From an uncultured Bacteroidales bacterium (GTDB taxonomy: Bacteria; Bacteroidota; Bacteroidia; Bacteroidales; P3), in NCBI GenBank assembly GCA_947303735.1, contig CAMYZD010000001.1:1-60303 (forward strand): a stretch of 60,303 nt of DNA. Direction: 5' to 3'. This document shows positions 1 through 60,303 of the stretch, piece after piece; the first letter of the stretch is position 1; every line of letters starts with the position of its first letter. The notes beneath the pieces were generated by a model. That model was given only the letters and a program-made list of their open reading frames with translations. It was not told where the DNA came from and did not search any database. A program made the position numbers and the translations under genes.

Positions 1-652
<652 letters not shown>

Positions 653-848
653 CTATTTTTTTATTTATTCAACATATTTTATTTCTGCCAACCCTTGCGG
701 GTGACACTCCTGTCAAATCAACATTCGTGCCATCCCTGCCAGACATGCCATGGACTGACAAAATGACAGACTGCCGCTTGTCACCCCTCTCCCAATATGC
801 CAAAAATGGTTTTTTCTCCTTTCCCTCGGCGATGTCAGAAAAAAAGTG

Positions 849-856
849 TATTTTTG
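849..856 (+). promoter_or_regulatory. Candidate Bacteroidota sigma-A -7 box (TAnnTTTG) for tcdA
   Basis: TATTTTTG lies 71 nt upstream of the ATG at 927. It is followed by the 7-bp-arm palindrome cgattca-ttaat-tgaatcg (862-880). Confidence 0.4.
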
Positions 857-926
857 CATTTCGATTCATTAATTGAATCGTTGGCTATAAGTCATTATAA
901 TAATGTAATATATTTTCTGGCAATCC

Positions 927-1748
927 ATGGGCAACCCAATCTTCAACCGCACCGAACTGCTCGTAGGCTCCGACGCCATGCAGCGTATTGCTGAGGCGCG
1001 TGTCATCCTTTTCGGTGTTGGCGGAGTGGGTTCGTGGTGTGCCGAAAGCCTTGTGCGCAGTGGCATTCAGCACCTCACCATTGTCGATTCCGACCGCGTC
1101 TGTGTCACCAATATCAACCGCCAACTGATGGCCACCTCCCACACGGTAGGGGAGGTCAAGGTCGATGCTCTTCGCGAACGTCTGTTGCAAATCAATCCTC
1201 GGGCCGATGTCTGTGCCTTGCAGGAAATATACAGTCGCGACACCCACGACTCGTTCCTCCTAGAGCAATACGACTATATAGTTGATGCCATCGACAGCCT
1301 CAGCAACAAGCTCGAGCTCATAGTCCGTGCCACCGACAAGTCTCTGGCTCGCGATGGGCGTTACCCCATCTTCTTCAGTTCGATGGGAGCGGCGTTGAAG
1401 ATGGACCCCACTCAGATTCGGGTCTCCGAGTTTTGGGAAGTCGACGGCTGTCCCTTGGCGGCCGCCCTCCGTCGTCGGATGCGCCACCTACACCGTTTCC
1501 CTGGGCGCAAATTCCGCTGTGTGTGGAGTCCCGAGGTGCTATCCAACAAAGGGCAGGTGCAAGGCTGCGGTACGGCTGCGTGCCTCTGCCCGAAAAATAC
1601 CGCCGCAGGCGTGCGTCCTGATCTCGACCGACATGAGTGGTGCAGCTCTAAGGCGCAGATCAACGGTTCCATGGCCCACATCACCGCCATCATGGGCTTC
1701 ACCCTCTCGGGCCTCATCCTCCAGCACCTGACCCGTCCTACTCAATAA
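927..1748 (+). CDS. tcdA: tRNA threonylcarbamoyladenosine dehydratase (ThiF/HesA E1-like family)
   Basis: 273 aa. Has the Rossmann motif ILFGVGGVGSW and the DxD/NINRQ region typical of TcdA/CsdL. Confidence 0.85.
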   Translation: MGNPIFNRTELLVGSDAMQRIAEARVILFGVGGVGSWCAESLVRSGIQHLTIVDSDRVCVTNINRQLMATSHTVGEVKVDALRERLLQINPRADVCALQEIYSRDTHDSFLLEQYDYIVDAIDSLSNKLELIVRATDKSLARDGRYPIFFSSMGAALKMDPTQIRVSEFWEVDGCPLAAALRRRMRHLHRFPGRKFRCVWSPEVLSNKGQVQGCGTAACLCPKNTAAGVRPDLDRHEWCSSKAQINGSMAHITAIMGFTLSGLILQHLTRPTQ

Positions 1749-1765
1749 AGCAGCATTAACACACG

Positions 1766-3061
1766 ATGAATATAGAACAACTCTACCAAACCTATCTCCA
1801 GTCGCGCCGTGTCACCACCGACTCGCGGCAGATTACTCCCGGATGCCTCTTCTTTGCCTTCCGGGGAGCTACTTTTGATGGCAACGCCTTTGCGCCCCAG
1901 GCCTTGGAGCAGGGTGCCGCGCTCTGTGTCATCAGCGACCCACAATATAAGGTCGACGACCGCTGTGTGGTAGTCGACGATGTGCTTGCCACTCTCCAGC
2001 AGCTGGCAGCCCACCACCGTCGCCAGCTCACTGTCCCCGTCATTGGCATCACAGGCACCAACGGAAAGACCACTACCAAGGAGCTGGTCCACGCCGTCCT
2101 CGCCCGTCGTTACCGCACGCATGCCACCACGGGCAATTTCAACAACCACCTCGGGGTGCCGCTGACGTTACTTTCTATCCCCGCTGACACGCAGATAGCC
2201 ATCGTTGAGATGGGTGCCAACCACCCTGGAGAGATAGAGGCGCTATGCCGCATTGCCGACCCCGATTTTGGCCTCATCACCAATGTGGGTCGTGCCCATT
2301 TGGAGGGTTTCGGCAGTTTTGAGGGGGTCGTTCATACCAAGACCGAACTCTACCGCCATCTGGCTGCCAAGCACGGCTCCGCTTTTGTCAATGCCGATAA
2401 TGACATCCTCATCCAGCAGGCCGACCTGTGTCATCTGTCAGCGCACACCTATGGCTCAGTCGAGAAGGCGCAGGTGCGTGGACATTTGGTAGGTTCCGAC
2501 CCGTACATGAAGTTCTATGTCGAGGAAGGCGACAACGTCTACACCATCCAGTCGCAGCTGCTGGGCAACTACAATTTCGACAATGCCATGGCGGCCGTGG
2601 CCGTAGGGCGGCATTTCCGAGTCGACCTGTGGGATATCAAAGAGGCCATAGAGCAATACGCTCCCTCCAACCGTCGCTCCCAATACAAGGAAACCGGGCG
2701 CAACACACTCTTTCTCGACTGCTACAATGCCAACCCCTCCAGCATGAAGGTGGCGTTGGACAACCTGCAGTCGCTGCCCAAGGAGCACAAAGTGGCCATG
2801 ATGGGCGGCATGAGGGAACTAGGCGATGCAAGCCAGGCCGAACATGAAACCATCGTGAACCGCCTGCTAAGCTGCCCCGACATCGAGGCAGTGTTGGTAG
2901 GGCCTGAGTTTGCCTTTGCGGCCGACAATGCCTCGCTGCAATGGTTCCCCGATGCCGATGCGGCGGTGGCTTATTTCGCTGCCCATCCTCTCAGTGGCGC
3001 CACCATCCTCCTCAAAGGCTCCAATGGTGAACAAATGTGGAAACTCGAGCCGGTACTCTAA
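1766..3061 (+). CDS. murF: UDP-N-acetylmuramoyl-tripeptide--D-alanyl-D-alanine ligase
   Basis: 431 aa. Has the Mur ligase P-loop GITGTNGKTTTKEL, plus VEMGANHPGEI and the NANPSSM motif. Confidence 0.92.
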   Translation: MNIEQLYQTYLQSRRVTTDSRQITPGCLFFAFRGATFDGNAFAPQALEQGAALCVISDPQYKVDDRCVVVDDVLATLQQLAAHHRRQLTVPVIGITGTNGKTTTKELVHAVLARRYRTHATTGNFNNHLGVPLTLLSIPADTQIAIVEMGANHPGEIEALCRIADPDFGLITNVGRAHLEGFGSFEGVVHTKTELYRHLAAKHGSAFVNADNDILIQQADLCHLSAHTYGSVEKAQVRGHLVGSDPYMKFYVEEGDNVYTIQSQLLGNYNFDNAMAAVAVGRHFRVDLWDIKEAIEQYAPSNRRSQYKETGRNTLFLDCYNANPSSMKVALDNLQSLPKEHKVAMMGGMRELGDASQAEHETIVNRLLSCPDIEAVLVGPEFAFAADNASLQWFPDADAAVAYFAAHPLSGATILLKGSNGEQMWKLEPVL

Positions 3062-3088
3062 TTCCATATCACTGTCTTCCCCCTTTTT

Positions 3089-3132
3089 CTCTTCGCCTGT
3101 TCAAAAAGTGAAAGGGCGAAGAGTTGCTTTTA
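3089..3132 (+). terminator. Possible intrinsic terminator after murF
   Basis: The 9-bp arms ctcttcgcc (3089-3097) and ggcgaagag (3115-3123) are followed by ttgctttta. The loop is long (17 nt). Confidence 0.4.
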
Positions 3133-3298
3133 TCAATGTCTTGGGTATGGTTAGTTATTGATTGATATATAGTGTGTTATGTATTGTTTTTCGCTGATGT
3201 ATGCGAATAAGTAGGGGCAATGAATCAAAGGAGGAACGGAGGAAGGGTATAGGCAGGATGGGGTGAATGTGGAGTGAAAGATTGAGGTTGGGGGCTTG

Positions 3299-3356
3299 AA
3301 AAAAGGATTGCGGTGCCGTCAGGGTGAGCTTGAGCTATGAAGGACGGCACCGCAAT
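3299..3356 (-). terminator. Intrinsic terminator of the M56/TonB gene
   Basis: A perfect 14-bp stem pairs attgcggtgccgtc (3307-3320) with gacggcaccgcaat (3343-3356). On the minus strand it is followed by CC-TTTTTT (plus-strand A-run 3299-3304). Confidence 0.6.
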
Positions 3357-3372
3357 AGGTGAAGATGATGGT

Positions 3373-4905
3373 CTATTTCAGCATGAATTTAATGGGTATC
3401 TGGAATCTTGACCGCGTAGGTTTGCCCTTGAAGCGTGCGGGCTTCCATTGAGGCATCGCCTTGATAACGCGCAGAGCCTCTTCGTCGCATCCGCCGCCTA
3501 TTCCTCGAAATAGCGTAACGTCACCAATGTTGCCGTCAGGCTCAACAATAAACTGCACAAACACCCTGCCCTCAACCCCGTCGGTCTTGGCTTGTTCGGG
3601 ATAGACAATCGACTGGGCAATAAAGTTGCCCATTGCCTCGAAACCTCCGGGGAATTCAGCAAGTTCGATAGGGCTATTATCCTCCTTGTTAAACCAGTCC
3701 AAAATGTCGTCTGCATCATTCCAAGCCACTTGATACCAATTAACTGAGCTGTCGCTAAGATTCATCATAGCGGTAACCCGACTTGACTTCGCCACAGTTT
3801 CGTGTATATTGATATTAAAGCGGACAGCCTCGGCAGAATCGGCAAACTCTTTGTGTTCGCCAACAGAGTCGAGGGGGATAATAACCCCCATAAACTCACG
3901 CTCCACCAACTTGCCGTCACGGTAAGTTTCGGTGAAGGGTTGCACGAGGTAGGTGCCGTCGGGGATGGTGGCCTGCTCTTGAGTAGGCTCTTGGTTCTTG
4001 CAATTGGCAAACAGCAGCAAGGCTGCCACTGGCAAGGCTGACAATGCCTTGACCCACCCTCTGTGGGATTTAGGTTGATTCATCATGGTAATACGGTTTT
4101 TTATTGTTGAAAAATGGAAATTATTCACTATTGGACTGTATTTCATGCCTGTGGCCTGCTTGAAGAGAAGTTGTAGGTAATGGCTGTATGTCTCCTCGTT
4201 GCCTTGGCGAAGCACTGCCTCATCGGCCAAGTATTCGTGTATGGTGCTCAGTTCGCGCACATATAGCCAGGCAAATGGGTTGAACCAAAGCAGGCAGCGT
4301 ACCAACTGCACAAACAAGGTGTCCCAACTGTGGCATTGTCGCACATGGGCCAGTTCGTGGGCTAGCACTTGGACAGACTCCTCGTAGGTAAGGCCTTGAC
4401 GATTGATTGCTACGTGGTTGAAGAATGAGAAGGATGAATCTATATTATCGTCGTCCGCCACGTAGTAGTGCCTTTGGCTGGAGCCGGAGTTGTACGATTG
4501 CGCTGAGAAGGAAAAAAGGTGCAGTTTTCGCCAGGTGGCGATGTACCTTGCTGCCAATAGGAGGAGAGATAATGCAAATCCTGCCCAATAGATTAGAGCC
4601 ATTATCTGCCAAGGGTCGATGCTGTTGGTGTTGGGAAGGCCGGTGGCAGCCTCTCTTTGTGTCGGGGAGGTAAGGGGCGTCTCCTCACCCTGTATGGGCA
4701 GAGAAATTAGGTACCCGTTTCCTGACACAGAGTAGCTCGTGACGGGTACGGTGGGGTGAACAAGGGGAATCAACAGGCTCAAGGCAAGGGTTGTCAGTAG
4801 GAAGAACCTGTTTAACCGTAGGCAGTGCTCTTTATGTAGCAGCAGCCTGTACAAGCCCCAGAACAGTGCTGTTCCGATAACGACAAAAAGTAGGTAGCGT
4901 GTCAT
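3373..4905 (-). CDS. BlaR1-like M56 family membrane metalloprotease/sensor fused to a C-terminal TonB domain
   Basis: 510 aa. Has N-terminal TM helices, the HEXXH motif HELAHVRQCH, and a C-terminal TonB_C-like segment (EFPGG...GVEGRVFVQFIVEPDGNIGDVTLFRG). Confidence 0.85.
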   Translation of the reverse strand: MTRYLLFVVIGTALFWGLYRLLLHKEHCLRLNRFFLLTTLALSLLIPLVHPTVPVTSYSVSGNGYLISLPIQGEETPLTSPTQREAATGLPNTNSIDPWQIMALIYWAGFALSLLLLAARYIATWRKLHLFSFSAQSYNSGSSQRHYYVADDDNIDSSFSFFNHVAINRQGLTYEESVQVLAHELAHVRQCHSWDTLFVQLVRCLLWFNPFAWLYVRELSTIHEYLADEAVLRQGNEETYSHYLQLLFKQATGMKYSPIVNNFHFSTIKNRITMMNQPKSHRGWVKALSALPVAALLLFANCKNQEPTQEQATIPDGTYLVQPFTETYRDGKLVEREFMGVIIPLDSVGEHKEFADSAEAVRFNINIHETVAKSSRVTAMMNLSDSSVNWYQVAWNDADDILDWFNKEDNSPIELAEFPGGFEAMGNFIAQSIVYPEQAKTDGVEGRVFVQFIVEPDGNIGDVTLFRGIGGGCDEEALRVIKAMPQWKPARFKGKPTRSRFQIPIKFMLK

Positions 4906-5270
4906 TTTTCCAATTCTTTAGTTAGAGCCTCTAAGTCTTCGAGCGTGACGGCCTTTTTGTCGACTAGGAATGAGACCATGTCGCGGAATGATGACCCGAA
5001 ATAATTCCTCGCCATCTTACCTAGTATTTGGCTGGAATAGTCGTCTCGGCTGACGAGAGGGTAGTAACGGTTGGACTTGTTGAAGGTGGTGTGGCCGACA
5101 TAGCCTTTTTTCTCCAATATCCTAACTACGGTTAGTATGGTGTTGTAGGCGGGTTTGGGAGGTTCGATGGCTGACACTATCTCGTTGGCGAAACCTTGTT
5201 TTATCGACCAGATGGCCTGCATGACCTGCTCTTCGGCGGGTGTAAGTTCTTTTGTCTCTTGTGCTTTCAT
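4902..5270 (-). CDS. BlaI/MecI/CopY family transcriptional repressor
   Basis: 122 aa winged-helix protein (LTPAEEQVMQAIW...TILTVVRILEKKGYV). It overlaps the downstream M56 gene by 4 nt (ATGA). Confidence 0.9.
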   Translation of the reverse strand: MKAQETKELTPAEEQVMQAIWSIKQGFANEIVSAIEPPKPAYNTILTVVRILEKKGYVGHTTFNKSNRYYPLVSRDDYSSQILGKMARNYFGSSFRDMVSFLVDKKAVTLEDLEALTKELEK

Positions 5271-5454
5271 TGGGTATGAATTAATTTTTTAGTTCTATAA
5301 CGTAAAAGTTGATGTATTATTGTACGGAATAGTTCTTTTTAACAAAAAAAGTTTGTGGTTGATTAATAATATTGGTGTGTGTAGTGGGGGAATCGGGTGT
5401 TGGGATAGGAGAAAATCATTATTTTTAGGTATTGGTCGGATGGGAGAGTTGGGG

Positions 5455-5462
5455 TAACTTTG
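5455..5462 (+). promoter_or_regulatory. Candidate -7 box (TAACTTTG) for the porin-imelysin operon
   Basis: Matches TAnnTTTG 25 nt upstream of the ATG at 5487. This also argues against the TTG start at 5460 given in the ORF track. Confidence 0.45.
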
Positions 5463-5486
5463 CACTTACAAAAACAAAACAATATT

Positions 5487-6791
5487 ATGCACAATAAAAC
5501 CCTCAAAACTATTATTTTCACAGCTTTATTGTTGGGAGCTGGGTTGAGCGCCAGGGCTCAAAAAGACACGCTCGACAAGCCTTCGAGACTCACTATTGGT
5601 GGGTATGGTGAGGCTGTATATAATTATAATTTCTATAGTGATAACGTATTTCGCTACTCACATGCCGACCGATATACCGAAAGTAAGGGACATGGACGGG
5701 TGGACCTTCCCCATGCCGTCATCACACTGGGCTACGACATGGGTAGAGGATGGAGTGTGGGTACCGAGGTGGAATTTGAACACGGAGGCATCGAGGTGGC
5801 GGTAGAGAAGGAAACAGAGGAGACGGGTGAGTTTGAGCAAGAAGTGGAGCGTGGCGGTGAGGTGGCGTTGGAGCAGTTCTGGGTGCAGAAGAGTTTCAAC
5901 CGCCATCTGAATCTGAGAATGGGCCATATCGTGGTGCCGGTAGGCATGACCAATAACAACCATACGCCCGACCACTTCTTTTCGGTGTACCGTCCTGAAG
6001 GCGAGAACACCATCATGCCCTGCACCTGGCACGAGACGGGCGTAAGCCTGTGGGGCCGTGCTGGTGCATGGCGCTACGAGGTGCAGGTGCTGCCTGCGTT
6101 GAATAGCAATCTCTTCACCGAGTCGGGATGGGTACACAACGGTTCGGCTTCGCCCTATGAGTTCCGCCCAGCCAACAGCTTGGCGGGTGCTGCCAGAGTG
6201 GACTATATGGGCATTCGCAATCTGCGGCTCAGCCTCAGCGGCTATGTGGGCAACAGCTTCAATAACGATATAACCACAGCAGTGTATTCTGAGACTTCGC
6301 GCTACCGCGATGCACTAGGGACGGTGCTGATTGGAGCCTTTGATTTCGACTATCGAAATGCATGGCTGGTGGTGAGGGGCAACTGTGATTATGGCTACTT
6401 GGGCGACGCTGGGTTGATTTCGACACGCAACAAGAACCAAACTACCATGACGGGTAATCCCTATCCCCATACGGCGGTGGGCAAAGGGGCCTACGACTAT
6501 TCGCTGGAGGCAGGCGTAGACTTGCTGGCATGGACCTGCTGGCGACATGGAGTGAGGCATTTGTATCTTTTCGGTCGTTATGACCGTTACGACAGTTTCA
6601 TTCCTGCCACAGGCTTCGACGACATTGGCTGGACAGAACGTCAGGTACTGTCGGCAGGCATCAACTACTATCCTTTGAAGCATATTGCCATAAAGGCAGA
6701 GGCAGGTGTCCGCCAATTGAACGGAAATTACAACGACGAGCCATTCGTCGCACTGGGCATCACATGGGTCAACTTTAATTTTGCACACTAA
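5487..6791 (+). CDS. Putative outer-membrane beta-barrel (porin-like) protein, first gene of the imelysin cluster
   Basis: Has the signal peptide MHNKTLKTIIFTALLLGAGLSARAQ and alternating aromatic/polar beta-strand patterning throughout. I recognise no specific family. Confidence 0.6.
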   Translation: MHNKTLKTIIFTALLLGAGLSARAQKDTLDKPSRLTIGGYGEAVYNYNFYSDNVFRYSHADRYTESKGHGRVDLPHAVITLGYDMGRGWSVGTEVEFEHGGIEVAVEKETEETGEFEQEVERGGEVALEQFWVQKSFNRHLNLRMGHIVVPVGMTNNNHTPDHFFSVYRPEGENTIMPCTWHETGVSLWGRAGAWRYEVQVLPALNSNLFTESGWVHNGSASPYEFRPANSLAGAARVDYMGIRNLRLSLSGYVGNSFNNDITTAVYSETSRYRDALGTVLIGAFDFDYRNAWLVVRGNCDYGYLGDAGLISTRNKNQTTMTGNPYPHTAVGKGAYDYSLEAGVDLLAWTCWRHGVRHLYLFGRYDRYDSFIPATGFDDIGWTERQVLSAGINYYPLKHIAIKAEAGVRQLNGNYNDEPFVALGITWVNFNFAH

Positions 6792-6814
6792 ATTAATCAT
6801 TAAAATATCTATCA

Positions 6815-7975
6815 ATGAAAAACGTACGTATTAGAATTATGCTGGTGGCAGCCTTGGCGGTTGCCTCAGCGAGTTTCATCTCCTGTAGAGATGATGACAG
6901 CCAAACTGTCGACGACCAACTGGCCGCACAGGTGGCAGAACAATTTGTAGACCACACCGTGGCTCCGACCTATACGGCTTTAGCCGCTAAGGCCGAACTG
7001 CTGGCTTCACAATTGGCAGCCTTGCGTCAGAACCCCACCAACGCAGGGGTAGAGGAGGCTTGTCAGACCTTCCTTGATGCCCGTGAGCAGTGGGAAAAAA
7101 GTGAGGCCTTTCTGTTTGGTGCAGCAGGTGACTTCGGCATCGATCCCCACATTGATTCGTGGCCTTTGGACGAGGATGCTTTCCATACGCTGATGTATGA
7201 GAGTCCTGCCATGATTGCCGCCCTTGACGGAGAGGATGGTGATGTGGTGGCCGGCGAGCGTCTGGGTAATGCCTTGTTGGGCTTCCATGGGCTGGAGTAT
7301 ATCCTTTTTGCCGACGGCAGAGCAAAGCATGCTGCTGACATCACTGAGAATGAATGGATTTACGCCGCCGCAGTGGCGGGTGACCTGCGAAACCGTTGCT
7401 ATCAACTGGAAGTGGGCTGGTTGGGCAGCAAGGCTCCTGAAAGCCATAGGGCCAAATTGGAAGACTTGGAGATGGCCTATACCGTGGCAGGCAGCAGCAA
7501 CAGCTATGGTGAAAATATGGTAAATGCCGGTAAGCCTGGCAGCACCTATGCCAGCCGGATGGCTGCCTTGATGGCGATAGTGCAGGGTTGCTCCGACATT
7601 GCCGATGAGGTGGGCAGTTCGAAGATATATGCCGCCTGGCATGGGGAGGATATCACTTATATCGAGTCGCCCTACAGCCAGAAGTCTATCATTGACTTCT
7701 ACAACAATATCATTAGTATTCGCAATGCCTATATGGGCGGTGTGGAAGGCCAGCGCGATGAGAGCAAGTCGCTTCACACCTTTGTGAAGAACCACGATGC
7801 TTCGATTGATGGGCATGTGACCACGGCTATCGATAATGCCTTGGAGAAAATCAACGCCATGCCAGCTCCCTTTGTGCTGCATTATTCTGAGGCTGCCAAC
7901 GGTGAAGCTGTTGAGGCCTGTGCCGAATTGAGCGATGCCTTGGCTGAGATTAACAACATTCTAAGAGAACTATAA
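6815..7975 (+). CDS. Imelysin family (peptidase M75 / EfeO-like) lipoprotein
   Basis: 386 aa. Has the lipobox ASFISC and the GxHxxE-type motif LLGFHGLEYILF characteristic of imelysin/EfeO-like iron-uptake proteins. Confidence 0.8.
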   Translation: MKNVRIRIMLVAALAVASASFISCRDDDSQTVDDQLAAQVAEQFVDHTVAPTYTALAAKAELLASQLAALRQNPTNAGVEEACQTFLDAREQWEKSEAFLFGAAGDFGIDPHIDSWPLDEDAFHTLMYESPAMIAALDGEDGDVVAGERLGNALLGFHGLEYILFADGRAKHAADITENEWIYAAAVAGDLRNRCYQLEVGWLGSKAPESHRAKLEDLEMAYTVAGSSNSYGENMVNAGKPGSTYASRMAALMAIVQGCSDIADEVGSSKIYAAWHGEDITYIESPYSQKSIIDFYNNIISIRNAYMGGVEGQRDESKSLHTFVKNHDASIDGHVTTAIDNALEKINAMPAPFVLHYSEAANGEAVEACAELSDALAEINNILREL

Positions 7976-7987
7976 CAACTATATGAT

Positions 7988-9556
7988 ATGAAAAAGAAAA
8001 CAATATTGATGGCTGTTATGGCTTTAGCCACAGCATCCTTTATAGGCTGTAAGCCTGACGAAGAGACACCCCAATTGCCGGAAGAGTTGGCCGAAGAGAC
8101 TTATGCGGGAGGTCGACTTGGCACTACATTCAACCAGTCGGCATCGGCATTTGAAGACCCTACGCCGGCAGTTGAGCAGGCTGGCATGGTGAATGCCTTC
8201 AAATATGGTGAGTTCTTCTTTGAACATACTGTCACACAAAACAACCCACCTTTCAATGGGTTGGGTCCTCTCTATGTGCGTTCGTCATGTGAAGCCTGTC
8301 ATCCAGGGTATGGACATGGACGTCGCATGGAACGCTATCGCGCCGACGACTGGGCTAACGGCTACCTGCTGGTAGTGTACAACAAAACTACCGATGCCTA
8401 TGAGACCTCGGTGGCGGGCATGCCACAGACCAAGGCCGTAGCCCCCTTCAAGCCTTCGATTGACGAGGAGAAAATTAATATCAACTGGCTCAGCTATACC
8501 GACGAATGGGGCAACCGCTTCCCCGACGGCGAGACCTACAACCTCATCTATCCCGAGGTGACAATACCCGAGGATGCTTTCTATGCCCCCCTCTCGGTGC
8601 CATATAGCCAGCTGGCTTTCCGCTTGGAGAGCACCATCGGCATTTATGGAACAGGACTGCTGGACGCCATTCCCGACGACTCGCTCAAAGCGCAGTATCA
8701 GAAAGAATATGATGCAGGTGCCGACCTCAATCCCGCTATTTGGGCTGGGCACGATTGGGCATCGCTCTATGGCAATACCAACCACCCCAAACGTTTCACC
8801 TATGCTCTCAGCCGTGGGCCTCTGCAGGATGCTGCCGGAGCCAATGCCATTTGGAACATCACTAACGTGAACCGTAGCGACCGTAGAAGCCATTACCTGA
8901 GTCTGAACAAGAGTATCTATGCCACTACGGCATCGGAAGACCCAGAGGTGCAGGCTCAATTCTACCACTATTTCCCACAATGGAACAAGTCGGGCGACCC
9001 CCGCACAGATATTTATAACTATCTGATGTGTGATACGCTGCCAATAGAGATGAGCGATCAGGACTATGTCAACTTCATGGTGTGGCACCGCGGACTGGCA
9101 GTACCAGCAGCTCGAAACTTGAGTGACACTACAGTGCAACGCGGGCGCAAGCTGTTTCGCGACATGGGATGCGCCACCTGTCATCGTCCCAGTTGGACCA
9201 CGGGCCCGGACAACTACAGCGACCCCAACGGATTTTTTGCAGATGGGGATTCCCGTCTGCCCCGTTACCCGTATCAGAAGATATGGCCCTATACCGACAT
9301 GGTGCAGCATCGGCTGCACATGGTCAACGACATCCGCACCGGCTGGTGCCGTACCACACCGCTGTGGGGTAGAGGTTTGTCGCCCATCTGTAGCGGCCAT
9401 AGCGACCGTCTGCACGACTGTCGTGCCCGTAACGTGGTGGAGGCTATCATGTGGCACGGATGCCCCAATAGTGATGCCCGTTGGACAGTGGAAAAATTCC
9501 GCAAGCTGTCAAAGAGCGACCGCGACGCAGTGGTCAAGTTTATTAATGCTATTTAA
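7988..9556 (+). CDS. Di-haem cytochrome c peroxidase-like protein (DUF1111-type), lipoprotein
   Basis: 522 aa with the lipobox SFIGC. Carries two CXXCH haem-binding motifs (SSCEACHPG and MGCATCHRP). It sits beside an imelysin gene, as in known imelysin/DUF1111 loci. Confidence 0.8.
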   Translation: MKKKTILMAVMALATASFIGCKPDEETPQLPEELAEETYAGGRLGTTFNQSASAFEDPTPAVEQAGMVNAFKYGEFFFEHTVTQNNPPFNGLGPLYVRSSCEACHPGYGHGRRMERYRADDWANGYLLVVYNKTTDAYETSVAGMPQTKAVAPFKPSIDEEKININWLSYTDEWGNRFPDGETYNLIYPEVTIPEDAFYAPLSVPYSQLAFRLESTIGIYGTGLLDAIPDDSLKAQYQKEYDAGADLNPAIWAGHDWASLYGNTNHPKRFTYALSRGPLQDAAGANAIWNITNVNRSDRRSHYLSLNKSIYATTASEDPEVQAQFYHYFPQWNKSGDPRTDIYNYLMCDTLPIEMSDQDYVNFMVWHRGLAVPAARNLSDTTVQRGRKLFRDMGCATCHRPSWTTGPDNYSDPNGFFADGDSRLPRYPYQKIWPYTDMVQHRLHMVNDIRTGWCRTTPLWGRGLSPICSGHSDRLHDCRARNVVEAIMWHGCPNSDARWTVEKFRKLSKSDRDAVVKFINAI

Positions 9557-9600
9557 CTAGTTGTACTAGTAGCACTAGTATTACTAGCCATACTAGAGAT
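9556..9600. repeat. Tandem 9-bp array, 5 units of ACTAGTNNN
   Basis: actagttgt actagtagc actagtatt actagccat actagagat. The array begins on the last base of the TAA stop (9554-9556) and ends within the ATG of the next gene (9599-9601). Confidence 0.95.
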
Positions 9601-11722
9601 GAAGAGAATCAATGTTTTTCTCATGGTGTTGGTGGTGGCAGTGCTCGCCACCAGCACCATTGTTAGTAAGATAAATGGAGGCGATGAGGCTTCCGCCAGC
9701 ATATATAATTCTTGGTGGTTTATCCTGCTCTTGGCACTAGTAGGAGTGGGGGCTGTGGCTACTATATTCCGTGAAAAGATGTGGCAAGTGCCATATAGGC
9801 TGTTGTTGTACAGCTCGGTAGTGGTCATCCTGTTGGGAGGAGGACTCACGACCTGGACGGGTAGCCACGGCAGCATGACCTTGCAGCCAGGTGTGCCATG
9901 CAGCACTTTCGCTAATGAAGATGGCCAGGAGTGGGCGCTGCCCTTTGCGCTCACGTTAGACCGCTTTGAGGTGGTGACCTATCCAGGGTCGCATGCTCCG
10001 ATGGACTTCGTGAGCCATATAACCGCTGGGGACGAGAAGGCGGTTATCTCGATGAACCATATCTATAAACATGGTGGTTATCGATTTTATCAAGAAGACT
10101 ACGACGAGAAGGGTAACTCTACGTTGAGCGTGGCGCACGACCCTATTGGGATTGCCGTCACTTATGCAGGCTATCTGTTGTTGCTGGTGGGATTGATTGT
10201 CATGTTTCTATCCCCCAAGTCGCATTTTAAAAGGCTGCTCAAAGGATTGCCGGTGGTGGCATTGCTTATGATGGGTTGCGTGGCATCGGCAAAACCTACG
10301 ACGCTGCCCCGCCATACGGCCGACCAATTAGGACGAGTGCAGGTGTTGTATAAGGGAAGGGTATGCCCATTGCAGACCTTTGCCAAAGACTTTACGACCA
10401 AGCTCTATGGGAAAGCTACCTATCAAGGCCTTTCGCCTGAGCAGGTGCTTAGTGGATGGATGTTCTACAACAGCGAATGGTGTGACGAACCCATGATAAA
10501 AATCAAAGGAGCCGAACTGCGCCATCAACTGGGCATGGAGGGTCGCTATACCTCATTTAGCAATTTGCAGGCCCACGAGGGATTGCTGGACAGTCAACCT
10601 GCGACTAAAGAATTTGCTGCAGCCAACGAGAAGAAGAATTTGGTGCAGATGGTGATGAACAGCAAGCTGTTGAAGATATACCCCTTGGCAGATTCAACGG
10701 GAACTATTGGCTGGTACTCACAGAACGACCCGCTGCCCATCGGAGTGGACGATGATGCCTATTTGTTTGTCCGCAAACAATTGGGTTATTGTCAGGAGCT
10801 GGTGGTCAGAGGGGATTATGCCACATTGGACACTGTGTTTGCCAAGACTTGCAAATATCAACAGAAACAGGCATCTGAGGTACTGCCTTCGCCAGTACGT
10901 TTTCGGGCTGAGAGGCTCTATAATGCCCTCACGACAGGCAGATGGCTGGCAATGCTGTCGGTCATGCTAGGACTTCTGTCATTTGCCCTGACGATATCGA
11001 CTACAGGTAGTAAGAAAGACCATTCGAAACTCTCAGTGTTTAATTCCCGAGTCGCTGTAGCCGCGGTGGCGCTGCTGACGTGCTTCCTACTACTAATCAT
11101 AGGACTGCGCTGGGTGGCAGGTGGACATGTGCCTATGGCAGGCGGATTTGACAGCATGAACTTAATGTCGGTCACCTTAGGATTGGTAGCCCTCAGTATG
11201 GCTAGACGTCATCGGGCTGCTCCTTCTGTAGCGCTACTTGCCATGGGATTCTGCCAGTTGGTGGCAATGATGAGCGGCTCGAATCCTCCAATCACCCACC
11301 TAATGCCTGTGCTTAATTCTCCATTACTGACGTTGCATGTGACGGTGATAATGATAGCCTATGCATTGTTTCTCTTTGTGATGCTCAGCAGCTTGGCTGC
11401 CCTCTTTCTTCCGGCCCAGCGCGTAAGACTGGAACGCTCTAATTTACTGATGCTCTATCCAGCCGTGGCGTTACTGTCGATTGGTATCGTTATAGGTGCA
11501 GTGTGGGCCAACATCTCATGGGGCAATTACTGGTCGTGGGATCCGAAAGAAGTGTGGGCTCTGATTACGCTGATAGTCTATCTTTATCCTCTTTATCTGG
11601 CTCGCAAGGAAAACCATTCACGGTTTGGATTCCATTTATACTGCGTGTTGGCGATATTGAGTGTTGCCATTACCTACTTCGGAGTCAACTTAATACTTGG
11701 AGGCATCCACTCCTACGGTTGA
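9599..11722 (+). CDS. ccsBA: Fused system II cytochrome c synthase (ResB/CcsB-CcsA, CcsBA type)
   Basis: 707 aa polytopic membrane protein. The C-terminal half carries the Trp-rich WWD motif WGNYWSWDPKEVWA. Confidence 0.85.
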   Translation: MKRINVFLMVLVVAVLATSTIVSKINGGDEASASIYNSWWFILLLALVGVGAVATIFREKMWQVPYRLLLYSSVVVILLGGGLTTWTGSHGSMTLQPGVPCSTFANEDGQEWALPFALTLDRFEVVTYPGSHAPMDFVSHITAGDEKAVISMNHIYKHGGYRFYQEDYDEKGNSTLSVAHDPIGIAVTYAGYLLLLVGLIVMFLSPKSHFKRLLKGLPVVALLMMGCVASAKPTTLPRHTADQLGRVQVLYKGRVCPLQTFAKDFTTKLYGKATYQGLSPEQVLSGWMFYNSEWCDEPMIKIKGAELRHQLGMEGRYTSFSNLQAHEGLLDSQPATKEFAAANEKKNLVQMVMNSKLLKIYPLADSTGTIGWYSQNDPLPIGVDDDAYLFVRKQLGYCQELVVRGDYATLDTVFAKTCKYQQKQASEVLPSPVRFRAERLYNALTTGRWLAMLSVMLGLLSFALTISTTGSKKDHSKLSVFNSRVAVAAVALLTCFLLLIIGLRWVAGGHVPMAGGFDSMNLMSVTLGLVALSMARRHRAAPSVALLAMGFCQLVAMMSGSNPPITHLMPVLNSPLLTLHVTVIMIAYALFLFVMLSSLAALFLPAQRVRLERSNLLMLYPAVALLSIGIVIGAVWANISWGNYWSWDPKEVWALITLIVYLYPLYLARKENHSRFGFHLYCVLAILSVAITYFGVNLILGGIHSYG

Positions 11723-11744
11723 TGACCTTAATAATTGCATACCT

Positions 11745-11789
11745 GTGCTGCAGCAATTGTTTATTTAGTTGCTGTGGCACTTTTTTTTT
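11745..11789 (+). terminator. Intrinsic terminator of the imelysin-CcsBA operon
   Basis: A 12-bp stem pairs gtgctgcagcaa (11745-11756) with ttgctgtggcac (11769-11780), including two G.U pairs. It is followed by T9 (11781-11789). Confidence 0.75.
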
Positions 11790-11791
11790 GT

Positions 11792-13765
11792 TTACCTCTT
11801 TCGAGTCTTTTTGGCAGTTTCGACGTCCTGTACTAGGCGGACAGAACAGCGGTCGAGACGCTCCAAGGCCATAATGTAGGAACTACGACCTGTTACGAAA
11901 CACACACCCATTGCATTGCGCTTGTCGTAGTGGATGGTTGTCCAATAGTATCCAATCTGTTCATTACCTTCAAGCGGAGGCGCGTAGCTGGCTTTGCGAC
12001 TGAATTCTTTATCCGCAATAGTTCCGACATCGTCCTCGCCATGCACGCTTAAGAAATCAGTAGAGCAGTTGGACGTTTTGGCCATAGTGCTAACGCATTC
12101 GTCAACCATTGGTATCTGTGAGCCATAGCCGACGTTAAAGCCTTCTATGCGGGCGCTGTTTTTGTCGACAATGCTTCCTGTGATCAGTGCCGCATGATAC
12201 TCCGACAGGCTGCACATACCAGCAGCAGGTAGGAATACAGCCCCAGCACGTTCCATCACCATCCATTGTCCTACGGTGAAACGGTAAATGGTATTGAAGT
12301 TGAGCGTATCGAAGCCTCGTTCTAGCCAGTCGTCGGGTAGTAGTATGATGCCCTGAGTGCCACTTATTAGGCCCATGGTGCGGAGTCTCCATGCATTGGG
12401 GCGACCGGTCAGCAGATAGTCCCATTCGTAGACACTAAGGGTTCTCCAAAGCCCTTCGCGGTTGCCGCCGTTGCTGATGCGATTGTAAACGCCCCAGTCG
12501 AAGCTGGTGCCGTCTATATTCTTATTGGCACCGTTGCCAAAGTTGGTAGGATTGGGTGAATAGTAATAGGGTGCCTTGTCGCGATAGCCACTGGTACCCC
12601 ACGCAAAGAGATCTATCCAGCCGGCATAGTGCTTGCCGTATTTCATGTTGTCGAAACCGATGAGGTCGAACTGTCGTTCGGCAAAGCGCCACAGGTTGGC
12701 ATAGGCATTATACTGCAGATTGCCCTTTGAGAATCGCACCTGCTTGTTAGGAGCAACGCTGAAAGTGCCCTCCAAGACTCCTTGAGCTAGATGGACGGCG
12801 GCCTGAGTGGATGTGGAACTGTAGATCTTGTTGCCCACTATCGAATCTATCACATACTGGTTGGGCATCCAGCCTGTGGTAGAGGGACCCTCGTCAGAAA
12901 GAGCGAGACGGAATCCCAACACACTCAACTGCATGTCGGGAACCCAAAAATTGCGGTATGCATTGCGGCAATCGTTGGGGACATCGGTCCATGACCCACC
13001 CCTGCCCACATGGAAGGCTCCACTGTCGGCTCCTCTCGGATTGAGAGTCACAGCGATGTATTCGTCCTCCCACAGGTTGTTATTGTCCATCCACATGGTC
13101 AGAGTCTCATGGTCGGTCACGTAGTCGGGTTTGCCTATGTTCTTAGCAACTAGCCAGAGGTAGTAATCGTCGAGATACCAGTCGCTGCACCATTCCCATA
13201 CGTTGCCGGTCATGTCGTACAGACCTAGTTCGTTGGGGACAAGACCTCCAACGATATGAGTGGAGTCGTTGCTGTTAAGCTGAGACCATCCTACGCGCAT
13301 CACGTCGTTGCTGCCGGCATAGGGGAAGCCGCGCGACTGGCTGCCTCCACGGGCAGCGTATTCCCATTCCGCCTCAGTGGGGAGTCGGAAATGAAGACCT
13401 GTGAGACTGTCGAGACGATGGATAAACAACAGCACTTCGTTGTAGCTTACTTGCTCCACGGGTAGATCCTCGCCCACGAAATTGGATGGGTTATATCCCA
13501 TGACGGTTGTCCATAGGCGTTGAGTCACCTCATAGCGCCCCAGGAAGTAGTTGTCCACTGTCACACCATGGAGCGGCACCTCGTCGTTTTTCCCTATCGT
13601 CCAATAGGCAGGTTCGCATCCCATGATAAATGACCCTCCTTTGACATAAACCATCTCGAACTTACAATCGCCTACGACACAGGTGAGTGTGCGCTTGTTG
13701 CTCTGAGAGTGGGCATGGCTTCCAAGAAGGGCTATCAGCAGTAAGAGTATAGCTATTCGATTCAT
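11792..13765 (-). CDS. Secreted FGE/SUMF1-domain protein with a lectin-like (FISUMP/DUF1566-like) C-terminal half, paralog A
   Basis: The FGE-sulfatase fold motifs are RLPTEAEWEYAARGG, GNVWEWCSDWY, GRGGSW and GFRLA. The C-terminal half carries WRTLSVYEWDYL, AVFLPAAG, GYYWTT and SVRLVQD. I start it at ATG 13765 (MNRIAILLLLIALLG signal peptide) rather than at 13822. Confidence 0.8.
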   Translation of the reverse strand: MNRIAILLLLIALLGSHAHSQSNKRTLTCVVGDCKFEMVYVKGGSFIMGCEPAYWTIGKNDEVPLHGVTVDNYFLGRYEVTQRLWTTVMGYNPSNFVGEDLPVEQVSYNEVLLFIHRLDSLTGLHFRLPTEAEWEYAARGGSQSRGFPYAGSNDVMRVGWSQLNSNDSTHIVGGLVPNELGLYDMTGNVWEWCSDWYLDDYYLWLVAKNIGKPDYVTDHETLTMWMDNNNLWEDEYIAVTLNPRGADSGAFHVGRGGSWTDVPNDCRNAYRNFWVPDMQLSVLGFRLALSDEGPSTTGWMPNQYVIDSIVGNKIYSSTSTQAAVHLAQGVLEGTFSVAPNKQVRFSKGNLQYNAYANLWRFAERQFDLIGFDNMKYGKHYAGWIDLFAWGTSGYRDKAPYYYSPNPTNFGNGANKNIDGTSFDWGVYNRISNGGNREGLWRTLSVYEWDYLLTGRPNAWRLRTMGLISGTQGIILLPDDWLERGFDTLNFNTIYRFTVGQWMVMERAGAVFLPAAGMCSLSEYHAALITGSIVDKNSARIEGFNVGYGSQIPMVDECVSTMAKTSNCSTDFLSVHGEDDVGTIADKEFSRKASYAPPLEGNEQIGYYWTTIHYDKRNAMGVCFVTGRSSYIMALERLDRCSVRLVQDVETAKKTRKR

Positions 13766-13900
13766 CGTGTGTGTATTATTACTGGATAGGTGTTGGTTCG
13801 TAGTGTTTTTTTTCAGATGCAAAGATATGATTTTTTTTTGAATCCGTTGGTTTTTAGGGAGAGGAAGATGTTACTATGGGTATCTCGGAGGAGGGTCTTA

Positions 13901-13942
13901 GAAGAAAACAAAGGCACCCAGGGTATTGCCTCGGGTGCCTTT
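13901..13942 (-). terminator. Intrinsic terminator of the coiled-coil OMP gene
   Basis: A 10-bp stem pairs aaaggcaccc (13910-13919) with gggtgccttt (13933-13942). On the minus strand it is followed by a T-rich run. Confidence 0.6.
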
Positions 13943-13968
13943 ATGAAATAATTGTAAGGAAAGATGCT

Positions 13969-14877
13969 CTACAGAGTGAAGCGAATGCCGAATTCGTGGA
14001 TCATGTTGCCACTGCCGCTTTTGTAGGTAGGAAGGAGGTTGAAGTAGACTTCGGTGCCGGGGGCAAAGATGAGCCAGCGGTTCTGGGTGCCGATGGCAAA
14101 GTCGCAACGGAAACGATTCATGTTGTAGACGGGTTTGTTGAACATCACACCGGGGACAACACCGAAATACCAGCCGTGTTCGTTGTCTTTATTGATGTGG
14201 CTGAGTTTGATGGGGAGAACGATGGTGTTAGTGGAGGTAGTGGTTTCTTTGACATCGTAGGAGGCTGCAGTGATTTCATCGCCCGTGATGCCGAGGTGGC
14301 TGTAGCAGAAGATGGTGTAACGATATCCGAGACCGATGTTGAAGTCCCAACGGCGGGCAATGGGGCGATGGTAGTCAAAGGTGACACCTAGATTGGCTCC
14401 GATGCTGTTGTAGTAGTTGTTCTGGCCATAAATACGGCGGTCGGTGAGCATGCTGACAGAAGGATCGGCTGTGAAGTTGGGTTTGCGTCCCCATGCAGCA
14501 TAATGCTCTTGGCGCTTACGCTCCTTTTCTGCCTTTTTCTGCTGCTGGCGGATTTTCTGCTCGGCTTTGGCCTGCTCGCGTTTCTGGCGGTCTTGCTCTT
14601 TCTTTATGGCTTTCTCCTGCTCTTTCTGTTGTTCTTTAAGGAGTTTTTCCTGCTCTTTGGCGCGCTCCTGTTGAGCTTTTTCGGCGGCTTTTTGCTGCTC
14701 CCGCATCAAACGTTCCTGCTCTTTTTGCTGCTGTTTGAGGAGTTCTTCCTGTTCTTTCTGTTGCTGCTTCAATAATGCCTCCTGCTGTTTGGCGCGTTCG
14801 ATAGAATCGTTGCTCTGAGCATAGGCTGTGCCGGCTGAGAGAGCCAGCGCAATCAAAAGGATGTAAAATTTCTTCAT
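13969..14877 (-). CDS. Outer-membrane beta-barrel protein with a long Gln/Lys/Glu-rich coiled-coil segment
   Basis: I start it at ATG 14877 (MKKFYILLIALALSAGTAYAQ). About 100 aa of QQKEQE-type repeats are followed by a beta-strand-patterned C-terminal domain ending GIRFTL. Confidence 0.7.
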   Translation of the reverse strand: MKKFYILLIALALSAGTAYAQSNDSIERAKQQEALLKQQQKEQEELLKQQQKEQERLMREQQKAAEKAQQERAKEQEKLLKEQQKEQEKAIKKEQDRQKREQAKAEQKIRQQQKKAEKERKRQEHYAAWGRKPNFTADPSVSMLTDRRIYGQNNYYNSIGANLGVTFDYHRPIARRWDFNIGLGYRYTIFCYSHLGITGDEITAASYDVKETTTSTNTIVLPIKLSHINKDNEHGWYFGVVPGVMFNKPVYNMNRFRCDFAIGTQNRWLIFAPGTEVYFNLLPTYKSGSGNMIHEFGIRFTL

Positions 14878-14940
14878 AATACTATTTTTTAGTGAATGTG
14901 TGTATAACGCAGTTGAGTGGGAATTATTGTGTGAGGGCAT

Positions 14941-14964
14941 AAAAAAAAGGAGTTTTGCAACTCC
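14941..14964 (-). terminator. Intrinsic terminator of tRNA-Pro
   Basis: The minus strand reads GGAGTT-GCAA-AACTCC followed by T8. Confidence 0.8.
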
Positions 14965-14974
14965 TTTCTTTCTG

Positions 14975-15048
14975 TCGGGGCGAAAAGACTCGAACTTTCG
15001 ACCCCTTGCACCCCATGCAAGTGCGCTAGCCAACTGCGCCACGCCCCG
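14975..15048 (-). tRNA. tRNA-Pro (anticodon GGG)
   Basis: Hand-folded cloverleaf. Acceptor CGGGGCG/CGCCCCG, D arm GCGC-AGTTGGCTA-GCGC, anticodon arm CTTGC-ATGGGGT-GCAAG (anticodon GGG at 34-36), T arm GAAAG-TTCGAGT-CTTTT, discriminator A. CCA is not encoded. Confidence 0.9.
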
Positions 15049-15083
15049 AACATTTTGTTTCTCGTATCTCTCGAAAACGGTTG

Positions 15084-15091
15084 CAAAAGTA
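15084..15091 (-). promoter_or_regulatory. Candidate -7 box (TACTTTTG) for tRNA-Pro
   Basis: Plus-strand caaaagta is TACTTTTG on the minus strand, 36 nt upstream of the tRNA 5' end. Confidence 0.4.
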
Positions 15092-15185
15092 CTACTTTTT
15101 CTGGAATTGACCAAATTTTTTTTGTATTTTCTTTTATCTTAGGAGAGAAAAGTTGCTATGATGAGCTGTGTATTAGTATAATAAG

Positions 15186-16604
15186 TTATTTAGAAAACTT
15201 GACGAAAACGAAGTTTGCTCCGGTGTTTTCAGACCCTATTTCTTCTAATTTGTTGCCGTTTTGAACAGAAAATTGGGTGTCAGAAGGTAGGTATGTGTGC
15301 AGGTGTTGGCGTAATGTGCTGATACGTCGTTCGATAAGTAGGTTATTGAATGCGTCGTTGTTGGTTTGGTCGCAATATACGTCGATGGTTGCCTTGTAGT
15401 CGGGGTTGTCACGAAGGAAGATAATGATGGGTTTTAGTGACGATTCTCCTTCGGGCGATATCTCAATGTCGGCTTCGTGGCTGAAGAGGTCTTGAATGAT
15501 GATAGGGTGGTTGATAGGGAGAGAGGAGAGTTGAATGTTATTCTGTAATGAGTTGATTAGTAGCCGTTCTGTAGTGCGTACTATGGATATTTCCTTCTCA
15601 TAATTGAAGTAGCCGCTGAGGGAGGCTTGCAGCAGATAATTGTTGTTGGGAAGGACAAACATTTGATAGTTCCCGCTTTTATCTGACTGGGTGCTGGCTA
15701 CGATCCTTCCGTTGAGAGTTATTTGGATGTTCGCATTTGGTATCGGTGTATTGTGCACATCGAAAATGGTTCCCGAGACCATGACTCCGTCAAGTCGACC
15801 TTTGAATGAGTATAGCTCGCGCTGTCCTGAGCGATTGGTTATCCACCATCCTTGAGCATAGGCGGGGTAGAATGCCATGTTCCAGTCGTTGTGCTCACTA
15901 TTGATGGGGTATGGTAGTGGCTGAATGGTGTAGGTGTCAAAAATAATTTCGTCAATTGTTGCGGCATCGTGCATATACAATGCATATAGGTGGTTGCCTG
16001 CAGTGCTATGTGGCATGCTGTCGGATGTAAAGATGAGGTAGTTCTGGTAGAATGTAGGGTTTGTTTCGTTGCCGGGTGTGTTGACGGTGTTGCCTAGATT
16101 GATGGGTCGGGTCCAGCGATGGCCGTTCCAAAGTGAGCACCAGAGGTCGTAGCCTCCAAGACCCACTTTCCCTTTTGAGGTAAACACCATCATTTTTCCC
16201 GAGGGAGAGAATGTGGGGTGGCAAATGTCGCGTTGCCAACCGTGAATGTTAATGCGCCGTACTTTACAGAAACGGTTGTTGGTTAGAATGTAGAGGTTGG
16301 TGGTGCCATCGGCATCGCAACGGGTGAAGTAGAGGGTGCTGTCGTGAGGATTACGAACCACATAGTCGGCACCTGGAATGATGTTAGCAAAGAGGGTGTC
16401 GGGTTGTAGGGAAGGTGTTCTTTCGGTGTTGATAGGTGCACTTACAAGCAGATGGCTGTAGCCGAATAGTTGATTGTCGATTGTGGAGAGGTTGTCAAGT
16501 CCGTGGGGCAAGCGAATGTTGTGATGGGAATTGACGATAAAAGGTTCTTGTGCGTTCAGCGCTAGGGGCAGCAACAGGATGAACAGCAGGGTTACTTTTT
16601 TCAT
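15186..16604 (-). CDS. PorE-like protein: TolB-type beta-propeller, carboxypeptidase-regulatory-like domain and a degenerate OmpA-like C-terminus
   Basis: 472 aa with a signal peptide. Has a PD40-like repeat (HPTFSPSGKMMVFTS), a CarbopepD_reg-like block (GTIFDVHNTPIPNANIQITLNG...SGYF) and a C-terminal NNLLIERRISTLRQHL resembling the OmpA_C motif NxxLSxxRA. Confidence 0.55.
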   Translation of the reverse strand: MKKVTLLFILLLPLALNAQEPFIVNSHHNIRLPHGLDNLSTIDNQLFGYSHLLVSAPINTERTPSLQPDTLFANIIPGADYVVRNPHDSTLYFTRCDADGTTNLYILTNNRFCKVRRINIHGWQRDICHPTFSPSGKMMVFTSKGKVGLGGYDLWCSLWNGHRWTRPINLGNTVNTPGNETNPTFYQNYLIFTSDSMPHSTAGNHLYALYMHDAATIDEIIFDTYTIQPLPYPINSEHNDWNMAFYPAYAQGWWITNRSGQRELYSFKGRLDGVMVSGTIFDVHNTPIPNANIQITLNGRIVASTQSDKSGNYQMFVLPNNNYLLQASLSGYFNYEKEISIVRTTERLLINSLQNNIQLSSLPINHPIIIQDLFSHEADIEISPEGESSLKPIIIFLRDNPDYKATIDVYCDQTNNDAFNNLLIERRISTLRQHLHTYLPSDTQFSVQNGNKLEEIGSENTGANFVFVKFSK

Positions 16605-16616
16605 AATGGCTACTGA

Positions 16617-19094
16617 CTAATTCTGAATGGCGATAGGTAAGGCATCCTTCATCTCTGAAATATAGTGGAAGGTGAGTCCCTTGAGATATTGGGACGGGAT
16701 GTCTTCAATGTCGCGACGATTGTCGTTGCACAGGATAATGTCGGTGATATTGGCACGCTTGGCGGCAAGAACTTTCTCTTTGATTCCACCCACAGCGGTG
16801 ACGGCACCCCTGAGGGTGATTTCTCCTGTCATGGCAATAGTAGGGATGACCTTCTTCTGCGTGAGAGAGGAGACCATGGCAACAAACATGGTGATGCCTG
16901 CCGAGGGTCCATCCTTGGGAGTGGCTCCTTCGGGAACATGTATGTGAATATTGCTATTCTCGATAAGTTCGGGGCTAATGCCAAACGATTCGGCGTTGGC
17001 TTTGATATATTCAAATGCCAAAGTGGCAGACTCTTTCATCACATCGCCTAGGTTGCCCGTCATGGTGAGTGTGCCTTTGCCTTTGCTTATGCTGGATTCG
17101 ATAAAAAGTATTTCGCCACCCACTTGAGTCCAAGCCAGGCCAGTCACAACTCCCACCTTTGGCTCGTCGCCACGGTGGTCGCTATTGTGGATGGGTAAGC
17201 CGAGGATTTCCTTCAGCTCTGTGATATGGACGACAGGGTCTAGGTCTTTGCCTTCAGACTTACGTACGGCACGATGGCGGATAATCTTGGCGAGGGTCTT
17301 CTCAAGCTGACGGACACCACTTTCTCGGGTGTAATCGTTGATAATGCGGGTGAGAACTTCTTTGCTGAACCTCAGTTCGTTCTTGGCAAAGCCATGGCCT
17401 TCGAGTAGGCGAGGGATAAGGTGACGTCGGGCAATCTCCAGTTTCTCTTCAAGGATATAGCCGCTCAGATCGATGATTTCCATACGGTCGAGCAGGGCAG
17501 GTTGGATAGTGCTGAGGGTATTAGCCGTGGCGATGAAGAGGACGTGCGAGAGGTCGTAGTCGAGGTCGAGGTAGTTGTCGTGGAAGGCGTTGTTCTGTTC
17601 GGGGTCAAGCACCTCAAGAAGGGCGGAGGTAGGGTCGCCGTTATGGCTCATGCCTTGAACCTTGTCGATTTCGTCTAAGACAAAAACGGGATTGCTGACC
17701 CCTGCCTTTTTGATATTCTGGATGATGCGTCCGGGCATTGCTCCCACGTAAGTCTTGCGGTGTCCACGTATTTCGGCTTCATCGTGTAAACCGCCTAGTG
17801 CCATGCGGACATATTTCCGTTTCATGGCGGTGGCAATGCTTTTTCCGAGCGAGGTCTTACCAGTACCCGGAGGTCCAACTAGGCAGAGGATAGGACTTTT
17901 CATGTCGCCTTTGAGGCTTAGCACGGCAATATATTCAAGAATGCGTTCTTTAACTTTCTCCAGGCCGTAGTGGTCTTTCTCCAGTACCTTGCGTGCATGG
18001 GAAGTGCGTAGGTCGTCTTTGCTGTATTCGTCCCAAGGCAGTTGGAGGAGTAGCTCGGCGTAGTTGAGTTCTACGGTATAGTCGGGTGTCTGTGGAGGCG
18101 TACGTCTCAATTTCTCGAGGGTGTGGTTGAATGCCTCTTCGACAGCCTTGCTCCAATGTTTCTTTGAGGCACGCTCTTGTAGGAGTTTTAGGTCTTGGTC
18201 GCTTGTGGTGCCCCCCAGCTCGTCTTGAATGACGCGCATTTGCTGGTTGAGATAGTATTCACGCTGCTGGCGATCCATCTCTTGGCGGGCCTTGTCCTGT
18301 ATGTCATCACGAATGCGGTAGAATTCGTGTTCGTTCTCAATATACTCGGCTACCATGTCGGCTCGGAGGTCATACCCAAACACTTCTAGGAGGGTCTGCT
18401 TGTCGCTAGTGGATATGTCGAGGTGGGCAGCGATGTAGTTGGTCAGAATACGGTCACTACCAATATTAGATAGCGAGTTGATGATGTCTTTAGAATTGAA
18501 TCCTGCACCATTATTTTTTTTCTGCTGCAGTTCGGCGTAGCGACGCCTGATGGTCATCACCTTGTTGTGGAATGTGCGGGGATGGTTGCTTTTTTCGATT
18601 TCATTAATGAGAGTAGCCTTCCCGTGATAGAATGGTTGGGTTTGGGTGATACTGTCGAGGGAGCATTTCATGGTCCCTTGAAGGACGGCCATATTGTTTT
18701 CATGAGGCAGGTCGATGACTCGGAGAACACGTGCCACCACTCCGATTTTATACAAGTCGTCTAACTGGGGCTCTTCCACGTCGTTCTTTTGTGCCACTAC
18801 AATGATGCGCAGGTTCTTGCGCTCGGCCAGACGGAGGAGTTGCAGTGATGACTTACGTCCCACGGAGATAGGCATTACCACACCAGGGAAAAGCACGTTG
18901 TCCCGAAGGGGGAGCAGGGGTATGTCTTCCGGTATCTCGTCTTCGTTTAGAAGGAATGACTCATCCTCTTTGGTCACAAGTGGGATAATCTCGGCTCTCG
19001 ATGCAAACCCGTCAGCATCCACACCTGTGGTGAATATGTTGTCCAGTTCCAAATCCATCTCTAAAAGTTCTTCTTGAATTGTATTTTTCTTCAT
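16617..19094 (-). CDS. lon: ATP-dependent Lon protease
   Basis: 825 aa. Has the Walker A motif GPPGTGKTS and the catalytic-Ser motif PKDGPSAG. Confidence 0.97.
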   Translation of the reverse strand: MKKNTIQEELLEMDLELDNIFTTGVDADGFASRAEIIPLVTKEDESFLLNEDEIPEDIPLLPLRDNVLFPGVVMPISVGRKSSLQLLRLAERKNLRIIVVAQKNDVEEPQLDDLYKIGVVARVLRVIDLPHENNMAVLQGTMKCSLDSITQTQPFYHGKATLINEIEKSNHPRTFHNKVMTIRRRYAELQQKKNNGAGFNSKDIINSLSNIGSDRILTNYIAAHLDISTSDKQTLLEVFGYDLRADMVAEYIENEHEFYRIRDDIQDKARQEMDRQQREYYLNQQMRVIQDELGGTTSDQDLKLLQERASKKHWSKAVEEAFNHTLEKLRRTPPQTPDYTVELNYAELLLQLPWDEYSKDDLRTSHARKVLEKDHYGLEKVKERILEYIAVLSLKGDMKSPILCLVGPPGTGKTSLGKSIATAMKRKYVRMALGGLHDEAEIRGHRKTYVGAMPGRIIQNIKKAGVSNPVFVLDEIDKVQGMSHNGDPTSALLEVLDPEQNNAFHDNYLDLDYDLSHVLFIATANTLSTIQPALLDRMEIIDLSGYILEEKLEIARRHLIPRLLEGHGFAKNELRFSKEVLTRIINDYTRESGVRQLEKTLAKIIRHRAVRKSEGKDLDPVVHITELKEILGLPIHNSDHRGDEPKVGVVTGLAWTQVGGEILFIESSISKGKGTLTMTGNLGDVMKESATLAFEYIKANAESFGISPELIENSNIHIHVPEGATPKDGPSAGITMFVAMVSSLTQKKVIPTIAMTGEITLRGAVTAVGGIKEKVLAAKRANITDIILCNDNRRDIEDIPSQYLKGLTFHYISEMKDALPIAIQN

Positions 19095-19225
19095 GTAGCG
19101 TATGGGTCAAAATCTACTCTGGATTGTATTTTCGATAGACTCTATTATACGCAAAAAGATATAAAAGGTTTCGTTTTTTTGGCTGTAAGTTTTTGTTTAT
19201 TGGGGACCAGAGATATGTGATATGA

Positions 19226-19681
19226 TCACTCTTGCTTGCCTTCGTTTCTTTTTTCGAAAAAGACTTCGATATTCTTTATTATCCAATTGATAAAGAGAAT
19301 CACTCCTACTGAGATAATGGCGTATCGCCACATGCCATATCCGCAAAGACAGCCGACGGCAGCACTGCACCAGATAGTCGCCGCACTATTCAACCCATGG
19401 ATGGTCAACCCGTTTTTCATGATGACACCAGCACCAAGAAAACCAATGCCTGTCACCACTTGTGAGAGTACACGCAGGTTGTCGTTGTTGACGGGGCCGC
19501 CATTCTGAATGGATGTGGCTATCACACTTTCAGAAATAAGAATGAAAATACAGGCACCCACCGAGACCAGCGCATTGACTGCCAGACCGGCATTGCGATT
19601 ACGCAGTTGGCGTTCCAGACCAATCAATATGCCTGCTATCAAGGCACAGAGAATCCTGTTGAAGAAAACATCTAATGGCAT
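19226..19681 (-). CDS. mgtC: MgtC/SapB family membrane protein
   Basis: 151 aa with the GLERQ motif near the N-terminus and 4-5 TM helices typical of the family. Confidence 0.85.
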   Translation of the reverse strand: MPLDVFFNRILCALIAGILIGLERQLRNRNAGLAVNALVSVGACIFILISESVIATSIQNGGPVNNDNLRVLSQVVTGIGFLGAGVIMKNGLTIHGLNSAATIWCSAAVGCLCGYGMWRYAIISVGVILFINWIIKNIEVFFEKRNEGKQE

Positions 19682-19724
19682 ATTCTTTATTGTTAATTGC
19701 GTTTGGGTTTTGTTTTAGCCAATA

Positions 19725-20417
19725 TTATGCCTCGTTGGCGGTCTCAATGGTTGATTTGCCAGCCAGCACCACCACTATCTCGCCTTTTACTTCTTTAGAG
19801 GCAAAATGGCCATGAACCTCACGGAGTGTTCCACGGGCAGTCTCAGCGTGCAGTTTACTTATTTCGCGCGACACACTCACCTGCCTCTCCTCACCCAGTA
19901 CGGTTATCAACTCCTCCAAGAGTTTGACCAGTCGGTAGGGCGACTCATAAATGACCATGGTTCTCTCCTCGTCTGCCAGTTGCCTGATGGCGGTCTGACG
20001 GCCTTTTTTGTGAGGGAGGAACCCTAGGAATACAAACCTGTCGCAGGGCAGACCGCTGTCGACCAATGCAGGCACCATGGCGGTAGCACCAGGAAGGGTC
20101 TCAACAGGGATATTGTTCTTGACTGCCTCGCGAACCAACAAAAACCCCGGGTCGCTAATACCTGGAGTTCCCGCATCGGTGACCAAGGCAATCGTCATGC
20201 CGCTCAGCAGGCGATCGACGATGTTGTGTAGTGTCTGGTGTTCGTTGAAGATATGATACGCCTGCATAGGAGTGGTAATGCCATAATGTTGCATCACTAC
20301 TCGCGATGTACGTGTGTCCTCTGCCAATATCAGGTCTGCTCCTTTCAGCACCTCGACGGCACGATAAGTCATGTCGCCGAGGTTGCCTACAGGGGTGGGT
20401 ACAAGGTATAGTTTCAT
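19725..20417 (-). CDS. rsmI: 16S rRNA (cytidine1402-2'-O)-methyltransferase
   Basis: The N-terminus LYLVPTPVGNLGDMTYRAVEVLKGADLILAEDTR is the RsmI tetrapyrrole-methylase-fold signature. Confidence 0.9.
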   Translation of the reverse strand: MKLYLVPTPVGNLGDMTYRAVEVLKGADLILAEDTRTSRVVMQHYGITTPMQAYHIFNEHQTLHNIVDRLLSGMTIALVTDAGTPGISDPGFLLVREAVKNNIPVETLPGATAMVPALVDSGLPCDRFVFLGFLPHKKGRQTAIRQLADEERTMVIYESPYRLVKLLEELITVLGEERQVSVSREISKLHAETARGTLREVHGHFASKEVKGEIVVVLAGKSTIETANEA

Positions 20418-21157
20418 TACTCCATCTCGAAGTCGTCAGGTATCTCCATGTCGTGGAAGACATTGGTGACATCGTCATCTTCTTCCAGCAAGTTGATAAC
20501 CTTAAGCACCTTGCGCATAGAGTCCTCGTCAATGGCACGAGTGGTATTGGGAATACGCTGCAGTTCGGCGCTCTCACACTCTATCTTCATTTCTTCCAAC
20601 ATCTTCACCATGTTGCCGAAGTCCTCATATGCGGTGTAGAGGGTGATGTACTCATCGTCCACTTCCATTTCTTCCAGACCGCCGTCGATAAGGGTCATCT
20701 CTAATTCCTCGACATCCATCTCGGGTTTGCGCGGAATGACAAAGACACCCTTGCGTGTGAAGAGGAAGCTGAGGCTGCCATTTGTCTCCATGGTTCCGCC
20801 GTTCTTGTTCATTATGCTACGAACATTGGCAACGGTACGCATATTGTTGTCAGACAGGCACTCGATAAACAGGGCAATGCCGTGGTTTACATGGCACTCG
20901 AAGGTGATTTCCTGCAGCACGGCGGCATCCTTGTCACTTGCCTTGTTGATGGCACGCATCAGTGTGTCCTTAGGCATGTTGCATCCACGGGCGTTCTGCA
21001 CCAACAGGCGCAGTCTTGGGTTGCTGTCGGGGTCAGGGCCGCTTTCGCGAACGGCAACGGCTACTTCTTTCAAAATTTTGGAATACTGTTTCGAGCGTTT
21101 GGCATCGGCAGCGCCTTTGGCTCTCTTAATCTTTGACCATTTGTTGTGTCCTGACAT
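20417..21157 (-). CDS. YebC/PmpR family DNA-binding regulator
   Basis: The N-terminus MSGHNKWSKIKRAKGAADAKRSK is diagnostic. 246 aa. Confidence 0.93.
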   Translation of the reverse strand: MSGHNKWSKIKRAKGAADAKRSKQYSKILKEVAVAVRESGPDPDSNPRLRLLVQNARGCNMPKDTLMRAINKASDKDAAVLQEITFECHVNHGIALFIECLSDNNMRTVANVRSIMNKNGGTMETNGSLSFLFTRKGVFVIPRKPEMDVEELEMTLIDGGLEEMEVDDEYITLYTAYEDFGNMVKMLEEMKIECESAELQRIPNTTRAIDEDSMRKVLKVINLLEEDDDVTNVFHDMEIPDDFEME

Positions 21158-21196
21158 AAAATTAGTTTTTATATATTATACAATTGTTATTATTTG

Positions 21197-21883
21197 CTAT
21201 TTGACATAGAATTTCAGATAGGTGATGGGCATCCCTTGGGAGAGGAACATGCGCTCATAGAATGTCTGCGTCATCTGGGCCTCCACAAGGCATGGAATCT
21301 CAGGGTGTTCTGAGGACGGAAGGGCATACAGGTCGTTGGTTGAATACTCTACTCGGTAGTTGCCTGCAGGGATTACTTCGTTGAGGGTGTACTCATATAG
21401 TTCCTGTGAGTCGGTCTTCAGGTGTATCGGTGACCCTGGCAGTAGAAACTGCTTATAGTACCCAAGGAACCTTTCACAGGTCAGTCTCTTGTTCTCCTTC
21501 TTGGGTTGGGGGTCGGGGAAGGTAATCCATATCTCAGACACCTCGTTGGGTGCGAAGAACTGCTCAATCAGCTCTATGCGGGTGCGGACGAATGCCACGT
21601 TCTTCATCTGCTCCTCATTGCTGGTCTTTGCTCCACGCCACAGGCGGGCCCCCTTGATGTCAATCCCTATATAGTTCCGTTCGGGATTGATTCGGGCAAG
21701 ATTCACCGTGTATTCACCTTTGCCACATCCTAGCTCCAATGAAATGGGGTTGTCGTTTCCAAAGAAACTAGACCATCGACCGCGAAGGGCAAATCCCTCC
21801 TCTTTCAGCATCTCGTACGATACCTGAAAGAGGTTGGGGAATGTTAAGTTTTCAGCGAAACGTTCTAGCTTATGGTGACCCAT
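21197..21883 (-). CDS. trmB: tRNA (guanine46-N7)-methyltransferase
   Basis: Has the SAM motif LELGCGKGEYTV and the WITFPDPQPKK motif. Confidence 0.9.
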   Translation of the reverse strand: MGHHKLERFAENLTFPNLFQVSYEMLKEEGFALRGRWSSFFGNDNPISLELGCGKGEYTVNLARINPERNYIGIDIKGARLWRGAKTSNEEQMKNVAFVRTRIELIEQFFAPNEVSEIWITFPDPQPKKENKRLTCERFLGYYKQFLLPGSPIHLKTDSQELYEYTLNEVIPAGNYRVEYSTNDLYALPSSEHPEIPCLVEAQMTQTFYERMFLSQGMPITYLKFYVK

Positions 21884-21893
21884 GGGCTAACCC

Positions 21894-23648
21894 TTATTCG
21901 TTGAAGTTTTTAATGGTTACGTCGCTCTTGTACCACGACTTGATGTGCTTCTCCATCGCCTGGGCTGCGGTGTAGGTGGGGGCAGAACCCATGCTGACAT
22001 AGTATCCGCCCGACTTGCTGATGATATAGGCGTCGCTGCCTAGGACTTTCAGTTGGTTGGCACACTTGTTGGCAGACTTCTTCGAGGTGAAGAATCCGGC
22101 GATAATGTCAAATCCCTGTTTGCTGTTTCTGAAGGTGGGTGCTTCAGGCTCTACTTCCACGTAGGGTTGGTCGTTCTTCTTATAGGCATTGGCTTTGGCA
22201 CCACCATTGCCACCAGTCTGACCATAACCTTTCAAGCCATATCCGTCGGCGTGCAATCCTAGGCTGACGATGATGTCGTCAAGCAAACCGTCCAACAGAT
22301 CGAGGTTCATCAGTTCACCTTGTACTTTGCAGCGGTAGTATTGGGCACCTGCCTCTTTATATTCAGCGTAGTTCCGTTTCAGCCAGAAGTCTTCATAGGG
22401 GAAGAAACGTTTCACGCAGTAGCCTTCCACCATCAGCTCGTGCAGACGGTCGTTGGCATATTGGTCCACTTGGTTCATCACCGGGGCAAAGGCATTGCCG
22501 TAGTGACGTGCCAATAGGAACTGGTGGACGTAATCGGCCATGAAGTTATGTACTAATATGCAACTACGATTGATGTCGTTTTCTTCAAAGGTGAGCAGGT
22601 TGCGGTCTTCGGTGAATTGGTCTTTATAGGAGAGCTCCACTTCGCGGGCACAACTCTCACCCGAGGGGATGCCTCTGTGAGTAAAAAAGTAGTAGGCGCC
22701 AAATCCTAATAATAAGAGGAGTAACAATACCAATATCCAAAGCCAGCCGCGTCTTTTCTTGTCTTCCTTTTTCTCCTGTTTCTGTATTCTAGCAGCCATT
22801 TTCTGCTGCTCTTTAGCTGCTTTGGCCTGCTCCTTGGCGGCTCTTGCTTGGTCTTTCATAGCCTGTTCGGCCTTTCGTGCAGCAGCTTTCTCGGCCTCTT
22901 CTACTTTTTTGCGTGCCTCCTTCTCGGCCTTTGCGGCAGCCTTTTCGGCCAAGCGCTTCTCACGGGCATCTTTAGGCGAGGAGGGAATCTCGTCCAGCAT
23001 ACGCTTCACTTCCGACAGGTGGTCGGCCGTGCTGGTCGGTGTTGCCACGACGGGGGGGATCACGTCGACTTTAGGCTCAGGTTCTGGAGTGGGAGGGGTG
23101 ATGGGCTTAGGCTCAGCGGTAGGGGTAGGAGTAGGAGTAGGTTCTGGTACCGGCTCGGGTACGGGTTCGGGCTCAGGTGCGGGTGTGGCGGGTTTGTCGA
23201 AAGCAGCAAATGGGTCGGCTACTGCCTTGGGAGTATAGGTCGCTACATGTTCTAGGGGCTGCTCATGTTTCTTGTTGGCGTCGAGGTCTAAGTCTGGCAA
23301 TGCTTCAAATGTGGCGCTCGATCCCTTCAGCATCATTCTTCCCAGACCGGGGAACTCATGCCCGGTAGCCGAGCGGTGTAGCTTGTCGTTCAGGGCAGCA
23401 ATATAATTGTTCCACATTTGTTCGGCAATGTCGTTGGTCACGCATTCTTTCTCGGCAATGTGGCGGATTATCGCCTTGTTTCCAGATAGGCTGTTGTTCA
23501 TAACCACCGTGCGGCGGGCAGGGTAGAAGGTGCCTGTTGCCGTGTCGTGGTAGGCACTCACATTGCTGCCTGTCAACGTTCCTAGTCCGGGAAATTCAAC
23601 CGTATTGCCTTGTTGGACGAATTCTACGATAAGTTCTGTTATATTCAT
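21894..23648 (-). CDS. HU-like-domain / SPOR-domain membrane protein with Pro-rich and Lys/Ala/Glu-rich linkers
   Basis: 584 aa. Order of parts: two N-terminal EFPGLG HU-like repeats, a PEPxP tract, a KAAEKE coiled coil, a poly-Leu TM segment, then a C-terminal SPOR-like segment (FDIIAGFFTSKKSANKCANQLKVLGSDAYII). Confidence 0.75.
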   Translation of the reverse strand: MNITELIVEFVQQGNTVEFPGLGTLTGSNVSAYHDTATGTFYPARRTVVMNNSLSGNKAIIRHIAEKECVTNDIAEQMWNNYIAALNDKLHRSATGHEFPGLGRMMLKGSSATFEALPDLDLDANKKHEQPLEHVATYTPKAVADPFAAFDKPATPAPEPEPVPEPVPEPTPTPTPTAEPKPITPPTPEPEPKVDVIPPVVATPTSTADHLSEVKRMLDEIPSSPKDAREKRLAEKAAAKAEKEARKKVEEAEKAAARKAEQAMKDQARAAKEQAKAAKEQQKMAARIQKQEKKEDKKRRGWLWILVLLLLLLLGFGAYYFFTHRGIPSGESCAREVELSYKDQFTEDRNLLTFEENDINRSCILVHNFMADYVHQFLLARHYGNAFAPVMNQVDQYANDRLHELMVEGYCVKRFFPYEDFWLKRNYAEYKEAGAQYYRCKVQGELMNLDLLDGLLDDIIVSLGLHADGYGLKGYGQTGGNGGAKANAYKKNDQPYVEVEPEAPTFRNSKQGFDIIAGFFTSKKSANKCANQLKVLGSDAYIISKSGGYYVSMGSAPTYTAAQAMEKHIKSWYKSDVTIKNFNE

Positions 23649-23662
23649 ACGAACGTAATAAT

Positions 23663-24433
23663 TTATTTCTTGTTTGTTATTTTCATTGTTAAGTATTGTT
23701 CGGCTGCAGCCAGGTCTTCGGGGGTGTCGATACCCATGTTGCTTGTCGGTGTCTCACTCACCCGTATGCTGTAGCCATTCTCCAACCAGCGCAGCTGCTC
23801 TAGGCTTTCGCTTTTCTCAAGAGGCGAAGGTGAAAGGCTTACCACCTTCTTCAGCACGGTAGTTCTGAAGGCATATATGCCCACATGCTTATAGTAGTCC
23901 TGCTGTTGGAGCCATTTCTCTTGATCAACTCCTCTGAGGTAGGGTATTGGTTGACGGCTAAAGTAGAGGGCATTCCCCTTGTGGTCGCACACCACCTTCA
24001 CGTTGTTGGGAGAGAAAAGCTCTGCCTCTGAGCGTATGGCTGTCTTAAGGGTGGCAATCTGGGTGTCGTCGTGCTCGAAGCACTTGATTAGACTCTTCAA
24101 CTGTTCTTGTTGCACAAAAGGCTCATCGCCTTGGACATTGATAACCACGTCAAACTGTTTGCCTTCCGCCTCCAATGCCTCCAACACTTCTCCACATCGG
24201 TCAGTGCCGCTACGATGGGTGCTACGGGTCATCATCACGTTGCCTCCCAATGTCTTCACGGCCTCTGCAATGCGGCTGTCGTCGGTTGCCACCACAGCCT
24301 CATCCAGCAAGGGTAAGGCTGTCACGCTATCCCACACCCAGGCTATCATTGGCTTACCCCCCAGCTGTGCCAGAGGTTTGCCCGGGAAGCGGGTCGAAGC
24401 ATATCGTGCAGGTATGATGGCAAGTGTTCTCAT
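23663..24433 (-). CDS. kdsB: 3-deoxy-manno-octulosonate cytidylyltransferase
   Basis: Has IIPARYASTRFPGKPL at the N-terminus and NVQGDEP. Confidence 0.92.
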   Translation of the reverse strand: MRTLAIIPARYASTRFPGKPLAQLGGKPMIAWVWDSVTALPLLDEAVVATDDSRIAEAVKTLGGNVMMTRSTHRSGTDRCGEVLEALEAEGKQFDVVINVQGDEPFVQQEQLKSLIKCFEHDDTQIATLKTAIRSEAELFSPNNVKVVCDHKGNALYFSRQPIPYLRGVDQEKWLQQQDYYKHVGIYAFRTTVLKKVVSLSPSPLEKSESLEQLRWLENGYSIRVSETPTSNMGIDTPEDLAAAEQYLTMKITNKK

Positions 24434-25056
24434 TAGGCTTCGGTAAACAGTGAATTTATGTCGGCATCTATCATATTGTACACCGCCCCGAGGTCTTCCT
24501 CATGGGTGACAAAGTTCAGTTTGTTGAGGTCTACTACAATGATTTTCCCCTTGTTGTAGTTCTCTACCCAGTCTTCATAGCGCTTGTTCAGTCCCGTGAG
24601 GTAGTCCAGCCGTATGCTGTTCTCATATTCTCTGCCGCGCGACTGTATGTTGCGAATCAGGGTCGGCACGTCAGCTCTCAGGTAGATGAGCAGGTCGGGT
24701 GGCTGCAGGAATGACGACACCAGCTCAAAGGTGTGCTGGTAGTTGTCGAAATCGCGGGTGTTCATGAGTCCCATCGCATGCAGGTTGGGTGTGAATATAT
24801 AGGCATCTTCATAAAGGGTACGGTCCTGAATGATGTTTTCACTCTCCTTTTGGGCTTCTAGCAATTGGCGGGTGCGGGTGTGGAGATAGTATATCTGGAT
24901 GTTGAACGACCACCGGCGCATATCCTCATAGAAACTGTTGATATAAGGATTCGTCTCTGTCGACTCGTATATGGGTCTGTACCCATAGTGCCGAGCCAAC
25001 ATTTTGGTCAATGTGGTCTTACCCGAACCAATATTCCCTGCAATAGCGATGTGCAT
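24433..25056 (-). CDS. Deoxynucleoside kinase family protein
   Basis: 207 aa with the P-loop IAGNIGSGKTTL and a dNK-type ERS/DR region. Confidence 0.88.
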   Translation of the reverse strand: MHIAIAGNIGSGKTTLTKMLARHYGYRPIYESTETNPYINSFYEDMRRWSFNIQIYYLHTRTRQLLEAQKESENIIQDRTLYEDAYIFTPNLHAMGLMNTRDFDNYQHTFELVSSFLQPPDLLIYLRADVPTLIRNIQSRGREYENSIRLDYLTGLNKRYEDWVENYNKGKIIVVDLNKLNFVTHEEDLGAVYNMIDADINSLFTEA

Positions 25057-25128
25057 GATAGCCTAGATTTTGCCTATCCTTTTGTCCAACAAAAGAATAG
25101 ACATTTTATTATTCTAATATTTAAAAAG

Positions 25129-25136
25129 CAAAGATA
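25129..25136 (-). promoter_or_regulatory. Candidate -7 box (TATCTTTG) for the dNK-kdsB block
   Basis: Plus-strand caaagata, 73 nt upstream of the ATG at 25056. Confidence 0.35.
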
Positions 25137-25145
25137 CGAAAAAAA

Positions 25146-25171
25146 ATGAAATTGAAAATCGAAAATAGAAA
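25146..25171. repeat. Degenerate heptad array (TTGAAAA family, about 4 units)
   Basis: atgaaa ttgaaaa tcgaaaa tagaaa. It is followed by the perfect 10-bp palindrome attgcgcaat (25174-25183). Confidence 0.6.
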
Positions 25172-25228
25172 TTATTGCGCAATAGCAGCCCGATTCAGGC
25201 TCTCTCTTTTCCTAATTCACTAGAGATA

Positions 25229-25274
25229 CGACACCCACTCGGGTGCATCTATAAATGCACCCGAGTGGGTGTCG
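25229..25274. terminator. Perfect 20-bp inverted repeat (hairpin) downstream of T9SS cargo gene A
   Basis: cgacacccactcgggtgcat (25229-25248), 6-nt loop, atgcacccgagtgggtgtcg (25255-25274). The T-rich run tcttttctttt follows on the plus strand, not on the strand of the upstream gene. Confidence 0.6.
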
Positions 25275-25303
25275 TCTTTTCTTTTAGAGGAGGGGAGGCG
25301 TTG

Positions 25304-26890
25304 TCACTCCACCGCCAACTTTGCCGTGGCTGAGCCCTGCGGGGTGGTGAGCGTGACGAAGTAGACACTCGCCGGCAGGGCGGTGATATCCACTTGCTGG
25401 TTGTCCGACCTTAGCGGTTCACTCAGTACCAGTCTGCCAGCGGCATCGGTGATGGCAATGGTGCCGCCACCGACCGTTGCCAAGCCCTCCGACAAGATGG
25501 TGACGCTTCCATGTGCCGGATTGGGCACGAGGGTTATGCGCAGCCTTCCGCCCAGCTCCTGCATGCCCACCTCACTGGTGTCCGGGTCCTCAAGAGTGAA
25601 CTGCACAGGGTGTCCCCACCTGCCCCACACTAGTGTGTCGTGCAGGGCACACTCGTGGCGGCATCTGGCGCGGAGCGTAATGGTGTATAGGATGCTGTCT
25701 CTCAGCCCTGTCAGGTCGTAAGGGTTGCTGCTGGGCGTAAGGTCGAAAGCGGCAGTGTCGTCCCGTCGCACATGCAGTTGGAAGTCTATCTGCCCCGGCA
25801 CGGTGTCCCATGCCAGCCTCACACCGTGCGGCAGTAGGCTTTCAATGCGCAGTCCCTCCGCCTGGGCGCAACTCATCACGTCGTTTGCCGCGATGCGTAC
25901 GCTGTCGGGCATGCCGTACTGCTTCATCGTTGGGCAGTAGGCACTCACGAAGTAGGTGTACACCACGTCGGGGTCTATGCCGCTGATGCAGTACGAGGTC
26001 GTGCTGATGCTGTCCACCTCCACCACGACCCCCTCGCTGTAAACTCCGCAGCCGTACTTAAACCCGCTGGGTCCGTATTCTAGGTGGTAGAACGCCGCCG
26101 AGTCCACTGGTGGCCACGAAATCCATACCCGCGTGCCGTCCACGCTGTCCACCCGCAACTTTTCCACCTTGGGGCATGCTCTGTGTCGGATGGGGTATAT
26201 GGGTCCGGGCTGGGTAGCAAATTGGAAGCAGGTGTACGCACAATCTACCCAAAAACTTCTACTATACTTCCTGTCACCAGGCCATATCATATGCATATAG
26301 GCATTCCATTCGTCCCCGTGGTCATATTCAACTCCTGCTATTTTCGGCGTGGGGAGAAAACCCCAAGTCACAAATACAGAGTCGTCGGGTCCGAACACAT
26401 GCTCGCGCGAGAACAGCCTTTCATACACCGGCACGGTGTCGTGCATATATAGATAGGGTATGAACGACGTATCTACGGCGTGGTATACAAATTGCTTATA
26501 AGGCATTGCGCAGTCCACTATTATTGAGTCTATAAGGATTGGCACATTGGTGCCGCGTGGCACATTATAGAGATACAGCCCTGTGGGTATCGATTTGTCC
26601 CTGGCAGTCCCTGACTTATGTCTGACCACAGAGTCGGCAGTGAATGCTATTCCGTATATGTGTTCTGTTGAATCCACGGCGAAAATCATTCCATGTTGAA
26701 CGCAATCCTTAGGTCCGGCAAGGATGGTTGTGAAACACAGGGCTGACCCCATGTCGCCACAGGGTGTCAATGGCGGATTAGGTTCGTACCTCACAGCCAT
26801 ATAGTTCGAGTCGCCATAGTTGACCACTTGCCCGTATGTCGGTACCAAAATGCCAAACAAGGCTATAAACAATAAAATAATTTTTTTCAT
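25304..26890 (-). CDS. T9SS-sorted secreted protein with two Fn3-like domains, paralog A
   Basis: 528 aa with a signal peptide. The C-terminal Por_Secre_tail-like segment is LVPNPAHGSVTI...IAITDAAGRLV...SVYFVTLTTPQGSATAKLAVE. It aligns along its length with the 38730-40262 product. Confidence 0.8.
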   Translation of the reverse strand: MKKIILLFIALFGILVPTYGQVVNYGDSNYMAVRYEPNPPLTPCGDMGSALCFTTILAGPKDCVQHGMIFAVDSTEHIYGIAFTADSVVRHKSGTARDKSIPTGLYLYNVPRGTNVPILIDSIIVDCAMPYKQFVYHAVDTSFIPYLYMHDTVPVYERLFSREHVFGPDDSVFVTWGFLPTPKIAGVEYDHGDEWNAYMHMIWPGDRKYSRSFWVDCAYTCFQFATQPGPIYPIRHRACPKVEKLRVDSVDGTRVWISWPPVDSAAFYHLEYGPSGFKYGCGVYSEGVVVEVDSISTTSYCISGIDPDVVYTYFVSAYCPTMKQYGMPDSVRIAANDVMSCAQAEGLRIESLLPHGVRLAWDTVPGQIDFQLHVRRDDTAAFDLTPSSNPYDLTGLRDSILYTITLRARCRHECALHDTLVWGRWGHPVQFTLEDPDTSEVGMQELGGRLRITLVPNPAHGSVTILSEGLATVGGGTIAITDAAGRLVLSEPLRSDNQQVDITALPASVYFVTLTTPQGSATAKLAVE

Positions 26891-26902
26891 ATTATAATCG
26901 TT

Positions 26903-28213
26903 CTAGAAAGACATACAATCAAGTGAATATACCCCCTCCTCTTGAGGCAGTTTGTCAACATGAAATCTTGATAAATACCATAGTTTGACATGATGCATTG
27001 GTGAATCAAGGCTAACTATTTGGTGGAAAAACTCCGCATTCCTTGTCACGATGCAGTTGTTTGGCAGCCATGGGAGTGTCAGTTTCTGAAGCATCCAATG
27101 GTATTTTGTCGACAAGATGAAATAACTGGAATTTCTGAAATCCATGCTACAAATATCATCTCTATTTGTCAGTACCATAACGGTGCCAGAATAGTCGACT
27201 GGTGAGAACGGTAATGTTTGAACAACAAAGTAACCTCCTTCGCTTGCGACAAACGCCATAAGCAATGTATTCCGTGATGGCATATAAACGAGGTCTGTTA
27301 CTGACATTACGTCATCCTGAATCATCTGCCAAGCATCAAAAAAGTCCATATTGGTCAGGTTGAAAAGAAATATCTGAGCTGAACGGTCGGTGCCAGATGG
27401 CTGTTCGTCTACGGGAACCAGGGCAACGGCAATTCTGTCATTATCAAGAGTCTCTGCTATTGGAAGCGACTCTATTCTTGTGGCCCAAAGACCATATTGG
27501 TGGATGGTGTCAATTAGTGTGGAGGCAAATATTCCGTTTTTGTCTCCCCGGCGTATGCAAATCTTGTTAATGTTTGTCATAATTCCCACAAATCCAACGT
27601 AATCCCTAGTGACCACTACATCGGTAAGAGTTTCTATTTGGGACTGTGCGAAGCATTCACGAGAAGTGGCAGAAAAAGTAGAACTTCCTCCATAATTATT
27701 GCATTCAACCATATAGTATTTTTCAATACTGGGCGCTACTGGGTCTATCCTTGTACCGATTGCCGCTATCCCAACGCCGTTCATTCGGGTATTGCGATAG
27801 GCTGCCAGTTTGGTGATTTGGTCTATCTTTTCAATTATTACGACATCAAATGCAATACTGCCAATACCTAACAAATTGTTAATGTTGAAGTATGCTATTA
27901 TGGCATCATTTCCTGCATATCCTCCACAATAGGCAGTGTCACCTACTATTTGTATGTCGTTGATAGTATAATTTGGATAGCCAGGAAGAGATGCGGTTGC
28001 GATGGCTGAATGTACCACGTTTGTTGTCGAGTCAATTAATGAGAATTTGTTTTGGTGAAAGGCGACTGACATGGAAGCTTTCCATGTGCGAACAATTCCG
28101 CACACTTCACCACCTGTTCCAGGGCTAATAATAGCGGTTTCTATTGATGTCTGCCCCTGCAGAACACCATATTGAAAAGCCAATATTAGCAGTATTAGGC
28201 TTTTTTTCTTCAT
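26903..28213 (-). CDS. Hypothetical exported protein (AT-rich orphan), 13 nt upstream of T9SS cargo A
   Basis: 436 aa ORF with the signal peptide MKKKSLILLILAFQYGVLQG. I recognise no motif. It is visibly more AT-rich than its neighbours. Confidence 0.6.
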   Translation of the reverse strand: MKKKSLILLILAFQYGVLQGQTSIETAIISPGTGGEVCGIVRTWKASMSVAFHQNKFSLIDSTTNVVHSAIATASLPGYPNYTINDIQIVGDTAYCGGYAGNDAIIAYFNINNLLGIGSIAFDVVIIEKIDQITKLAAYRNTRMNGVGIAAIGTRIDPVAPSIEKYYMVECNNYGGSSTFSATSRECFAQSQIETLTDVVVTRDYVGFVGIMTNINKICIRRGDKNGIFASTLIDTIHQYGLWATRIESLPIAETLDNDRIAVALVPVDEQPSGTDRSAQIFLFNLTNMDFFDAWQMIQDDVMSVTDLVYMPSRNTLLMAFVASEGGYFVVQTLPFSPVDYSGTVMVLTNRDDICSMDFRNSSYFILSTKYHWMLQKLTLPWLPNNCIVTRNAEFFHQIVSLDSPMHHVKLWYLSRFHVDKLPQEEGVYSLDCMSF

Positions 28214-28219
28214 AATAGG

Positions 28220-28231
28220 TTTTTTTTTTTT
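28220..28231. repeat. Homopolymer T12 (A12 on the coding strand), 7 nt upstream of the ATG at 28213
   Basis: Counted directly: t at 28220, ten t at 28221-28230, t at 28231. Confidence 0.95.
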
Positions 28232-28490
28232 ATTATTCGTGAACTATAATTAACTGATTGAATGCCTTTTATTATGTTTGCGTATATTTGTCGTCAATAT
28301 GATTTTGACGCTGCAAATATACAAAAAAAATTGATAAATGCAAAAAAAATCCTCCCCCGACTTTGTAATCAGGCGGAAGTGGCAGACCCTCATGGTGTTC
28401 AGCTTTTAAAAAATATCATTAAAGTAATCCGCGAGACAAGAAAAGAATCGCCTGCGACATGAGCGTTTTGAGGTCACAGATTGTTGGTCA

Positions 28491-29114
28491 CTAATTCATT
28501 TTTAAATAGACTACTTTCTTCGTCTCAAAATAGGGCTCTTCAAAAAAGTCGGCGATGTCCCAGGTCTGAACCTTTTTCTTAAAGGGAGCCAATTCCTCGG
28601 TCAGGTCGCCCCCCTTGAGATAGAGAATACCGTTGTGTAACTTGTGGTAGTGGATGTCCGACACCTTGCCACGTACCCAGCCGGAGAACTCTGTGAGCGA
28701 TGCAACCGCACGCGACACCACAAAGTCGTAGTCGCCCTTCACCTGCTCGGCACGTATCTGCTCGGCCCGCACGTTTGTCAATCCCAATTGTTCTATCACG
28801 CTCTGCACTACCTTGATTTTCTTTCCGATAGAGTCAATTAGGTAGAAGTTGGAGTGGGGGAACATGATGGCTAGCGGTATGCCGGGGAATCCACCTCCGG
28901 TACCCACATCCAAAATCTCTGCCATTGTCTTGAACGGCTGCACCTTGGCTATGGCGAGGCTGTGTAGCACATGATGCTCGTAGAAGTTGTCCATGTCCTT
29001 ACGCGAGATAACATTTATCTTCGCGTTCCAATCCTCATATAAGGGCTTAAGGGCGGCAAACTGTTCTTGTTGCCGCCCTGTTAGTTCTGGGAAATATTTT
29101 AGAATCAAATCCAT
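28491..29114 (-). CDS. rsmG: 16S rRNA (guanine527-N7)-methyltransferase
   Basis: 207 aa with the SAM motif ILDVGTGGGFPGIPLAI. Confidence 0.9.
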   Translation of the reverse strand: MDLILKYFPELTGRQQEQFAALKPLYEDWNAKINVISRKDMDNFYEHHVLHSLAIAKVQPFKTMAEILDVGTGGGFPGIPLAIMFPHSNFYLIDSIGKKIKVVQSVIEQLGLTNVRAEQIRAEQVKGDYDFVVSRAVASLTEFSGWVRGKVSDIHYHKLHNGILYLKGGDLTEELAPFKKKVQTWDIADFFEEPYFETKKVVYLKMN

Positions 29115-29134
29115 CGTGTCGCTGGAGGCTACGG

Positions 29135-29995
29135 TTAGAGATAAGCCTGCAAGTGCTTGCTCTTGCTGCTTACCCGCAGTCTCTTGATGCCCTTTTCCTT
29201 GATTTGGCGCACACGTTCGCGGGTGAGACCGAACTTCATGGCTATTTCGTCCAGGCTCAGTGCGTGCGGCATACCAATTCCGAAGTACATCTTTATCACC
29301 TCGCGCTCATATTCGGTGAGGGTGGCTAGCGAACGTTCAATCTCCTGTGAAAGCGATTCCTGCATCAGTGCACTGTCGGTGGGTGGGGTGTCTTCATTGG
29401 GCAGCACATCCACAAAGTTGACATCCTCATCGGCCACGAGTGGGGCGTCGATCGAGATGTGGCGTCCCGATATGCCTAAGATGCTCTTAATCTTCTCTTC
29501 GGGAATATCCAGCATATCAGCCAGTTCTTCTTCTGATGGCGGACGCTCCAGCTCCTGCTCCAGTCGGCTGATCTCCTTTTTCAACTTGTTGAGAGCACCC
29601 AACTGGTTAGAGGGTAGACGCACTATACGGGAGTTCTCCGCAATGGCCTGCAGAATCGATTGACGAATCCACCAAACGGCATAAGAGATAAACTTGAATC
29701 CACGGGTCTCGTCGAAACGTTTGGCAGCCTTGATCAAGCCCACATTGCCCTCGTTGATGAGGTCGGGCAGGCTGAGCCCTTGGTTCTGATACTGCTTTGC
29801 AACCGATACCACGAAGCGGAGGTTGGCCTTTGTCAGGCGGTCCAACGCCTCTTGGTCGCCATTCTTAATACGCTGGGCTAGTTGAACTTCCTCTTCAGGG
29901 GTCAACAACTCTTCGCTGCAGATGTCCTGCAGGTACTTGTCGAGCGACTTGATGTCACGGTTGGTGATGGAATGGGTAATTTTTAATTGTCTCAT
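29135..29995 (-). CDS. rpoD: Primary RNA polymerase sigma factor (Bacteroidota sigma-A)
   Basis: 286 aa. Has region 2 [10 protein letters not shown] and region 4.2 [18 protein letters not shown]. Confidence 0.95.
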
Positions 29996-30356
29996 AGCTG
30001 TCCTTTGATTCCTCTATTTCTTTTTTCTAATTCTACATAACGACAAATTGTAAAAAAAGTTTCACGAAAATGAACTTTTTTTTTCATTGTCTTGATTTTT
30101 CTTTTTATTTGATTGAATATATGCTTGTTATATTTTTGCCTATACATCCTTGTTGCTCCGCTTCCATTACAGTGTCTTTTTTAGTTCGTCTATTGGTGTG
30201 TAGAACTCCCATTATTTCCTTCGACTTTTCAGTGTTGAAGAGGTTTGGTCAACGATACTTTGTTCCCCATGGTTGTTCTATAGGTCATCCGATAGAGGTG
30301 TTGGCGATTTTGTTGTATGGAGGGAAATATTTTTTTGCAGTATCATTCATTCTTTG

Positions 30357-30364
30357 TAACTTTG
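30357..30364 (+). promoter_or_regulatory. Candidate -7 box (TAACTTTG) for ribF
   Basis: 20 nt upstream of the ATG at 30384. Confidence 0.45.
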
Positions 30365-30383
30365 CAAGTTCGAATTGTATTTG

Positions 30384-31325
30384 ATGAACATATATAAGTT
30401 AGAAAATATTAGTGAGTTACCATTCTTCACGGCAGTTACCGTGGGCATGTTTGATGGAGTGCATGTAGGTCACAGGCACATCCTTCAGATGCTTGGAAGT
30501 GTGTCGGTCGAGCAGGGATTGCGTCCAGTCGTAGTCACTTTCGACCGCCATCCACGGCAGGTACTCAATGCCGAGAAGGCGGCTTCGTTCCGGGTCAACA
30601 CCAACGAGGAGCGCTATCGGCTGTTGGAAGAGTGTGGGGTGCAGGATGTGGTAGAGATTGCCTTCACCACGTCGATGGCACAGCTGTCGGCGTGCGAGTT
30701 TTTTGAGCAGATACTGCTTCGACGTTTGCGTTGCAAGGCGTTGGTGCTGGGGTACGATAATATGTTTGGCAATCGTCAACGGAATGATTTCGACCGTCTA
30801 CCATCTATGACGAAAGCCCATGGGGTATCTCTTGTGGTCGACACACCCCTCAGAGTCGATGGGGTTGAAGTGAGCTCTACCAAGGTCCGCAAAGCCTTGG
30901 AGGCGGGCGACGTGCGGCGGGCTGCCGTGTTGCTGGGCTATCATTATCGGCTTTGGGGCACTGTGGTAAAGGGCAGGCAGGTGGGGCGTACTTTGGGATT
31001 CCCCACGGCCAACGTCTGTCTCGACGACAGCACCAAAGTGGTGCCCACTGGCGGGGTGTACGCTGTCCGGGTCTTTCTCCCCGATGGGGGCGGAATGAGG
31101 CTGGGCATGGCCAATTTCGGAGCCCAACCCACCTTCGGTCTCGAGAAGACCGTGTTTGAGGTGAATATATTCGACTATGATGGCGACCTCTACGACAAGG
31201 TGCTGACGGTCGAGTTTGTCGACAGAATACGCGATGTGTGTCGTTTTGAGGGAGTGGAACACTTGGTGAAACAGTTGAACGACGACCGCACCGAGGCATT
31301 GAGGATGATGAAGGATCTGAAATAA
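30384..31325 (+). CDS. ribF: Bifunctional riboflavin kinase / FMN adenylyltransferase
   Basis: Has VGMFDGVHVGHRHIL and GFPTAN motifs. I prefer the ATG at 30384 to the TTG at 30375. Confidence 0.92.
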   Translation: MNIYKLENISELPFFTAVTVGMFDGVHVGHRHILQMLGSVSVEQGLRPVVVTFDRHPRQVLNAEKAASFRVNTNEERYRLLEECGVQDVVEIAFTTSMAQLSACEFFEQILLRRLRCKALVLGYDNMFGNRQRNDFDRLPSMTKAHGVSLVVDTPLRVDGVEVSSTKVRKALEAGDVRRAAVLLGYHYRLWGTVVKGRQVGRTLGFPTANVCLDDSTKVVPTGGVYAVRVFLPDGGGMRLGMANFGAQPTFGLEKTVFEVNIFDYDGDLYDKVLTVEFVDRIRDVCRFEGVEHLVKQLNDDRTEALRMMKDLK

Positions 31326-31331
31326 ACTGCT

Positions 31332-31835
31332 ATGCGACAATCGGGTTGGTTTCTCTTCTTGCTACTAATGGCAAACTTGGCTGAGGCACAGCCGGGCAAG
31401 GTATATAAGTCGTTGAAGGAGGTGACCGACCCACACGAGGTTTACGTCCTCCAGTTACGTGGCAAGCGATTGAAGGCCGTCCCTTCCATTGTATACCAGA
31501 TGACCAATCTGTGTGAGTTGGACCTTAGGGGCAATCGTATCTCCCATTTGTCCGACAGCATCGCCCTCCTCACCCAGTTGCAACGGCTGGATTTGAGCCG
31601 CAACCCCCTCATGGACCTACCCCTGTCAATGGCTGAGATGAAGGAGTTGCGCGAGTTGGTGCTTTGGTCAACCTATGTGACCGACCTTCCGCCGTCGTTC
31701 TCTCAGTTGGACGAGAGTCTCGTTGTGTTGGATTTGCGCGACTGCCCACTCACTCTCGACAATCAGGAGGCAATTGAGAACCTGTTGCCATCGGTCAAAA
31801 AGTTGTGGTATTATGCCTGCAATTGTGGCAACTGA
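31332..31835 (+). CDS. Secreted leucine-rich repeat protein
   Basis: 167 aa with a signal peptide. Has LRR units such as LDLRGNRISHLSDSIALLTQLQRLDLSRNPLMDLP. Confidence 0.8.
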   Translation: MRQSGWFLFLLLMANLAEAQPGKVYKSLKEVTDPHEVYVLQLRGKRLKAVPSIVYQMTNLCELDLRGNRISHLSDSIALLTQLQRLDLSRNPLMDLPLSMAEMKELRELVLWSTYVTDLPPSFSQLDESLVVLDLRDCPLTLDNQEAIENLLPSVKKLWYYACNCGN

Positions 31836-31854
31836 AAGAAAAAAGAATAATTAT

Positions 31855-32691
31855 ATGATACAGCCTCAATTACATATTGCATACTTTCAGCAGGCTATTG
31901 CTTGGGAGGATCCCGCTGCCAATTACCAGATGGTGGAAAAGGCTTTTGGCTCTTTGTCATCCAAGATGGATATCCTAGTGGTGCCCGAGACGTTCAATAC
32001 AGGCTTTTCCGATAATATGGCTGCCATGGCCGAGCCTCCCGAGGGCGCAACCCTTGACTTTGCCCGCCGTATGGCCAAGCAGAACGATGCTCTTTTCGTA
32101 GGTACATGGACTGTAAGGCAAAAGGATGGAGGCGTGGTGAACCGGCTGCATTGGGTCTTTCCTGACGGGAACTACGGCTATTACGATAAGGGGCACACCT
32201 TCCGCATGAGCAGTGAGGCAAGCCAGCTGGTCCGAGGCACCCAGAAGGCACTCTTTGAGTGGCGTGGATGGCATATCAAACCGGCGATCTGCTACGACCT
32301 TCGTTTTCCTAGGTGGCTCCGCAACGGTGTGCCTGCCAGCGAGCTGTACAAACTCCCCGGCAACGGAGTAGAACGCCCCAAAGAAGACGTGGCGTTAGAC
32401 TACGACCTCTTGTTGGTCTGTGCCAATTGGCCTGGCTCTCGCCATGAGGCATGGAGCACTCTCTTAAAGGCCCGCGCCATCGAAAACCTCTGTTATGTGG
32501 TCGGGGTGAATAGGGCAGGTGTGGACGGTGTAGGCATACCCTATACCGGCAATTGCGCTGCCATCGACTTTAAGGGAATGGAGTTGAGCTATTGCGAACC
32601 CGAGCAGGCGCAAGTCCAGACCGCCACGCTCGACTTCGAAGCCTTGCAAACCTTCCGTCGGCACTGGCCTTTTTATTTAGATTTTGATTAA
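31855..32691 (+). CDS. Carbon-nitrogen hydrolase family amidohydrolase (YafV/omega-amidase-like)
   Basis: The nitrilase-superfamily Glu (VPETF) and Cys (ICYDLRFP) motifs are present. I start it at ATG 31855; the ORF-track start at 31723 overlaps the LRR gene. Confidence 0.88.
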   Translation: MIQPQLHIAYFQQAIAWEDPAANYQMVEKAFGSLSSKMDILVVPETFNTGFSDNMAAMAEPPEGATLDFARRMAKQNDALFVGTWTVRQKDGGVVNRLHWVFPDGNYGYYDKGHTFRMSSEASQLVRGTQKALFEWRGWHIKPAICYDLRFPRWLRNGVPASELYKLPGNGVERPKEDVALDYDLLLVCANWPGSRHEAWSTLLKARAIENLCYVVGVNRAGVDGVGIPYTGNCAAIDFKGMELSYCEPEQAQVQTATLDFEALQTFRRHWPFYLDFD

Positions 32692-32702
32692 GGATAATAT
32701 AA

Positions 32703-35159
32703 ATGACCATAGAAGACAAACTGGGATTTACCAAGATTCGTGAGTTGGTGGCTGCCGAATGCACCAACGCCTTGGCTCTGCAGATGACTCGCGATATGTC
32801 GTTCTCCAACAGCTACGACCGTGTGGTTCGCGAACTACAGCAGACCGAGGAGTTCCGACAAATTTTGGTGCTGGAAAATAGCTTCCCTTCCCAGGACTTT
32901 ATCGACCTCTCCGAAGAACTCTCCCGACTGCGTATTGCGAATACTGTCATTGAGTTGGAAGCCCTTTTTGACCTCAAATGCTCACTGCATACCATCCAGG
33001 AGTGCCTGCGCTTCCTGCTGCGCGACGACCCCGTGCGCTACCCCATGCTTCACGAGCTGGCCATGCGCGTCGACCTCGATCCCTCTATCTCCAAGTACCT
33101 TAACAAGATTGTTGACGATAAGGGGGAAATCTACGACAATGCCTCCGATACGTTGCTGGACATTCGGCGGCAGATGGCCAAGAAGCGCAACGACGTAGAT
33201 GTCCAGATAAGCCGCCAGCTCGCCCGTGCCAAGCACGAGGGCTGGGCTCCCGAGAATGCCGAGGTGACCATCCGCAATGGACGCCTCGTCATCCCCATGC
33301 TCGACACTCACCGCCGCAAAATCAAGGGTCTCATCCACGACGAGTCCGCCACCCGTCAGACCGCCTACCTCGAGCCTTCGGAGGTGGTGGAACTCAACAA
33401 TGACCTGCGAGAGTTGGAGTTTGCCGAGCGACATGAGATACAGAAGATACTGGCCCGCTTTACCGACATGATACGTCCCCAGCTGGATGCCCTTATCAAT
33501 GCCTATTGGTTTCTGGCACGCATCGACTTCATCCGCGCCAAGGCGCGCTTCGCTCTCACCCTCCATGCCGGGCGTCCGATTGTCGACAGCATCACCAAAA
33601 TCAACTGGCTCGACGCCCGTCATCCCCTGCTCTTCCTCAGCCACAAAGGTGAGGTTGTGCCCTTCGATATCAACCTCAACGACGAGGCTCATATCCTCAT
33701 TGTCTCCGGACCCAATGCCGGTGGCAAGTCGGTATGCTTGAAAGCCGTTGGTCTGATACAATACATGCTGCAGTGTGGGTTACTCGTTCCCTGTCGCGAG
33801 ACCTCCGAGTTTGGTATCTTCGACGACATCTTTATTGATATCGGTGACCAGCAGTCTATTGAGAATGACCTCAGTACCTATACCTCCCACCTGCAGAATA
33901 TGAAGCATCTGCTCGAAACTGCCAATGAGGGAACCTTATTTCTGCTCGACGAACTGGGGGGTGGCACTGAGCCCCGTTCTGGTTGTGCAATTGCCGAGGC
34001 ACTGCTCGAAGAACTTCACCGTCGCCATGCCTTTGGGGTGGTCACCACTCACTATGCCGACCTCAAGTTGCTCGCCGACAAGTGTCCGGGCATCCGCAAT
34101 GGGGCTATGCTTTTCGATACCGAGAAGATGAAACCCCTTTATCGGCTTTCCATCGGGCATCCCGGTAGCTCTTTCGCCTTCGAGATAGCCCAAAGCATCG
34201 GCTTCCCCGAGGATGTCCTTAAGGCAGCAAGCGAGAAGGTGGGCGGTGCGATGCTCAACTTCGAGCACCAACTGCAACAATTAGAGCTCGACAAGCAGGA
34301 AGTTGAGCGTCAGCGCACCGAACTCCAGGTGGCTGACTCTTTTCTCGCCGAAGTCACCTCCAAGTACCAACGTCTCAGTGAGCAACTCGAAGAACGCCGC
34401 CACCAGATTCTCTCCGATGCCCGCAAGGAAGCCCAGCAGATCCTCACCGATGCCAACCGCACGGTCGAGCAGACCATCAGCGAGATACGGTCGGCTCAGG
34501 CCGAGCGCGAGCGTACCCTCCAGTCGCGCGAACGCATGAAGGCGGAGGCTGAGCGTCTTGCTTCGGCTCAGGAACAGCACGACGAGCTTCTCGAGAAAGT
34601 GAAAAAAGGTGCCGGCGTGGCCTCTCTTCCTCGCGGCAATACAGCCACGACCAAGGCTCAGGCTCCCACCGACGACACCTCATCCGACCCCATCGCTGTC
34701 GGCAGCATTGTCCGTATCGATGGGCAGGACACATACGGAGAGGTGGTTGAAATCAAAGGCAAGAAGGCTGTGGTAGAGAGCAACAGCATCCGCATGACCA
34801 TCGCCTTGGCTCGCCTCACGGCCACCAAGAAAAAGGTCATCCCTGTCGACAAGACCAGCCTACAGAACAATCGCTTCCAGTCTATCTACAACGACATCAA
34901 CGAGAAGCGCAAACACTTCAATCCTACCATCGACCTCCGAGGCCAGCGGGCCGACGAGGCAATGGAAAACCTCCAGCACTTCTTGGACGATGCCCAGTTG
35001 CTGAGCGAGAAAGAGCTGCGTATCCTACATGGCAAGGGCTACGGCATTCTCAAACAGATTATCCGAGACTATTTGATGGGCAACCGCGACGTGAAGTCGT
35101 TCCAGTCCGAACGGCTCGAACTAGGCGGCGACGGCATCACCGTGGTACATCTGAAATAA
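32703..35159 (+). CDS. mutS2: Endonuclease MutS2 (MutS domain V plus a C-terminal Smr domain)
   Basis: 818 aa. Has the Walker A motif GPNAGGKS and a C-terminal Smr segment IDLRGQRADEAMENLQHFLDDA...LRILHGKG. Confidence 0.95.
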   Translation: MTIEDKLGFTKIRELVAAECTNALALQMTRDMSFSNSYDRVVRELQQTEEFRQILVLENSFPSQDFIDLSEELSRLRIANTVIELEALFDLKCSLHTIQECLRFLLRDDPVRYPMLHELAMRVDLDPSISKYLNKIVDDKGEIYDNASDTLLDIRRQMAKKRNDVDVQISRQLARAKHEGWAPENAEVTIRNGRLVIPMLDTHRRKIKGLIHDESATRQTAYLEPSEVVELNNDLRELEFAERHEIQKILARFTDMIRPQLDALINAYWFLARIDFIRAKARFALTLHAGRPIVDSITKINWLDARHPLLFLSHKGEVVPFDINLNDEAHILIVSGPNAGGKSVCLKAVGLIQYMLQCGLLVPCRETSEFGIFDDIFIDIGDQQSIENDLSTYTSHLQNMKHLLETANEGTLFLLDELGGGTEPRSGCAIAEALLEELHRRHAFGVVTTHYADLKLLADKCPGIRNGAMLFDTEKMKPLYRLSIGHPGSSFAFEIAQSIGFPEDVLKAASEKVGGAMLNFEHQLQQLELDKQEVERQRTELQVADSFLAEVTSKYQRLSEQLEERRHQILSDARKEAQQILTDANRTVEQTISEIRSAQAERERTLQSRERMKAEAERLASAQEQHDELLEKVKKGAGVASLPRGNTATTKAQAPTDDTSSDPIAVGSIVRIDGQDTYGEVVEIKGKKAVVESNSIRMTIALARLTATKKKVIPVDKTSLQNNRFQSIYNDINEKRKHFNPTIDLRGQRADEAMENLQHFLDDAQLLSEKELRILHGKGYGILKQIIRDYLMGNRDVKSFQSERLELGGDGITVVHLK

Positions 35160-35360
35160 AAGACATGTTGGAGAAATACAATTACATCAGTAATGATAGA
35201 TTTCCCTAAGATTTCCAGATTTCGCAAAGCGGGTAATATACAGCCCCTATTGAGAGCTTGCCTATTCGAGGCTGTTGAAAATTAGTTATATAGGGCATAA
35301 GAGCCATGCCAATTCGGAAAAATACTTTCATTGTAGGGAAAATTATTGAGAAATAAGGTG

Positions 35361-35368
35361 TATTTTTG
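35361..35368 (+). promoter_or_regulatory. Candidate -7 box (TATTTTTG)
   Basis: 49 nt upstream of the ATG at 35417. Confidence 0.4.
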
Positions 35369-35416
35369 CATCGTAAAACTTAAGGCATGAATTATTAATC
35401 AAAAACCCACAATACG

Positions 35417-35902
35417 ATGAAAGTTACAAAGTTAATCCTCCCTTTGCTCGCCGTGTTTATGTTGGCGACGGGCTGCACAAAAGAGTATTATGGCTCACAG
35501 ATTGAGACCTACCAGTTCAATGTGAACCCTGGCGATTGGTCGCGCAACCAAGGTCAGAATCTCCCAGGTGCCAACAACTACCTCTATTGCGAAAAAGCAA
35601 TCCCCGCTATCGACCAAAGCGTGTTCCAGAATGGCACCGTTCAGATGTACTGCTGGAATGTCTATGACAACATGAACAACCTGGGTGCATGGAACACCCT
35701 GCCTTTCGTCTACCCCCTCGAGATCTACGTGACCAACGACGAAGGCAACACTGAAATGATTGTTGTCCCTGAAAACCTCCGTTTTGAATGGGAGTTGGGC
35801 AAGGTGACCATCATCATCCAAGACCTCGATGGCTACGACCCCGAGAGCATGGAACTCGCCGGTCCCATCAGCTTCAAGGTCTGCGTAACCCGAAACATGT
35901 AA
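35417..35902 (+). CDS. Hypothetical lipoprotein
   Basis: 161 aa with the lipobox LATGC. No recognised motif. Confidence 0.6.
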   Translation: MKVTKLILPLLAVFMLATGCTKEYYGSQIETYQFNVNPGDWSRNQGQNLPGANNYLYCEKAIPAIDQSVFQNGTVQMYCWNVYDNMNNLGAWNTLPFVYPLEIYVTNDEGNTEMIVVPENLRFEWELGKVTIIIQDLDGYDPESMELAGPISFKVCVTRNM

Positions 35903-35919
35903 CAGATTTTACCTAACGA

Positions 35920-35954
35920 GAAAAGGGAGTCGCCCTATAGGTGGCTCCCTTTTC
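35920..35954. terminator. Bidirectional hairpin between the convergent lipoprotein gene and folD
   Basis: gaaaagggag (35920-35929) pairs with ctcccttttc (35945-35954). The loop contains the internal palindrome cctatagg. Confidence 0.7.
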
Positions 35955-35974
35955 TTATTATGAGGCTGAGACCG

Positions 35975-36856
35975 CTATTTGATTTTTAGCTGCCTCTTAT
36001 ATGCCTTCATGGTGTTCTCTAAGAGCGACACGATGGTCAGCGGTCCTACGCCGCCAGGGACGGGCGTCACCCAGCTGCACAGTTTGTCCACCTCGTCGTG
36101 CTTCACGTCGCCAATGATGCGATAACCGCTCTTCTTGCTCTCGTCGGGAATGCGGTGGATACCCACATCGATAACCACGGCTCCCTCTTTCACCATGTCG
36201 GCCGTGACCATCTCGGGCTTGCCGATGGCCACCACCAAAATGTCGGCTTGACGGGTCAAGTCGGCCATGTTCTTCGTCTTGCTATGGCATATAGTCACCG
36301 TGCAGTCAAATCCCTTGCGCGAAAGCAGGTTGGCAACCGGGGTGCCTACGATGTTGCTACGCCCCATCACCACGCAATGCTTACCCGCCGTCTCTACGTT
36401 GTAGCGTTTCAGCAGGGTGCAGATGCCCATCGGGGTGGCAGGGATGAAGGCTTCCTCGCCCAGCACCATGCGACCTACATTGATGGCCGTGAATCCGTCC
36501 ACGTCCTTATCGGGCGAGATGGCATTGATAATGTGCTGCTCGTTGATGTGTTTGGGTAGGGGTAGCTGGACGATGAATCCGTCGATCTCGTTGTCGTTGT
36601 TCAGAAAGTCGATAGTCTGCAGCAGCTCTTTTTCTGAAATATTCTCTGGAAGCCGGTAGACCGATGAAATGAAACCCACCTCGTGGCTCGACTTCTCTTT
36701 GTTGGCAACATAGGTCTGGCTTGCGCCGTCGTTGCCCACAATCACAGCCGCCAGGTGTGGGGGACGATGCCCTTGGGCGGTCAGCTGACGCACCTCATTG
36801 GCTATTTCCTCTTTTATCTGCAGGGACAGTGCCTTGCCGTCAAGTTGTTGGAACAT
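35975..36856 (-). CDS. folD: Bifunctional methylenetetrahydrofolate dehydrogenase / methenyl-THF cyclohydrolase
   Basis: 293 aa with YVANKEK, GFIVQLPLP, GRSNIVG and PVPGGVGP motifs. Confidence 0.95.
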   Translation of the reverse strand: MFQQLDGKALSLQIKEEIANEVRQLTAQGHRPPHLAAVIVGNDGASQTYVANKEKSSHEVGFISSVYRLPENISEKELLQTIDFLNNDNEIDGFIVQLPLPKHINEQHIINAISPDKDVDGFTAINVGRMVLGEEAFIPATPMGICTLLKRYNVETAGKHCVVMGRSNIVGTPVANLLSRKGFDCTVTICHSKTKNMADLTRQADILVVAIGKPEMVTADMVKEGAVVIDVGIHRIPDESKKSGYRIIGDVKHDEVDKLCSWVTPVPGGVGPLTIVSLLENTMKAYKRQLKIK

Positions 36857-36895
36857 GTGATTATTTAGTTTGAATGATTGATTGCTTGGTATTAA

Positions 36896-38218
36896 TTATC
36901 TTCTCCGGCGGGGCATCTGGGGCATACGTCCCTTGGTGCTCACCGACTTCATCATCTTGCGAGTCTCCTCAAATTGCTTAAGGAAGCGGTTCAGCTCTTG
37001 GATGCTGCGGCCGCTTCCGGCGGCAATGCGCTGCTTGCGGCTGCCGTTGAGGCAGCTGGGGTGGCGTCTCTCATAGGGGGTCATGCTCCCTATCATCGAC
37101 TCGATGGGCTTGAAGGCATCGTCGCCTATCTCCACATTCTTGGTCAGCTTGTCCATACCGGGTATCATGCCGATAAGTTCCTTCATGCTGCCCATCTTTT
37201 TGATTTGCCCCACCTGCGAGAGGAAGTCCTCGAAGTTATATTCGTTGTGGATAAGTTTCTTCTGTATCTTGCGGGCCTCCTCCTCGTCGTATTGCTCTTG
37301 GGCTCTCTCCACCAGCGACACCACGTCGCCCATGCCGAGTATACGGCTTGCCATACGGTCGGGGTGGAACACATCCAAGGCATCCATCTTCTCGCCCACA
37401 CCCACAAACTTGATGGGCTTCTGCACCGCGTAGCGGATGGTCAGGGCGGCACCGCCGCGGGTATCGCCGTCGAGTTTCGTCAGCACCACGCCGTCGAAGT
37501 CGATGCGCTCATTAAAGGCCTTGGCCGTGTTCACTGCGTCTTGGCCTGTCATCGAGTCAACCACGAAGAGGGTTTCTTGCGGATGCAGGTTCTCTTTGAG
37601 ACTCGAGATCTCGTCCATCATCTGCTCGTCTACGGCCAGACGACCTGCCGTATCGACAATGACCACGTTGTAGCCCCTCATCTTTGCCTCGCGGATAGCC
37701 TTTTGGGCAATATCTACGGGGTTGGTGTTCCCCTCCTCGGTAAACACCGGCACCGATATCTGCTGTCCAAGCGTCTGCAACTGGCTGATAGCAGCAGGAC
37801 GGTACACGTCGCCTGCCACCAGCATCACGGTCTTGTTCTTCTTGTTCTTGATATAGTGAGCCAGCTTGGCACTGAAAGTGGTCTTACCCGAACCCTGCAG
37901 GCCCGCTATCAGCACCACGGCCGGACTGCCTTTCACGTTGATATCCACTGCTTCGCTGCCCATTAGCTCGGTCAGCTTCTCATGCACTATTTTCACCATC
38001 AACTGGCCCGGCTCGATGCTTTGGATCACATTCCTTCCCAGCGCCTCGGCCTTCACTTTGTCGGTAAATTCTTTGGCTATCGGATAACTCACATCCGCGT
38101 CAAGCAGTGCCTTGCGCACCTCCTTGACGGTCTCGGCAATGTTAATATCGGTGATTTTGCCCTTGCCACGAAGCGTATGTAACGCTTTCTCAATCTTACT
38201 ACTAATACTTTCAAACAT
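36896..38218 (-). CDS. ffh: Signal recognition particle protein Ffh
   Basis: Has GLQGSGKTT, DTAGR and TKLDGD GTPase motifs and a Met-rich M domain. I start it at ATG 38218 (MFESISSKIEKAL). Confidence 0.96.
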   Translation of the reverse strand: MFESISSKIEKALHTLRGKGKITDINIAETVKEVRKALLDADVSYPIAKEFTDKVKAEALGRNVIQSIEPGQLMVKIVHEKLTELMGSEAVDINVKGSPAVVLIAGLQGSGKTTFSAKLAHYIKNKKNKTVMLVAGDVYRPAAISQLQTLGQQISVPVFTEEGNTNPVDIAQKAIREAKMRGYNVVIVDTAGRLAVDEQMMDEISSLKENLHPQETLFVVDSMTGQDAVNTAKAFNERIDFDGVVLTKLDGDTRGGAALTIRYAVQKPIKFVGVGEKMDALDVFHPDRMASRILGMGDVVSLVERAQEQYDEEEARKIQKKLIHNEYNFEDFLSQVGQIKKMGSMKELIGMIPGMDKLTKNVEIGDDAFKPIESMIGSMTPYERRHPSCLNGSRKQRIAAGSGRSIQELNRFLKQFEETRKMMKSVSTKGRMPQMPRRRR

Positions 38219-38245
38219 AACTTTTCGGCACAATATTTTAAATTG

Positions 38246-38253
38246 CAAATTTA
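38246..38253 (-). promoter_or_regulatory. Candidate -7 box (TAAATTTG) for ffh
   Basis: Plus-strand caaattta, 28 nt upstream of the ATG at 38218. It lies inside the longer ORF-track version, which supports the shorter gene. Confidence 0.45.
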
Positions 38254-38284
38254 CATTATTTTTTCCATTTGGGCAAATTTTTAT

Positions 38285-38306
38285 CCCAAATCGGTCTTAG
38301 GTTTTT
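38285..38306 (+). repeat. Degenerate copy of the AATCGGTCATTAGG..CTTTT cassette
   Basis: cccaaatcggtcttaggttttt. Compare with 40292-40318 and 54725-54752. Confidence 0.6.
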
Positions 38307-38668
38307 CCCCTTCGTCCTCATTGCCTTGGCATAAGTGATTCTCCTCCACCTCCCTGCCTTCGTCTTCCTGACCCCTTGAGCTCGGTTTGCCAGGGCAGCT
38401 AAGCCTTGCCTATACCCCTTGTTTGCTCGTTGTGCGATTGTTTTTTGTCACTTATTCGTTTAGATAAACGATAAATTGGTGTTATTTGATTGAGTATTAG
38501 TGAAATATACTCTGAAGGCACGATGCGTGGAAGCAGGCTTTAGCCCAAATCGTTTATTAAGTGTATCCAAAATCGCATACAGCCATCAATATTGCCTATC
38601 CGTATGTCGGAAGAGTTAAAAATGTGTCAAAAAAGGTAGGATTGTTTGCATTTGTCGGGGAAAGTTGG

Positions 38669-38676
38669 TAGTTTTG
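38669..38676 (+). promoter_or_regulatory. Candidate -7 box (TAGTTTTG) for T9SS cargo gene B
   Basis: 54 nt upstream of the ATG at 38730. It lies inside the ORF-track extension that starts at 38646. Confidence 0.45.
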
Positions 38677-38729
38677 CAGAGCAAAACAAAAGTATTATTG
38701 ATAAATTGTCATCTAAGAATAAGACGTTT

Positions 38730-40262
38730 ATGAAAAAAATACCATTATTACTCATTGTTTTAAGTATGTCCACTGCTATGTTTGGGCAAGTGGTGACTTA
38801 TGGGGATTCGAACTATCTGTTTCATCACTTACCCCAAAATCCTCCAATATTTGATGATGACTATGCTAAAATATATGCAATATACCATATTTATGACTGT
38901 GAGGATGTTCGCTTCGTATCCGAATATGGCCAAATGTACGCCATAGACTCTCTGGAAAGTATCTACGGCATAGCATTTGTTGGTGATACGTTACTGCAAT
39001 CGAGGACTCGCAACCAAACGGTATCTGCGACATTGTGTCTGTATGTCAAACATGCAGGGTCGAACAGCCTTGTGCCTCTCGACTCCATAGTGATGGACGT
39101 CACCATGCCCCACGAGAGAAAGTTTGTATACCAGGCGGTGGACTCAACGACCAACACCCTGATGGTCGACACTGTCCCCGTGTACGAAAGGCTGTTCGCA
39201 TTCGACTGGGCGGTGGAGCCGGGCGACTCGATCATGATATCGCTCAAAGGCGCGCCGGAAATCAAAGACAATCCCCCCATCCGAGGGGATTGTATTTTGG
39301 GATTCTACCAACGGCTTCTTAGACCTGGTCCCGACTTCAGACTACTAGAGATGGGACCTTGGGGTACCTATGATTGCAGACAAACCGACCAACCAATTTT
39401 CCCCATCCGCCACAGGGCATGTCCGAGGGTGGAATCCGTGAGGGTGGACAGCGTGGACGGGACCCGGATGTGGTTATCGTGGTCGCCAGTGGACACGGCG
39501 AGCCGCTACCGTCTGGAGTACGGGCCAGAGGGGTTCTACTACGGCGGAGGCGTATACAGCAGCGGCACGGTGGTGGAAGGCATCACCGACACCTCGTATG
39601 TAGTCAGCGGGCTACTGAGCAACACGGTTTACACGTTCCATGTGAGCGCCTACTGCCCGACGATGAAGCAGTACGGCATGGCCGGCTATGCCATGGGGCT
39701 GACCAACGACGTGGTTTATTGCCCCGCTGCCGAGGGCCTCAGAATAGAGAAAAAGCTGTCCGACGGGGTGCGGCTGGTATGGGACACGCTGCCTGAACAG
39801 ACGAACTTTGAGCTATACGTGAGGCGTGAAGGCATGGAGGCGATATACCTGATGCCCGACTCGAACCCCTACGAACTGAGGGGGCTGGACGAGGAGGTGG
39901 CGTATAACGTGGCACTCCGTGCGGAGTGCCGACACCAATGTGCGATCCACGACACGCTGACGTGGGGCCCATGGGGACCGCTAGTTCGATTTACCCTGGA
40001 GCATGTCGGCATCGGCGGGCTGCGCGAGGACGGCCTCCGTGCCACCGTCATACCCAATCCCGCCCACGGATATGTGACCGTGGCGAGAGACGGGGACGAG
40101 GGCACCATTGCCATCACCGACGTGACGGGCAGGGTGGTGATGAACGAGAGGCCCGTGGCCGACGGCGAACGGGTGGACGTCTCAGCCCTGCGCGCGGGCA
40201 TCTACTTCGTGACCCTGACATCGCCCCGTGGCTCCACCACGGTAAAGTTGGCGGTGGAGTAG
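38730..40262 (+). CDS. T9SS-sorted secreted protein with two Fn3-like domains, paralog B
   Basis: Has the signal peptide MKKIPLLLIVLSMSTAMFGQ and the C-terminal sorting domain VIPNPAHGYVTV...IAITDVTGRVV...GIYFVTLTSPRGSTTVKLAVE. Confidence 0.8.
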   Translation: MKKIPLLLIVLSMSTAMFGQVVTYGDSNYLFHHLPQNPPIFDDDYAKIYAIYHIYDCEDVRFVSEYGQMYAIDSLESIYGIAFVGDTLLQSRTRNQTVSATLCLYVKHAGSNSLVPLDSIVMDVTMPHERKFVYQAVDSTTNTLMVDTVPVYERLFAFDWAVEPGDSIMISLKGAPEIKDNPPIRGDCILGFYQRLLRPGPDFRLLEMGPWGTYDCRQTDQPIFPIRHRACPRVESVRVDSVDGTRMWLSWSPVDTASRYRLEYGPEGFYYGGGVYSSGTVVEGITDTSYVVSGLLSNTVYTFHVSAYCPTMKQYGMAGYAMGLTNDVVYCPAAEGLRIEKKLSDGVRLVWDTLPEQTNFELYVRREGMEAIYLMPDSNPYELRGLDEEVAYNVALRAECRHQCAIHDTLTWGPWGPLVRFTLEHVGIGGLREDGLRATVIPNPAHGYVTVARDGDEGTIAITDVTGRVVMNERPVADGERVDVSALRAGIYFVTLTSPRGSTTVKLAVE

Positions 40263-40291
40263 TCTGTACCAACATGTCGTACGGCTTTTAA

Positions 40292-40318
40292 CCCCAATCG
40301 GTCATTAGGTCGACTTTT
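40292..40318 (+). terminator. Conserved terminator-like cassette (copy B)
   Basis: ccccaatcggtcattaggtcgactttt. It folds as the stem tcggtc/ggtcga (two G.U pairs) with an ATTA loop, then C-TTTT. It starts 30 nt after the stop of the upstream gene. Confidence 0.5.
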
Positions 40319-40340
40319 CAATCAAATAATACCTCAACCC

Positions 40341-42398
40341 ATGAAAAAAATTGCCATAATTGTTTGTTTTATAGGACTGGTTGTGATGGATGGGAGTGTA
40401 GAAGCCCAGGGGCTGTTTGGCGGCAGGAAGCGCAATAAGGCACGCATCGAGCGTGCGGCCAAGAAAAAAACGGGAACACTGCCCATAATGGTGAAGGGTG
40501 AAAAGTTTGAGATGGTGTTGGTGCGAGGCGGCTCGTATATGATGGGGTGTGACCCCGAGTTTTGGGGCACTTCGGTAAGCCCATATTCAAATAGATTCTT
40601 TTATGGCGTAAACAAGGGTACTTCGGTGCTGGACAGCAAGGAGAGGGGCAAGAACGACGAGGTGCCCCGTCACGGCGTGTCCGTGGGCAGTTTCTATATG
40701 GGGCGCTACGAGGTGACGCAGGCGTTGTGGAAGGCTGTGATGGGCTACAACCCGTCGAACTTTGTGGGCGACGAGCTGCCTGTGGAGCAGGTGAGTTTCG
40801 ATGAGGTGCAGACCTTTATCACGCGGCTGCGGGAGTTGACGGGGCTGCCTTTCCGTCTGCCTACGGAGGCGGAGTGGGAGTATGCTGCCCGAGGGGGTGC
40901 GGAGGCGAAGAGCACAACGTATGCAGGGTCGAACGAGTTGATGCATGTGTCGTGGACACAGCTTAATAGCGGCGATTCTACCCACATAGTGGGAGGATTG
41001 GTGCCCAACGAGTTGGGATTGTATGATATGACGGGCAATGTGTGGGAGTGGTGCAGCGACTGGTATGCCGACGACACTTACGCATGGGATGTGGCATCGC
41101 ACTATGACGTTCCCGCCAGAGTGAAAAGCCGACAGGATTTATATCAGTATTGGGTGGATATAGGCGAGGAGCGTAATATCTTGGAGAGCATCGACGAAAC
41201 CGTCTCGCCCAAGGGACCCACCAGCGGGACGACAAAGGTGGGCCGAGGAGGCTCGTGGGCTGATGTGAAGGAGGATGTGAGGGTGTCGTATCGCAACTTT
41301 TGGCAGCCTAATATGCGGTTGAGTGTGTTGGGATTTAGGCTGGCGTTGTCGGCCGACAGTGTGCCTGCGTCGGGGTGGATGCCTAACCAGTATGTGTTGG
41401 ATTCGTTGGTGGGAGGGAAGGCATACTCGTCGATGACATCGGAGGGTGTCGCACGGCAGGCCAATGGTGTGTTGGAGGGGGCGTTCAGCGTGTCGCCTAC
41501 ACGGCAGGTGCGTTTCTCGAAGGGCAACCTGCAGTACAATGCGGTGGCAGACCAGTGGCGTTTTGCCGAAAGGCAGTACGACATTATCGGATTGGACAAT
41601 GTGGAATACGGTAAGCATTATGCGGGGTGGATTGACTTGTTTTCCTTTGGCACGAGTGGCTATCACAATAAGTCGCCCTACTATTATTCGGCTCAAAATG
41701 CCAGCTATGGCAATGGCAACCGCAATATCGACAGGACGAGCTATGATTGGGGCGTTTACAACGCTATCAGCAATGGCGGCAACCGTGTGGGGCAGTGGAG
41801 GACGCTGTCGGTGAACGAGTGGGCGTATATGTTGATGCGTCGGCCTAATGCGGAGAAGCTGATGTCGCCCGCCTCTATAAACGGCCACCAAGGAATGCTG
41901 CTGCTGCCCGACGACTGGCTTGAAACGGGAGGCGACACACTGCGTGAAGGGGTGGTGTATCTGTTCAGTACAAAGCAGTGGGGTGTGATGGAACGTGCAG
42001 GGGCGGTGTTTTTGCCGTGTGCGGGGTATGCTAAGATGATGTGCTACTATTATGCTGTGCCATTGCCTGGGCAGGTGGAGACGTTGATACCCATGTTCAA
42101 CACTGGGCTAGGACATAGTCTGGGTAGGCTTGCGTCTGCCAGCATGATGCCGGAAGAGGCAGAGCAGGCCGAAGGGGGAGGACTCATGAATGACACCCAG
42201 GCAAGGTGGGAGGCGTTGAAAAACTACCGTCCGCCGGTGGAGAGTGATGAGGGTTTAGGGTATTATTGGACAACTATCCATTACAACGAGGAGACGGCAC
42301 TGGGCTATTGTTTCACTTCGGAAAAGCGGGGCTATATCATACCTTTAGAGCGGCTGACGCGTATGTCGGTGCGCCTGGTGCAGGACGTGGGGAATTGA
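40341..42398 (+). CDS. Secreted FGE/SUMF1-domain protein with a lectin-like C-terminal half, paralog B
   Basis: 685 aa and collinear with paralog A. The two share the identical block GLVPNELGLYDMTGNVWEWCSDWY and also RLPTEAEWEYAARGG, GRGGSW, GFRLALS, GYYWTTIHY and SVRLVQDV. Confidence 0.8.
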   Translation: MKKIAIIVCFIGLVVMDGSVEAQGLFGGRKRNKARIERAAKKKTGTLPIMVKGEKFEMVLVRGGSYMMGCDPEFWGTSVSPYSNRFFYGVNKGTSVLDSKERGKNDEVPRHGVSVGSFYMGRYEVTQALWKAVMGYNPSNFVGDELPVEQVSFDEVQTFITRLRELTGLPFRLPTEAEWEYAARGGAEAKSTTYAGSNELMHVSWTQLNSGDSTHIVGGLVPNELGLYDMTGNVWEWCSDWYADDTYAWDVASHYDVPARVKSRQDLYQYWVDIGEERNILESIDETVSPKGPTSGTTKVGRGGSWADVKEDVRVSYRNFWQPNMRLSVLGFRLALSADSVPASGWMPNQYVLDSLVGGKAYSSMTSEGVARQANGVLEGAFSVSPTRQVRFSKGNLQYNAVADQWRFAERQYDIIGLDNVEYGKHYAGWIDLFSFGTSGYHNKSPYYYSAQNASYGNGNRNIDRTSYDWGVYNAISNGGNRVGQWRTLSVNEWAYMLMRRPNAEKLMSPASINGHQGMLLLPDDWLETGGDTLREGVVYLFSTKQWGVMERAGAVFLPCAGYAKMMCYYYAVPLPGQVETLIPMFNTGLGHSLGRLASASMMPEEAEQAEGGGLMNDTQARWEALKNYRPPVESDEGLGYYWTTIHYNEETALGYCFTSEKRGYIIPLERLTRMSVRLVQDVGN

Positions 42399-42422
42399 AA
42401 AGTGAAAATTGAAAATTGAAAA
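42395..42422 (+). repeat. Heptad array, 4 units (ttgaaaa gtgaaaa ttgaaaa ttgaaaa)
   Basis: Exact 7-bp phasing. The first unit contains the TGA stop (42396-42398) of the FGE paralog B gene. Confidence 0.95.
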
Positions 42423-42435
42423 ATGGCTGGCGCGG

Positions 42436-42498
42436 TCATTTGTCATTTGTCAATTCACTATTCACTATTCACTAATCACGATTCACATTTCACTTTTT
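42436..42498 (-). repeat. Heptad array, 9 units (plus strand: tcatttg tcatttg tcaattc actattc actattc actaatc acgattc acatttc acttttt)
   Basis: Exact 7-bp phasing. Read on the minus strand the units are GTGAAWW/TTGACAA-like, so this array is in inverted orientation relative to 42395-42422. Confidence 0.9.
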
Positions 42499-42502
42499 TT
42501 CG

Positions 42503-42510
42503 TATATTTG
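42503..42510 (+). promoter_or_regulatory. Candidate -7 box (TATATTTG) for the GH3 gene
   Basis: 26 nt upstream of the ATG at 42536. Confidence 0.45.
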
Positions 42511-42535
42511 CATTTTGTAAACTAAGTGGCAGATT

Positions 42536-44656
42536 ATGAAGAAAGGTTTGATTATTATCGTATTGGCTGTTTTGCTGGGTGGGGTTACTCCCGTATTGGG
42601 ACAGGATTTCCCCTTTCAAGATACGCGCTTGTCGGTTGCCGAGAGGGTGGAAGACTTGCTGTCGCGGCTGACGTTGGACGAGAAGTTGTCGCTGATGCAA
42701 CACCGCAATCCAGCCATCCCTTCGCTGGGGTTGCCCGCCTACAGTTGGTGGAACGAGGCCCTGCACGGCGTGGGGCGCAACGGACTGGCCACGGTGTGGC
42801 CGATGCCCATCGCGCTGGCAGCTACGTTCGACGACTGGATGGTGCGGCAGGTGTTTGCCGACGTGACATTCGAGGCGCGGTGGAAGTATCTGGAAGCGGC
42901 ACACGACACTGCTTCGACTATGGCAAAAGAACCTACCGACTATACGGGACTTACCTTTTTTACGCCCAATATCAATATCTTCCGTGACCCTCGCTGGGGG
43001 CGCGGCATGGAGACTTACGGTGAGGATCCCTTTCTGACGGCACGCATGGGCTTGGCGTGTGTGAATGGCCTGCAACATAACTACGACTTTTCGTTGACGG
43101 GAAAGGTGGATATGGAGCATTTGACGGCGGCAGCATGCCTGAAGCATTTGGCAGTGCACAGCGGCCCCGAGGGGGTGAGACACGAGTTTGACTCACGGGT
43201 GAGTCCGCGCGACCTGTGGACTACCTATCTCCCTGCTTTTGAATATATCATCAAGAATAGCGACGTGCAGCAGGTGATGTGCGGCTACAACCGGTTGAAC
43301 GGTGAGCCATGCTGTACCAATAAAGAGTTGCTGGTCGACATATTGCGCAACAAGTGGCATTACGACGGCTTGTTGGTGACAGACTGCTGGGCGCTGAACG
43401 ATTGTTGGGAGCGCGACACCGTTATTCCCCGCCACAAGACCCATGCCTCGGCAGCCCTCACGGCAGGCGACGCCTTCGGCAGCGAGGTGGACTTGGAGTG
43501 TGGCAGCGGGTTGGCGGCACTAAAGACGGCGGTAGACTCAGGCTATGTGCGAGAGGAGGTGATAAACCAGCATGTCCGCCGCATACTGAGCACTAGGTTG
43601 CGGGTGATGGAATTGAGTCCCACGGGTGATATTGTCCCAAGTGGTATCGACCCAATGTATGTTGCATCGCAGAGCTTGGTGCTACTAAAGAACGAGAATC
43701 ATTTGTTGCCCCTTCAGCAGGGGACGACCAAGATATATTTGGCAGGACCCAATGCCGAGGATACCTTGATGCCGCTGGGTAACTATAATGGCACTCCGGC
43801 CCATACGGTGAGCCTCCGTGAAGGATTGGGCGAGCTTTTTCAGTTGGTCGACAATCCGAAACAGGCCGACGTGATAGTGTATGCTGGAGGATTGAACCCT
43901 CAGTTGGAAGGGGAGGAGTTGCCTGTGGATATGCCAGGTTTCTACAAAGGCGACCGCACCCGAATAGAGTTGCCTAACGACCAGCAGAAGGAGATACGAC
44001 GTTTGCGGCGGAAACATAAACCTATGGTGCTGCTTCTGTGTAGTGGTAGCGCGGTGGCTTTGGACAAACATGCGCTGCGGTGCGACGCCATCATGGAGTG
44101 CTGGTATGGAGGCGAGGCGATGGGTATGGCCGTGGCCGCCTCTTTGGCTGGCTATTATGATAATTTCGGACGCCTGCCCGTCACATTCTATAAAAGTACT
44201 CAGCAACTACCGTCCTTCGACAGTTACGACATGCAAGGACGCACCTACCGCTATATGACCCAGGCACCGCTGTATTCTTTTGGCTACGGATTGGATTATG
44301 CTTCCTATAGGATAGGAAAGGTGCAGTATGAGGGTGGCAAGGTGTGTGGCGAGGTGAAAATGGTGGAGTCGCCCCGTGTGAAACCTCACGGGTCGAGTCA
44401 TACGGTGGTGGAGGTCTATCTTCGGGGAGCAGAGGGTAGCGGCGAACCTCTCAAGCAGCTGGTCGGTTTCCAGAAGGTGGCTGTCGGAGAGAATGGCACT
44501 CAGCAGTTTGAGATAGCTATCGATCCCTATTGGCTGCGGATGTTCGATGAGGAAACACAAGAGATTGTTCCGATACCTGCAGGCAGCGAGATTACGCTGC
44601 TGGTAGGGTTCAGCAGCGCGGACAAAGACTTGGTTGAATTAAAAATTAAATTATAA
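42536..44656 (+). CDS. Glycoside hydrolase family 3 (beta-glucosidase/beta-xylosidase-like)
   Basis: 706 aa with a signal peptide. Has GH3 N-terminal-domain motifs (NIFRDPRWGRGMETYGEDP, KHLAVHSGPE, VTDCWAL) and the C-terminal sandwich/Fn3-like region. Confidence 0.9.
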   Translation: MKKGLIIIVLAVLLGGVTPVLGQDFPFQDTRLSVAERVEDLLSRLTLDEKLSLMQHRNPAIPSLGLPAYSWWNEALHGVGRNGLATVWPMPIALAATFDDWMVRQVFADVTFEARWKYLEAAHDTASTMAKEPTDYTGLTFFTPNINIFRDPRWGRGMETYGEDPFLTARMGLACVNGLQHNYDFSLTGKVDMEHLTAAACLKHLAVHSGPEGVRHEFDSRVSPRDLWTTYLPAFEYIIKNSDVQQVMCGYNRLNGEPCCTNKELLVDILRNKWHYDGLLVTDCWALNDCWERDTVIPRHKTHASAALTAGDAFGSEVDLECGSGLAALKTAVDSGYVREEVINQHVRRILSTRLRVMELSPTGDIVPSGIDPMYVASQSLVLLKNENHLLPLQQGTTKIYLAGPNAEDTLMPLGNYNGTPAHTVSLREGLGELFQLVDNPKQADVIVYAGGLNPQLEGEELPVDMPGFYKGDRTRIELPNDQQKEIRRLRRKHKPMVLLLCSGSAVALDKHALRCDAIMECWYGGEAMGMAVAASLAGYYDNFGRLPVTFYKSTQQLPSFDSYDMQGRTYRYMTQAPLYSFGYGLDYASYRIGKVQYEGGKVCGEVKMVESPRVKPHGSSHTVVEVYLRGAEGSGEPLKQLVGFQKVAVGENGTQQFEIAIDPYWLRMFDEETQEIVPIPAGSEITLLVGFSSADKDLVELKIKL

Positions 44657-44692
44657 ACTAGTCGGACTAGTCCGACCAGTCCGACTAGTCTG
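44657..44692. repeat. Tandem 9-bp array, 4 units (actagtcgg actagtccg accagtccg actagtctg)
   Basis: It starts on the base after the TAA stop (44654-44656). It contains the perfect 16-bp palindrome gtcggactagtccgac (44661-44676) and is followed by A7. Confidence 0.95.
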
Positions 44693-44710
44693 ACAAAAAA
44701 ACAACACAAC

Positions 44711-45436
44711 ATGAAAAAACAAGATTGGTTAGTTATCTTAATCGTGGTGGTCGTGTTGGCCCCGTTCTTTATTCCTGCCACAGGATTCTTCGAGTGGTTC
44801 AAGGCATCCACGGCGGCACACCCTTACATCATGGCGTTCTTCAAGTTTGCCATCCTTGCCACCTTTGGCGAGATGCTGGCACTTCGCATCCGCGAGGGCG
44901 TGTACAACAAGAAAGGCTTCGGTGTGCTGCCCCGCATGATGGTGTGGGGTTTCTTGGGCATGTGCATCGCTATGGCGATGGTCATCTTCAAGAGTGGCGT
45001 GCCTACGTTCCTTGGTACCGTGGCGGATGCCATCAAGGGCTATAGCGGACATGTGCCTGCCTACGCCGCCATCTTCAAGGCTACGGAGCTGACATGGGGC
45101 AAGGTGGGTATCGCCTTTGCCGTCAGTGTGCTGATGAATACTATCTTCGCGCCGGTGATGATGACGTTCCACAAGTGTACCGACATCCACATCTTGGAGA
45201 ACGGTGGCACCGTGCGCGGACTGCTGCGCCCGATGAAAATGCGTGAGATATTTGCCACCAAGGTTAACTGGGATGTGCAGTGGAACGTGGTGTTCAAGAA
45301 GACCATACCCCTCTTCTGGTTCCCAGCACACACCATCACCTTTATCCTGCCTCCGACCTTCCAAGTGCTGTTTGCCGCTCTGCTGGGTGTGGCACTGGGT
45401 CTGATATTGGCTTTAGCTGGAGGAAGTAAGAAATGA
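44711..45436 (+). CDS. Hypothetical polytopic membrane protein
   Basis: 241 aa with about 6 hydrophobic segments and no recognised motif. Its stop overlaps the next start (ATGA at 45433-45436). Confidence 0.65.
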   Translation: MKKQDWLVILIVVVVLAPFFIPATGFFEWFKASTAAHPYIMAFFKFAILATFGEMLALRIREGVYNKKGFGVLPRMMVWGFLGMCIAMAMVIFKSGVPTFLGTVADAIKGYSGHVPAYAAIFKATELTWGKVGIAFAVSVLMNTIFAPVMMTFHKCTDIHILENGGTVRGLLRPMKMREIFATKVNWDVQWNVVFKKTIPLFWFPAHTITFILPPTFQVLFAALLGVALGLILALAGGSKK

Positions 45437-46638
45437 GGAAAAGACTAGTATTTCTAGTACTGCTAGTATCACTAGTTAGACTAGAAGCTCAAGAGGGCTT
45501 TCATTTCGGGTTCCACGGCTTTGTCAACCCCCACTACTATGCCGACAGCCGCAGTGTTGTGGGCGGGCGCGAGGATATGATGCTGTTCTACCCCAAACCC
45601 ATCGTGCGTGATGCTCAAGGCAACGATATCAACGACGGTTGGCAGGCCAATATGCTTGCCATCACCGCAAGGCTGAATGTGAAAATCACGGGTCCTGAGA
45701 TGTTGGGTGCAAAGACCTCTGCCTTTGTGGAAGGCGACTTCACGGGAGCAACTAACGCCACTATTGACAATCTGCGCCTGCGTCATGCCTACTTCACCCT
45801 CGACTGGGGGCGACACAAACTGCTTGCCGGACAATATTGGTATGCCATGGTCACACACGAGATTATGCCCATGACCAACCCTCTGAACATGGGTGCACCT
45901 TTTCATTGCTATGCGCGGCAACCGCAAGTGCGGTACACCTACAGTCTTGATGGACTGGAGGCGGTGGCTGTGGCACAGTGGCAGTTGGACAATATGAGTC
46001 AGGGACTGCTGAACGGGGTGCCTACCTCTTCTACGCTGTTTGCAAGACATAGCATATTGCCCGAGCTGAATGCCCAGCTGCGTTACCGCACGTCGAGATT
46101 GTTTATCGGGGCCGCTGCCAACCTCAAGAGCATACAGCCTATGGTGAACACTGCTGGTATGGCATCATCCCAGCAACTGCACCGTTCGTTGAGCTACTCC
46201 ATCTTCGGCAGCTACCGCTTCGAAGAAGGCTTTACCGTCAAGGTGCAAACTCTCCTCAACAACAGCCTCTATGAGGGATGTTCGCTGGGCGGTTATCTGA
46301 TGTACCAAAGTGTGGGAGGCAACCTTGTGGACTTCCGCGACTGGCACTTCAACACCGTGTGGCTCGACATCGAGCGCAACCATGGACACTGGCGGCCCGG
46401 TCTCTTCATGGGCTATGCCCAGCATATGGATGAGGGTCCTGTGCCAGCCATCTATGGTCCTGTCACCGTCTTTGGTCGCGGCTACGACCTTGATTATCTC
46501 TGGCGCATACAACCTCGCCTCACCTACACTACCCAGAAAGGTCTCTCCTTCGTGGGCGAAGCCGAATACACCTACGCTGGCTACGACGAGCCGGTGGGCA
46601 ACCTGCGTCTTTCATTAAGTGCCGTATATGCGTTCTAA
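45433..46638 (+). CDS. Putative outer-membrane beta-barrel / porin-like protein
   Basis: 401 aa with a signal peptide. Shows beta-strand patterning and a C-terminal aromatic residue (LSLSAVYAF). Confidence 0.65.
   Translation: MRKRLVFLVLLVSLVRLEAQEGFHFGFHGFVNPHYYADSRSVVGGREDMMLFYPKPIVRDAQGNDINDGWQANMLAITARLNVKITGPEMLGAKTSAFVEGDFTGATNATIDNLRLRHAYFTLDWGRHKLLAGQYWYAMVTHEIMPMTNPLNMGAPFHCYARQPQVRYTYSLDGLEAVAVAQWQLDNMSQGLLNGVPTSSTLFARHSILPELNAQLRYRTSRLFIGAAANLKSIQPMVNTAGMASSQQLHRSLSYSIFGSYRFEEGFTVKVQTLLNNSLYEGCSLGGYLMYQSVGGNLVDFRDWHFNTVWLDIERNHGHWRPGLFMGYAQHMDEGPVPAIYGPVTVFGRGYDLDYLWRIQPRLTYTTQKGLSFVGEAEYTYAGYDEPVGNLRLSLSAVYAF
45444..45488. repeat. Tandem 9-bp array, 5 units (actagtatt tctagtact gctagtatc actagttag actagaagc) inside the signal-peptide codons
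   Basis: Exact 9-bp phasing. In frame it reads CTA-GTN-NNN, giving LVF LVL LVS LVR LE. Confidence 0.95.
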
Positions 46639-47476
46639 CTATCATACACATTCCCGTTACTGCGACGGCAAGGGCGAACTTCGCGATTATGTTGAGCTTG
46701 CCCTTGCCAACGGTTTCTCCGCCCTCGGTTTTTCTGGCCACGCACCGCTGCCCTTCAAAAACACTTTCTCCATTCACGACGAGGACTATCTTGCCTACTG
46801 CAATGAGGTGCGGGCTCTGAAAGAGGAGTATCGTGGTCGTATCGACATCCGTTTGGGTTTGGAAATAGACTATGTGCCCGGGGTGAACGACGATTTTCAA
46901 CCCCTCATTCAGCAGGGTGGTCTCGACTATTGCATAGGCGGGGTGCATCTGGTCACCGACCCCGACGACACAAATTGGCTGCGCAACCATCCAAGCGATG
47001 CGGCGCAGCGCATTTGGTTCATCGATGGTCCTAAGCAAGAAACCTACGACGAGGGACTGCAACGGGTCTTTCATAGCGACATACGCCGCGGTGTCACTGC
47101 CTTCTTCCATCAAAGCAACGCCATGATTGAGAGCCAGCGTCCCACCATCGTCGCCCACTTCAACAAGATAGTGATGCACAACCGCGACCGCTATTTCTTG
47201 GAACACGACAAATGGTATCTCGACCTAGTTTACGAAACCATCGAACTCATCCACGAAGTGGGCTGCATAGCTGAAGTCAACACCCGTGGTATCTACAAGA
47301 AACGCCACGACGACTATTACCCTTCGCGCGAGCTGTTGCGCTACATGAATGAAAAGCGCATCCCCGTCATCGTCAGCACTGATGCCCATAGCCCCGAAGA
47401 CCTTCTAAAAACAGAAGGCGCAGAGGATTACCTCCGCGCCATCGGCTATTCTGAGATTGTCACTCGGTTGCCCTAG
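46628..47476 (+). CDS. PHP-domain histidinol-phosphatase family protein (HisJ-like)
   Basis: Has the NYHTHSRYCDG N-terminal PHP motif, GFSGHAP and VSTDAH. Starting at ATG 46628 overlaps the previous stop; the ORF-track start is GTG 46619. Confidence 0.85.
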   Translation: MRSNYHTHSRYCDGKGELRDYVELALANGFSALGFSGHAPLPFKNTFSIHDEDYLAYCNEVRALKEEYRGRIDIRLGLEIDYVPGVNDDFQPLIQQGGLDYCIGGVHLVTDPDDTNWLRNHPSDAAQRIWFIDGPKQETYDEGLQRVFHSDIRRGVTAFFHQSNAMIESQRPTIVAHFNKIVMHNRDRYFLEHDKWYLDLVYETIELIHEVGCIAEVNTRGIYKKRHDDYYPSRELLRYMNEKRIPVIVSTDAHSPEDLLKTEGAEDYLRAIGYSEIVTRLP

Positions 47477-47478
47477 TG

Positions 47479-48201
47479 CTACATCTTCTTCAGTTGAGCA
47501 AAGCGGTATTGGCGCATATAGTCGTCCTCTTCCGACCAGTATTTGGCGTTGAAGAGGTCCATACCCGTTGGGGTAATCTCGTACCAGAACTGCTCATTGT
47601 TGGAGAATTGCAGCAGGTGGCTGGGCATGTCGAACGAGTAGAAGAAGTGGAACGTCTGGGTGTCCGCCACGCCTTTGGCATCAGTGCGGACGAGCGTGGT
47701 GTCGAAGAATTGGTAGGTCACCTTCTTAATTGAATCGTAATAAGTGCCGGTCAGAGTGTTAATGCGAGTCTGAATCAGAATGTCCTCGTATGCCGCCATA
47801 GGGCTTTTGTCACCGGGGTCATACATCCACAGCGTGTCGGCCTCATCATCTTCGGGGTTGAGGCATACGATGATGGTCTTCTCGCCAAGCTGTTGCAGCA
47901 CAGCAGTGTCGCCCTCTACACCCACCGCAGTCCATTCGGTGCCGGGGTACGATTTGATAACGAAGGTGTCGGTCGCCACCTGTAGCAGCGCAAAGGTAGA
48001 GCCGCCCTCGTGCAGGGTGCCACCTTGGAAGATGAACAGGTCGGGGTTGTTGGTAATGGTGTCGTGGCTGCCGACAAAGAATTCGTAGCCGTCGAACCAG
48101 CAGGTGTTGTCGAAGTTAAACGTGGTTGCTTCCTCTTCCTGCGTGTGGCAGGCTGTGCAGAGGAGGGCACATACAGTCAGGATAGGAAATAGTCTCTTCA
48201 T
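47479..48201 (-). CDS. Hypothetical lipoprotein
   Basis: 240 aa with the lipobox LLCTAC. Last gene of a 3-gene minus-strand operon; it overlaps the upstream gene by 4 nt. Confidence 0.6.
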   Translation of the reverse strand: MKRLFPILTVCALLCTACHTQEEEATTFNFDNTCWFDGYEFFVGSHDTITNNPDLFIFQGGTLHEGGSTFALLQVATDTFVIKSYPGTEWTAVGVEGDTAVLQQLGEKTIIVCLNPEDDEADTLWMYDPGDKSPMAAYEDILIQTRINTLTGTYYDSIKKVTYQFFDTTLVRTDAKGVADTQTFHFFYSFDMPSHLLQFSNNEQFWYEITPTGMDLFNAKYWSEEDDYMRQYRFAQLKKM

Positions 48202-49058
48202 TTGGAAAAGTATTTGAATGTTCTGTTGTCAATACGGGTATATGATGATGCGCGAGTCAAGATGCGGCGGGTCCAATTGCCGTGGTCGTCTCGTATGTAT
48301 CGGGTTACGTTGGGAGCATCATTGTCATATCTAACTTCTTCTACAACGTTACCCAGCGAGTCGTACTCCGTTGAGGGGTGGTCTGGAATATACCAGTTCA
48401 TTACACCCTCTCGGTCGCGCATACTGGTCATGTCGCCTGTTTCGTTATATTCAAATGTCTGATAGGAGGCATCGGGGAATGTGATACGTGCCAGCCTTCC
48501 GTCGGTGTTGTAATCGTATGTAATGCGCGAACCGTCGGGGAAAATAAGCCGGTGCAGGTGGCCATCATGGTCGTATCGCAGGCGGTAGGTATAGCGTTTG
48601 TCGTTCGGGCCGGTGATGCGGGCTCTGCAGGTGCGACCATTGCGTGAATAGCTGTATTCAGTACGGGTATAGAGGGTTGTAATGCTGTCGTAGGGAGTGC
48701 CTGCACTATCTATGTAACACAGCTCCTCTATTCGCCGTCCTAGGCTGTCGTATTGAAAGGTGTAGCGTTGGTTGGTCTCGCGGTCGCGGTAGAGCAGTTC
48801 CAGGCAGTGTCCTGCGCTATCGAAGCAGACAGTATGTTCCGACACAAGACCTTCGAAATGCTCCTCAAACACCTCGTGTGTGAACATTGCCACTTCGCCC
48901 AGCAGCTCCTCAGTCTCACCTTCTCTAAGGTTATACTTGGTGGTGCGGTTGTAATCGTTTGGCAGGTTTGGAACATAGGGGAATGGGTTGCCTTGCTCGG
49001 AGCAGCCGACCGCCAACCCCAACGTCACTACCATCGTTGCGACCCCTAGCCACCGCAT
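48198..49058 (-). CDS. Short YD/RHS-repeat lipoprotein
   Basis: 286 aa with the lipobox LAVGC. Has YD-type repeats: YDSLGRRIEE, YDHDGHLHRLIFPDGSRITYDYNTDGRLARITFPD and YDSLGNVVEEVRYD. Confidence 0.65.
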   Translation of the reverse strand: MRWLGVATMVVTLGLAVGCSEQGNPFPYVPNLPNDYNRTTKYNLREGETEELLGEVAMFTHEVFEEHFEGLVSEHTVCFDSAGHCLELLYRDRETNQRYTFQYDSLGRRIEELCYIDSAGTPYDSITTLYTRTEYSYSRNGRTCRARITGPNDKRYTYRLRYDHDGHLHRLIFPDGSRITYDYNTDGRLARITFPDASYQTFEYNETGDMTSMRDREGVMNWYIPDHPSTEYDSLGNVVEEVRYDNDAPNVTRYIRDDHGNWTRRILTRASSYTRIDNRTFKYFSK

Positions 49059-49059
49059 G

Positions 49060-49563
49060 CTATTTCATCAATGTTTTGGTTACGATGGAGGCCAGTTTGC
49101 CTTTTGCTTGTTCTTTCAGCAGTTTCTCGGTCAATTTCGACTTCCCGATGGACTCTTTGTAATTGCTGTAGAACGCCAGCATCTCCTCCGTTGCCACTTG
49201 TGCGTTGATGAGGTTGCCGTCTTCCTTGTTGGTCAAAGCATGACGTGTCCATGCAGCCATAAATGCCACCAGCAAGTCACCTTTCTTAGCATCCACCAGA
49301 CGGGGGTCAAGCGCCACGCTCACATTGGGACTGCCAGTAAGCCAACGGACGAGGAAACTGGTGCATTCCTCGTGCTTGGGTTGGTTGAAGGCGGGGTCGA
49401 CGCTGAGCAGATAGTTGCAGCAGTTGAGCACGTCTGCCTCATAGTTGGCATAGTCCGAAGGCCACATCTTCTCGGGCATGATGGGCAGTTGAAATTGTAA
49501 CTCTTGTGCCATGGCGCACTGTGCCATGACCATTGCGACTAGGACTAAAGCTATCTTTTTCAT
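49060..49563 (-). CDS. Hypothetical exported protein
   Basis: 167 aa with the signal peptide MKKIALVLVAMVMAQCAMAQ. Its stop is 1 nt from the next start. Confidence 0.6.
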   Translation of the reverse strand: MKKIALVLVAMVMAQCAMAQELQFQLPIMPEKMWPSDYANYEADVLNCCNYLLSVDPAFNQPKHEECTSFLVRWLTGSPNVSVALDPRLVDAKKGDLLVAFMAAWTRHALTNKEDGNLINAQVATEEMLAFYSNYKESIGKSKLTEKLLKEQAKGKLASIVTKTLMK

Positions 49564-49642
49564 GTTAAATTTGTATTTTTTATGTGGTTATTATTGCTTG
49601 TCTGTCTGATAAAAATACTTAAAATGCATCCTCAATAGAAGG

Positions 49643-49657
49643 GTGGCCGAAGGCCAC
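49643..49657 (-). terminator. Small GC-rich hairpin downstream of sdaA
   Basis: gtggcc-gaa-ggccac. No clear T-run follows on the minus strand. Confidence 0.3.
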
Positions 49658-49664
49658 GAATGTA

Positions 49665-49699
49665 TCAATTCTCAATTTTCAATTTTCAATTCTCAATTC
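49665..49699 (-). repeat. Heptad array, 5 units (minus strand: gaattga gaattga aaattga aaattga gaattga; TTGARAA family)
   Basis: Exact 7-bp phasing. It begins 3 nt after the TAA stop of sdaA (49703-49705). Confidence 0.95.
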
Positions 49700-49702
49700 C
49701 CT

Positions 49703-50893
49703 TTACTCTTCCACTGCCAGACCGCCCATCGAAGTCTCTTTGTAGAGGCTGGGCAGGTCGTGTCCAGTGCGTTTCATTGTGCGCACCACCTTGTCGAAAC
49801 TGATGATGTGCTTGCCATCGCTCATCATGGCGTAGATGTTGATATCCAAGGCTCGCAAGGCTGCCATGGCGTTGCGCTCGATGCAGGGTATCTGTACCAG
49901 TCCGCACATGGGGTCGCACGTCAGGCCTAGGTTGTGTTCCATGGCCATCTCGGCGGCATACTCTATCTGCTGTGGGCTTCCGCCAAACAGTTGGTTGGCC
50001 GCCACTGCTGCCATCACGCAGGCACTTCCCACCTCACCTTGGCAGCCCACTTCGGCGCCCGATATAGAGGCGTTGTGCTTGATGACGTTGGCAAACAGTC
50101 CTGCTGTTGCCATGGCGCGTAGTATCTCCTTGTCCGAAAACTCATGAGCCTTTTTCAAGTGGTATAGAACAGCCGGTAACACGCCTGAAGCTCCGCAGGT
50201 GGGTGCGGTCACTATTTGACCTCCCGCCGCGTTGCGTTCCGATGTGGCAAGTGCATAGGCAATCACCAGCGCACGGCTCTGTAGCGAGGGTTTGTAGCTC
50301 GAGGCACGTACATAATACTGCCGAGCCTTGCTCCGTAGATGCAGTCCGCCAGGGATTACCCCTTCTTCCCGAAGACCTTCGGCAACAGTACTTTGCATCA
50401 CTTCCCACATCTCCTGCAGGTATTCCCAGATGTCTGCCTCTTCGCACTGCTGGACATACTCCCAGTAGGTCATGCCTTCGCGTTCGATGAAAGGCAGTAT
50501 CTCTGTCAGGGTCTGCATGTCGTACACCTGTCGCGATTCCTCCTTCATGCTCTCGTTTGCCAGCGCGCCACCGCCTACGCTGTAGATGGTCCAGTCGGAC
50601 GTGGTGACGCCTTTGTCGTCCAAGGATTCAAAATACATGCCGTTGGTGTGGAAAGGTTTCACGATATCGGGACGCCACACAATTTCCACTGGGATGGGGT
50701 AAGCCCCGTCGGCTATTGCCTTGTCGGTGCCGTGCCCTTTGCCAGTGGAGGCAAGGCTGCCATAAAGTGTTACGCGGAGGCTTTTCGCCTCGGGATGTGA
50801 TTGGCGGAACAGTTGAGCAGCACGATGAGGAGCCATCGTATGGCTGCTAGAGGGACCGACTCCCCTACGGTATATTTTCTTGATAGATTCCAC
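49703..50893 (-). CDS. sdaA: L-serine ammonia-lyase (Fe-S dependent, single-chain)
   Basis: Has GVGPSSSHTMAP near the N-terminus and the alpha-domain motif GAEVGCQGEVGSAC. I prefer the GTG start at 50893 because a -7 box overlaps the ORF-track TTG start at 50929. Confidence 0.88.
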   Translation of the reverse strand: MESIKKIYRRGVGPSSSHTMAPHRAAQLFRQSHPEAKSLRVTLYGSLASTGKGHGTDKAIADGAYPIPVEIVWRPDIVKPFHTNGMYFESLDDKGVTTSDWTIYSVGGGALANESMKEESRQVYDMQTLTEILPFIEREGMTYWEYVQQCEEADIWEYLQEMWEVMQSTVAEGLREEGVIPGGLHLRSKARQYYVRASSYKPSLQSRALVIAYALATSERNAAGGQIVTAPTCGASGVLPAVLYHLKKAHEFSDKEILRAMATAGLFANVIKHNASISGAEVGCQGEVGSACVMAAVAANQLFGGSPQQIEYAAEMAMEHNLGLTCDPMCGLVQIPCIERNAMAALRALDINIYAMMSDGKHIISFDKVVRTMKRTGHDLPSLYKETSMGGLAVEE

Positions 50894-50926
50894 TTGATGG
50901 TATTCAGTATAAGAAATTACAAATTG

Positions 50927-50934
50927 CAAAAGTA
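50927..50934 (-). promoter_or_regulatory. Candidate -7 box (TACTTTTG) for sdaA
   Basis: Plus-strand caaaagta, 34 nt upstream of the GTG at 50893. Confidence 0.4.
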
Positions 50935-51106
50935 CACTTTTTTTCTGACATAGAGGAAAAAGTTTGGCACATTCTATTCTCGTTCCCTCATGCTTCCCAC
51001 ATGCTTCCCACCGTCATGCCACAAGAAAAAGGGGAGGAGGGATAGGAATTTATTGCTCTCCGAAAGAAAAAAATGATAAAAAAGTGTGTAGATAAAAAAA
51101 AAGTTG

Positions 51107-51114
51107 TATCTTTG
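51107..51114 (+). promoter_or_regulatory. Candidate -7 box (TATCTTTG) for rpsP
   Basis: 55 nt upstream of the ATG at 51169. Confidence 0.45.
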
Positions 51115-51168
51115 CAATCTGATTTTAAATAAACATTATTCAAATAACGATTTAAAAAACAAACAATT

Positions 51169-51726
51169 ATGCCTGCAAGAATTAGATTACAGCGTCATGG
51201 TAAAAAGAATCAACCCTTCTACCATATCGTTGTTGCGGATGGTCGTGCACCTCGGGACGGAAGATTTATCGAGAAATTAGGCACGTACAATCCCCTGACC
51301 AACCCCGCCACCATCAACCTCGATGTCGACAAGGCCGTGATGTGGCTCAAGAACGGTGCCCAGCCCTCTGACACCTGCCGCAGCATCCTCTCTTACAAGG
51401 GTGTCCTGCTCAAACGTCACCTCCAGATTGGTGTTGAGAAAGGTGCTATCAGCCAGGAACAGGCTGACGTGAAGTTCAACGAGTGGCTCCAGGCCAAGGA
51501 GGCCAAGGTTGCCGCTGCCAAGAGCGAAAACGACAACAAACTCCGCGAGGTGAAGAAAGAGCGCCTCGAGGGTGAGAAGAAGTTCAACGAGGCTAAAGCT
51601 GCCGCTGTTGCCGCCAAGCGCAAGGCCGCCGCTGAGGCTGAGGCTGCCGCCAAGGCCGAGGCTGCCGCTGCCACTGAGGAGGCTCCTGCCGCCGAGGCAG
51701 AAGAAGCCGCTCCCGCTGCCGAATAA
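51169..51726 (+). CDS. rpsP: 30S ribosomal protein S16 with an Ala/Glu/Lys-rich C-terminal extension
   Basis: The N-terminus is [42 protein letters not shown]. Confidence 0.95.
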
Positions 51727-51746
51727 TGAACTTTCAACAGGATAAA

Positions 51747-51779
51747 AGAGCGTGCCCATGGCGGACACGCTCTTTTTTT
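51747..51779 (+). terminator. Intrinsic terminator/attenuator after rpsP
   Basis: agagcgtg (51747-51754) pairs with cacgctct (51766-51773), followed by T6. Confidence 0.8.
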
Positions 51780-51799
51780 CAATCCTTATTAATATCTCT

Positions 51800-52327
51800 A
51801 TGACAAAGGAAGAATGCTATCTGTTGGGTAAAATCACCAAGCCTTTCGGGTTCAAAGGACAGGTCATTGTGTTTCTTGATGTCGACACCCCTTCCGACTA
51901 TGAGGAACTCGACTCTGCTTTTGTCGAGGTGAAGGGAACCTTGGTGCCTTACTTTTTTCATGTCGACAATTTGAATGGTAATAAGGCCACCATCACTTTC
52001 GAGGACCTTACCCCCGACGAGGCTAGAGCCTTGGTGGGGAATGACCTCTACTTGCCACTCGACCTCCTCCCCAAACTGACAGGAAACAAGTTCTATTTTC
52101 ATGAAGTCATCGGCTTTCGTGTGGTCGACGACGAATATGGCGATATCGGTACCATCGCCTCGGTCATTGAATTCCCTGCCCAGCCTCTGTTCCAAATAAT
52201 GAATAACGGGACAGAGATATTGATTCCCGTCATCGACCCAGTGATAAAAAAGGTAGATAGGAAGACAAATACAATATTTATCACTTCTCCTACGGGGTTG
52301 ATTGACTTGTATATGCAGAACAAATAA
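51800..52327 (+). CDS. rimM: 16S rRNA processing protein RimM
   Basis: I start it at ATG 51800 (MTKEECYLLGKITKPFGFKGQVIV). The PRC-barrel C-terminus is present and the gene follows rpsP, as is classic. Confidence 0.9.
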   Translation: MTKEECYLLGKITKPFGFKGQVIVFLDVDTPSDYEELDSAFVEVKGTLVPYFFHVDNLNGNKATITFEDLTPDEARALVGNDLYLPLDLLPKLTGNKFYFHEVIGFRVVDDEYGDIGTIASVIEFPAQPLFQIMNNGTEILIPVIDPVIKKVDRKTNTIFITSPTGLIDLYMQNK

Positions 52328-52371
52328 ACAGGCTGTTAATATTTTTTTCCTTCTAATTGCAAAAGTATACG

Positions 52372-52379
52372 TATTTTTG
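52372..52379 (+). promoter_or_regulatory. Candidate -7 box (TATTTTTG)
   Basis: 53 nt upstream of the ATG at 52432. Confidence 0.4.
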
Positions 52380-52431
52380 CACCGTGAATAATGAGAGAGA
52401 GTGCGATTTAGGAATTTAATAATTGTATACC

Positions 52432-52833
52432 ATGGAGAAGAAAGAGACCACACCTGAGAAGACCTGCTATTCGGCTGAAGAGTTGCAATTTTTTAAAGAA
52501 TTGATACTTCAGAAACGCGAAGAAGCCATAAAGAACCTCCAATTGTTGAACGAGGCAGTGGCTGGCAGTGCAAATGATGTCAACGACACGGCACCCACTT
52601 TTAAAACACTTGAAGAGGGGAGCAACGTTCTATCCAAAGAGGAGAACTCTCGTCTCGCCGCCCGTCAACAGAAGTTTATCAAAGACCTCGATGCCGCTTT
52701 GGTGCGCATTGAGAATAAGACCTACGGCATCTGTCGCGTTACTGGCAAGCTTATCCCCAAGGAACGATTGATGATTGTCCCCCATGCCACGATGACTATC
52801 GAGGCGAAGATGCAGGAAAAGAAACGCCGTTAA
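52432..52833 (+). CDS. DksA/TraR family protein with a degenerate (largely Cys-less) zinc finger
   Basis: Has a coiled-coil N-terminal part and C-terminal IENKTYGICRVTGKLIPKERLMIVPHATMTIEAK, which matches the TraR/DksA finger layout but keeps only one Cys. Confidence 0.75.
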   Translation: MEKKETTPEKTCYSAEELQFFKELILQKREEAIKNLQLLNEAVAGSANDVNDTAPTFKTLEEGSNVLSKEENSRLAARQQKFIKDLDAALVRIENKTYGICRVTGKLIPKERLMIVPHATMTIEAKMQEKKRR

Positions 52834-52858
52834 CACCGTCTTTTCATAAATAAACCCA

Positions 52859-52888
52859 GGCAGAACCATCGTGGCTCTGCCTTCTTTA
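52859..52888 (+). terminator. Intrinsic terminator
   Basis: ggcagaacca (52859-52868) pairs with tggctctgcc (52872-52881) with one mismatch, then ttcttta. Confidence 0.6.
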
Positions 52889-53024
52889 TATTGTAGTCAT
52901 GTACGCTAGGGATAATCACCTGGTCATGCAATAATCATTGTCATTTGACGTTATAGAATTGGTTGGTTTGAGGAGGCAAATTTGTGGTTTTAGATGACTA
53001 ATTGCTTCAAGAAACTGTAGATGT

Positions 53025-53852
53025 ATGATTAAACGTTTGATCAAGAAAATAAAGGCTTTCCGAAAGTATATAAAGGAGGGTGGTCGTATTGCCCATCTGA
53101 CTTTTAGTCAGATTGAGTACGACCAGATTCTTCGCGGTAGAAAAGTTATCGTTACAGGTGGTAGTGATGGCATCGGGTTGGCCATCGCAAAGAAGTTTAT
53201 TGCGGTAGGGGCCGAGGTAGTCGTCACTGGACGAAATATGGACAAATTGGAGAAGGCCCGTGAAGAAATAAATTCCAACAGATTGCATATTCTTCAATGG
53301 GATATTTCGGAAATTGCCTCAAATGGCAAAAAATTGAGCGAAGCAATACAGATACTTGGTGGATTGGATATTCTCATCAATAATGCTGCCTTTTTGGCAA
53401 GGTATTGTACCGATGAAGCGTTTTATGATAAGACGATGGAGACTAATCTAAAGGCTCCTTACTTTATTTGTCAAGACGTGATAAAGTATTTCCTCGACCA
53501 TAATAAAGACTCGATAAGTAAGATTATTAATATAACCAGCATCAATGCATTCCAAAGCTCTGACCATCCGTATTATATATCCAAGAGTGCACTCACTGCG
53601 TTAACTAGAGGTCTTGCTCGTAAAGTGGCAGACAAAAATATCGTTGTCAACGCTATAGCACCAGGTGTATGCGCAAGCTCAATTAATTATAGGGATGTGT
53701 CAGAAAATGCGTGGTCTGACGTTTCGCTTAACCACCGTATCGTTTTGCCTGAGGAGATTGCCGAAATTGCAGCATTCCTATGTAGTGATGCGGCCAATGG
53801 TATTATCGGACAAACGATTGTTTGTGATGGGGGTGCTTTGGTCAGAATGTAA
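53025..53852 (+). CDS. SDR family oxidoreductase
   Basis: Has the cofactor motif VTGGSDGIGLAIA and the catalytic YYISKSAL (YxxxK). Confidence 0.88.
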   Translation: MIKRLIKKIKAFRKYIKEGGRIAHLTFSQIEYDQILRGRKVIVTGGSDGIGLAIAKKFIAVGAEVVVTGRNMDKLEKAREEINSNRLHILQWDISEIASNGKKLSEAIQILGGLDILINNAAFLARYCTDEAFYDKTMETNLKAPYFICQDVIKYFLDHNKDSISKIINITSINAFQSSDHPYYISKSALTALTRGLARKVADKNIVVNAIAPGVCASSINYRDVSENAWSDVSLNHRIVLPEEIAEIAAFLCSDAANGIIGQTIVCDGGALVRM

Positions 53853-53857
53853 GTGCT

Positions 53858-54700
53858 ATGGATTATATCAATATAGAGAATCTCGATATCCCTATGGTGG
53901 GATTGGGAACCTTCTCAATGCATGGAGAGGAGTTGAAGGCGGTCATCACTTCGGCCATGGGTATGGGCTATTGTTTTTTCGACACAGCCTATAGGTATGG
54001 GAACGAAAGTGAAATTGGAGATATTGTAAAAGCGCAGCAAGATGAGATAGGCAATGCTGCACCTGTAGTCCTGTCGACAAAGTATAGCGGTCTGCAGTAT
54101 CGTGGCAGAAAGAATAGACTCTTTTTAGACAAAAAGTCTCCCAAGAGAGCTTTGTCGACTTCTTTACACTGCCTTTGCCGGGACAACATAGACTTGTACC
54201 TACTTCATAGCCCTTTCCGTGGTTTTCAGAAGGCGTACGAAAAAATGTTGAAAGAGAAGGAGAAAGGCAGAATCACGGTGACGGGGGTTAGTGGCTATAG
54301 CGTCGACCAACTTAAAATGATAAAGGACTATTGTGGGGTGTATCCCATGATTGATATGATAGAGTTGCATCCGTATCACTCCTCGAGGGCATTAGTGGAT
54401 TTCTGTAAAGAGAATGGCATCAAGCTGATTGCAAGGTCTCCTTTTGCTCATGGTGAAATTCTTCCGTTATTAAGTACCGATAAGGATATTACTAGTATTG
54501 CCAATGAACACAATAAGAGTGTTCCACAGGTCGTTCTGAGGTGGATTATTCAGCAAGGGGTGGTCGCATTGCCTAGGACTAAGAACCCAAGCCATTTGCA
54601 AGAGAATATCAATGTCTTTGATTTTGAATTGACAAGTAGCGAAATGCATGTGATTGATATGAAAAACAAAGACTTGTCATTCGGTACCGTGAAAAGGTGA
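53858..54700 (+). CDS. Aldo/keto reductase
   Basis: Has GLGTFSM, DTAYRYGNE, LYLLHSP and LPRTKNPSHLQEN motifs. Confidence 0.9.
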   Translation: MDYINIENLDIPMVGLGTFSMHGEELKAVITSAMGMGYCFFDTAYRYGNESEIGDIVKAQQDEIGNAAPVVLSTKYSGLQYRGRKNRLFLDKKSPKRALSTSLHCLCRDNIDLYLLHSPFRGFQKAYEKMLKEKEKGRITVTGVSGYSVDQLKMIKDYCGVYPMIDMIELHPYHSSRALVDFCKENGIKLIARSPFAHGEILPLLSTDKDITSIANEHNKSVPQVVLRWIIQQGVVALPRTKNPSHLQENINVFDFELTSSEMHVIDMKNKDLSFGTVKR

Positions 54701-54724
54701 GCCATATGAAACCCAAAATTAAAG

Positions 54725-54752
54725 CCAAATCGGTCATTAGGCCGACTTTTTT
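54725..54752 (+). terminator. Conserved terminator-like cassette (copy C)
   Basis: ccaaatcggtcattaggccgactttttt. It folds as the stem tcggtc/ggccga with an ATTA loop, then C-T6. It starts 25 nt after the AKR stop and is nested inside a 9-bp outer inverted repeat, aacccaaaa (54710-54718) and ttttgggtt (54749-54757). Confidence 0.6.
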
Positions 54753-54860
54753 GGGTTAAAGCCGCCCTTGACCTAGGAGGTAACCTCTCGTCTCGCTGCG
54801 CGCATAGGGAATAATCCCATGCCGTGTGTCTCGTCGGAGGTAATAGGGTCTTGTGAGGGT

Positions 54861-56582
54861 CTATAGTCTTGGTATGGCATCGAGGAGGCGTTGGGTGTAG
54901 GGGTGCTGAGGATGGGCGAAGAGTTTGTCGGCTGGGCCTTGCTCCACAATACGTCCCTTTTCCATGACTAGGATACGGTCGGAGAGGAATTTGACCACAG
55001 ATAGGTCGTGAGTGATAAAAAGGTAGGTGTAGCCGTGTTTCTCTTTGAGTTCGTTGAGAAGGTTAAGCACTTGGGCCTGCACGGATACATCTAGTGCTGA
55101 AACGCTTTCGTCGCAGATGATTAATTCGGGCTGTAGGATGAGGGCTCGGGCGATGCAGACGCGCTGGCGTTGCCCGCCGCTGAATTCGTGGGGATAGCGG
55201 TCATACCAGTCAGGTTCGAGCCCTACCTGCTGCATGAGGGAGAGGACTTTCTCTTTGATAGAAGGTCTAGAGATACTAGTTTTACTAGTATTGCTAGTCT
55301 GTCTAGCAATACTAGTGTTGTGGACTATTAGGGGCTCTGCTATGGCTTCGCCTATGGTGATGCGTGGGTTAAGGGAGGAATAGGGGTCTTGGAAGATAAT
55401 CTGCATCTTGCGACGGAGGGCCTTTGTCTCGGACGAGGAGAGGTGGTCGAGGCTTTTGCCGTCGTATTCAATACTGCCAGAACTTCGCTCTATCAGTTGC
55501 AAGATGGCACGCCCGAGGGTACTTTTGCCGCAACCGCTTTCGCCAACAAGACCCACGGTCTCTCCACGGTAGATGTCGAATGAGAGTCCGTCAACGGCTT
55601 TTAGTTCTTTTGTTACTTTGCCAAAGAGGGTGGTTTCGAGGGGGTAGGTGACTTCGAGGTTGCGGACGCGAAGTAGGGGAGACTTTCTGTTTAATTGAGA
55701 ATTGGGAGTTGAGAATTGAGAATTATTGGAGGTTTCAGCCATATCTTTACTACTCCATTCTCCTTTCTCGTTTTCAAGAAAGTCCTTGACGGTCAGTAGG
55801 CGGTGGGGGCGGCTGTCCAACGGTGGGCGGCAAGCAAGGAGACCTTTGGTATAAGGATGTCGAGGGTGGTGAAGCACCTGTTGTGCTTCGCCCTGCTCCA
55901 CTATTTCACCATGATACATCACGGCTACCTCGTCGGCAATTTGGGCAATCACTCCGAGATCGTGGGTGATGAAGATAATGCCCATGTGATATTTCTTTTG
56001 CAGGGAGCGCAGAAGGTCGAGAATGGTTTTCTGCACAGTGACGTCGAGGGCGGTGGTGGGCTCGTCGGCGATGAGAAGGTCGGGGTGGCATATCAGCGCC
56101 ATGGCTATCATAACACGCTGCTTCTGTCCGCCACTGATTTCGTGGGGATAGCTGCGGTAAATCTTCTCGGGACGGGGAAGCATGACTTCTTCAAAGAGTT
56201 GTATGGTGCGCTGCCGGGCTTCCTGTCGCGACACCTTCTCGTGGGCCAGAAGCATCTCTTCCACCTGTTTGCCACACCGCTGTACGGGGTTGAGGCTGGT
56301 CATGGGCTCTTGGAAAATCATGGATACGCGTCCGTGAAGGTCGGTCCATGAGCCGGTGGCCTGTGCCGTTCGGGGCAACAGACCCATGAGGGCTAGAACT
56401 GAAACCGATTTGCCGCTACCCGACTCACCTACGATGCCCAAGGTGGTGCCTCTACGCACGTTGAATGAGATGCCTTTGACGACTTCGTGATAAGTTCCTT
56501 CATGCGTAAAACCGATGTGCAAATCTGTTACTTTTAATACTGTTTGATCCATGAAATCCAAGATTTTTTTACTAAAACGCAT
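54861..56582 (-). CDS. ABC transporter ATP-binding protein with duplicated ATPase domains (Dpp/Opp/YejF-like)
   Basis: 573 aa. Has two Walker A motifs (GESGSGKS, GESGCGKS), two signatures (ISGGQKQR, FSGGQRQR) and HPYT-type oligo_HPY tails. No permease or binding-protein gene is adjacent. Confidence 0.9.
   Translation of the reverse strand: MRFSKKILDFMDQTVLKVTDLHIGFTHEGTYHEVVKGISFNVRRGTTLGIVGESGSGKSVSVLALMGLLPRTAQATGSWTDLHGRVSMIFQEPMTSLNPVQRCGKQVEEMLLAHEKVSRQEARQRTIQLFEEVMLPRPEKIYRSYPHEISGGQKQRVMIAMALICHPDLLIADEPTTALDVTVQKTILDLLRSLQKKYHMGIIFITHDLGVIAQIADEVAVMYHGEIVEQGEAQQVLHHPRHPYTKGLLACRPPLDSRPHRLLTVKDFLENEKGEWSSKDMAETSNNSQFSTPNSQLNRKSPLLRVRNLEVTYPLETTLFGKVTKELKAVDGLSFDIYRGETVGLVGESGCGKSTLGRAILQLIERSSGSIEYDGKSLDHLSSSETKALRRKMQIIFQDPYSSLNPRITIGEAIAEPLIVHNTSIARQTSNTSKTSISRPSIKEKVLSLMQQVGLEPDWYDRYPHEFSGGQRQRVCIARALILQPELIICDESVSALDVSVQAQVLNLLNELKEKHGYTYLFITHDLSVVKFLSDRILVMEKGRIVEQGPADKLFAHPQHPYTQRLLDAIPRL
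55266..55319. repeat. Tandem 9-bp array, 6 units (tctagagat actagtttt actagtatt gctagtctg tctagcaat actagtgtt) inside the ABC ATPase gene
   Basis: Exact 9-bp phasing. On the coding (minus) strand it reads ACT-AGT-NNN and encodes NTSIARQTSNTSKTSISRP. Confidence 0.95.
55695..55729 (+). repeat. Heptad array, about 5 units (ttgagaa ttgggag ttgagaa ttgagaa ttattgg) inside the ABC ATPase gene
   Basis: 7-bp phasing, antisense to the coding strand. It encodes the inter-domain linker segment NNSQFSTPNSQLN. Confidence 0.9.
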
Positions 56583-56612
56583 TTTTTATTCTTTTATTTG
56601 AAATAATGTGTG

Positions 56613-56620
56613 TAAATTTG
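56613..56620 (+). promoter_or_regulatory. Candidate -7 box (TAAATTTG) for rocD
   Basis: 81 nt upstream of the ATG at 56701. Confidence 0.35.
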
Positions 56621-56700
56621 CAAATTATTTTTCAACCCCCGACATTCTGTTGAATAATAGAAACAATAAATAACAACTAATCAATTTAAAGGATACATCT

Positions 56701-57921
56701 ATGACAAAGTCAGAAGAATTCATGGAGATGGAAGCCCGCTATGGTGCTCACAACTATCATCCACTACCCGTCGTTCTTGCCAAAGGTGAGGGCGCATTTG
56801 TATGGGACTGCGAAGGGAAACGCTATTTCGATTTCCTTTCTGCCTATTCAGCTGTCAACCAAGGCCACTGCCATCCCAAGATTGTCAAAGCTCTCTGCGA
56901 CCAAGCTCACGAGCTGACGCTGAGTAGCCGTGCTTTTTATAACAACTGTCTCGGTGAATGGGAAAAGTATGTCACCGAATACTTCGGCTATGAGAAGGTG
57001 CTGCCCATGAACAGCGGTGCCGAGGCCGACGAGACCGCCTTGAAACTGGCACGCCGTTGGGGTGTCGTCAAGAAGGGTATCAAGAATGACGAGGTGATGA
57101 TTGTCTGCTGCGAAGGCAACTTCCACGGCCGCACCATCACCATCATCACCATGAGTAACGACCCCGAGAGCTATGCCAACTATGGCCCCATGACCCCGGG
57201 TTTCATCCGCATTCCTTATAACGACCCTGCCGCCCTTGAGAAGGTGCTTGAAGAAAAGGGTGACAAGATTGCAGGTTTCCTGCTCGAGCCTATCCAGGGC
57301 GAGGCTGGTGTCTATGTCCCAGATGAGGGTTACCTGAAGAAATGCTACGACATCTGCAAGAAGCACAACGTGCTCTTCATGGCCGACGAGGTGCAGTGCG
57401 GTATTGCCCGTACAGGTAAGATGCTGGCTTGCGACCACGAAGGCGTGCGTCCCGATATCCTTATCCTGGGTAAGGCCCTCGGTGGCGGTGTGGTACCCGT
57501 CAGCTGTGTGTTGGCCGACGACGATATCATGCTCAACATCAAGCCCGGTGAGCACGGCTCTACCTTCGGTGGCAATCCCATCGCCGCCAAGGTCTCTATC
57601 GCTGCCCTGCAGGTGGTGAAGGACGAGCACCTGATGGAGAATGCCGACCGCCTAGGTAAGATTTTCCGTGAGGAGATGAGCAACTTCAAGAGCCCCATGA
57701 TTGAGAAGGTGCGCGGTAAAGGTCTCTTGAACGCCATCATCATCAAGCCTCACAATGGTAAAGAGGCTTGGGATGTCTGCTTGAAGATGCGTGACTTGGG
57801 TGTTCTGGCCAAGCCCACCCACCAGCACATCATCCGCTTTGCTCCTCCGCTGGTCATTACCGAAGAGCAACTGCGCGAAGCAATGGAGCTTATCAAGAAA
57901 GCTATCGCTTCGTTCGAATAA
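56701..57921 (+). CDS. rocD: Ornithine--oxo-acid aminotransferase
   Basis: 406 aa class-III aminotransferase with [24 protein letters not shown] and the PLP-lysine context ILGKALGGG. Confidence 0.9.
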
Positions 57922-57946
57922 GAACGGCGTGTGTTCATGATAATTT

Positions 57947-57976
57947 GAAGGAGGGTATCGAAGGATGCCCTCCTTC
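57947..57976. terminator. Bidirectional hairpin between convergent rocD and the GH2 gene
   Basis: gaaggagggtatc (57947-57959), loop gaag, gatgccctccttc (57964-57976). The 13-bp stem has one G.U-type mismatch. Confidence 0.7.
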
Positions 57977-57984
57977 TATATTTT

Positions 57985-60084
57985 CTATCGGTTGTAAATG
58001 TCGTTAAGACATTTGAGGGTGACTTTCACCTTCGAGAGGTCTGCGTCGGGGTGAAGAGGGATGAATGTGGCGGTGAGTGAGGCCCCTTTGTTGAGGTCGA
58101 AATAGTTATAATCAAAATGGCCGTCTACATGAGGTTCGGTTTGTAGCATCACGTCGCGGAGATAGTTGTTCGCCTCAACGGTGGCAGTCAGTCGGCCTCG
58201 CTTGTCGATGTTTTGGCTGAGATTGTAACTGGCTTTCGCAAGGTGCAGCCTGCGGGGATAGGTCTTGTAATAATTGTTGAACTGCTTCAAGTCCACGTTG
58301 TCGTCGAAAAGGTCGCGGGCGCGATAGTGTATGGCCTTCCAATTTCCATAATAGTCGATGCTGCTCCAAGAGGCTACCGGCCAGCAGTCGTCCAATTGCC
58401 AGTAGAGGGTGCCCATGCAGTGGGGCTGCTGTGTCAGGTGCTGGTAAATGCCATACCCCATACCCCAAGCTTGCAGCAATTGGCTCACATAGCAGAAATC
58501 CTCCAGCGACAGGCTCTTGCTGTCCACGCCATAGTACTGCATCATGGCCTTATCTATTATCTCAAGGCCTCGTCCGTGCTTCTGGTGACTCTTCATAGTA
58601 GGCGAGTTGATGCTGAGTTGGTCCTTTGGACAATAGCGACACACCGTGCTGTAGTCGGGATAGCTCTGGAAACCGTATTCCGACATAAAACGCCCGGTCT
58701 TTTCCTTGTACATCTCAAAAGGCTGTTCGCCCCACCATACACCCCAGTAGTGGCTGTCGCCATGGGTGACACATTCGGGATGCCCCCATCCGTAGAGCGG
58801 CGAGGAGGTGATATAGGCGCGGTGCAGTGGGTCGTATTGCTTAACGGCTTGTGCCAAGATGCCGTTCTCGCCAAAGAGGGTGTCAATGCCGTGCTGCAGG
58901 GTGGCTATCTGTTCGGGTGTCCAGTTGTATTGCTGCTGCCAACCCCAGTCTTCCCAGCCGTTCTTCACCTCGTTGTTGCCACACCACACCACCACGCAAG
59001 GATGCTGAGCTATGCGGCGCACCTGCTGCTCGGCTTCAATCTTCACGTTGTTAAGGAAGTTGGAGTCAGAAGGATAGAGGGCGCAGCTGAAGTTGAAATC
59101 CTGCCACACCATAATGCCCAACGAGTCGCAAAGGTCGTAGAAGTAGTCGGGCTCGTATATGCCGCCGCCCCACACGCGTAGCATGTTGAAGTTTGCCTCC
59201 TTGGCGGAGGTGAGCAGGTAGCGATAGCGCTCTTTCATGGCTGGTGTTAAGATGGGGAATGAGTGGCAGGGTATCCAGTTGGCACCTTTGGCAAAGATGG
59301 GTTTCCCGTTCTTGTAGAAGGTGAACGCCTGTCCGATAGCGTCTTTTTCCTGTCGCAACTCCACCTGCCACGATTCGGGTTGGTGCATTGGCTCTTCTGG
59401 CAGGTTGCCATTGTAGCACTCTAGTCTTGCCGAGCCGAGGATGCCCACAGTGCTGAGTTTTGGACCCCAATCCCATCCTAGCATATAGGGTGCCATGCGG
59501 CTCATGGCGCGGTGGTCGGGCAGGTCGTATTCCATGTCGGGCCAGGGGTGGCCGTCCGCCTCGCTCACCTCGGCGGCGAAATGGTTTTCGTTGTTGATTT
59601 CGATGGGGTAAAAGGTTATCTCCAGCAGGGTGCTGTCGTCCATGTCGGGCAGCATGTTGCCTTCCATCAACACGTCGAACAGACACACGCGGTATTCGCG
59701 GAACATATTGTCGCACATGATTGCGTGCCTTTGGAAATGTCCTCCGCTGACGTTCCCTTCCAACGTCACATCGCAATAGGTTACCCCTTGCAGCACTAGC
59801 TCGCAGTGCTCATACCCTTCCCACATGTCGCGGGTGATGATGGTGCGGTATTTCCACACCTGTTTGCCCACCCATTGCACCGAGTCCTCGTTGGTGCCAT
59901 AGAAGGGGTCGGGGATGATGCCGTGTGCCATCAGGTCGGTATGGATGCACCCCGGCACCGTGGCGTTTAGCCATTCTCCGTTGTATTCAAACTGCCAGTC
60001 GGTCAGTTCTGTTTGCTTGAAATCTTTGCTGCAACCTGTAAACAGTAGCATCAAGGTGGCCAAAATATAAATGATCCTCTTCAT
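57985..60084 (-). CDS. Glycoside hydrolase family 2, beta-mannosidase-like lipoprotein
   Basis: 699 aa with the lipobox LFTGC. The N-terminal WLNATVPGCIHTDLMAHGIIPDPFYGTNE is typical of GH2 beta-mannosidases, and NMLRVWGGG and WCGNNE motifs are present. Confidence 0.88.
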   Translation of the reverse strand: MKRIIYILATLMLLFTGCSKDFKQTELTDWQFEYNGEWLNATVPGCIHTDLMAHGIIPDPFYGTNEDSVQWVGKQVWKYRTIITRDMWEGYEHCELVLQGVTYCDVTLEGNVSGGHFQRHAIMCDNMFREYRVCLFDVLMEGNMLPDMDDSTLLEITFYPIEINNENHFAAEVSEADGHPWPDMEYDLPDHRAMSRMAPYMLGWDWGPKLSTVGILGSARLECYNGNLPEEPMHQPESWQVELRQEKDAIGQAFTFYKNGKPIFAKGANWIPCHSFPILTPAMKERYRYLLTSAKEANFNMLRVWGGGIYEPDYFYDLCDSLGIMVWQDFNFSCALYPSDSNFLNNVKIEAEQQVRRIAQHPCVVVWCGNNEVKNGWEDWGWQQQYNWTPEQIATLQHGIDTLFGENGILAQAVKQYDPLHRAYITSSPLYGWGHPECVTHGDSHYWGVWWGEQPFEMYKEKTGRFMSEYGFQSYPDYSTVCRYCPKDQLSINSPTMKSHQKHGRGLEIIDKAMMQYYGVDSKSLSLEDFCYVSQLLQAWGMGYGIYQHLTQQPHCMGTLYWQLDDCWPVASWSSIDYYGNWKAIHYRARDLFDDNVDLKQFNNYYKTYPRRLHLAKASYNLSQNIDKRGRLTATVEANNYLRDVMLQTEPHVDGHFDYNYFDLNKGASLTATFIPLHPDADLSKVKVTLKCLNDIYNR

Positions 60085-60085
60085 A

Positions 60086-60303
60086 TCAGTCAGTTTTCAT
60101 AAATGCAAAAAACACGGCAAGGATGATGAATCCAAATGCCACCAGATGGTTCCAGCGGATGGGCTCGCTTTTGAACACCAGCGCCACGATGAGTGTGAAC
60201 ACCGTCAGCGACACCCCCTCCTGTATTATCTTTAGCTGCATCAGCGAAAAGGGACCGCCCGTGATTTGCGAGCCGATGCGGTTGGCGGGAATCATAAACA
60301 TGT
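60086..60303 (-). CDS. Small DMT-superfamily (DUF486-like) membrane protein, C-terminal part only; the 5' end lies beyond the window
   Basis: The frame is open to the window end and encodes two hydrophobic helices. The stop (60086-60088) is 1 nt from the GH2 start, so the two are probably co-transcribed. Confidence 0.6.
   Translation of the reverse strand, partial: MFMIPANRIGSQITGGPFSLMQLKIIQEGVSLTVFTLIVALVFKSEPIRWNHLVAFGFIILAVFFAFMKTD

Follow-up and report, generated by a model that had tools for sequence, protein, structure and literature searches.

Arrays of phased ACTAGT palindromes form an apparently undescribed repeat family in ruminant-gut Bacteroidales

Introduction

The 60,303-nucleotide stretch of Bacteroidales DNA analysed here (the window) contains four short tandem arrays of the palindrome ACTAGT, some between genes and some within them. 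This raises the question of what the arrays are and what keeps their core intact. The original prediction, made from the sequence of the window alone, offered three roles: an iteron-like array for a DNA-binding or methylation/restriction protein, a slippage-prone minisatellite, or the footprint of an unknown micro-element.

Results

Four phased arrays in the window

9556..9600, non-coding: array 1, 5 units, ACTAGTTGT ACTAGTAGC ACTAGTATT ACTAGCCAT ACTAGAGAT
44657..44692, non-coding: array 2, 4 units, the third core degenerate (ACCAGT), ACTAGTCGG ACTAGTCCG ACCAGTCCG ACTAGTCTG
45444..45488, plus strand, coding: array 3, 5 units, ACTAGTATT TCTAGTACT GCTAGTATC ACTAGTTAG ACTAGAAGC
55266..55319, minus strand, coding: array 4, 6 units, TCTAGAGAT ACTAGTTTT ACTAGTATT GCTAGTCTG TCTAGCAAT ACTAGTGTT

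All four sets of coordinates in the original prediction were confirmed in the sequence. The arrays are made of NCTAGN at an exact 9-bp period, with the consensus palindrome ACTAGT, an invariant CTAG and free 3-nt spacers, and the claim that hexamer and period are conserved while spacers are not is correct both in the window and in related arrays. The distances to upstream stop codons also hold: the last A of the TAA at 9554-9556 belongs to array 1 as well, the TAA at 44654-44656 abuts array 2 and the TGA at 45434-45436 lies 8 nt before array 3.

CTAG is otherwise avoided, as had been suspected. A Markov model predicts 142 CTAG in the window. There are 90; 23 of these are inside the four arrays, leaving 67 CTAG and 3 ACTAGT outside. 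In related blocks CTAG is depleted about 10-fold outside arrays (269 in 706 kb), which excludes a chance origin of the arrays. Within the window 38 of the 42 CTAG pairs no more than 60 bp apart are spaced at multiples of 9, and the enrichment over shuffled controls is strong, with 10 matches to CTAG-N5-CTAG-N5-CTAG and none in 100 dinucleotide-preserving shuffles. No isolated two-unit run was found in the window, as the only pair counted is that of the two intact cores with which array 2 starts. An Rfam scan of the window matched a single tRNA and nothing at the arrays.

The arrays belong to a family in ruminant-gut Bacteroidales

We scanned 185,579 species genomes for the pattern and found at least 119 loci, compared with about 9 matches expected by chance (our own estimate, 596 Gb / 4^18). 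Among the matches listed, 92 of the 119 loci lie in MAGs of ruminant-gut Bacteroidales; the carriers are Prevotella, Prevotellaceae and Paludibacteraceae. The Bacteroidales arrays among these matches have 3-16 units with differing spacers and average 5.0 units, against 3.3 for viral and 3.5 for other-phylum matches, and their two seed spacers are identical in 5 of 100 cases, against 100 of 123 viral and 15 of 27 other-phylum matches. The fraction of distinct units in Bacteroidales arrays is 0.96, and the viral and other-phylum matches are mostly short perfect repeats. Phage members were considered and set aside, as three- and five-unit patterns in IMG/VR mainly pick up perfect coding repeats of the collagen-like Gly-X-Y type, distinct from the arrays described here.

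The phased palindrome arrays are a lineage-specific interspersed repeat family of ruminant-gut Bacteroidales, and the period that the original prediction proposed to look for in related genomes is present there. A search of the literature on ACTAGT/CTAG arrays, Prevotella and methylomes found no description of them, CTAG being mentioned only in passing; the family is apparently undescribed so far.

Array 3 encodes a signal peptide with a fixed Leu codon

45433..46638, plus strand: gene for a 401-aa secreted or outer-membrane protein, with array 3 as its signal peptide; the start overlaps the upstream TGA (ATGA)

Array 3 had been taken for an intergenic junction array. We found that this was wrong, as the downstream gene starts at 45433 and the array, read in the frame CTA-GTN-NNN, supplies the signal peptide with its h-region and cleavage region (MRKR-LVFLVLLVSLVRLEA-QEG). 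The open frames had been correctly predicted as Leu-Val-x and Thr-Ser-x, which are those of arrays 3 and 4. Array 3 is stable across 11 lineages, in which the spacers are all different. In these orthologues CTA is found at 47 of 53 core codons, and at 47 of the 50 that encode Leu; in window and genome usage CTA makes up 10% of Leu codons. The Leu codons at the x position are mixed, and Val third positions and x codons vary. Judged from these orthologous codons, the core of array 3 is shown to be held at the nucleotide level, at synonymous sites.

Array 4 encodes a loop of a fused ABC ATPase

54861..56582, minus strand: gene for a fused ABC ATPase of the Opp/Dpp type; array 4 lies in its second ATPase domain

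Read on the minus strand in the frame ACT-AGT-NNN, array 4 encodes NTSIARQTSNTSKTSISR, a 12-13-residue loop insertion relative to the solved homologue 8j5q. Orthologues at about 70% identity are without the insertion. At 84-86% identity, the orthologues L120 and L121 have four units, with spacers unlike those of array 4, and L122 has no CTAG. L120 and L121 keep all four shared CTAGs as spacers and encoded residues change (TS, AS, AR, SS, TR). Within the species we observed a 15-nt deletion (L124) and decay of CTAG to ATAA or CTAA (L125).

Array 1 fills an intergenic gap

7988..9556, plus strand: DHOR di-haem oxidoreductase (di-haem peroxidase) gene, its TAA sharing an A with the first hexamer of array 1
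9599..11722, plus strand: ResB/CcsA cytochrome c biogenesis gene, its ATG (9599) overlapping the last unit of array 1

Array 1 occupies the entire gap from the di-haem peroxidase TAA to the ResB/CcsA ATG. Its orthologous junctions show a single spacer change, C>T (L206), four units with one step of 10 bp (L207), or decayed cores reading CTAG/CTAA/CAAG/CCAG/CTAG (L209). At 9591-9598, the end of array 1, is TACTAGAG, which is the BioBrick scar sequence. A scar or other cloning artefact was rejected here because the same junction recurs in independent rumen assemblies, and the family as a whole is present in about 90 MAGs, with the same junctions in independent assemblies from different assemblers.

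Another reading, protein selection for Leu-Val-x or Thr-Ser-x repeats, could draw on the two window arrays that are translated with the frame preserved. However, the period is the same in the roughly 40% of arrays that are non-coding, the codon is fixed where the amino acid would allow others, and residues vary where CTAG does not. We regard protein-level selection and artefact as refuted by the non-coding arrays, the codon fixation and the independent assemblies, and as explanations barely worth entertaining.

The core outlasts the spacers

In interior units outside the search seed the base at N1 is A in 76%, T in 9%, G in 8% and C in 7%, and that at N6 is T in 71%, A in 11%, C in 11% and G in 7%. 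These flank preferences are strand-symmetric, and each flank degenerates without regard to the other: 2 of 109 neighbour pairs are compensatory. In 97 arrays mirrored spacers were less complementary than permuted ones. Symmetric flanks without pairing fit a consensus read by protein and not pairing between particular units. Selection for extended hairpins, which had been considered, was dropped as a general feature, given no mirrored complementarity in the 97 arrays and no compensation between neighbouring flanks; arrays 2 and 4 hold perfect 12- and 14-bp inverted repeats.

Spacer identity is 44%, against 28% for random pairs. With spacers only this similar, intact runs of five or more cores are unexpected under neutral divergence. 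The constraint on the core is not absolute, because some orthologous arrays decay freely (L209, L125, L122, L174) and because 29% of positions one period past an intact run are ghost cores matching three of four bases. The aligned arrays show that, in genomes that otherwise lose CTAG, nucleotide-level conservation of the CTAG core exceeds by far both that of the spacers and the needs of the encoded proteins.

Arrays gain and lose units

42536..44656, plus strand: GH3 glycosidase gene; array 2 starts directly after its TAA
44711..45436, plus strand: gene for a 241-aa membrane protein, between arrays 2 and 3

Unit number differs between orthologues, a polymorphism that the original prediction had proposed to look for: 5 and 4 for array 1; 6, 4, 4 and 0 for array 4, in addition to the 15-nt deletion; 4 in L018 and 7 in L083. 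Near-identical spacers are found in array 2, L003, L046, L057 and L075, and an 18-bp periodicity in L035 and L107 points to higher-order duplication. These changes show that an array starts when a 9-bp unit is duplicated in tandem, and that arrays grow, shrink and erode.

Array 2 is followed by a 21-nt A-rich leader and then the ATG at 44711. Its spacers (CGG/CCG/CCG/CTG) are nearly identical, which suggests that it is a young array. At L126 and L127 the flanks are 98-99% identical to those of the array 2 locus, yet both the array, of five units, and the leader are different. Rapid mutational turnover or recombination would explain this replacement no less well than function. A scan of 44400-45600 found no intrinsic terminator at array 2 or array 3.

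A neutral minisatellite would account for much of this turnover. The 9-bp unit would slip and persist where it is harmless, with no reader, and the apparent core conservation would come from slippable units and from how arrays are detected. The palindromic core would favour misalignment because adjacent cores form a 6-bp stem with a minimal 3-nt loop; 6 + 3 = 9 gives the tightest possible hairpin, and fold energies are favourable. The unit-number differences, the 18-bp duplications, the young arrays with similar spacers and the erosion at array ends are what slippage predicts, and other 7-11-bp tandem repeats occupy the same junctions and kinds of site as the ACTAGT arrays, including the same signal peptide as array 3. 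However, slippage would copy the spacer together with the core, and the spacers are near-random. Array 3 has kept CTA at synonymous sites through 11 lineages with all-different spacers, two-unit runs are rare compared with runs of 4-6 units, and the genome-wide trend is CTAG loss. The minisatellite role in the original prediction is thus supported for the gain, loss and duplication of units and leaves the conserved core unexplained; as a full account we consider it unlikely.

Arrays sit after stop codons and in tolerant coding segments

Placement was scored with ORF-based heuristic gene calls rather than a gene finder. Among the matches listed, 65 arrays are in CDS (about 60%) and 42 in gaps (about 40%), though 90% of the DNA is coding. 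The intergenic arrays among them comprise 34 in co-directional gaps, 8 in convergent gaps (9 by a hand tally) and none of 42 in divergent gaps, which make up 15% of gaps and 21% of intergenic bp. The median array lies 3.5 nt past a stop codon and 22 nt ahead of the next start, so the suspected bias toward gene 3' ends is present. In coding DNA the Leu-Val frame is found in signal peptides, with 7 of 11 such arrays within 26 nt of a start codon, and the Thr-Ser frame in loops and linkers; non-coding arrays are also strictly phased at 9 bp. These positions show that arrays survive only where a 9-bp in-frame insert is harmless, namely transcribed gaps after stop codons, signal-peptide h-regions, and surface loops or linkers. 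That none is found in divergent gaps may simply mean that disturbing promoters is costly.

Two further ideas about the intergenic arrays were tallied by hand and were unremarkable. As former signal peptides, 4 of 21 are in Leu-Val phase with the downstream ATG. As back-up stops, the TAG frames relative to the upstream ORF are distributed 13/10/7.

The placement also bears on an element acting in RNA, in which ACUAGU units would form stacked or alternative hairpins in intercistronic or 3' untranslated RNA and would stabilise mRNA, provide processing sites or act as spacers tuning translation of the following cistron. The arrays are found only in transcribed contexts and, like REP, directly after stop codons. 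The window arrays are predicted to fold stably, at -13.6 to -22.4 kcal/mol with z as low as -6, and the 16-unit array L035 at -56 kcal/mol. Any core can pair with any other, so that only the consensus preserves pairing and the absence of covariation is not fatal. However, the majority of arrays lie in coding sequences, where structures have no evident role; neither neighbouring flanks nor mirrored spacers give signs of pairing; the flank preferences are strand-symmetric; two window arrays fold only about 1-2 sd from shuffles; and there is no U-tract or Rfam match at the arrays. We find this reading hard to sustain.

Discussion

Comparison with known repeat systems

MetJ met-boxes are 8-bp palindromes in 2-5 copies, TrpR operators contain CTAG-centred ACTAGT half-sites 8 bp apart, and the heptads of omega/pSM19035 have a 7-bp period and 7-10 copies. 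As in these systems, the arrays described here are contiguous runs of short symmetric sites, with a fixed period (9 bp here, 7-9 bp overall) and a copy number that varies (3-16 here). The likeness to TrpR extends to the very same ACTAGT/CTAG motif, and the architecture suits dimers lying side by side. In contrast to these systems, which occupy regulon promoters or plasmid centromeres in few copies, our arrays are numerous (4 in 60 kb), lie after stop codons or in CDS and avoid divergent promoter gaps (0 of 42), and the window has no candidate for a cognate protein.

The arrays share with REP/BIME of Proteobacteria a high-copy interspersed distribution, hairpin potential and a position after stop codons between co-directional or convergent genes, rarely between divergent ones. 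REP/BIME are 20-40-nt imperfect palindromes with a GTAG head, extragenic and mobilised by RAYT, whereas here 9-bp-phased hexamers also lie in frame within genes and no RAYT gene is found in the window. HIP1 of cyanobacteria (GCGATCGC) is likewise a lineage-specific short palindrome kept at the nucleotide level in coding and non-coding DNA, but it is dispersed as single copies and over-represented genome-wide, while here isolated ACTAGT and CTAG are depleted and nearly all copies stand in phased arrays. RPE of Rickettsia and coding VNTRs resemble the arrays as selfish or neutral in-frame repeat DNA of polymorphic unit number in tolerant parts of housekeeping proteins. However, RPEs are single elements of 100-150 bp, and in VNTRs the whole unit is near-identical, as in the viral ACTAGTGGT Gly-Thr-Ser control repeats, where our arrays conserve only the hexamer.

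Three classes were rejected. Iterons are near-identical units of about 17-22 bp beside a rep gene or origin, and these arrays have 9-bp units with free spacers among chromosomal housekeeping genes, with no rep gene in the window. CRISPR has repeats of 23-55 bp and spacers of 21-72 bp, whereas here the core is 6 bp, the spacers are 3 bp, whole arrays span 36-54 bp and the window has no cas genes. An intrinsic terminator has a G+C-rich stem and a U-run; the stems here are A/U-rich, and what comes after them on the sense strand is an A-rich leader. The view that CRISPR, REP/BIME, IS ends and terminators do not fit is borne out by unit size, coding placement, the lack of cas, RAYT and transposase genes in the window, and the missing U-tract.

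A possible reader of the palindrome

The palindrome is conserved at the DNA level, therefore something in these cells probably reads or propagates ACTAGT arrays. Our preferred reading, to which we give a probability of about 0.4, is that the arrays arise by 9-bp duplication, persist where they are harmless and have their core kept by a reader of duplex DNA. A tandem duplication of a 9-bp unit would found the array, which would be retained where an in-frame 9-bp insert does no damage. A two-fold-symmetric, sequence-specific reader would then recognise each hexamer, and the core would be kept because of this recognition. Neighbouring readers may sit side by side at the 9-bp spacing, much as ribbon-helix-helix or small HTH dimers do on the MetJ, TrpR and omega arrays. 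Such a reader would probably use the arrays as a genome-wide tag (for architecture, identity/methylation or uptake-type drive) rather than as gene-specific operators, because they are dense, have no link to gene function and lie within coding DNA. Among the roles first proposed, the strict iteron falls away for the reasons given above, and a protein-read site array is the best inference.

A more specific version, which we consider doubtful, is that a candidate small symmetric DNA-binding, modifying or uptake protein polymerises on 9-bp-phased ACTAGT, and that its sites are needed, or drive themselves, at high density on the chromosome. The pressure at the DNA level would write sites into coding sequence, so that the signal peptides (Leu-Val-x) and surface loops (Thr-Ser-x) would be by-products of a genomic tag rather than outcomes of protein selection.

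Pfam analysis of about 40 window proteins, which covers the search for a restriction-modification system or binding protein that had been proposed, found no restriction-modification, methyltransferase, RHH, TrpR-like, RAYT/HUH, transposase, rep or cas gene and no candidate reader. Against a reader, the arrays are found within genes or behind stop codons, whereas known operator arrays occupy promoter regions. Moreover, a molecular drive serving no host function would produce identical signatures.

Such drive would make the array an uptake- or conversion-type signal like USS/DUS of Pasteurellaceae and Neisseriaceae. Preferential uptake or copying of DNA with the signal would spread it, and it would settle wherever coding allows. 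As with uptake sequences, the motif is kept at synonymous sites, is confined to reading frames that tolerate it and to variable parts of proteins, lies downstream of genes when intergenic, and is shared by several families in a single habitat. Drive is a plausible cause, and the exchange of a whole allele at the array 2 junction between near-identical strains would agree with it. However, known uptake sequences are dispersed singly or as inverted pairs, are not palindromic hexamers and are over-represented genome-wide, whereas isolated ACTAGT and CTAG are depleted here. To our knowledge, competence has not been established in rumen Prevotella. We consider drive without host function improbable.

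The micro-element footprint of the original prediction would be one left by CTAG-specific transposable elements, or a cluster of their targets, with each cycle of insertion and excision adding one unit. IS630-type elements insert at CTAG and IS4/IS903-type elements (IS10, IS903) make 9-bp duplications, so the core and the 9-bp increment match known target and duplication sizes. Relatives carry a family of 9-bp arrays with a CTATAG core, and L014 contains one fill-in-like ACTAGCTAGT junction. However, no transposase adjoins any window array, no array was seen interrupted by an element, and duplications or footprints predict fixed spacers where those observed are free. Bacterial cut-and-paste excision also rarely leaves footprints. 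The transposon footprint is left without support and is very improbable.

If a reader exists, the arrays point to a putative DNA-binding, methylation/restriction or uptake system specific for ACTAGT. They would join REP, HIP1, USS/DUS and STRR as lineage-wide genome signatures, in the dominant bacterial group of the rumen, and they show constraint on DNA shaping protein, with signal peptides and loops built from a palindrome. The sharp contrast between about 10-fold CTAG avoidance and arrays of CTAG makes the question experimentally tractable. Since unit number varies, the arrays are ready markers for strain typing. In practice, anyone annotating genomes of these organisms, or cloning from them with SpeI/XbaI/NheI-type enzymes, should be on guard for the arrays.

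Heptamer repeats in the same window

55693-55724: 7-bp repeat in the inter-domain linker of the fused ABC ATPase

The original prediction overlooked the membership in a ruminant-gut Bacteroidales family, the coding nature of array 3 and the further tandem repeats, of 7-11 bp, that occupy sites of these kinds. In cyanobacteria, STRR heptamer repeats are, like the ACTAGT arrays, short-period tandem arrays in intergenic DNA, but they are near-identical heptamers and not units of a core plus a free spacer. The window also carries 7-bp tandem repeats whose units are alike throughout, and these do match the STRR type.

The four CTAG arrays in the window

The original prediction held that the palindromic hexamer ACTAGT (core CTAG), followed by a 3-nt spacer, recurs every 9 bp at four loci. 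We confirmed all four arrays in the window sequence:

9556-9600, array 1: five units, non-coding, filling all the space between a di-haem peroxidase gene (TAA stop) and a ResB/CcsA gene (ATG start)
44657-44692, array 2: four units, non-coding, its first base adjoining the TAA of a GH3 gene, with a 21-nt A-rich leader 3' of the array
45444-45488 (+), array 3: five units, coding for the signal peptide of a 401-aa gene
55266-55319 (-), array 4: six units, within the minus-strand gene of a fused Opp/Dpp-type ABC ATPase, array product NTSIARQTSNTSKTSISR

Array 3 had been wrongly placed between genes. The 401-aa gene starts at 45433, overlapping the upstream stop as ATGA, and the array product is its signal peptide, MRKR-LVFLVLLVSLVRLEA-QEG. 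The array 4 stretch is a 12-13-residue insertion relative to the solved M. tuberculosis homologue 8j5q. The window is an ordinary stretch of Bacteroidota chromosome, with T9SS sorting domains, the TAnnTTTG promoter box and housekeeping genes, and its closest relatives come from rumen and herbivore-gut metagenomes.

CTAG, noted beforehand as avoided in many bacterial genomes, occurs 90 times in the window, compared to 142 by a second-order estimate. We found that 23 of these 90 lie inside the four arrays, and that 38 of the 42 CTAG pairs no more than 60 bp apart are spaced 9, 18, 27, 36 or 45 bp. Outside arrays the window has 67 CTAGs where 142 are expected, and 706 kb of related blocks have 269, about one tenth of the expectation under equal base use. 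This scarcity excludes a chance origin of the arrays. The pattern CTAG-N5-CTAG-N5-CTAG matched 10 times in the window and not once in 100 dinucleotide-preserving shuffles. Tandem Repeats Finder reported every window array as a period-9 repeat, with matches of only 67-86% because the spacers differ.

An assembly or cloning artefact as the cause of the arrays was refuted. The sequence directly 5' of the ATG that follows array 1 (9591-9598, TACTAGAG) is that of the BioBrick RFC10 assembly scar; this is a coincidence, since the identical junction is found in independent rumen metagenome assemblies.

The arrays form a lineage-specific family

We searched 596 Gb, with each species represented by one genome, for ACTAGT-N3-ACTAGT-N3-ACTAGT. 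At least 119 loci matched, compared to about 9 expected by chance according to our own calculation (596 Gb / 4^18) rather than any tool output. Among the matches listed, 92 of 119 loci were in Prevotella, Prevotellaceae, Paludibacteraceae and unclassified Bacteroidales MAGs, almost all from the guts of ruminants and other herbivores. Arrays in these relatives retain the 9-bp period over 3-16 units, with CTAG almost unchanged from unit to unit and the spacers unlike each other. The two seed spacers were identical in 5 of 100 Bacteroidales, 100 of 123 viral and 15 of 27 other-phyla matches among those listed, with means of 5.0, 3.3 and 3.5 units per array, respectively. The viral matches are perfect 9-bp repeats, for example ACTAGTGGT or GGACTAGAN, and judging from their sequence those of the ACTAGTGGT type look like collagen-like Gly-X-Y (Gly-Thr-Ser) coding repeats. 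When viral contigs were scanned for five units, most matches were once more Gly-X-Y repeats. The perfect phage repeats are a useful negative control for the Bacteroidales arrays. Our data indicate that the window arrays are real and far from random, and that they belong to a large lineage-specific family, of which we found no description in the full-text literature searched.

The core is conserved as DNA

Flank frequencies were taken from interior units outside the search seed. The first flank was A in 76% and the last T in 71%, and the minor bases were mirror-symmetric; the consensus ACTAGT is therefore a true palindrome. Around CTAG in the Bacteroidales blocks and the window, C before and G after were the rarest flanks.

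In array 3 of 11 orthologous lineages, CTA was used at 47 of 53 core codons (47 of 50 Leu codons), the remainder being TTA (3), TTT (2) and ATA (1). Of all Leu codons in the window, 10% are CTA. At free positions of the array 3 peptides Leu is encoded by CTA, CTG, TTA, TTG or CTT, and the third position of Val varies. The shared CTAGs of array 4 are intact in three species, and the coded pairs shift among TS, AS, AR, SS and TR. Thus it is the DNA that is conserved and not the peptide. Protein-level selection as the cause of the arrays was refuted.

Spacers within an array were 44% identical, with no difference between lags 1-3; random pairs gave 28%. Arrays typically hold five or more intact cores in a run, and runs of only two units are rare. 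Had the spacers diverged neutrally, few cores of four bases would be expected to persist. Two readings are possible: constraint or drive acts on the cores, or the spacers of an array already differ at its birth through some other process. We favour constraint because young arrays have like spacers. An uptake-type drive predicts the same signatures as a host function.

Birth, turnover and decay

Unit number is polymorphic among orthologues of arrays 1 and 4 and at orthologous junctions of other species, as in the Bacteroidales blocks L018 (four units) and L083 (seven units). Compared to a 99% identical relative, array 1 differs by one spacer transition; in an 87% relative it has four units and one 10-bp step, and in an 84% relative its cores have decayed to CTAG/CTAA/CAAG/CCAG/CTAG. 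Orthologues of array 4 at ~70% identity have a short loop without the insertion. At 84-86%, L120 and L121 carry four units with other spacers and L122 a low-complexity loop without CTAG. Within the species, L124 has a 15-nt internal deletion, and in L125 CTAG has changed to ATAA and CTAA. At 1228-3642 of L125 a reverse transcriptase gene (RVT_1) and a HepT/MNT toxin-antitoxin pair adjoin the window-syntenic block; no link of these genes to the arrays was seen at the locus.

At the array 2 junction, the flanks of two contigs (L126 and L127) match the window at 98-99% identity. The five-unit array and leader between these flanks are wholly different from those of the window, and the edges of the swapped segment are exactly the two coding sequences. 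This may reflect either recombination with a diverged allele or very fast local turnover. When window 44620-44710 is set beside 1400-1500 of these contigs, the last two codons, heptamer run, array and leader are all replaced.

Near-identical spacers mark young-looking arrays, namely array 2 (CGG, CCG, CCG, CTG) and those in blocks L003, L046, L057 and L075, and an 18-bp higher-order period is present in L035 and L107. Arrays are therefore born by tandem duplication. One period past an intact run we found ghost cores with three of four bases at 29%, compared to 5% background; most were CCAG or CTGG (26/64), that is, T-to-C at the central TA. The loss of CTAG, this decay and the rarity of C before and G after CTAG resemble Vsr/Dcm-type very-short-patch conversion of CTAGG to CCAGG.

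Neutral slippage of the 9-bp unit accounts for how arrays arise, vary in unit number and erode, and no hairpin is tighter than 6 + 3 nt; however, it leaves unexplained the unlike spacers between intact cores and the conservation at synonymous sites. Transposon footprints found no support, the agreement with CTAG targets and 9-bp duplications being only numerology.

Placement in genes and gaps

Using a simple longest-ORF heuristic to call genes in 767 kb of array-bearing Bacteroidales blocks and the window, we placed 65 arrays within coding sequence and 42 in intergenic gaps, with a further 4 at block edges. Since the block DNA is 90% coding, gaps are enriched for arrays about six-fold per base. 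Every non-coding array is located 3' of a gene. Gaps between divergent genes, 15% of gaps by number and 21% by intergenic length, hold 0 of the 42 intergenic arrays (P ~1e-3 to 5e-5). The suggested bias toward gene ends was evident in co-directional gaps, where the median distance from upstream stop to array is 3.5 nt and 23 of 34 arrays begin no more than 10 nt after the stop. At several loci this stop is the array's own TAG. From array end to the next start the median is 22 nt, leaving an A-rich leader between them.

Inside genes no array uses the TAG frame. Most are in the Thr-Ser frame, in linkers and loops, and 11 are in the Leu-Val frame; 7 of these 11 start 11-26 nt past the start codon, in signal-peptide h-regions. 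Placement is a map of the sites that tolerate a 9-bp in-frame insert.

An RNA-level role would agree with this REP-like placement, but 60% of arrays lie inside genes, covariation was not seen and no Rfam family matched the window arrays. Fold energies of RNA and DNA were -13.6 to -22.4 kcal/mol (z -1 to -6); they are favourable solely through the ability of any core to pair with any other. Pairing between particular units found no support, as mirrored spacers were less complementary than permuted ones, and deviant flanks of neighbouring hexamers compensated each other in 2 of 109 cases, which is not above chance. Two arrays contain inverted repeats:

55274-55306 (-), array 4: perfect 14-bp inverted repeat, ACTAGTATTGCTAG ... 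CTAGCAATACTAGT, -22.4 kcal/mol
44661-44694, array 2: perfect 12-bp inverted repeat, -20.7 kcal/mol

The array 4 stem spacers (ATT/AAT) are retained in L120 and the loop spacer is altered. These inverted repeats are local features and no general property of the family.

A proposed reader of the arrays

Core conservation may reflect a symmetric DNA reader, to which we give a probability of roughly 40%. A two-fold-symmetric protein would read the duplex DNA with dimers side by side. Such a reader would fit the strand-symmetric consensus, half-sites that degenerate independently and exact 9-bp phasing without need of a reading frame. MetJ binds arrays of 8-bp palindromes, TrpR binds ACTAGT half-sites 8 bp apart and omega binds 7-bp heptads; ribbon-helix-helix dimers suit a 7-9-bp footprint. 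The ACTAGT arrays are alike in architecture without being members of these systems, whose arrays are promoter or centromere sites, whereas the ACTAGT arrays are neither. We favour a genome-wide tag over gene-specific control, given the high density of the arrays (four in 60 kb), their occurrence in coding DNA and their lack of any relation to gene function. No reader, methyltransferase or nuclease gene was found within the window.

Other short tandem repeats

In relatives, the equivalent junctions and signal peptide are occupied by other short tandem repeats, with 7-bp (AATTGAA, GTTAAGA), 8-bp (AAATTAAC), other 9-bp (GGNCTNATN, ACTATAGTN) and 11-bp (TGTACA) units. This indicates that the lineage is generally prone to short tandem duplication. 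Among orthologues of the 401-aa gene (L128-L205), the signal peptide is built by lineage from GGNCTNATN repeats (LIGLIGLIG / LMGLMG), ACTATAGTN repeats with a CTATAG core, GTCGGACTA repeats (VGLVGL) or a CTAG array, all of them 9-bp tandem repeats; its h-region has repeatedly been rebuilt out of short repeats. In ~370 kb of related DNA collected through protein homology, period-9 CTAG was the commonest phased tetramer and the one whose units nearly all differ. What sets the ACTAGT arrays apart from the other repeats is a conserved core with free spacers.

TGTACA every 11 bp was observed 3' of the 241-aa gene in relatives lacking the 401-aa gene, and CTAGG every 10 bp was also observed in relatives. 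These phased palindromes and other minor features are:

L158 2250-2350; L188 and L192 ~2240-2300; L183 and L191 ~1440-1480: phased TGTACA/CTAGG
window 42393-42422, 42435-42494, 49665-49699, 55693-55724 and 25149-25171: 7-bp arrays (AATTGAA/AATTGAG/TCAATTC, GTCATTT, ATTCACT)
50983-51011: 11-bp repeat TTCCCACATGC x2.6, divergent gap upstream of the S16 gene
51609-51679: 18/36-bp repeat, Ala/Glu/Lys-rich C-terminal tail of ribosomal protein S16
14975-15048 (-): tRNA beneath a spurious 381-aa ORF
25230-25275: long perfect hairpin downstream of gene 25304-26890

The first unit of the 7-bp array at 42393 includes the TGA stop of gene 40341-42398, and the array at 49665 lies 3 nt past the stop of gene 49703-50929 (-). 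The ATTCACT array ends ~10 nt 5' of a promoter box, TATATTTG, at 42503-42510. Within the inter-domain linker of the ABC ATPase, the array at 55693 codes for NSQFSTPNSQL, which is NSQFSILNSQL in orthologues.

Follow-up and report, generated by a model that had tools for sequence, protein, structure and literature searches.

Heptanucleotide arrays between an FGE-sulfatase-domain gene and a GH3 gene may represent a decayed copy of a mosaic palindromic element dispersed in rumen and gut Bacteroidales

The spacer between an FGE-sulfatase-domain gene and a GH3 gene of an uncultured Bacteroidales bacterium (located on the stretch of 60,303 nucleotides analysed here, further referred to as the window) contains two heptanucleotide arrays, arranged as inverted arms around a short GC-rich sequence. 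The best explanation of this locus, with a rough probability of 0.55, is that a small palindromic element of mosaic build, copies of which are scattered over rumen and gut Bacteroidales genomes, has decayed here and lost its core. The element is most likely REP- or MITE-like, its arms being prone to slippage; any action as a terminator or insulator would be weak at best, and its mobility and function are putative. The arrays themselves are already known in kind, namely as slippage-prone heptanucleotide repeats situated just after stop codons. Beyond the literature are the fixed polarity of the inverted pairs, the conserved linker, and a two-hairpin core of about 45 nt with compensatory changes. 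This hairpin-forming repeated element seems undescribed.

The preliminary description of the window had listed several heptad arrays with an exact 7-bp period, all of which were recovered at the positions claimed (Table 1). They are well beyond chance, as five period-7 arrays of at least three copies were found in the window versus 0.04 in 50 dinucleotide shuffles, and four period-9 arrays versus 0.02 in the same shuffles. Similarly, a pattern search of the window for three consecutive KTGARAA units, allowing up to three mismatches, returned 10 matches versus 0.07 expected. Occurrence at chance frequency, proposed beforehand as the observation that would speak against a repeat family, was thus not encountered in the window, and both the non-random nature of the family and its association with stop codons are supported. 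The array within the gene of the double ABC ATPase was also retrieved, in an orientation antisense to the open reading frame (ORF). The nine inverted units proposed for positions 42436-42498 stood in part: an inverted arm exists, but the pattern search (up to three mismatches) found no minus-strand KTGARAA in this region, which is composed of two other units, GTCATTT (= AAATGAC) and ATTCACT (= AGTGAAT).

Table 1. Features of the window that are related to the heptad arrays, with copy numbers of the period-7 unit according to TRF.
Feature	Position	Strand	Copies (TRF)	Remarks
dNK gene	24433-25056	-		Directly downstream of the minus-strand T-rich heptads, T8 and CGTATCTTTGC
Degenerate heptad array	25149-25171	+	3.3	Minus-strand reading: T-rich heptads, T8 and CGTATCTTTGC; found by TRF and pattern search
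FGE-sulfatase-domain gene	40341-42398	+		Last codons AAT TGA overlap the first heptad array
A-rich sense arm, AATTGAA type	42393-42422	+	4.3	TTGAAAA GTGAAAA TTGAAAA TTGAAAA; overlaps the FGE TGA stop
Linker ATGGCTGGCGCGG	42423-42435	+		Copy of the TTGGCTGSCGC junction motif; hairpin apex
T-rich inverted arm	42436-42493	+	2.6 (42435-42452); 6.0 (42453-42494)	GTCATTT twice, GTCAATT, then (C/T)ACTATT, CACTAAT, CACGATT and CACATTT units
T7 run, CG and TATATTTG	42494-42510	+		T7 at 42494-42500, TATATTTG at 42503-42510; precedes the GH3 gene (42536-44656)
ACTAGTCSG 9-mer array	44657-44694	+		Self-complementary; directly after the GH3 stop; associated with but distinct from the heptads
Degenerate two-hairpin core catcctcaatagaagggtggccgaaggccacgaatgt	49627-49663	+		Adjoins the sdaA arm; supported by orthologous alignment
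Sense heptad arm, sdaA	49665-49699	-	5.0	GAATTGA five times on the minus strand; 3 nt past the sdaA stop (gene 49703-50929, -)
Heptad array in the double ABC ATPase ORF (54861-56582, -)	55693-55724	+	4.6	Antisense, stop-free orientation

In the FGE-GH3 spacer, the first array begins within the last codons of the FGE gene, in agreement with the preliminary description, and the A-rich arm presents TGA in all three frames, as read directly from the sequence. The pairing of 16 of 19 positions (42407-42425 with 42437-42455) counted by hand was exact, and the longest inverted repeat of the locus encompasses 34 nt with 71% complementarity. The long imperfect hairpin claimed for positions 42395-42498 is supported by a predicted RNA minimum free energy of -29 kcal/mol (z = -3.5). 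Folding of the orthologous spacer was likewise significant in the related contig L002 (z = -4.6) and not significant in L003 (z = -1.0) and L001 (z = -0.3). The T7 run indeed lies just before the GH3 promoter box. The Bacteroidetes -7 promoter consensus is TAnnTTTG; TATATTTG fits this consensus, and the block of T7, CG and TATATTTG was kept in all relatives.

The GC-rich core of the preliminary description, GGCTGGCGCGG, is present between the arrays, but had been overlooked as the conserved linker of a dispersed element, the structured core of which has been lost at this locus. This linker recurs 3' of heptad arrays at many non-orthologous Bacteroidales sites, the TTGGCTGSCGC motif being found in this position 59 times in metagenomes (56 contigs), as well as at sites in L075 and L092 that are not orthologous. 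The full element consists of an A-rich arm (AATTGAR)n, the linker GGCTGSCGC in either orientation, the two-hairpin core, and a T-rich inverted arm, in this order. The core is composed of cgTCCCCTCTTKAGAGGGGT, a variable GC stem closed by a GAAG or TAAG loop, and GGGGTATGT. In an alignment of 15 distinct copies of this long core, hairpin 1 was invariant, and hairpin 2 displayed double compensatory changes in all three modelled pairs, none of which was broken. Several linker/core copies per contig occurred in some Bacteroidales contigs, and four contigs (L056, L067, L101 and L102) had in common only a module of approximately 90 bp made up of arms plus core. The arm type TCATTTGTC, together with TAATCAC/TATTCAC, was found in L128, L001, L160, L185, L168 and L075 too. 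In related contigs, the core was also located in frame within genes coding for NrdD, a GT4 glycosyltransferase, a Wzx-like flippase, a sulfatase, and an alpha-2-macroglobulin. The copy in NrdD corresponds with a 15-amino-acid insert relative to the Thermotoga maritima enzyme (4coi); the other four lie outside Pfam domains or between two of them. Inside a gene of the window, repeat arrays occur without a core, the array at 55693-55724 encoding the residues SNNSQFSTPNSQLN of the inter-domain linker of the ABC ATPase. Carriage by phages was essentially absent, as the core was found in one viral contig, and a search of Rfam with the window locus and the long core retrieved no family, only sub-threshold miRNA-hairpin look-alikes.

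Only two copies of the element are present in the 60-kb window, and both are decayed. The canonical short-form linker and the long core were absent from the window, and the linker motif was not enriched in it (10 occurrences versus 8.7 expected). The FGE-GH3 copy aligned with covariance model R1 through its flanks only, with 39 core positions missing and an E-value of 2.7, which is not significant on its own. The core was kept in the orthologous spacer of L001 (71 bits with the core model). For sdaA, the array was confirmed as lying just past the stop codon and in the sense of the gene; this arm counts 12 copies in L002 and about six in L128, and is missing from L001, L003 and L125. The adjoining core of the window is below the detection limit of model R1, and its orthologue in L128 matches the core model (L128:15107-15170; 26.5 bits; E=3e-4). 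Filled sites (window, L002 and L128) and empty sites (L001 and L003) of this spacer differ at an ambiguous TTAA/AATT junction, compatible with a 2-bp duplication as well as with a deletion through microhomology, no target-site duplication being established. The window locus is probably a decayed copy of little regulatory weight.

Comparison of relatives revealed a fast turnover of the arms. In five orthologous spacers, the position of the arrays was kept and their unit and copy number differed, the unit being replaced by TTCTTAT, AAACTAA, AATTAAA or 9-mers. In the FGE-GH3 spacer, the orthologous A-rich arms count 3 to 6.6 units in L002, L003 and L128, and the spacer downstream of GH3 has arrays of another unit or period in L001, L003 and L128, all of them FGE-linked. 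The same-species Logan contig L124, 98.5% identical at the nucleotide level over a 2,172-bp match spanning GH3, carries other arrays on both sides of this gene, and its assembly breaks off within them. L002, L003, L124 and L128 originate from rumen datasets. Variation in unit number between strains, put forward as a check in the preliminary description, was hence found, and it extends to the unit sequence. A metagenome scan with the FGE 3' end for strain alleles and exact-match look-ups of the window GH3 and FGE proteins gave no match.

The association with stop codons was examined in 120 loci, using crude longest-ORF gene calls, as was the case for all 120 + 120 scanned loci. Of the sense arrays, 39 out of 72 had their start no more than 10 nt from the upstream stop, compared with none of the 54 antisense arrays, and all 23 arrays located within ORFs were antisense. 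Cultured carriers of TTGARAA arrays include Parabacteroides goldsteinii DSM 19448 (L027) and Proteiniphilum acetatigenes DSM 18083 (L035), and L092, L059 and L172 represent array-rich Bacteroidales. Period 7 accounted for 283 of the 425 tandem arrays in the 120 scanned loci and for 19 of about 54 in the lineage loci. Inverted pairs of the form (TTGARAA)n-core-(TTYTCAA)n were found in this polarity 52 times, versus once in the opposite one, and represented 42 distinct pairs.

As a mechanism for the proposed element, the core may be a present or past insertional (selfish) sequence. The arms would be ordinary heptanucleotide simple sequence repeats (SSRs) that lengthen, shorten and switch unit by slipped-strand mispairing, a process that is probably seeded or stimulated by the neighbouring hairpin. 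The A-rich arms would persist mainly at the 3' ends of genes, because their TGA codons close all three frames. The T-rich complement is stop-free and can therefore occupy sites upstream of promoters or inside ORFs. In transcripts, the arms may pair as a long AU-rich stem, which would act at most as a weak 3'-end hairpin or as an insulator that separates the FGE gene from the GH3 promoter.

A first alternative, which is unlikely, considers the arrays solely as SSRs formed in situ by local polymerase slippage in AT-rich 3' spacers, essentially neutral and involving neither an element nor mobility; the inverted layout and the GC-rich sequence would then be chance relics of the spacer or terminator that was there originally. 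Heptanucleotide SSRs are the commonest class of long SSRs in many bacteria according to Mrazek 2007, as cited in PMC4679880, and slippage is their published cause (PMC4679880; PMC4692102), with which the fast turnover of unit and copy number and the absence of linker enrichment in the window are in line. Moreover, there is nothing special about the TTGARAA unit, as viral contigs contain arrays of scrambled heptads nearly as frequently: 68 stretches of (TTGARAA)x4 were counted in them, versus 42, 59 and 34 stretches of the control heptads, two of which were scrambled (TGTARAA and TAGTRAA) and one a G-to-C variant (TTCARAA). The horizontal spread of one special heptad is weakened by the same counts. 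Slippage alone does not predict the 52:1 polarity of the inverted pairs, an identical linker or core at non-orthologous loci of different genomes, or a covarying two-hairpin core that occurs also in frame within genes. At the opposite end, the modules of arm, linker, core and arm could constitute an active, undescribed miniature insertional class, in which the heptads are mechanistic rather than passive slippage products, serving as iterated binding or cleavage sites or being made during insertion. This reading deserves little credence, although it would explain the A-rich 5'/T-rich 3' polarity, the AATT framing across several phyla, and in-frame insertions such as that in nrdD. Against the interpretation as a decayed copy of a dispersed element, arrays of TTGARAA with the same polarity surround unrelated cores in other phyla, indicating that the arrays do not need this element; the missing core of the window copy, the absence of linker enrichment in the window and the loss of hairpin significance in L003 and L001 likewise count against it.

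A function as a selected, roughly bidirectional terminator or insulator is distinctly doubtful. In this view, the arms would be A- and U-tracts that have expanded on either side of a GC hairpin; together they would halt transcription of the FGE gene shortly ahead of the GH3 promoter, and their strength could be tuned in steps of 7 nt. The A-rich 5' and T-rich 3' sides on both strands recall bidirectional intrinsic terminators, the cores of Thermoanaerobaculia (L036 and L074) resemble terminators with an A-run, a GC stem and a T-run, and the arrays are placed after a stop codon and ahead of the following promoter, with a conserved T-run. Also, the spacers with inverted pairs were mostly co-directional (22) or convergent (6), and two were divergent compared with about seven expected from spacer length. 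A small hairpin (42421-42441) was listed by the terminator scan, but the scan sites of the window showed no excess over shuffles (9 versus 9.2), and this inner hairpin, with only three GC pairs and a weak tail, departs from the intrinsic-terminator form of a GC stem, a short loop and an immediate U-tract. The terminator reading implied by the claim that the second array ends in T7 is weak, as this run is separated from the upstream predicted hairpin by about 22 nt; it is explained equally well as a part of the GH3 promoter. For the 22 inverted pairs in co-directional spacers, the sense strand folded more stably in nine cases and the antisense strand in 13, so that strand-specific RNA structure or selection at the RNA level is not supported, and the cores between the arms of the inverted pairs had no significant structure of their own (z of about 0). 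Finally, arms and core are tolerated within ORFs, which speaks against strong termination.

It is very unlikely that the phased TTGARAA units form an array of recognition sites for a factor that binds DNA or RNA or, in a translational version of this idea that is comprised in the same judgement, an A/U-rich spacer that lacks structure, carries stop codons in each frame and resets translation between adjacent genes of Shine-Dalgarno-poor lineages. Arrays often fill the entire gap between stop and ATG (...TTGAGAAttATG), some are located 0-10 nt from downstream starts, and TGA occurs in all three frames; MacGregor has proposed that TAACTGA repeats preceding start codons bind S1, Csp or CsrA (PMC4679880). 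Against this, the unit is not conserved at orthologous positions, and the control heptads are about equally common. In addition, GH3 has its own promoter downstream of the window arrays, which are therefore not part of the GH3 leader. A literature search on the unit words (TTGAGAA and similar) returned nothing relevant to these repeats. Phase variation was rejected, since the arrays follow stops or lie in frame-tolerant linkers, and the promoters and 5' coding parts of the flanking genes are free of them.

If the interpretation as a decayed copy of a dispersed element is correct, many AT-rich arrays beside stop codons in Bacteroidales metagenome-assembled genomes would be remnants of one mosaic element family. 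This family would fragment short-read assemblies, as exemplified by the Logan contig mentioned above, and would mark spacers with a turnover far faster than that of the flanking genes. Its core could extend real proteins by peptide segments, examples being NrdD, glycosyltransferases and the linkers of ABC ATPases. In Bacteroidales, the element would be the counterpart of REP/BIME sequences and of the Rickettsia palindromic elements (RPEs), and a tractable case for the interplay of hairpin elements and heptanucleotide slippage.

Among known systems, the heptanucleotide STRR sequences of cyanobacteria were reportedly described by Mazel in 1990. The small dispersed repeats SDR5 and SDR6 of Nostoc punctiforme, which Elhai et al. 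are said to have found in 2008 embedded in tandem heptameric repeats, would share with the present element an apparently mobile core of tens of nucleotides within heptamer arrays, a likeness that serves as a lead only, and differ from it in phylum and sequence. The preliminary description knew of no element with this organisation, yet intergenic heptanucleotide tandem repeats with these properties have been published, encompassing TAACTGA repeats in Beggiatoaceae, Cyanobacteria and Bacteroidetes (PMC4679880) and GGGAATC repeats in Xanthomonas and Nostoc, the latter with conserved positions and variable length and sequence (PMC4692102). Heptamers are the most abundant class of long SSRs according to Mrazek 2007, as cited in PMC4679880. 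The published repeats adjoin stops on the coding strand and keep their position, with length and unit varying among relatives (PMC4679880; PMC4692102). The arrays described here have in common with them a period of 7, an occurrence within ORFs in the stop-free orientation only, kept positions with variable length and sequence, and a mixture of heptads per spacer. The window arrays are head-to-tail repeats of a 7-nt unit that are longer than expected by chance, as are long SSRs, and the stop-adjacent sense arrays (39/72) and the variable copy number and sequence at conserved positions (five spacers and L124) correspond with both LSSRs and STRRs. In contrast, units of the AATTGAR and AGTGAAT types and uncultured rumen or gut Bacteroidales as hosts had not been reported previously. 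Also, the published repeats are almost all direct (169 direct sets versus one indirect set in BOGUAY; PMC4679880, PMC4692102), whereas inverted pairs of fixed polarity surround a conserved linker or core here.

Bidirectional intrinsic terminators resemble the locus by their A-rich tract, GC-containing hairpin and T-rich tract on both strands after a stop codon; they differ in that the window stem is long, AU-rich and imperfect, with the U-run apart from it, and in that the inverted pairs lack a strand bias in stability and are tolerated within ORFs. REP/BIME/REPIN sequences, CGTC-tagged REPs and Rickettsia palindromic elements are short, dispersed, hairpin-forming repeats (PMC3733652; PMC3116915). 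The element shares with this group an extragenic position downstream of genes, mostly in co-directional or convergent spacers, inverted dimers able to form larger hairpins, mosaics of motifs in alternating orientation, and some copies in frame inside genes. Families of CGTC REPs possess a stem of 8-9 bp beginning with AT, a loop of 4-5 nt and a CCA tail (PMC3733652). Most of the 15 aligned core copies also have CGTC in front of hairpin 1, but the last C of this tag is paired, the stem counts 6 bp (CCCCTC) and a CCA tail is absent, so that the element does not carry a GTAG/CGTC tag in the sense of these families. Furthermore, its arms are tandem heptads instead of a second REP copy. A similar comparison applies to MITEs, of which the Correia elements of Neisseria are an example. 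The element resembles MITEs by its size of about 100-140 bp, its inverted ends, its non-orthologous dispersal, its intergenic position near gene ends and its possible effect on transcripts. Its inverted ends are tandem repeats of variable length, unlike the fixed terminal inverted repeats of MITEs; as in MITEs, they enclose a short non-coding body, with a fixed polarity.

Arrays of short tandem units in the window are hypervariable simple-sequence repeats and make up the inverted arms of a mosaic element that is dispersed and has a structured core able to sit in frame in genes. Period-7 arrays were retrieved by Tandem Repeats Finder at every place where the preliminary description had reported them, together with four arrays of the 9-mer ACTAGTNNN. 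As to chance frequency as an explanation, arrays of at least three copies numbered five for period 7 and four for period 9, versus 0.04 and 0.02, respectively, in 50 dinucleotide shuffles, and three KTGARAA units with at most three mismatches were matched 10 times in the window versus 0.07 expected. The original observation was correct, but not the statement that it has no described counterpart, as the arrays fit every defining feature of a known class, the heptanucleotide repeats (PMC4679880, PMC4692102). The TAACTGA direct repeats of Beggiatoaceae, Cyanobacteria, and some Bacteroidetes are intergenic, lie beside start or stop codons, are mixed with other heptamers, and change in 7-nt steps among strains (MacGregor, PMC4679880). 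Similarly, the GGGAATC repeats of Xanthomonas and Nostoc are 89-93% intergenic, are seldom found between divergent genes, and combine a conserved position with a widely variable length and sequence (Rehm et al., PMC4692102). The ACTAGTNNN arrays are self-complementary (94% self-pairing for 44657-44689), two of them (9556 and 44657) begin directly at a stop codon, and one frame of ACTAGT contains TAG on either strand. The counterparts of the ACTAGTNNN-array spacer in relatives carry arrays with other units or periods.

A scan for four TTGARAA copies, with one genome per species, revealed at least 120 loci. Among the matches listed, most belonged to Bacteroidales (Prevotella, Tidjanibacter, Parabacteroides, and many MAGs), and further ones to Thermoanaerobaculia, Blastocatellia, filamentous cyanobacteria, Chloroflexi, Planctomycetes, CPR, and Desulfonema; period 7 was dominant among all tandem arrays of these listed loci, and AATT framed the arrays. 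Counted against crude longest-ORF calls, on which all placement figures rest, intergenic arrays were the rule among the matches listed, 23 lying within ORFs, all 23 in the antisense, stop-free orientation. The association with stop codons that had been put forward for verification was found, as 39 of the 72 listed sense arrays lay within 10 nt of the stop of the upstream gene (the stop being supplied by the TGA of the array itself in 14 cases), versus none of the 54 antisense arrays. Inverted pairs of the form (TTGARAA)n-core-(TTYTCAA)n outnumbered the opposite polarity by 52 to 1 in the listed matches (42 distinct pairs), in spacers that were co-directional (22), convergent (6), or divergent (2). 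Folding energy was not biased between the sense and antisense strands of the co-directional pairs (9 versus 13), and hence gave no evidence for strand-specific RNA structure. In viral contigs, (TTGARAA)x4 occurred in 68 stretches, and the control heptads, two of them scrambled and the third a G-to-C variant, occurred in 42, 59, and 34, indicating that the TTGARAA unit is not special.

In the spacer between the FGE and GH3 genes, the first array begins within the terminal AAT TGA of the FGE gene and is followed by ATGGCTGGCGCGG, 58 nt of T-rich GTCATTT and ATTCACT repeats, T7, CG, and TATATTTG, the GH3 start lying 25 nt past the latter. The second array had been described as inverted KTGARAA, but its units belong to a different family; the reported pairing of 16 out of 19 positions was exact on recount. 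The longest inverted repeat of this locus measures 34 nt with 71% complementarity, and the predicted RNA fold of the two arrays has an energy of -29 kcal/mol (z = -3.5). The -7 box of Bacteroidetes is TAnnTTTG, which TATATTTG fits, and we take it to be a candidate GH3 promoter. T-rich heptads, T7 or T8, and CGTAT[A/C]TTTGC stand 5' of both GH3 and dNK, where the heptads may provide -33-like TTTC motifs.

What had been called a GC-rich core turned out to be a conserved linker. Among the matches listed in a metagenome scan, TTGARAATTGGCTGSCGC with at least two heptads leading into it occurred at least 59 times (49 distinct sequences, 56 contigs), and the heptad-linker module was also present at non-orthologous sites in contigs L075 and L092. 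The linker continues in a short form (ACCCGGATAA plus an inverted TTYTCAA arm), a second type (TCATTTGTC plus a TAATCAC/TATTCAC arm, as in the window), or a third type, consisting of a core of about 45 nt, cgTCCCCTCTTKAGAGGGGT-[GC stem, GAAG/TAAG loop]-GGGGTATGT, and a T-rich arm. In an alignment of 15 distinct core copies, hairpin 1 was invariant, and in hairpin 2 each of the three modelled pairs showed double compensatory changes with none broken (GC7/CG6/UA2, CG10/UA3/GC2, and CG8/GC3/AU2/UA2). Neither the FGE-GH3 locus nor the core matched an Rfam family; one tRNA gene was the sole Rfam match of the window at the gathering threshold. A second core of about 40 nt (TTGGCCATCCGGTGCGT..ACGCAGGT..GCGTATTAA) lies between the same inverted heptad arms in L056, L067, L101, and L102, and is, with its arms, the only sequence common to these otherwise unrelated Bacteroidales contigs. 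In L092, a 115-bp unit with the same linker as the window (TTGAAAR arm, GGCTGGCGCGGTCA, and CAATCAA-type array) is tandemly duplicated.

Positions of core copies, repeat arrays, and associated features (window coordinates unless a contig is named)
Feature	Position	Strand	Remark
ACTAGTNNN 9-mer arrays	9556-9587, 44657-44694, 45444-45476, 55265-55316
T-rich heptads, T7/T8, CGTAT[A/C]TTTGC	42494-42512		-7 box TAnnTTTG
T-rich heptads, T7/T8, CGTAT[A/C]TTTGC	25146-25120	minus	-7 box TAnnTTTG
GH3 gene	42536-44656
Degenerate core, sdaA spacer	49627-49663
ABC ATPase gene	54861-56582	minus
Heptads in ABC ATPase gene	55693-55724
tRNA gene	14975-15048	minus
115-bp unit, duplicated	L092:4640-4999	minus
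In-frame core copies	L213:2481-2551, L240:1347-1417, L157:1527-1597, L204:1630-1700, L135:10595-10665

A covariance model built from the core matched the orthologous FGE-GH3 spacer of L001 antisense to FGE, with 71 bits, and the sdaA spacer of L128 with E=3e-4. Its best match in the window was the FGE-GH3 spacer, where 39 core positions were missing and the flanks alone aligned (E=2.7, non-significant alone), and in the sdaA spacer of the window, the L128 core is still recognisable as a degenerate copy adjoining the heptad arm. The former locus may be a core-less derivative of the element and the latter a decaying half-element.

Five syntenic contigs, with flanking genes of about 80-95% nucleotide identity and sample labels that suggest ruminant-gut metagenomes, share the plan of the FGE-GH3 spacer, namely sense heptads from the stop codon, a GGYTGSCGC motif, T-rich heptads, T6-7, and a promoter, with about 3 to 6.6 sense copies and varying units (AATTGAA, TTCTTAT, AAACTAA). 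Proteins encoded by the window, which stems from an uncultured member of the Bacteroidales, carry T9SS sorting domains, and the nearest named relatives of the GH3 protein are labelled 'MAG: Bacteroidales bacterium' (77-80% identity). Downstream of GH3, every FGE-linked relative has an array of period 7 or 9 with unrelated units, identical to those of the window in L002 only; none was found in the more distant L129 and L130. The copy number of the sdaA array is 5, about 6, or 12; where the array is missing, its adjoining hairpin is missing too. The variation between strains that was to be looked for extends to Logan contig L124, the GH3 gene of which is 98.5% identical to that of the window (same species); it has TTTTCAA x3 in place of the GTCATTT/ATTCACT arm upstream and AATTAAA-type heptads downstream, its assembly ending within both arrays. 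This indicates that the arrays are hypervariable at strain level. In a comparison with L002, L128, L001, and L124, the GH3 gene of the window is a divergent allele, being 66-86% identical at nucleotide level to relatives with GH3 genes that are mostly 90-98% alike (a few segments 69-84%), whereas identity in the flanking genes is 88-97%. The edge of the divergent block lies near array-bearing spacers, and allele replacement through recombination near the arrays is suggested as its origin. Slippage purely in situ ranked below the mosaic element as an explanation, with some support; heptamers are, according to Mrazek (2007) as cited in PMC4679880, the most abundant long simple-sequence repeats, attributed to polymerase slippage.

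Within related contigs, the core occurs inside long ORFs with Pfam domains on its flanks (NrdD, GT4 glycosyltransferase, Wzx-like flippase, sulfatase, and alpha-2-macroglobulin), its antisense strand being translated in four of these five genes. In NrdD, it yields a 15-amino-acid insert, TYPAADAAPLSRGEC, that is missing from T. maritima NrdD (PDB 4coi). The window has arrays alone, without a core, within a gene: heptads overwrite the inter-domain linker of the ABC ATPase as residues SNNSQFSTPNSQLN, and its 9-mers (ACTAGT) add about 12 residues, ARQTSNTSKTSI, to ABC domain 2 compared with the L130 ortholog. A selected bidirectional terminator, which also ranked lower with some support, is disfavoured as a strong one by the in-frame cores, and an array recognised by a protein or the ribosome, likewise with some support, ranked lower too.

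In the mosaic element, the core would be, now or formerly, an insertional sequence, and the arms may originate and turn over through slipped-strand mispairing beside the hairpin. Since they terminate every reading frame, arms bearing TGA would be kept at the 3' ends of genes, and the stop-free complement would be tolerated upstream of promoters or within ORFs. A TTGAAAA array is present in L011 (Candidatus Absconditabacterales), a lineage commonly regarded as translating TGA into glycine, so that the all-frame-stop property would not hold there. Once transcribed, the arms would pair with each other to form a long AU-rich stem, which would be a weak terminator or insulator at most. The window copy is probably decayed and of little functional weight, the value lying in the family of elements to which it leads rather than in the FGE-GH3 locus itself. 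The element flanked by the arrays is apparently a REP/MITE-like variant not described before, and its in-frame intragenic core resembles Rickettsia palindromic elements as well as the REPs found within genes in PMC3733652.
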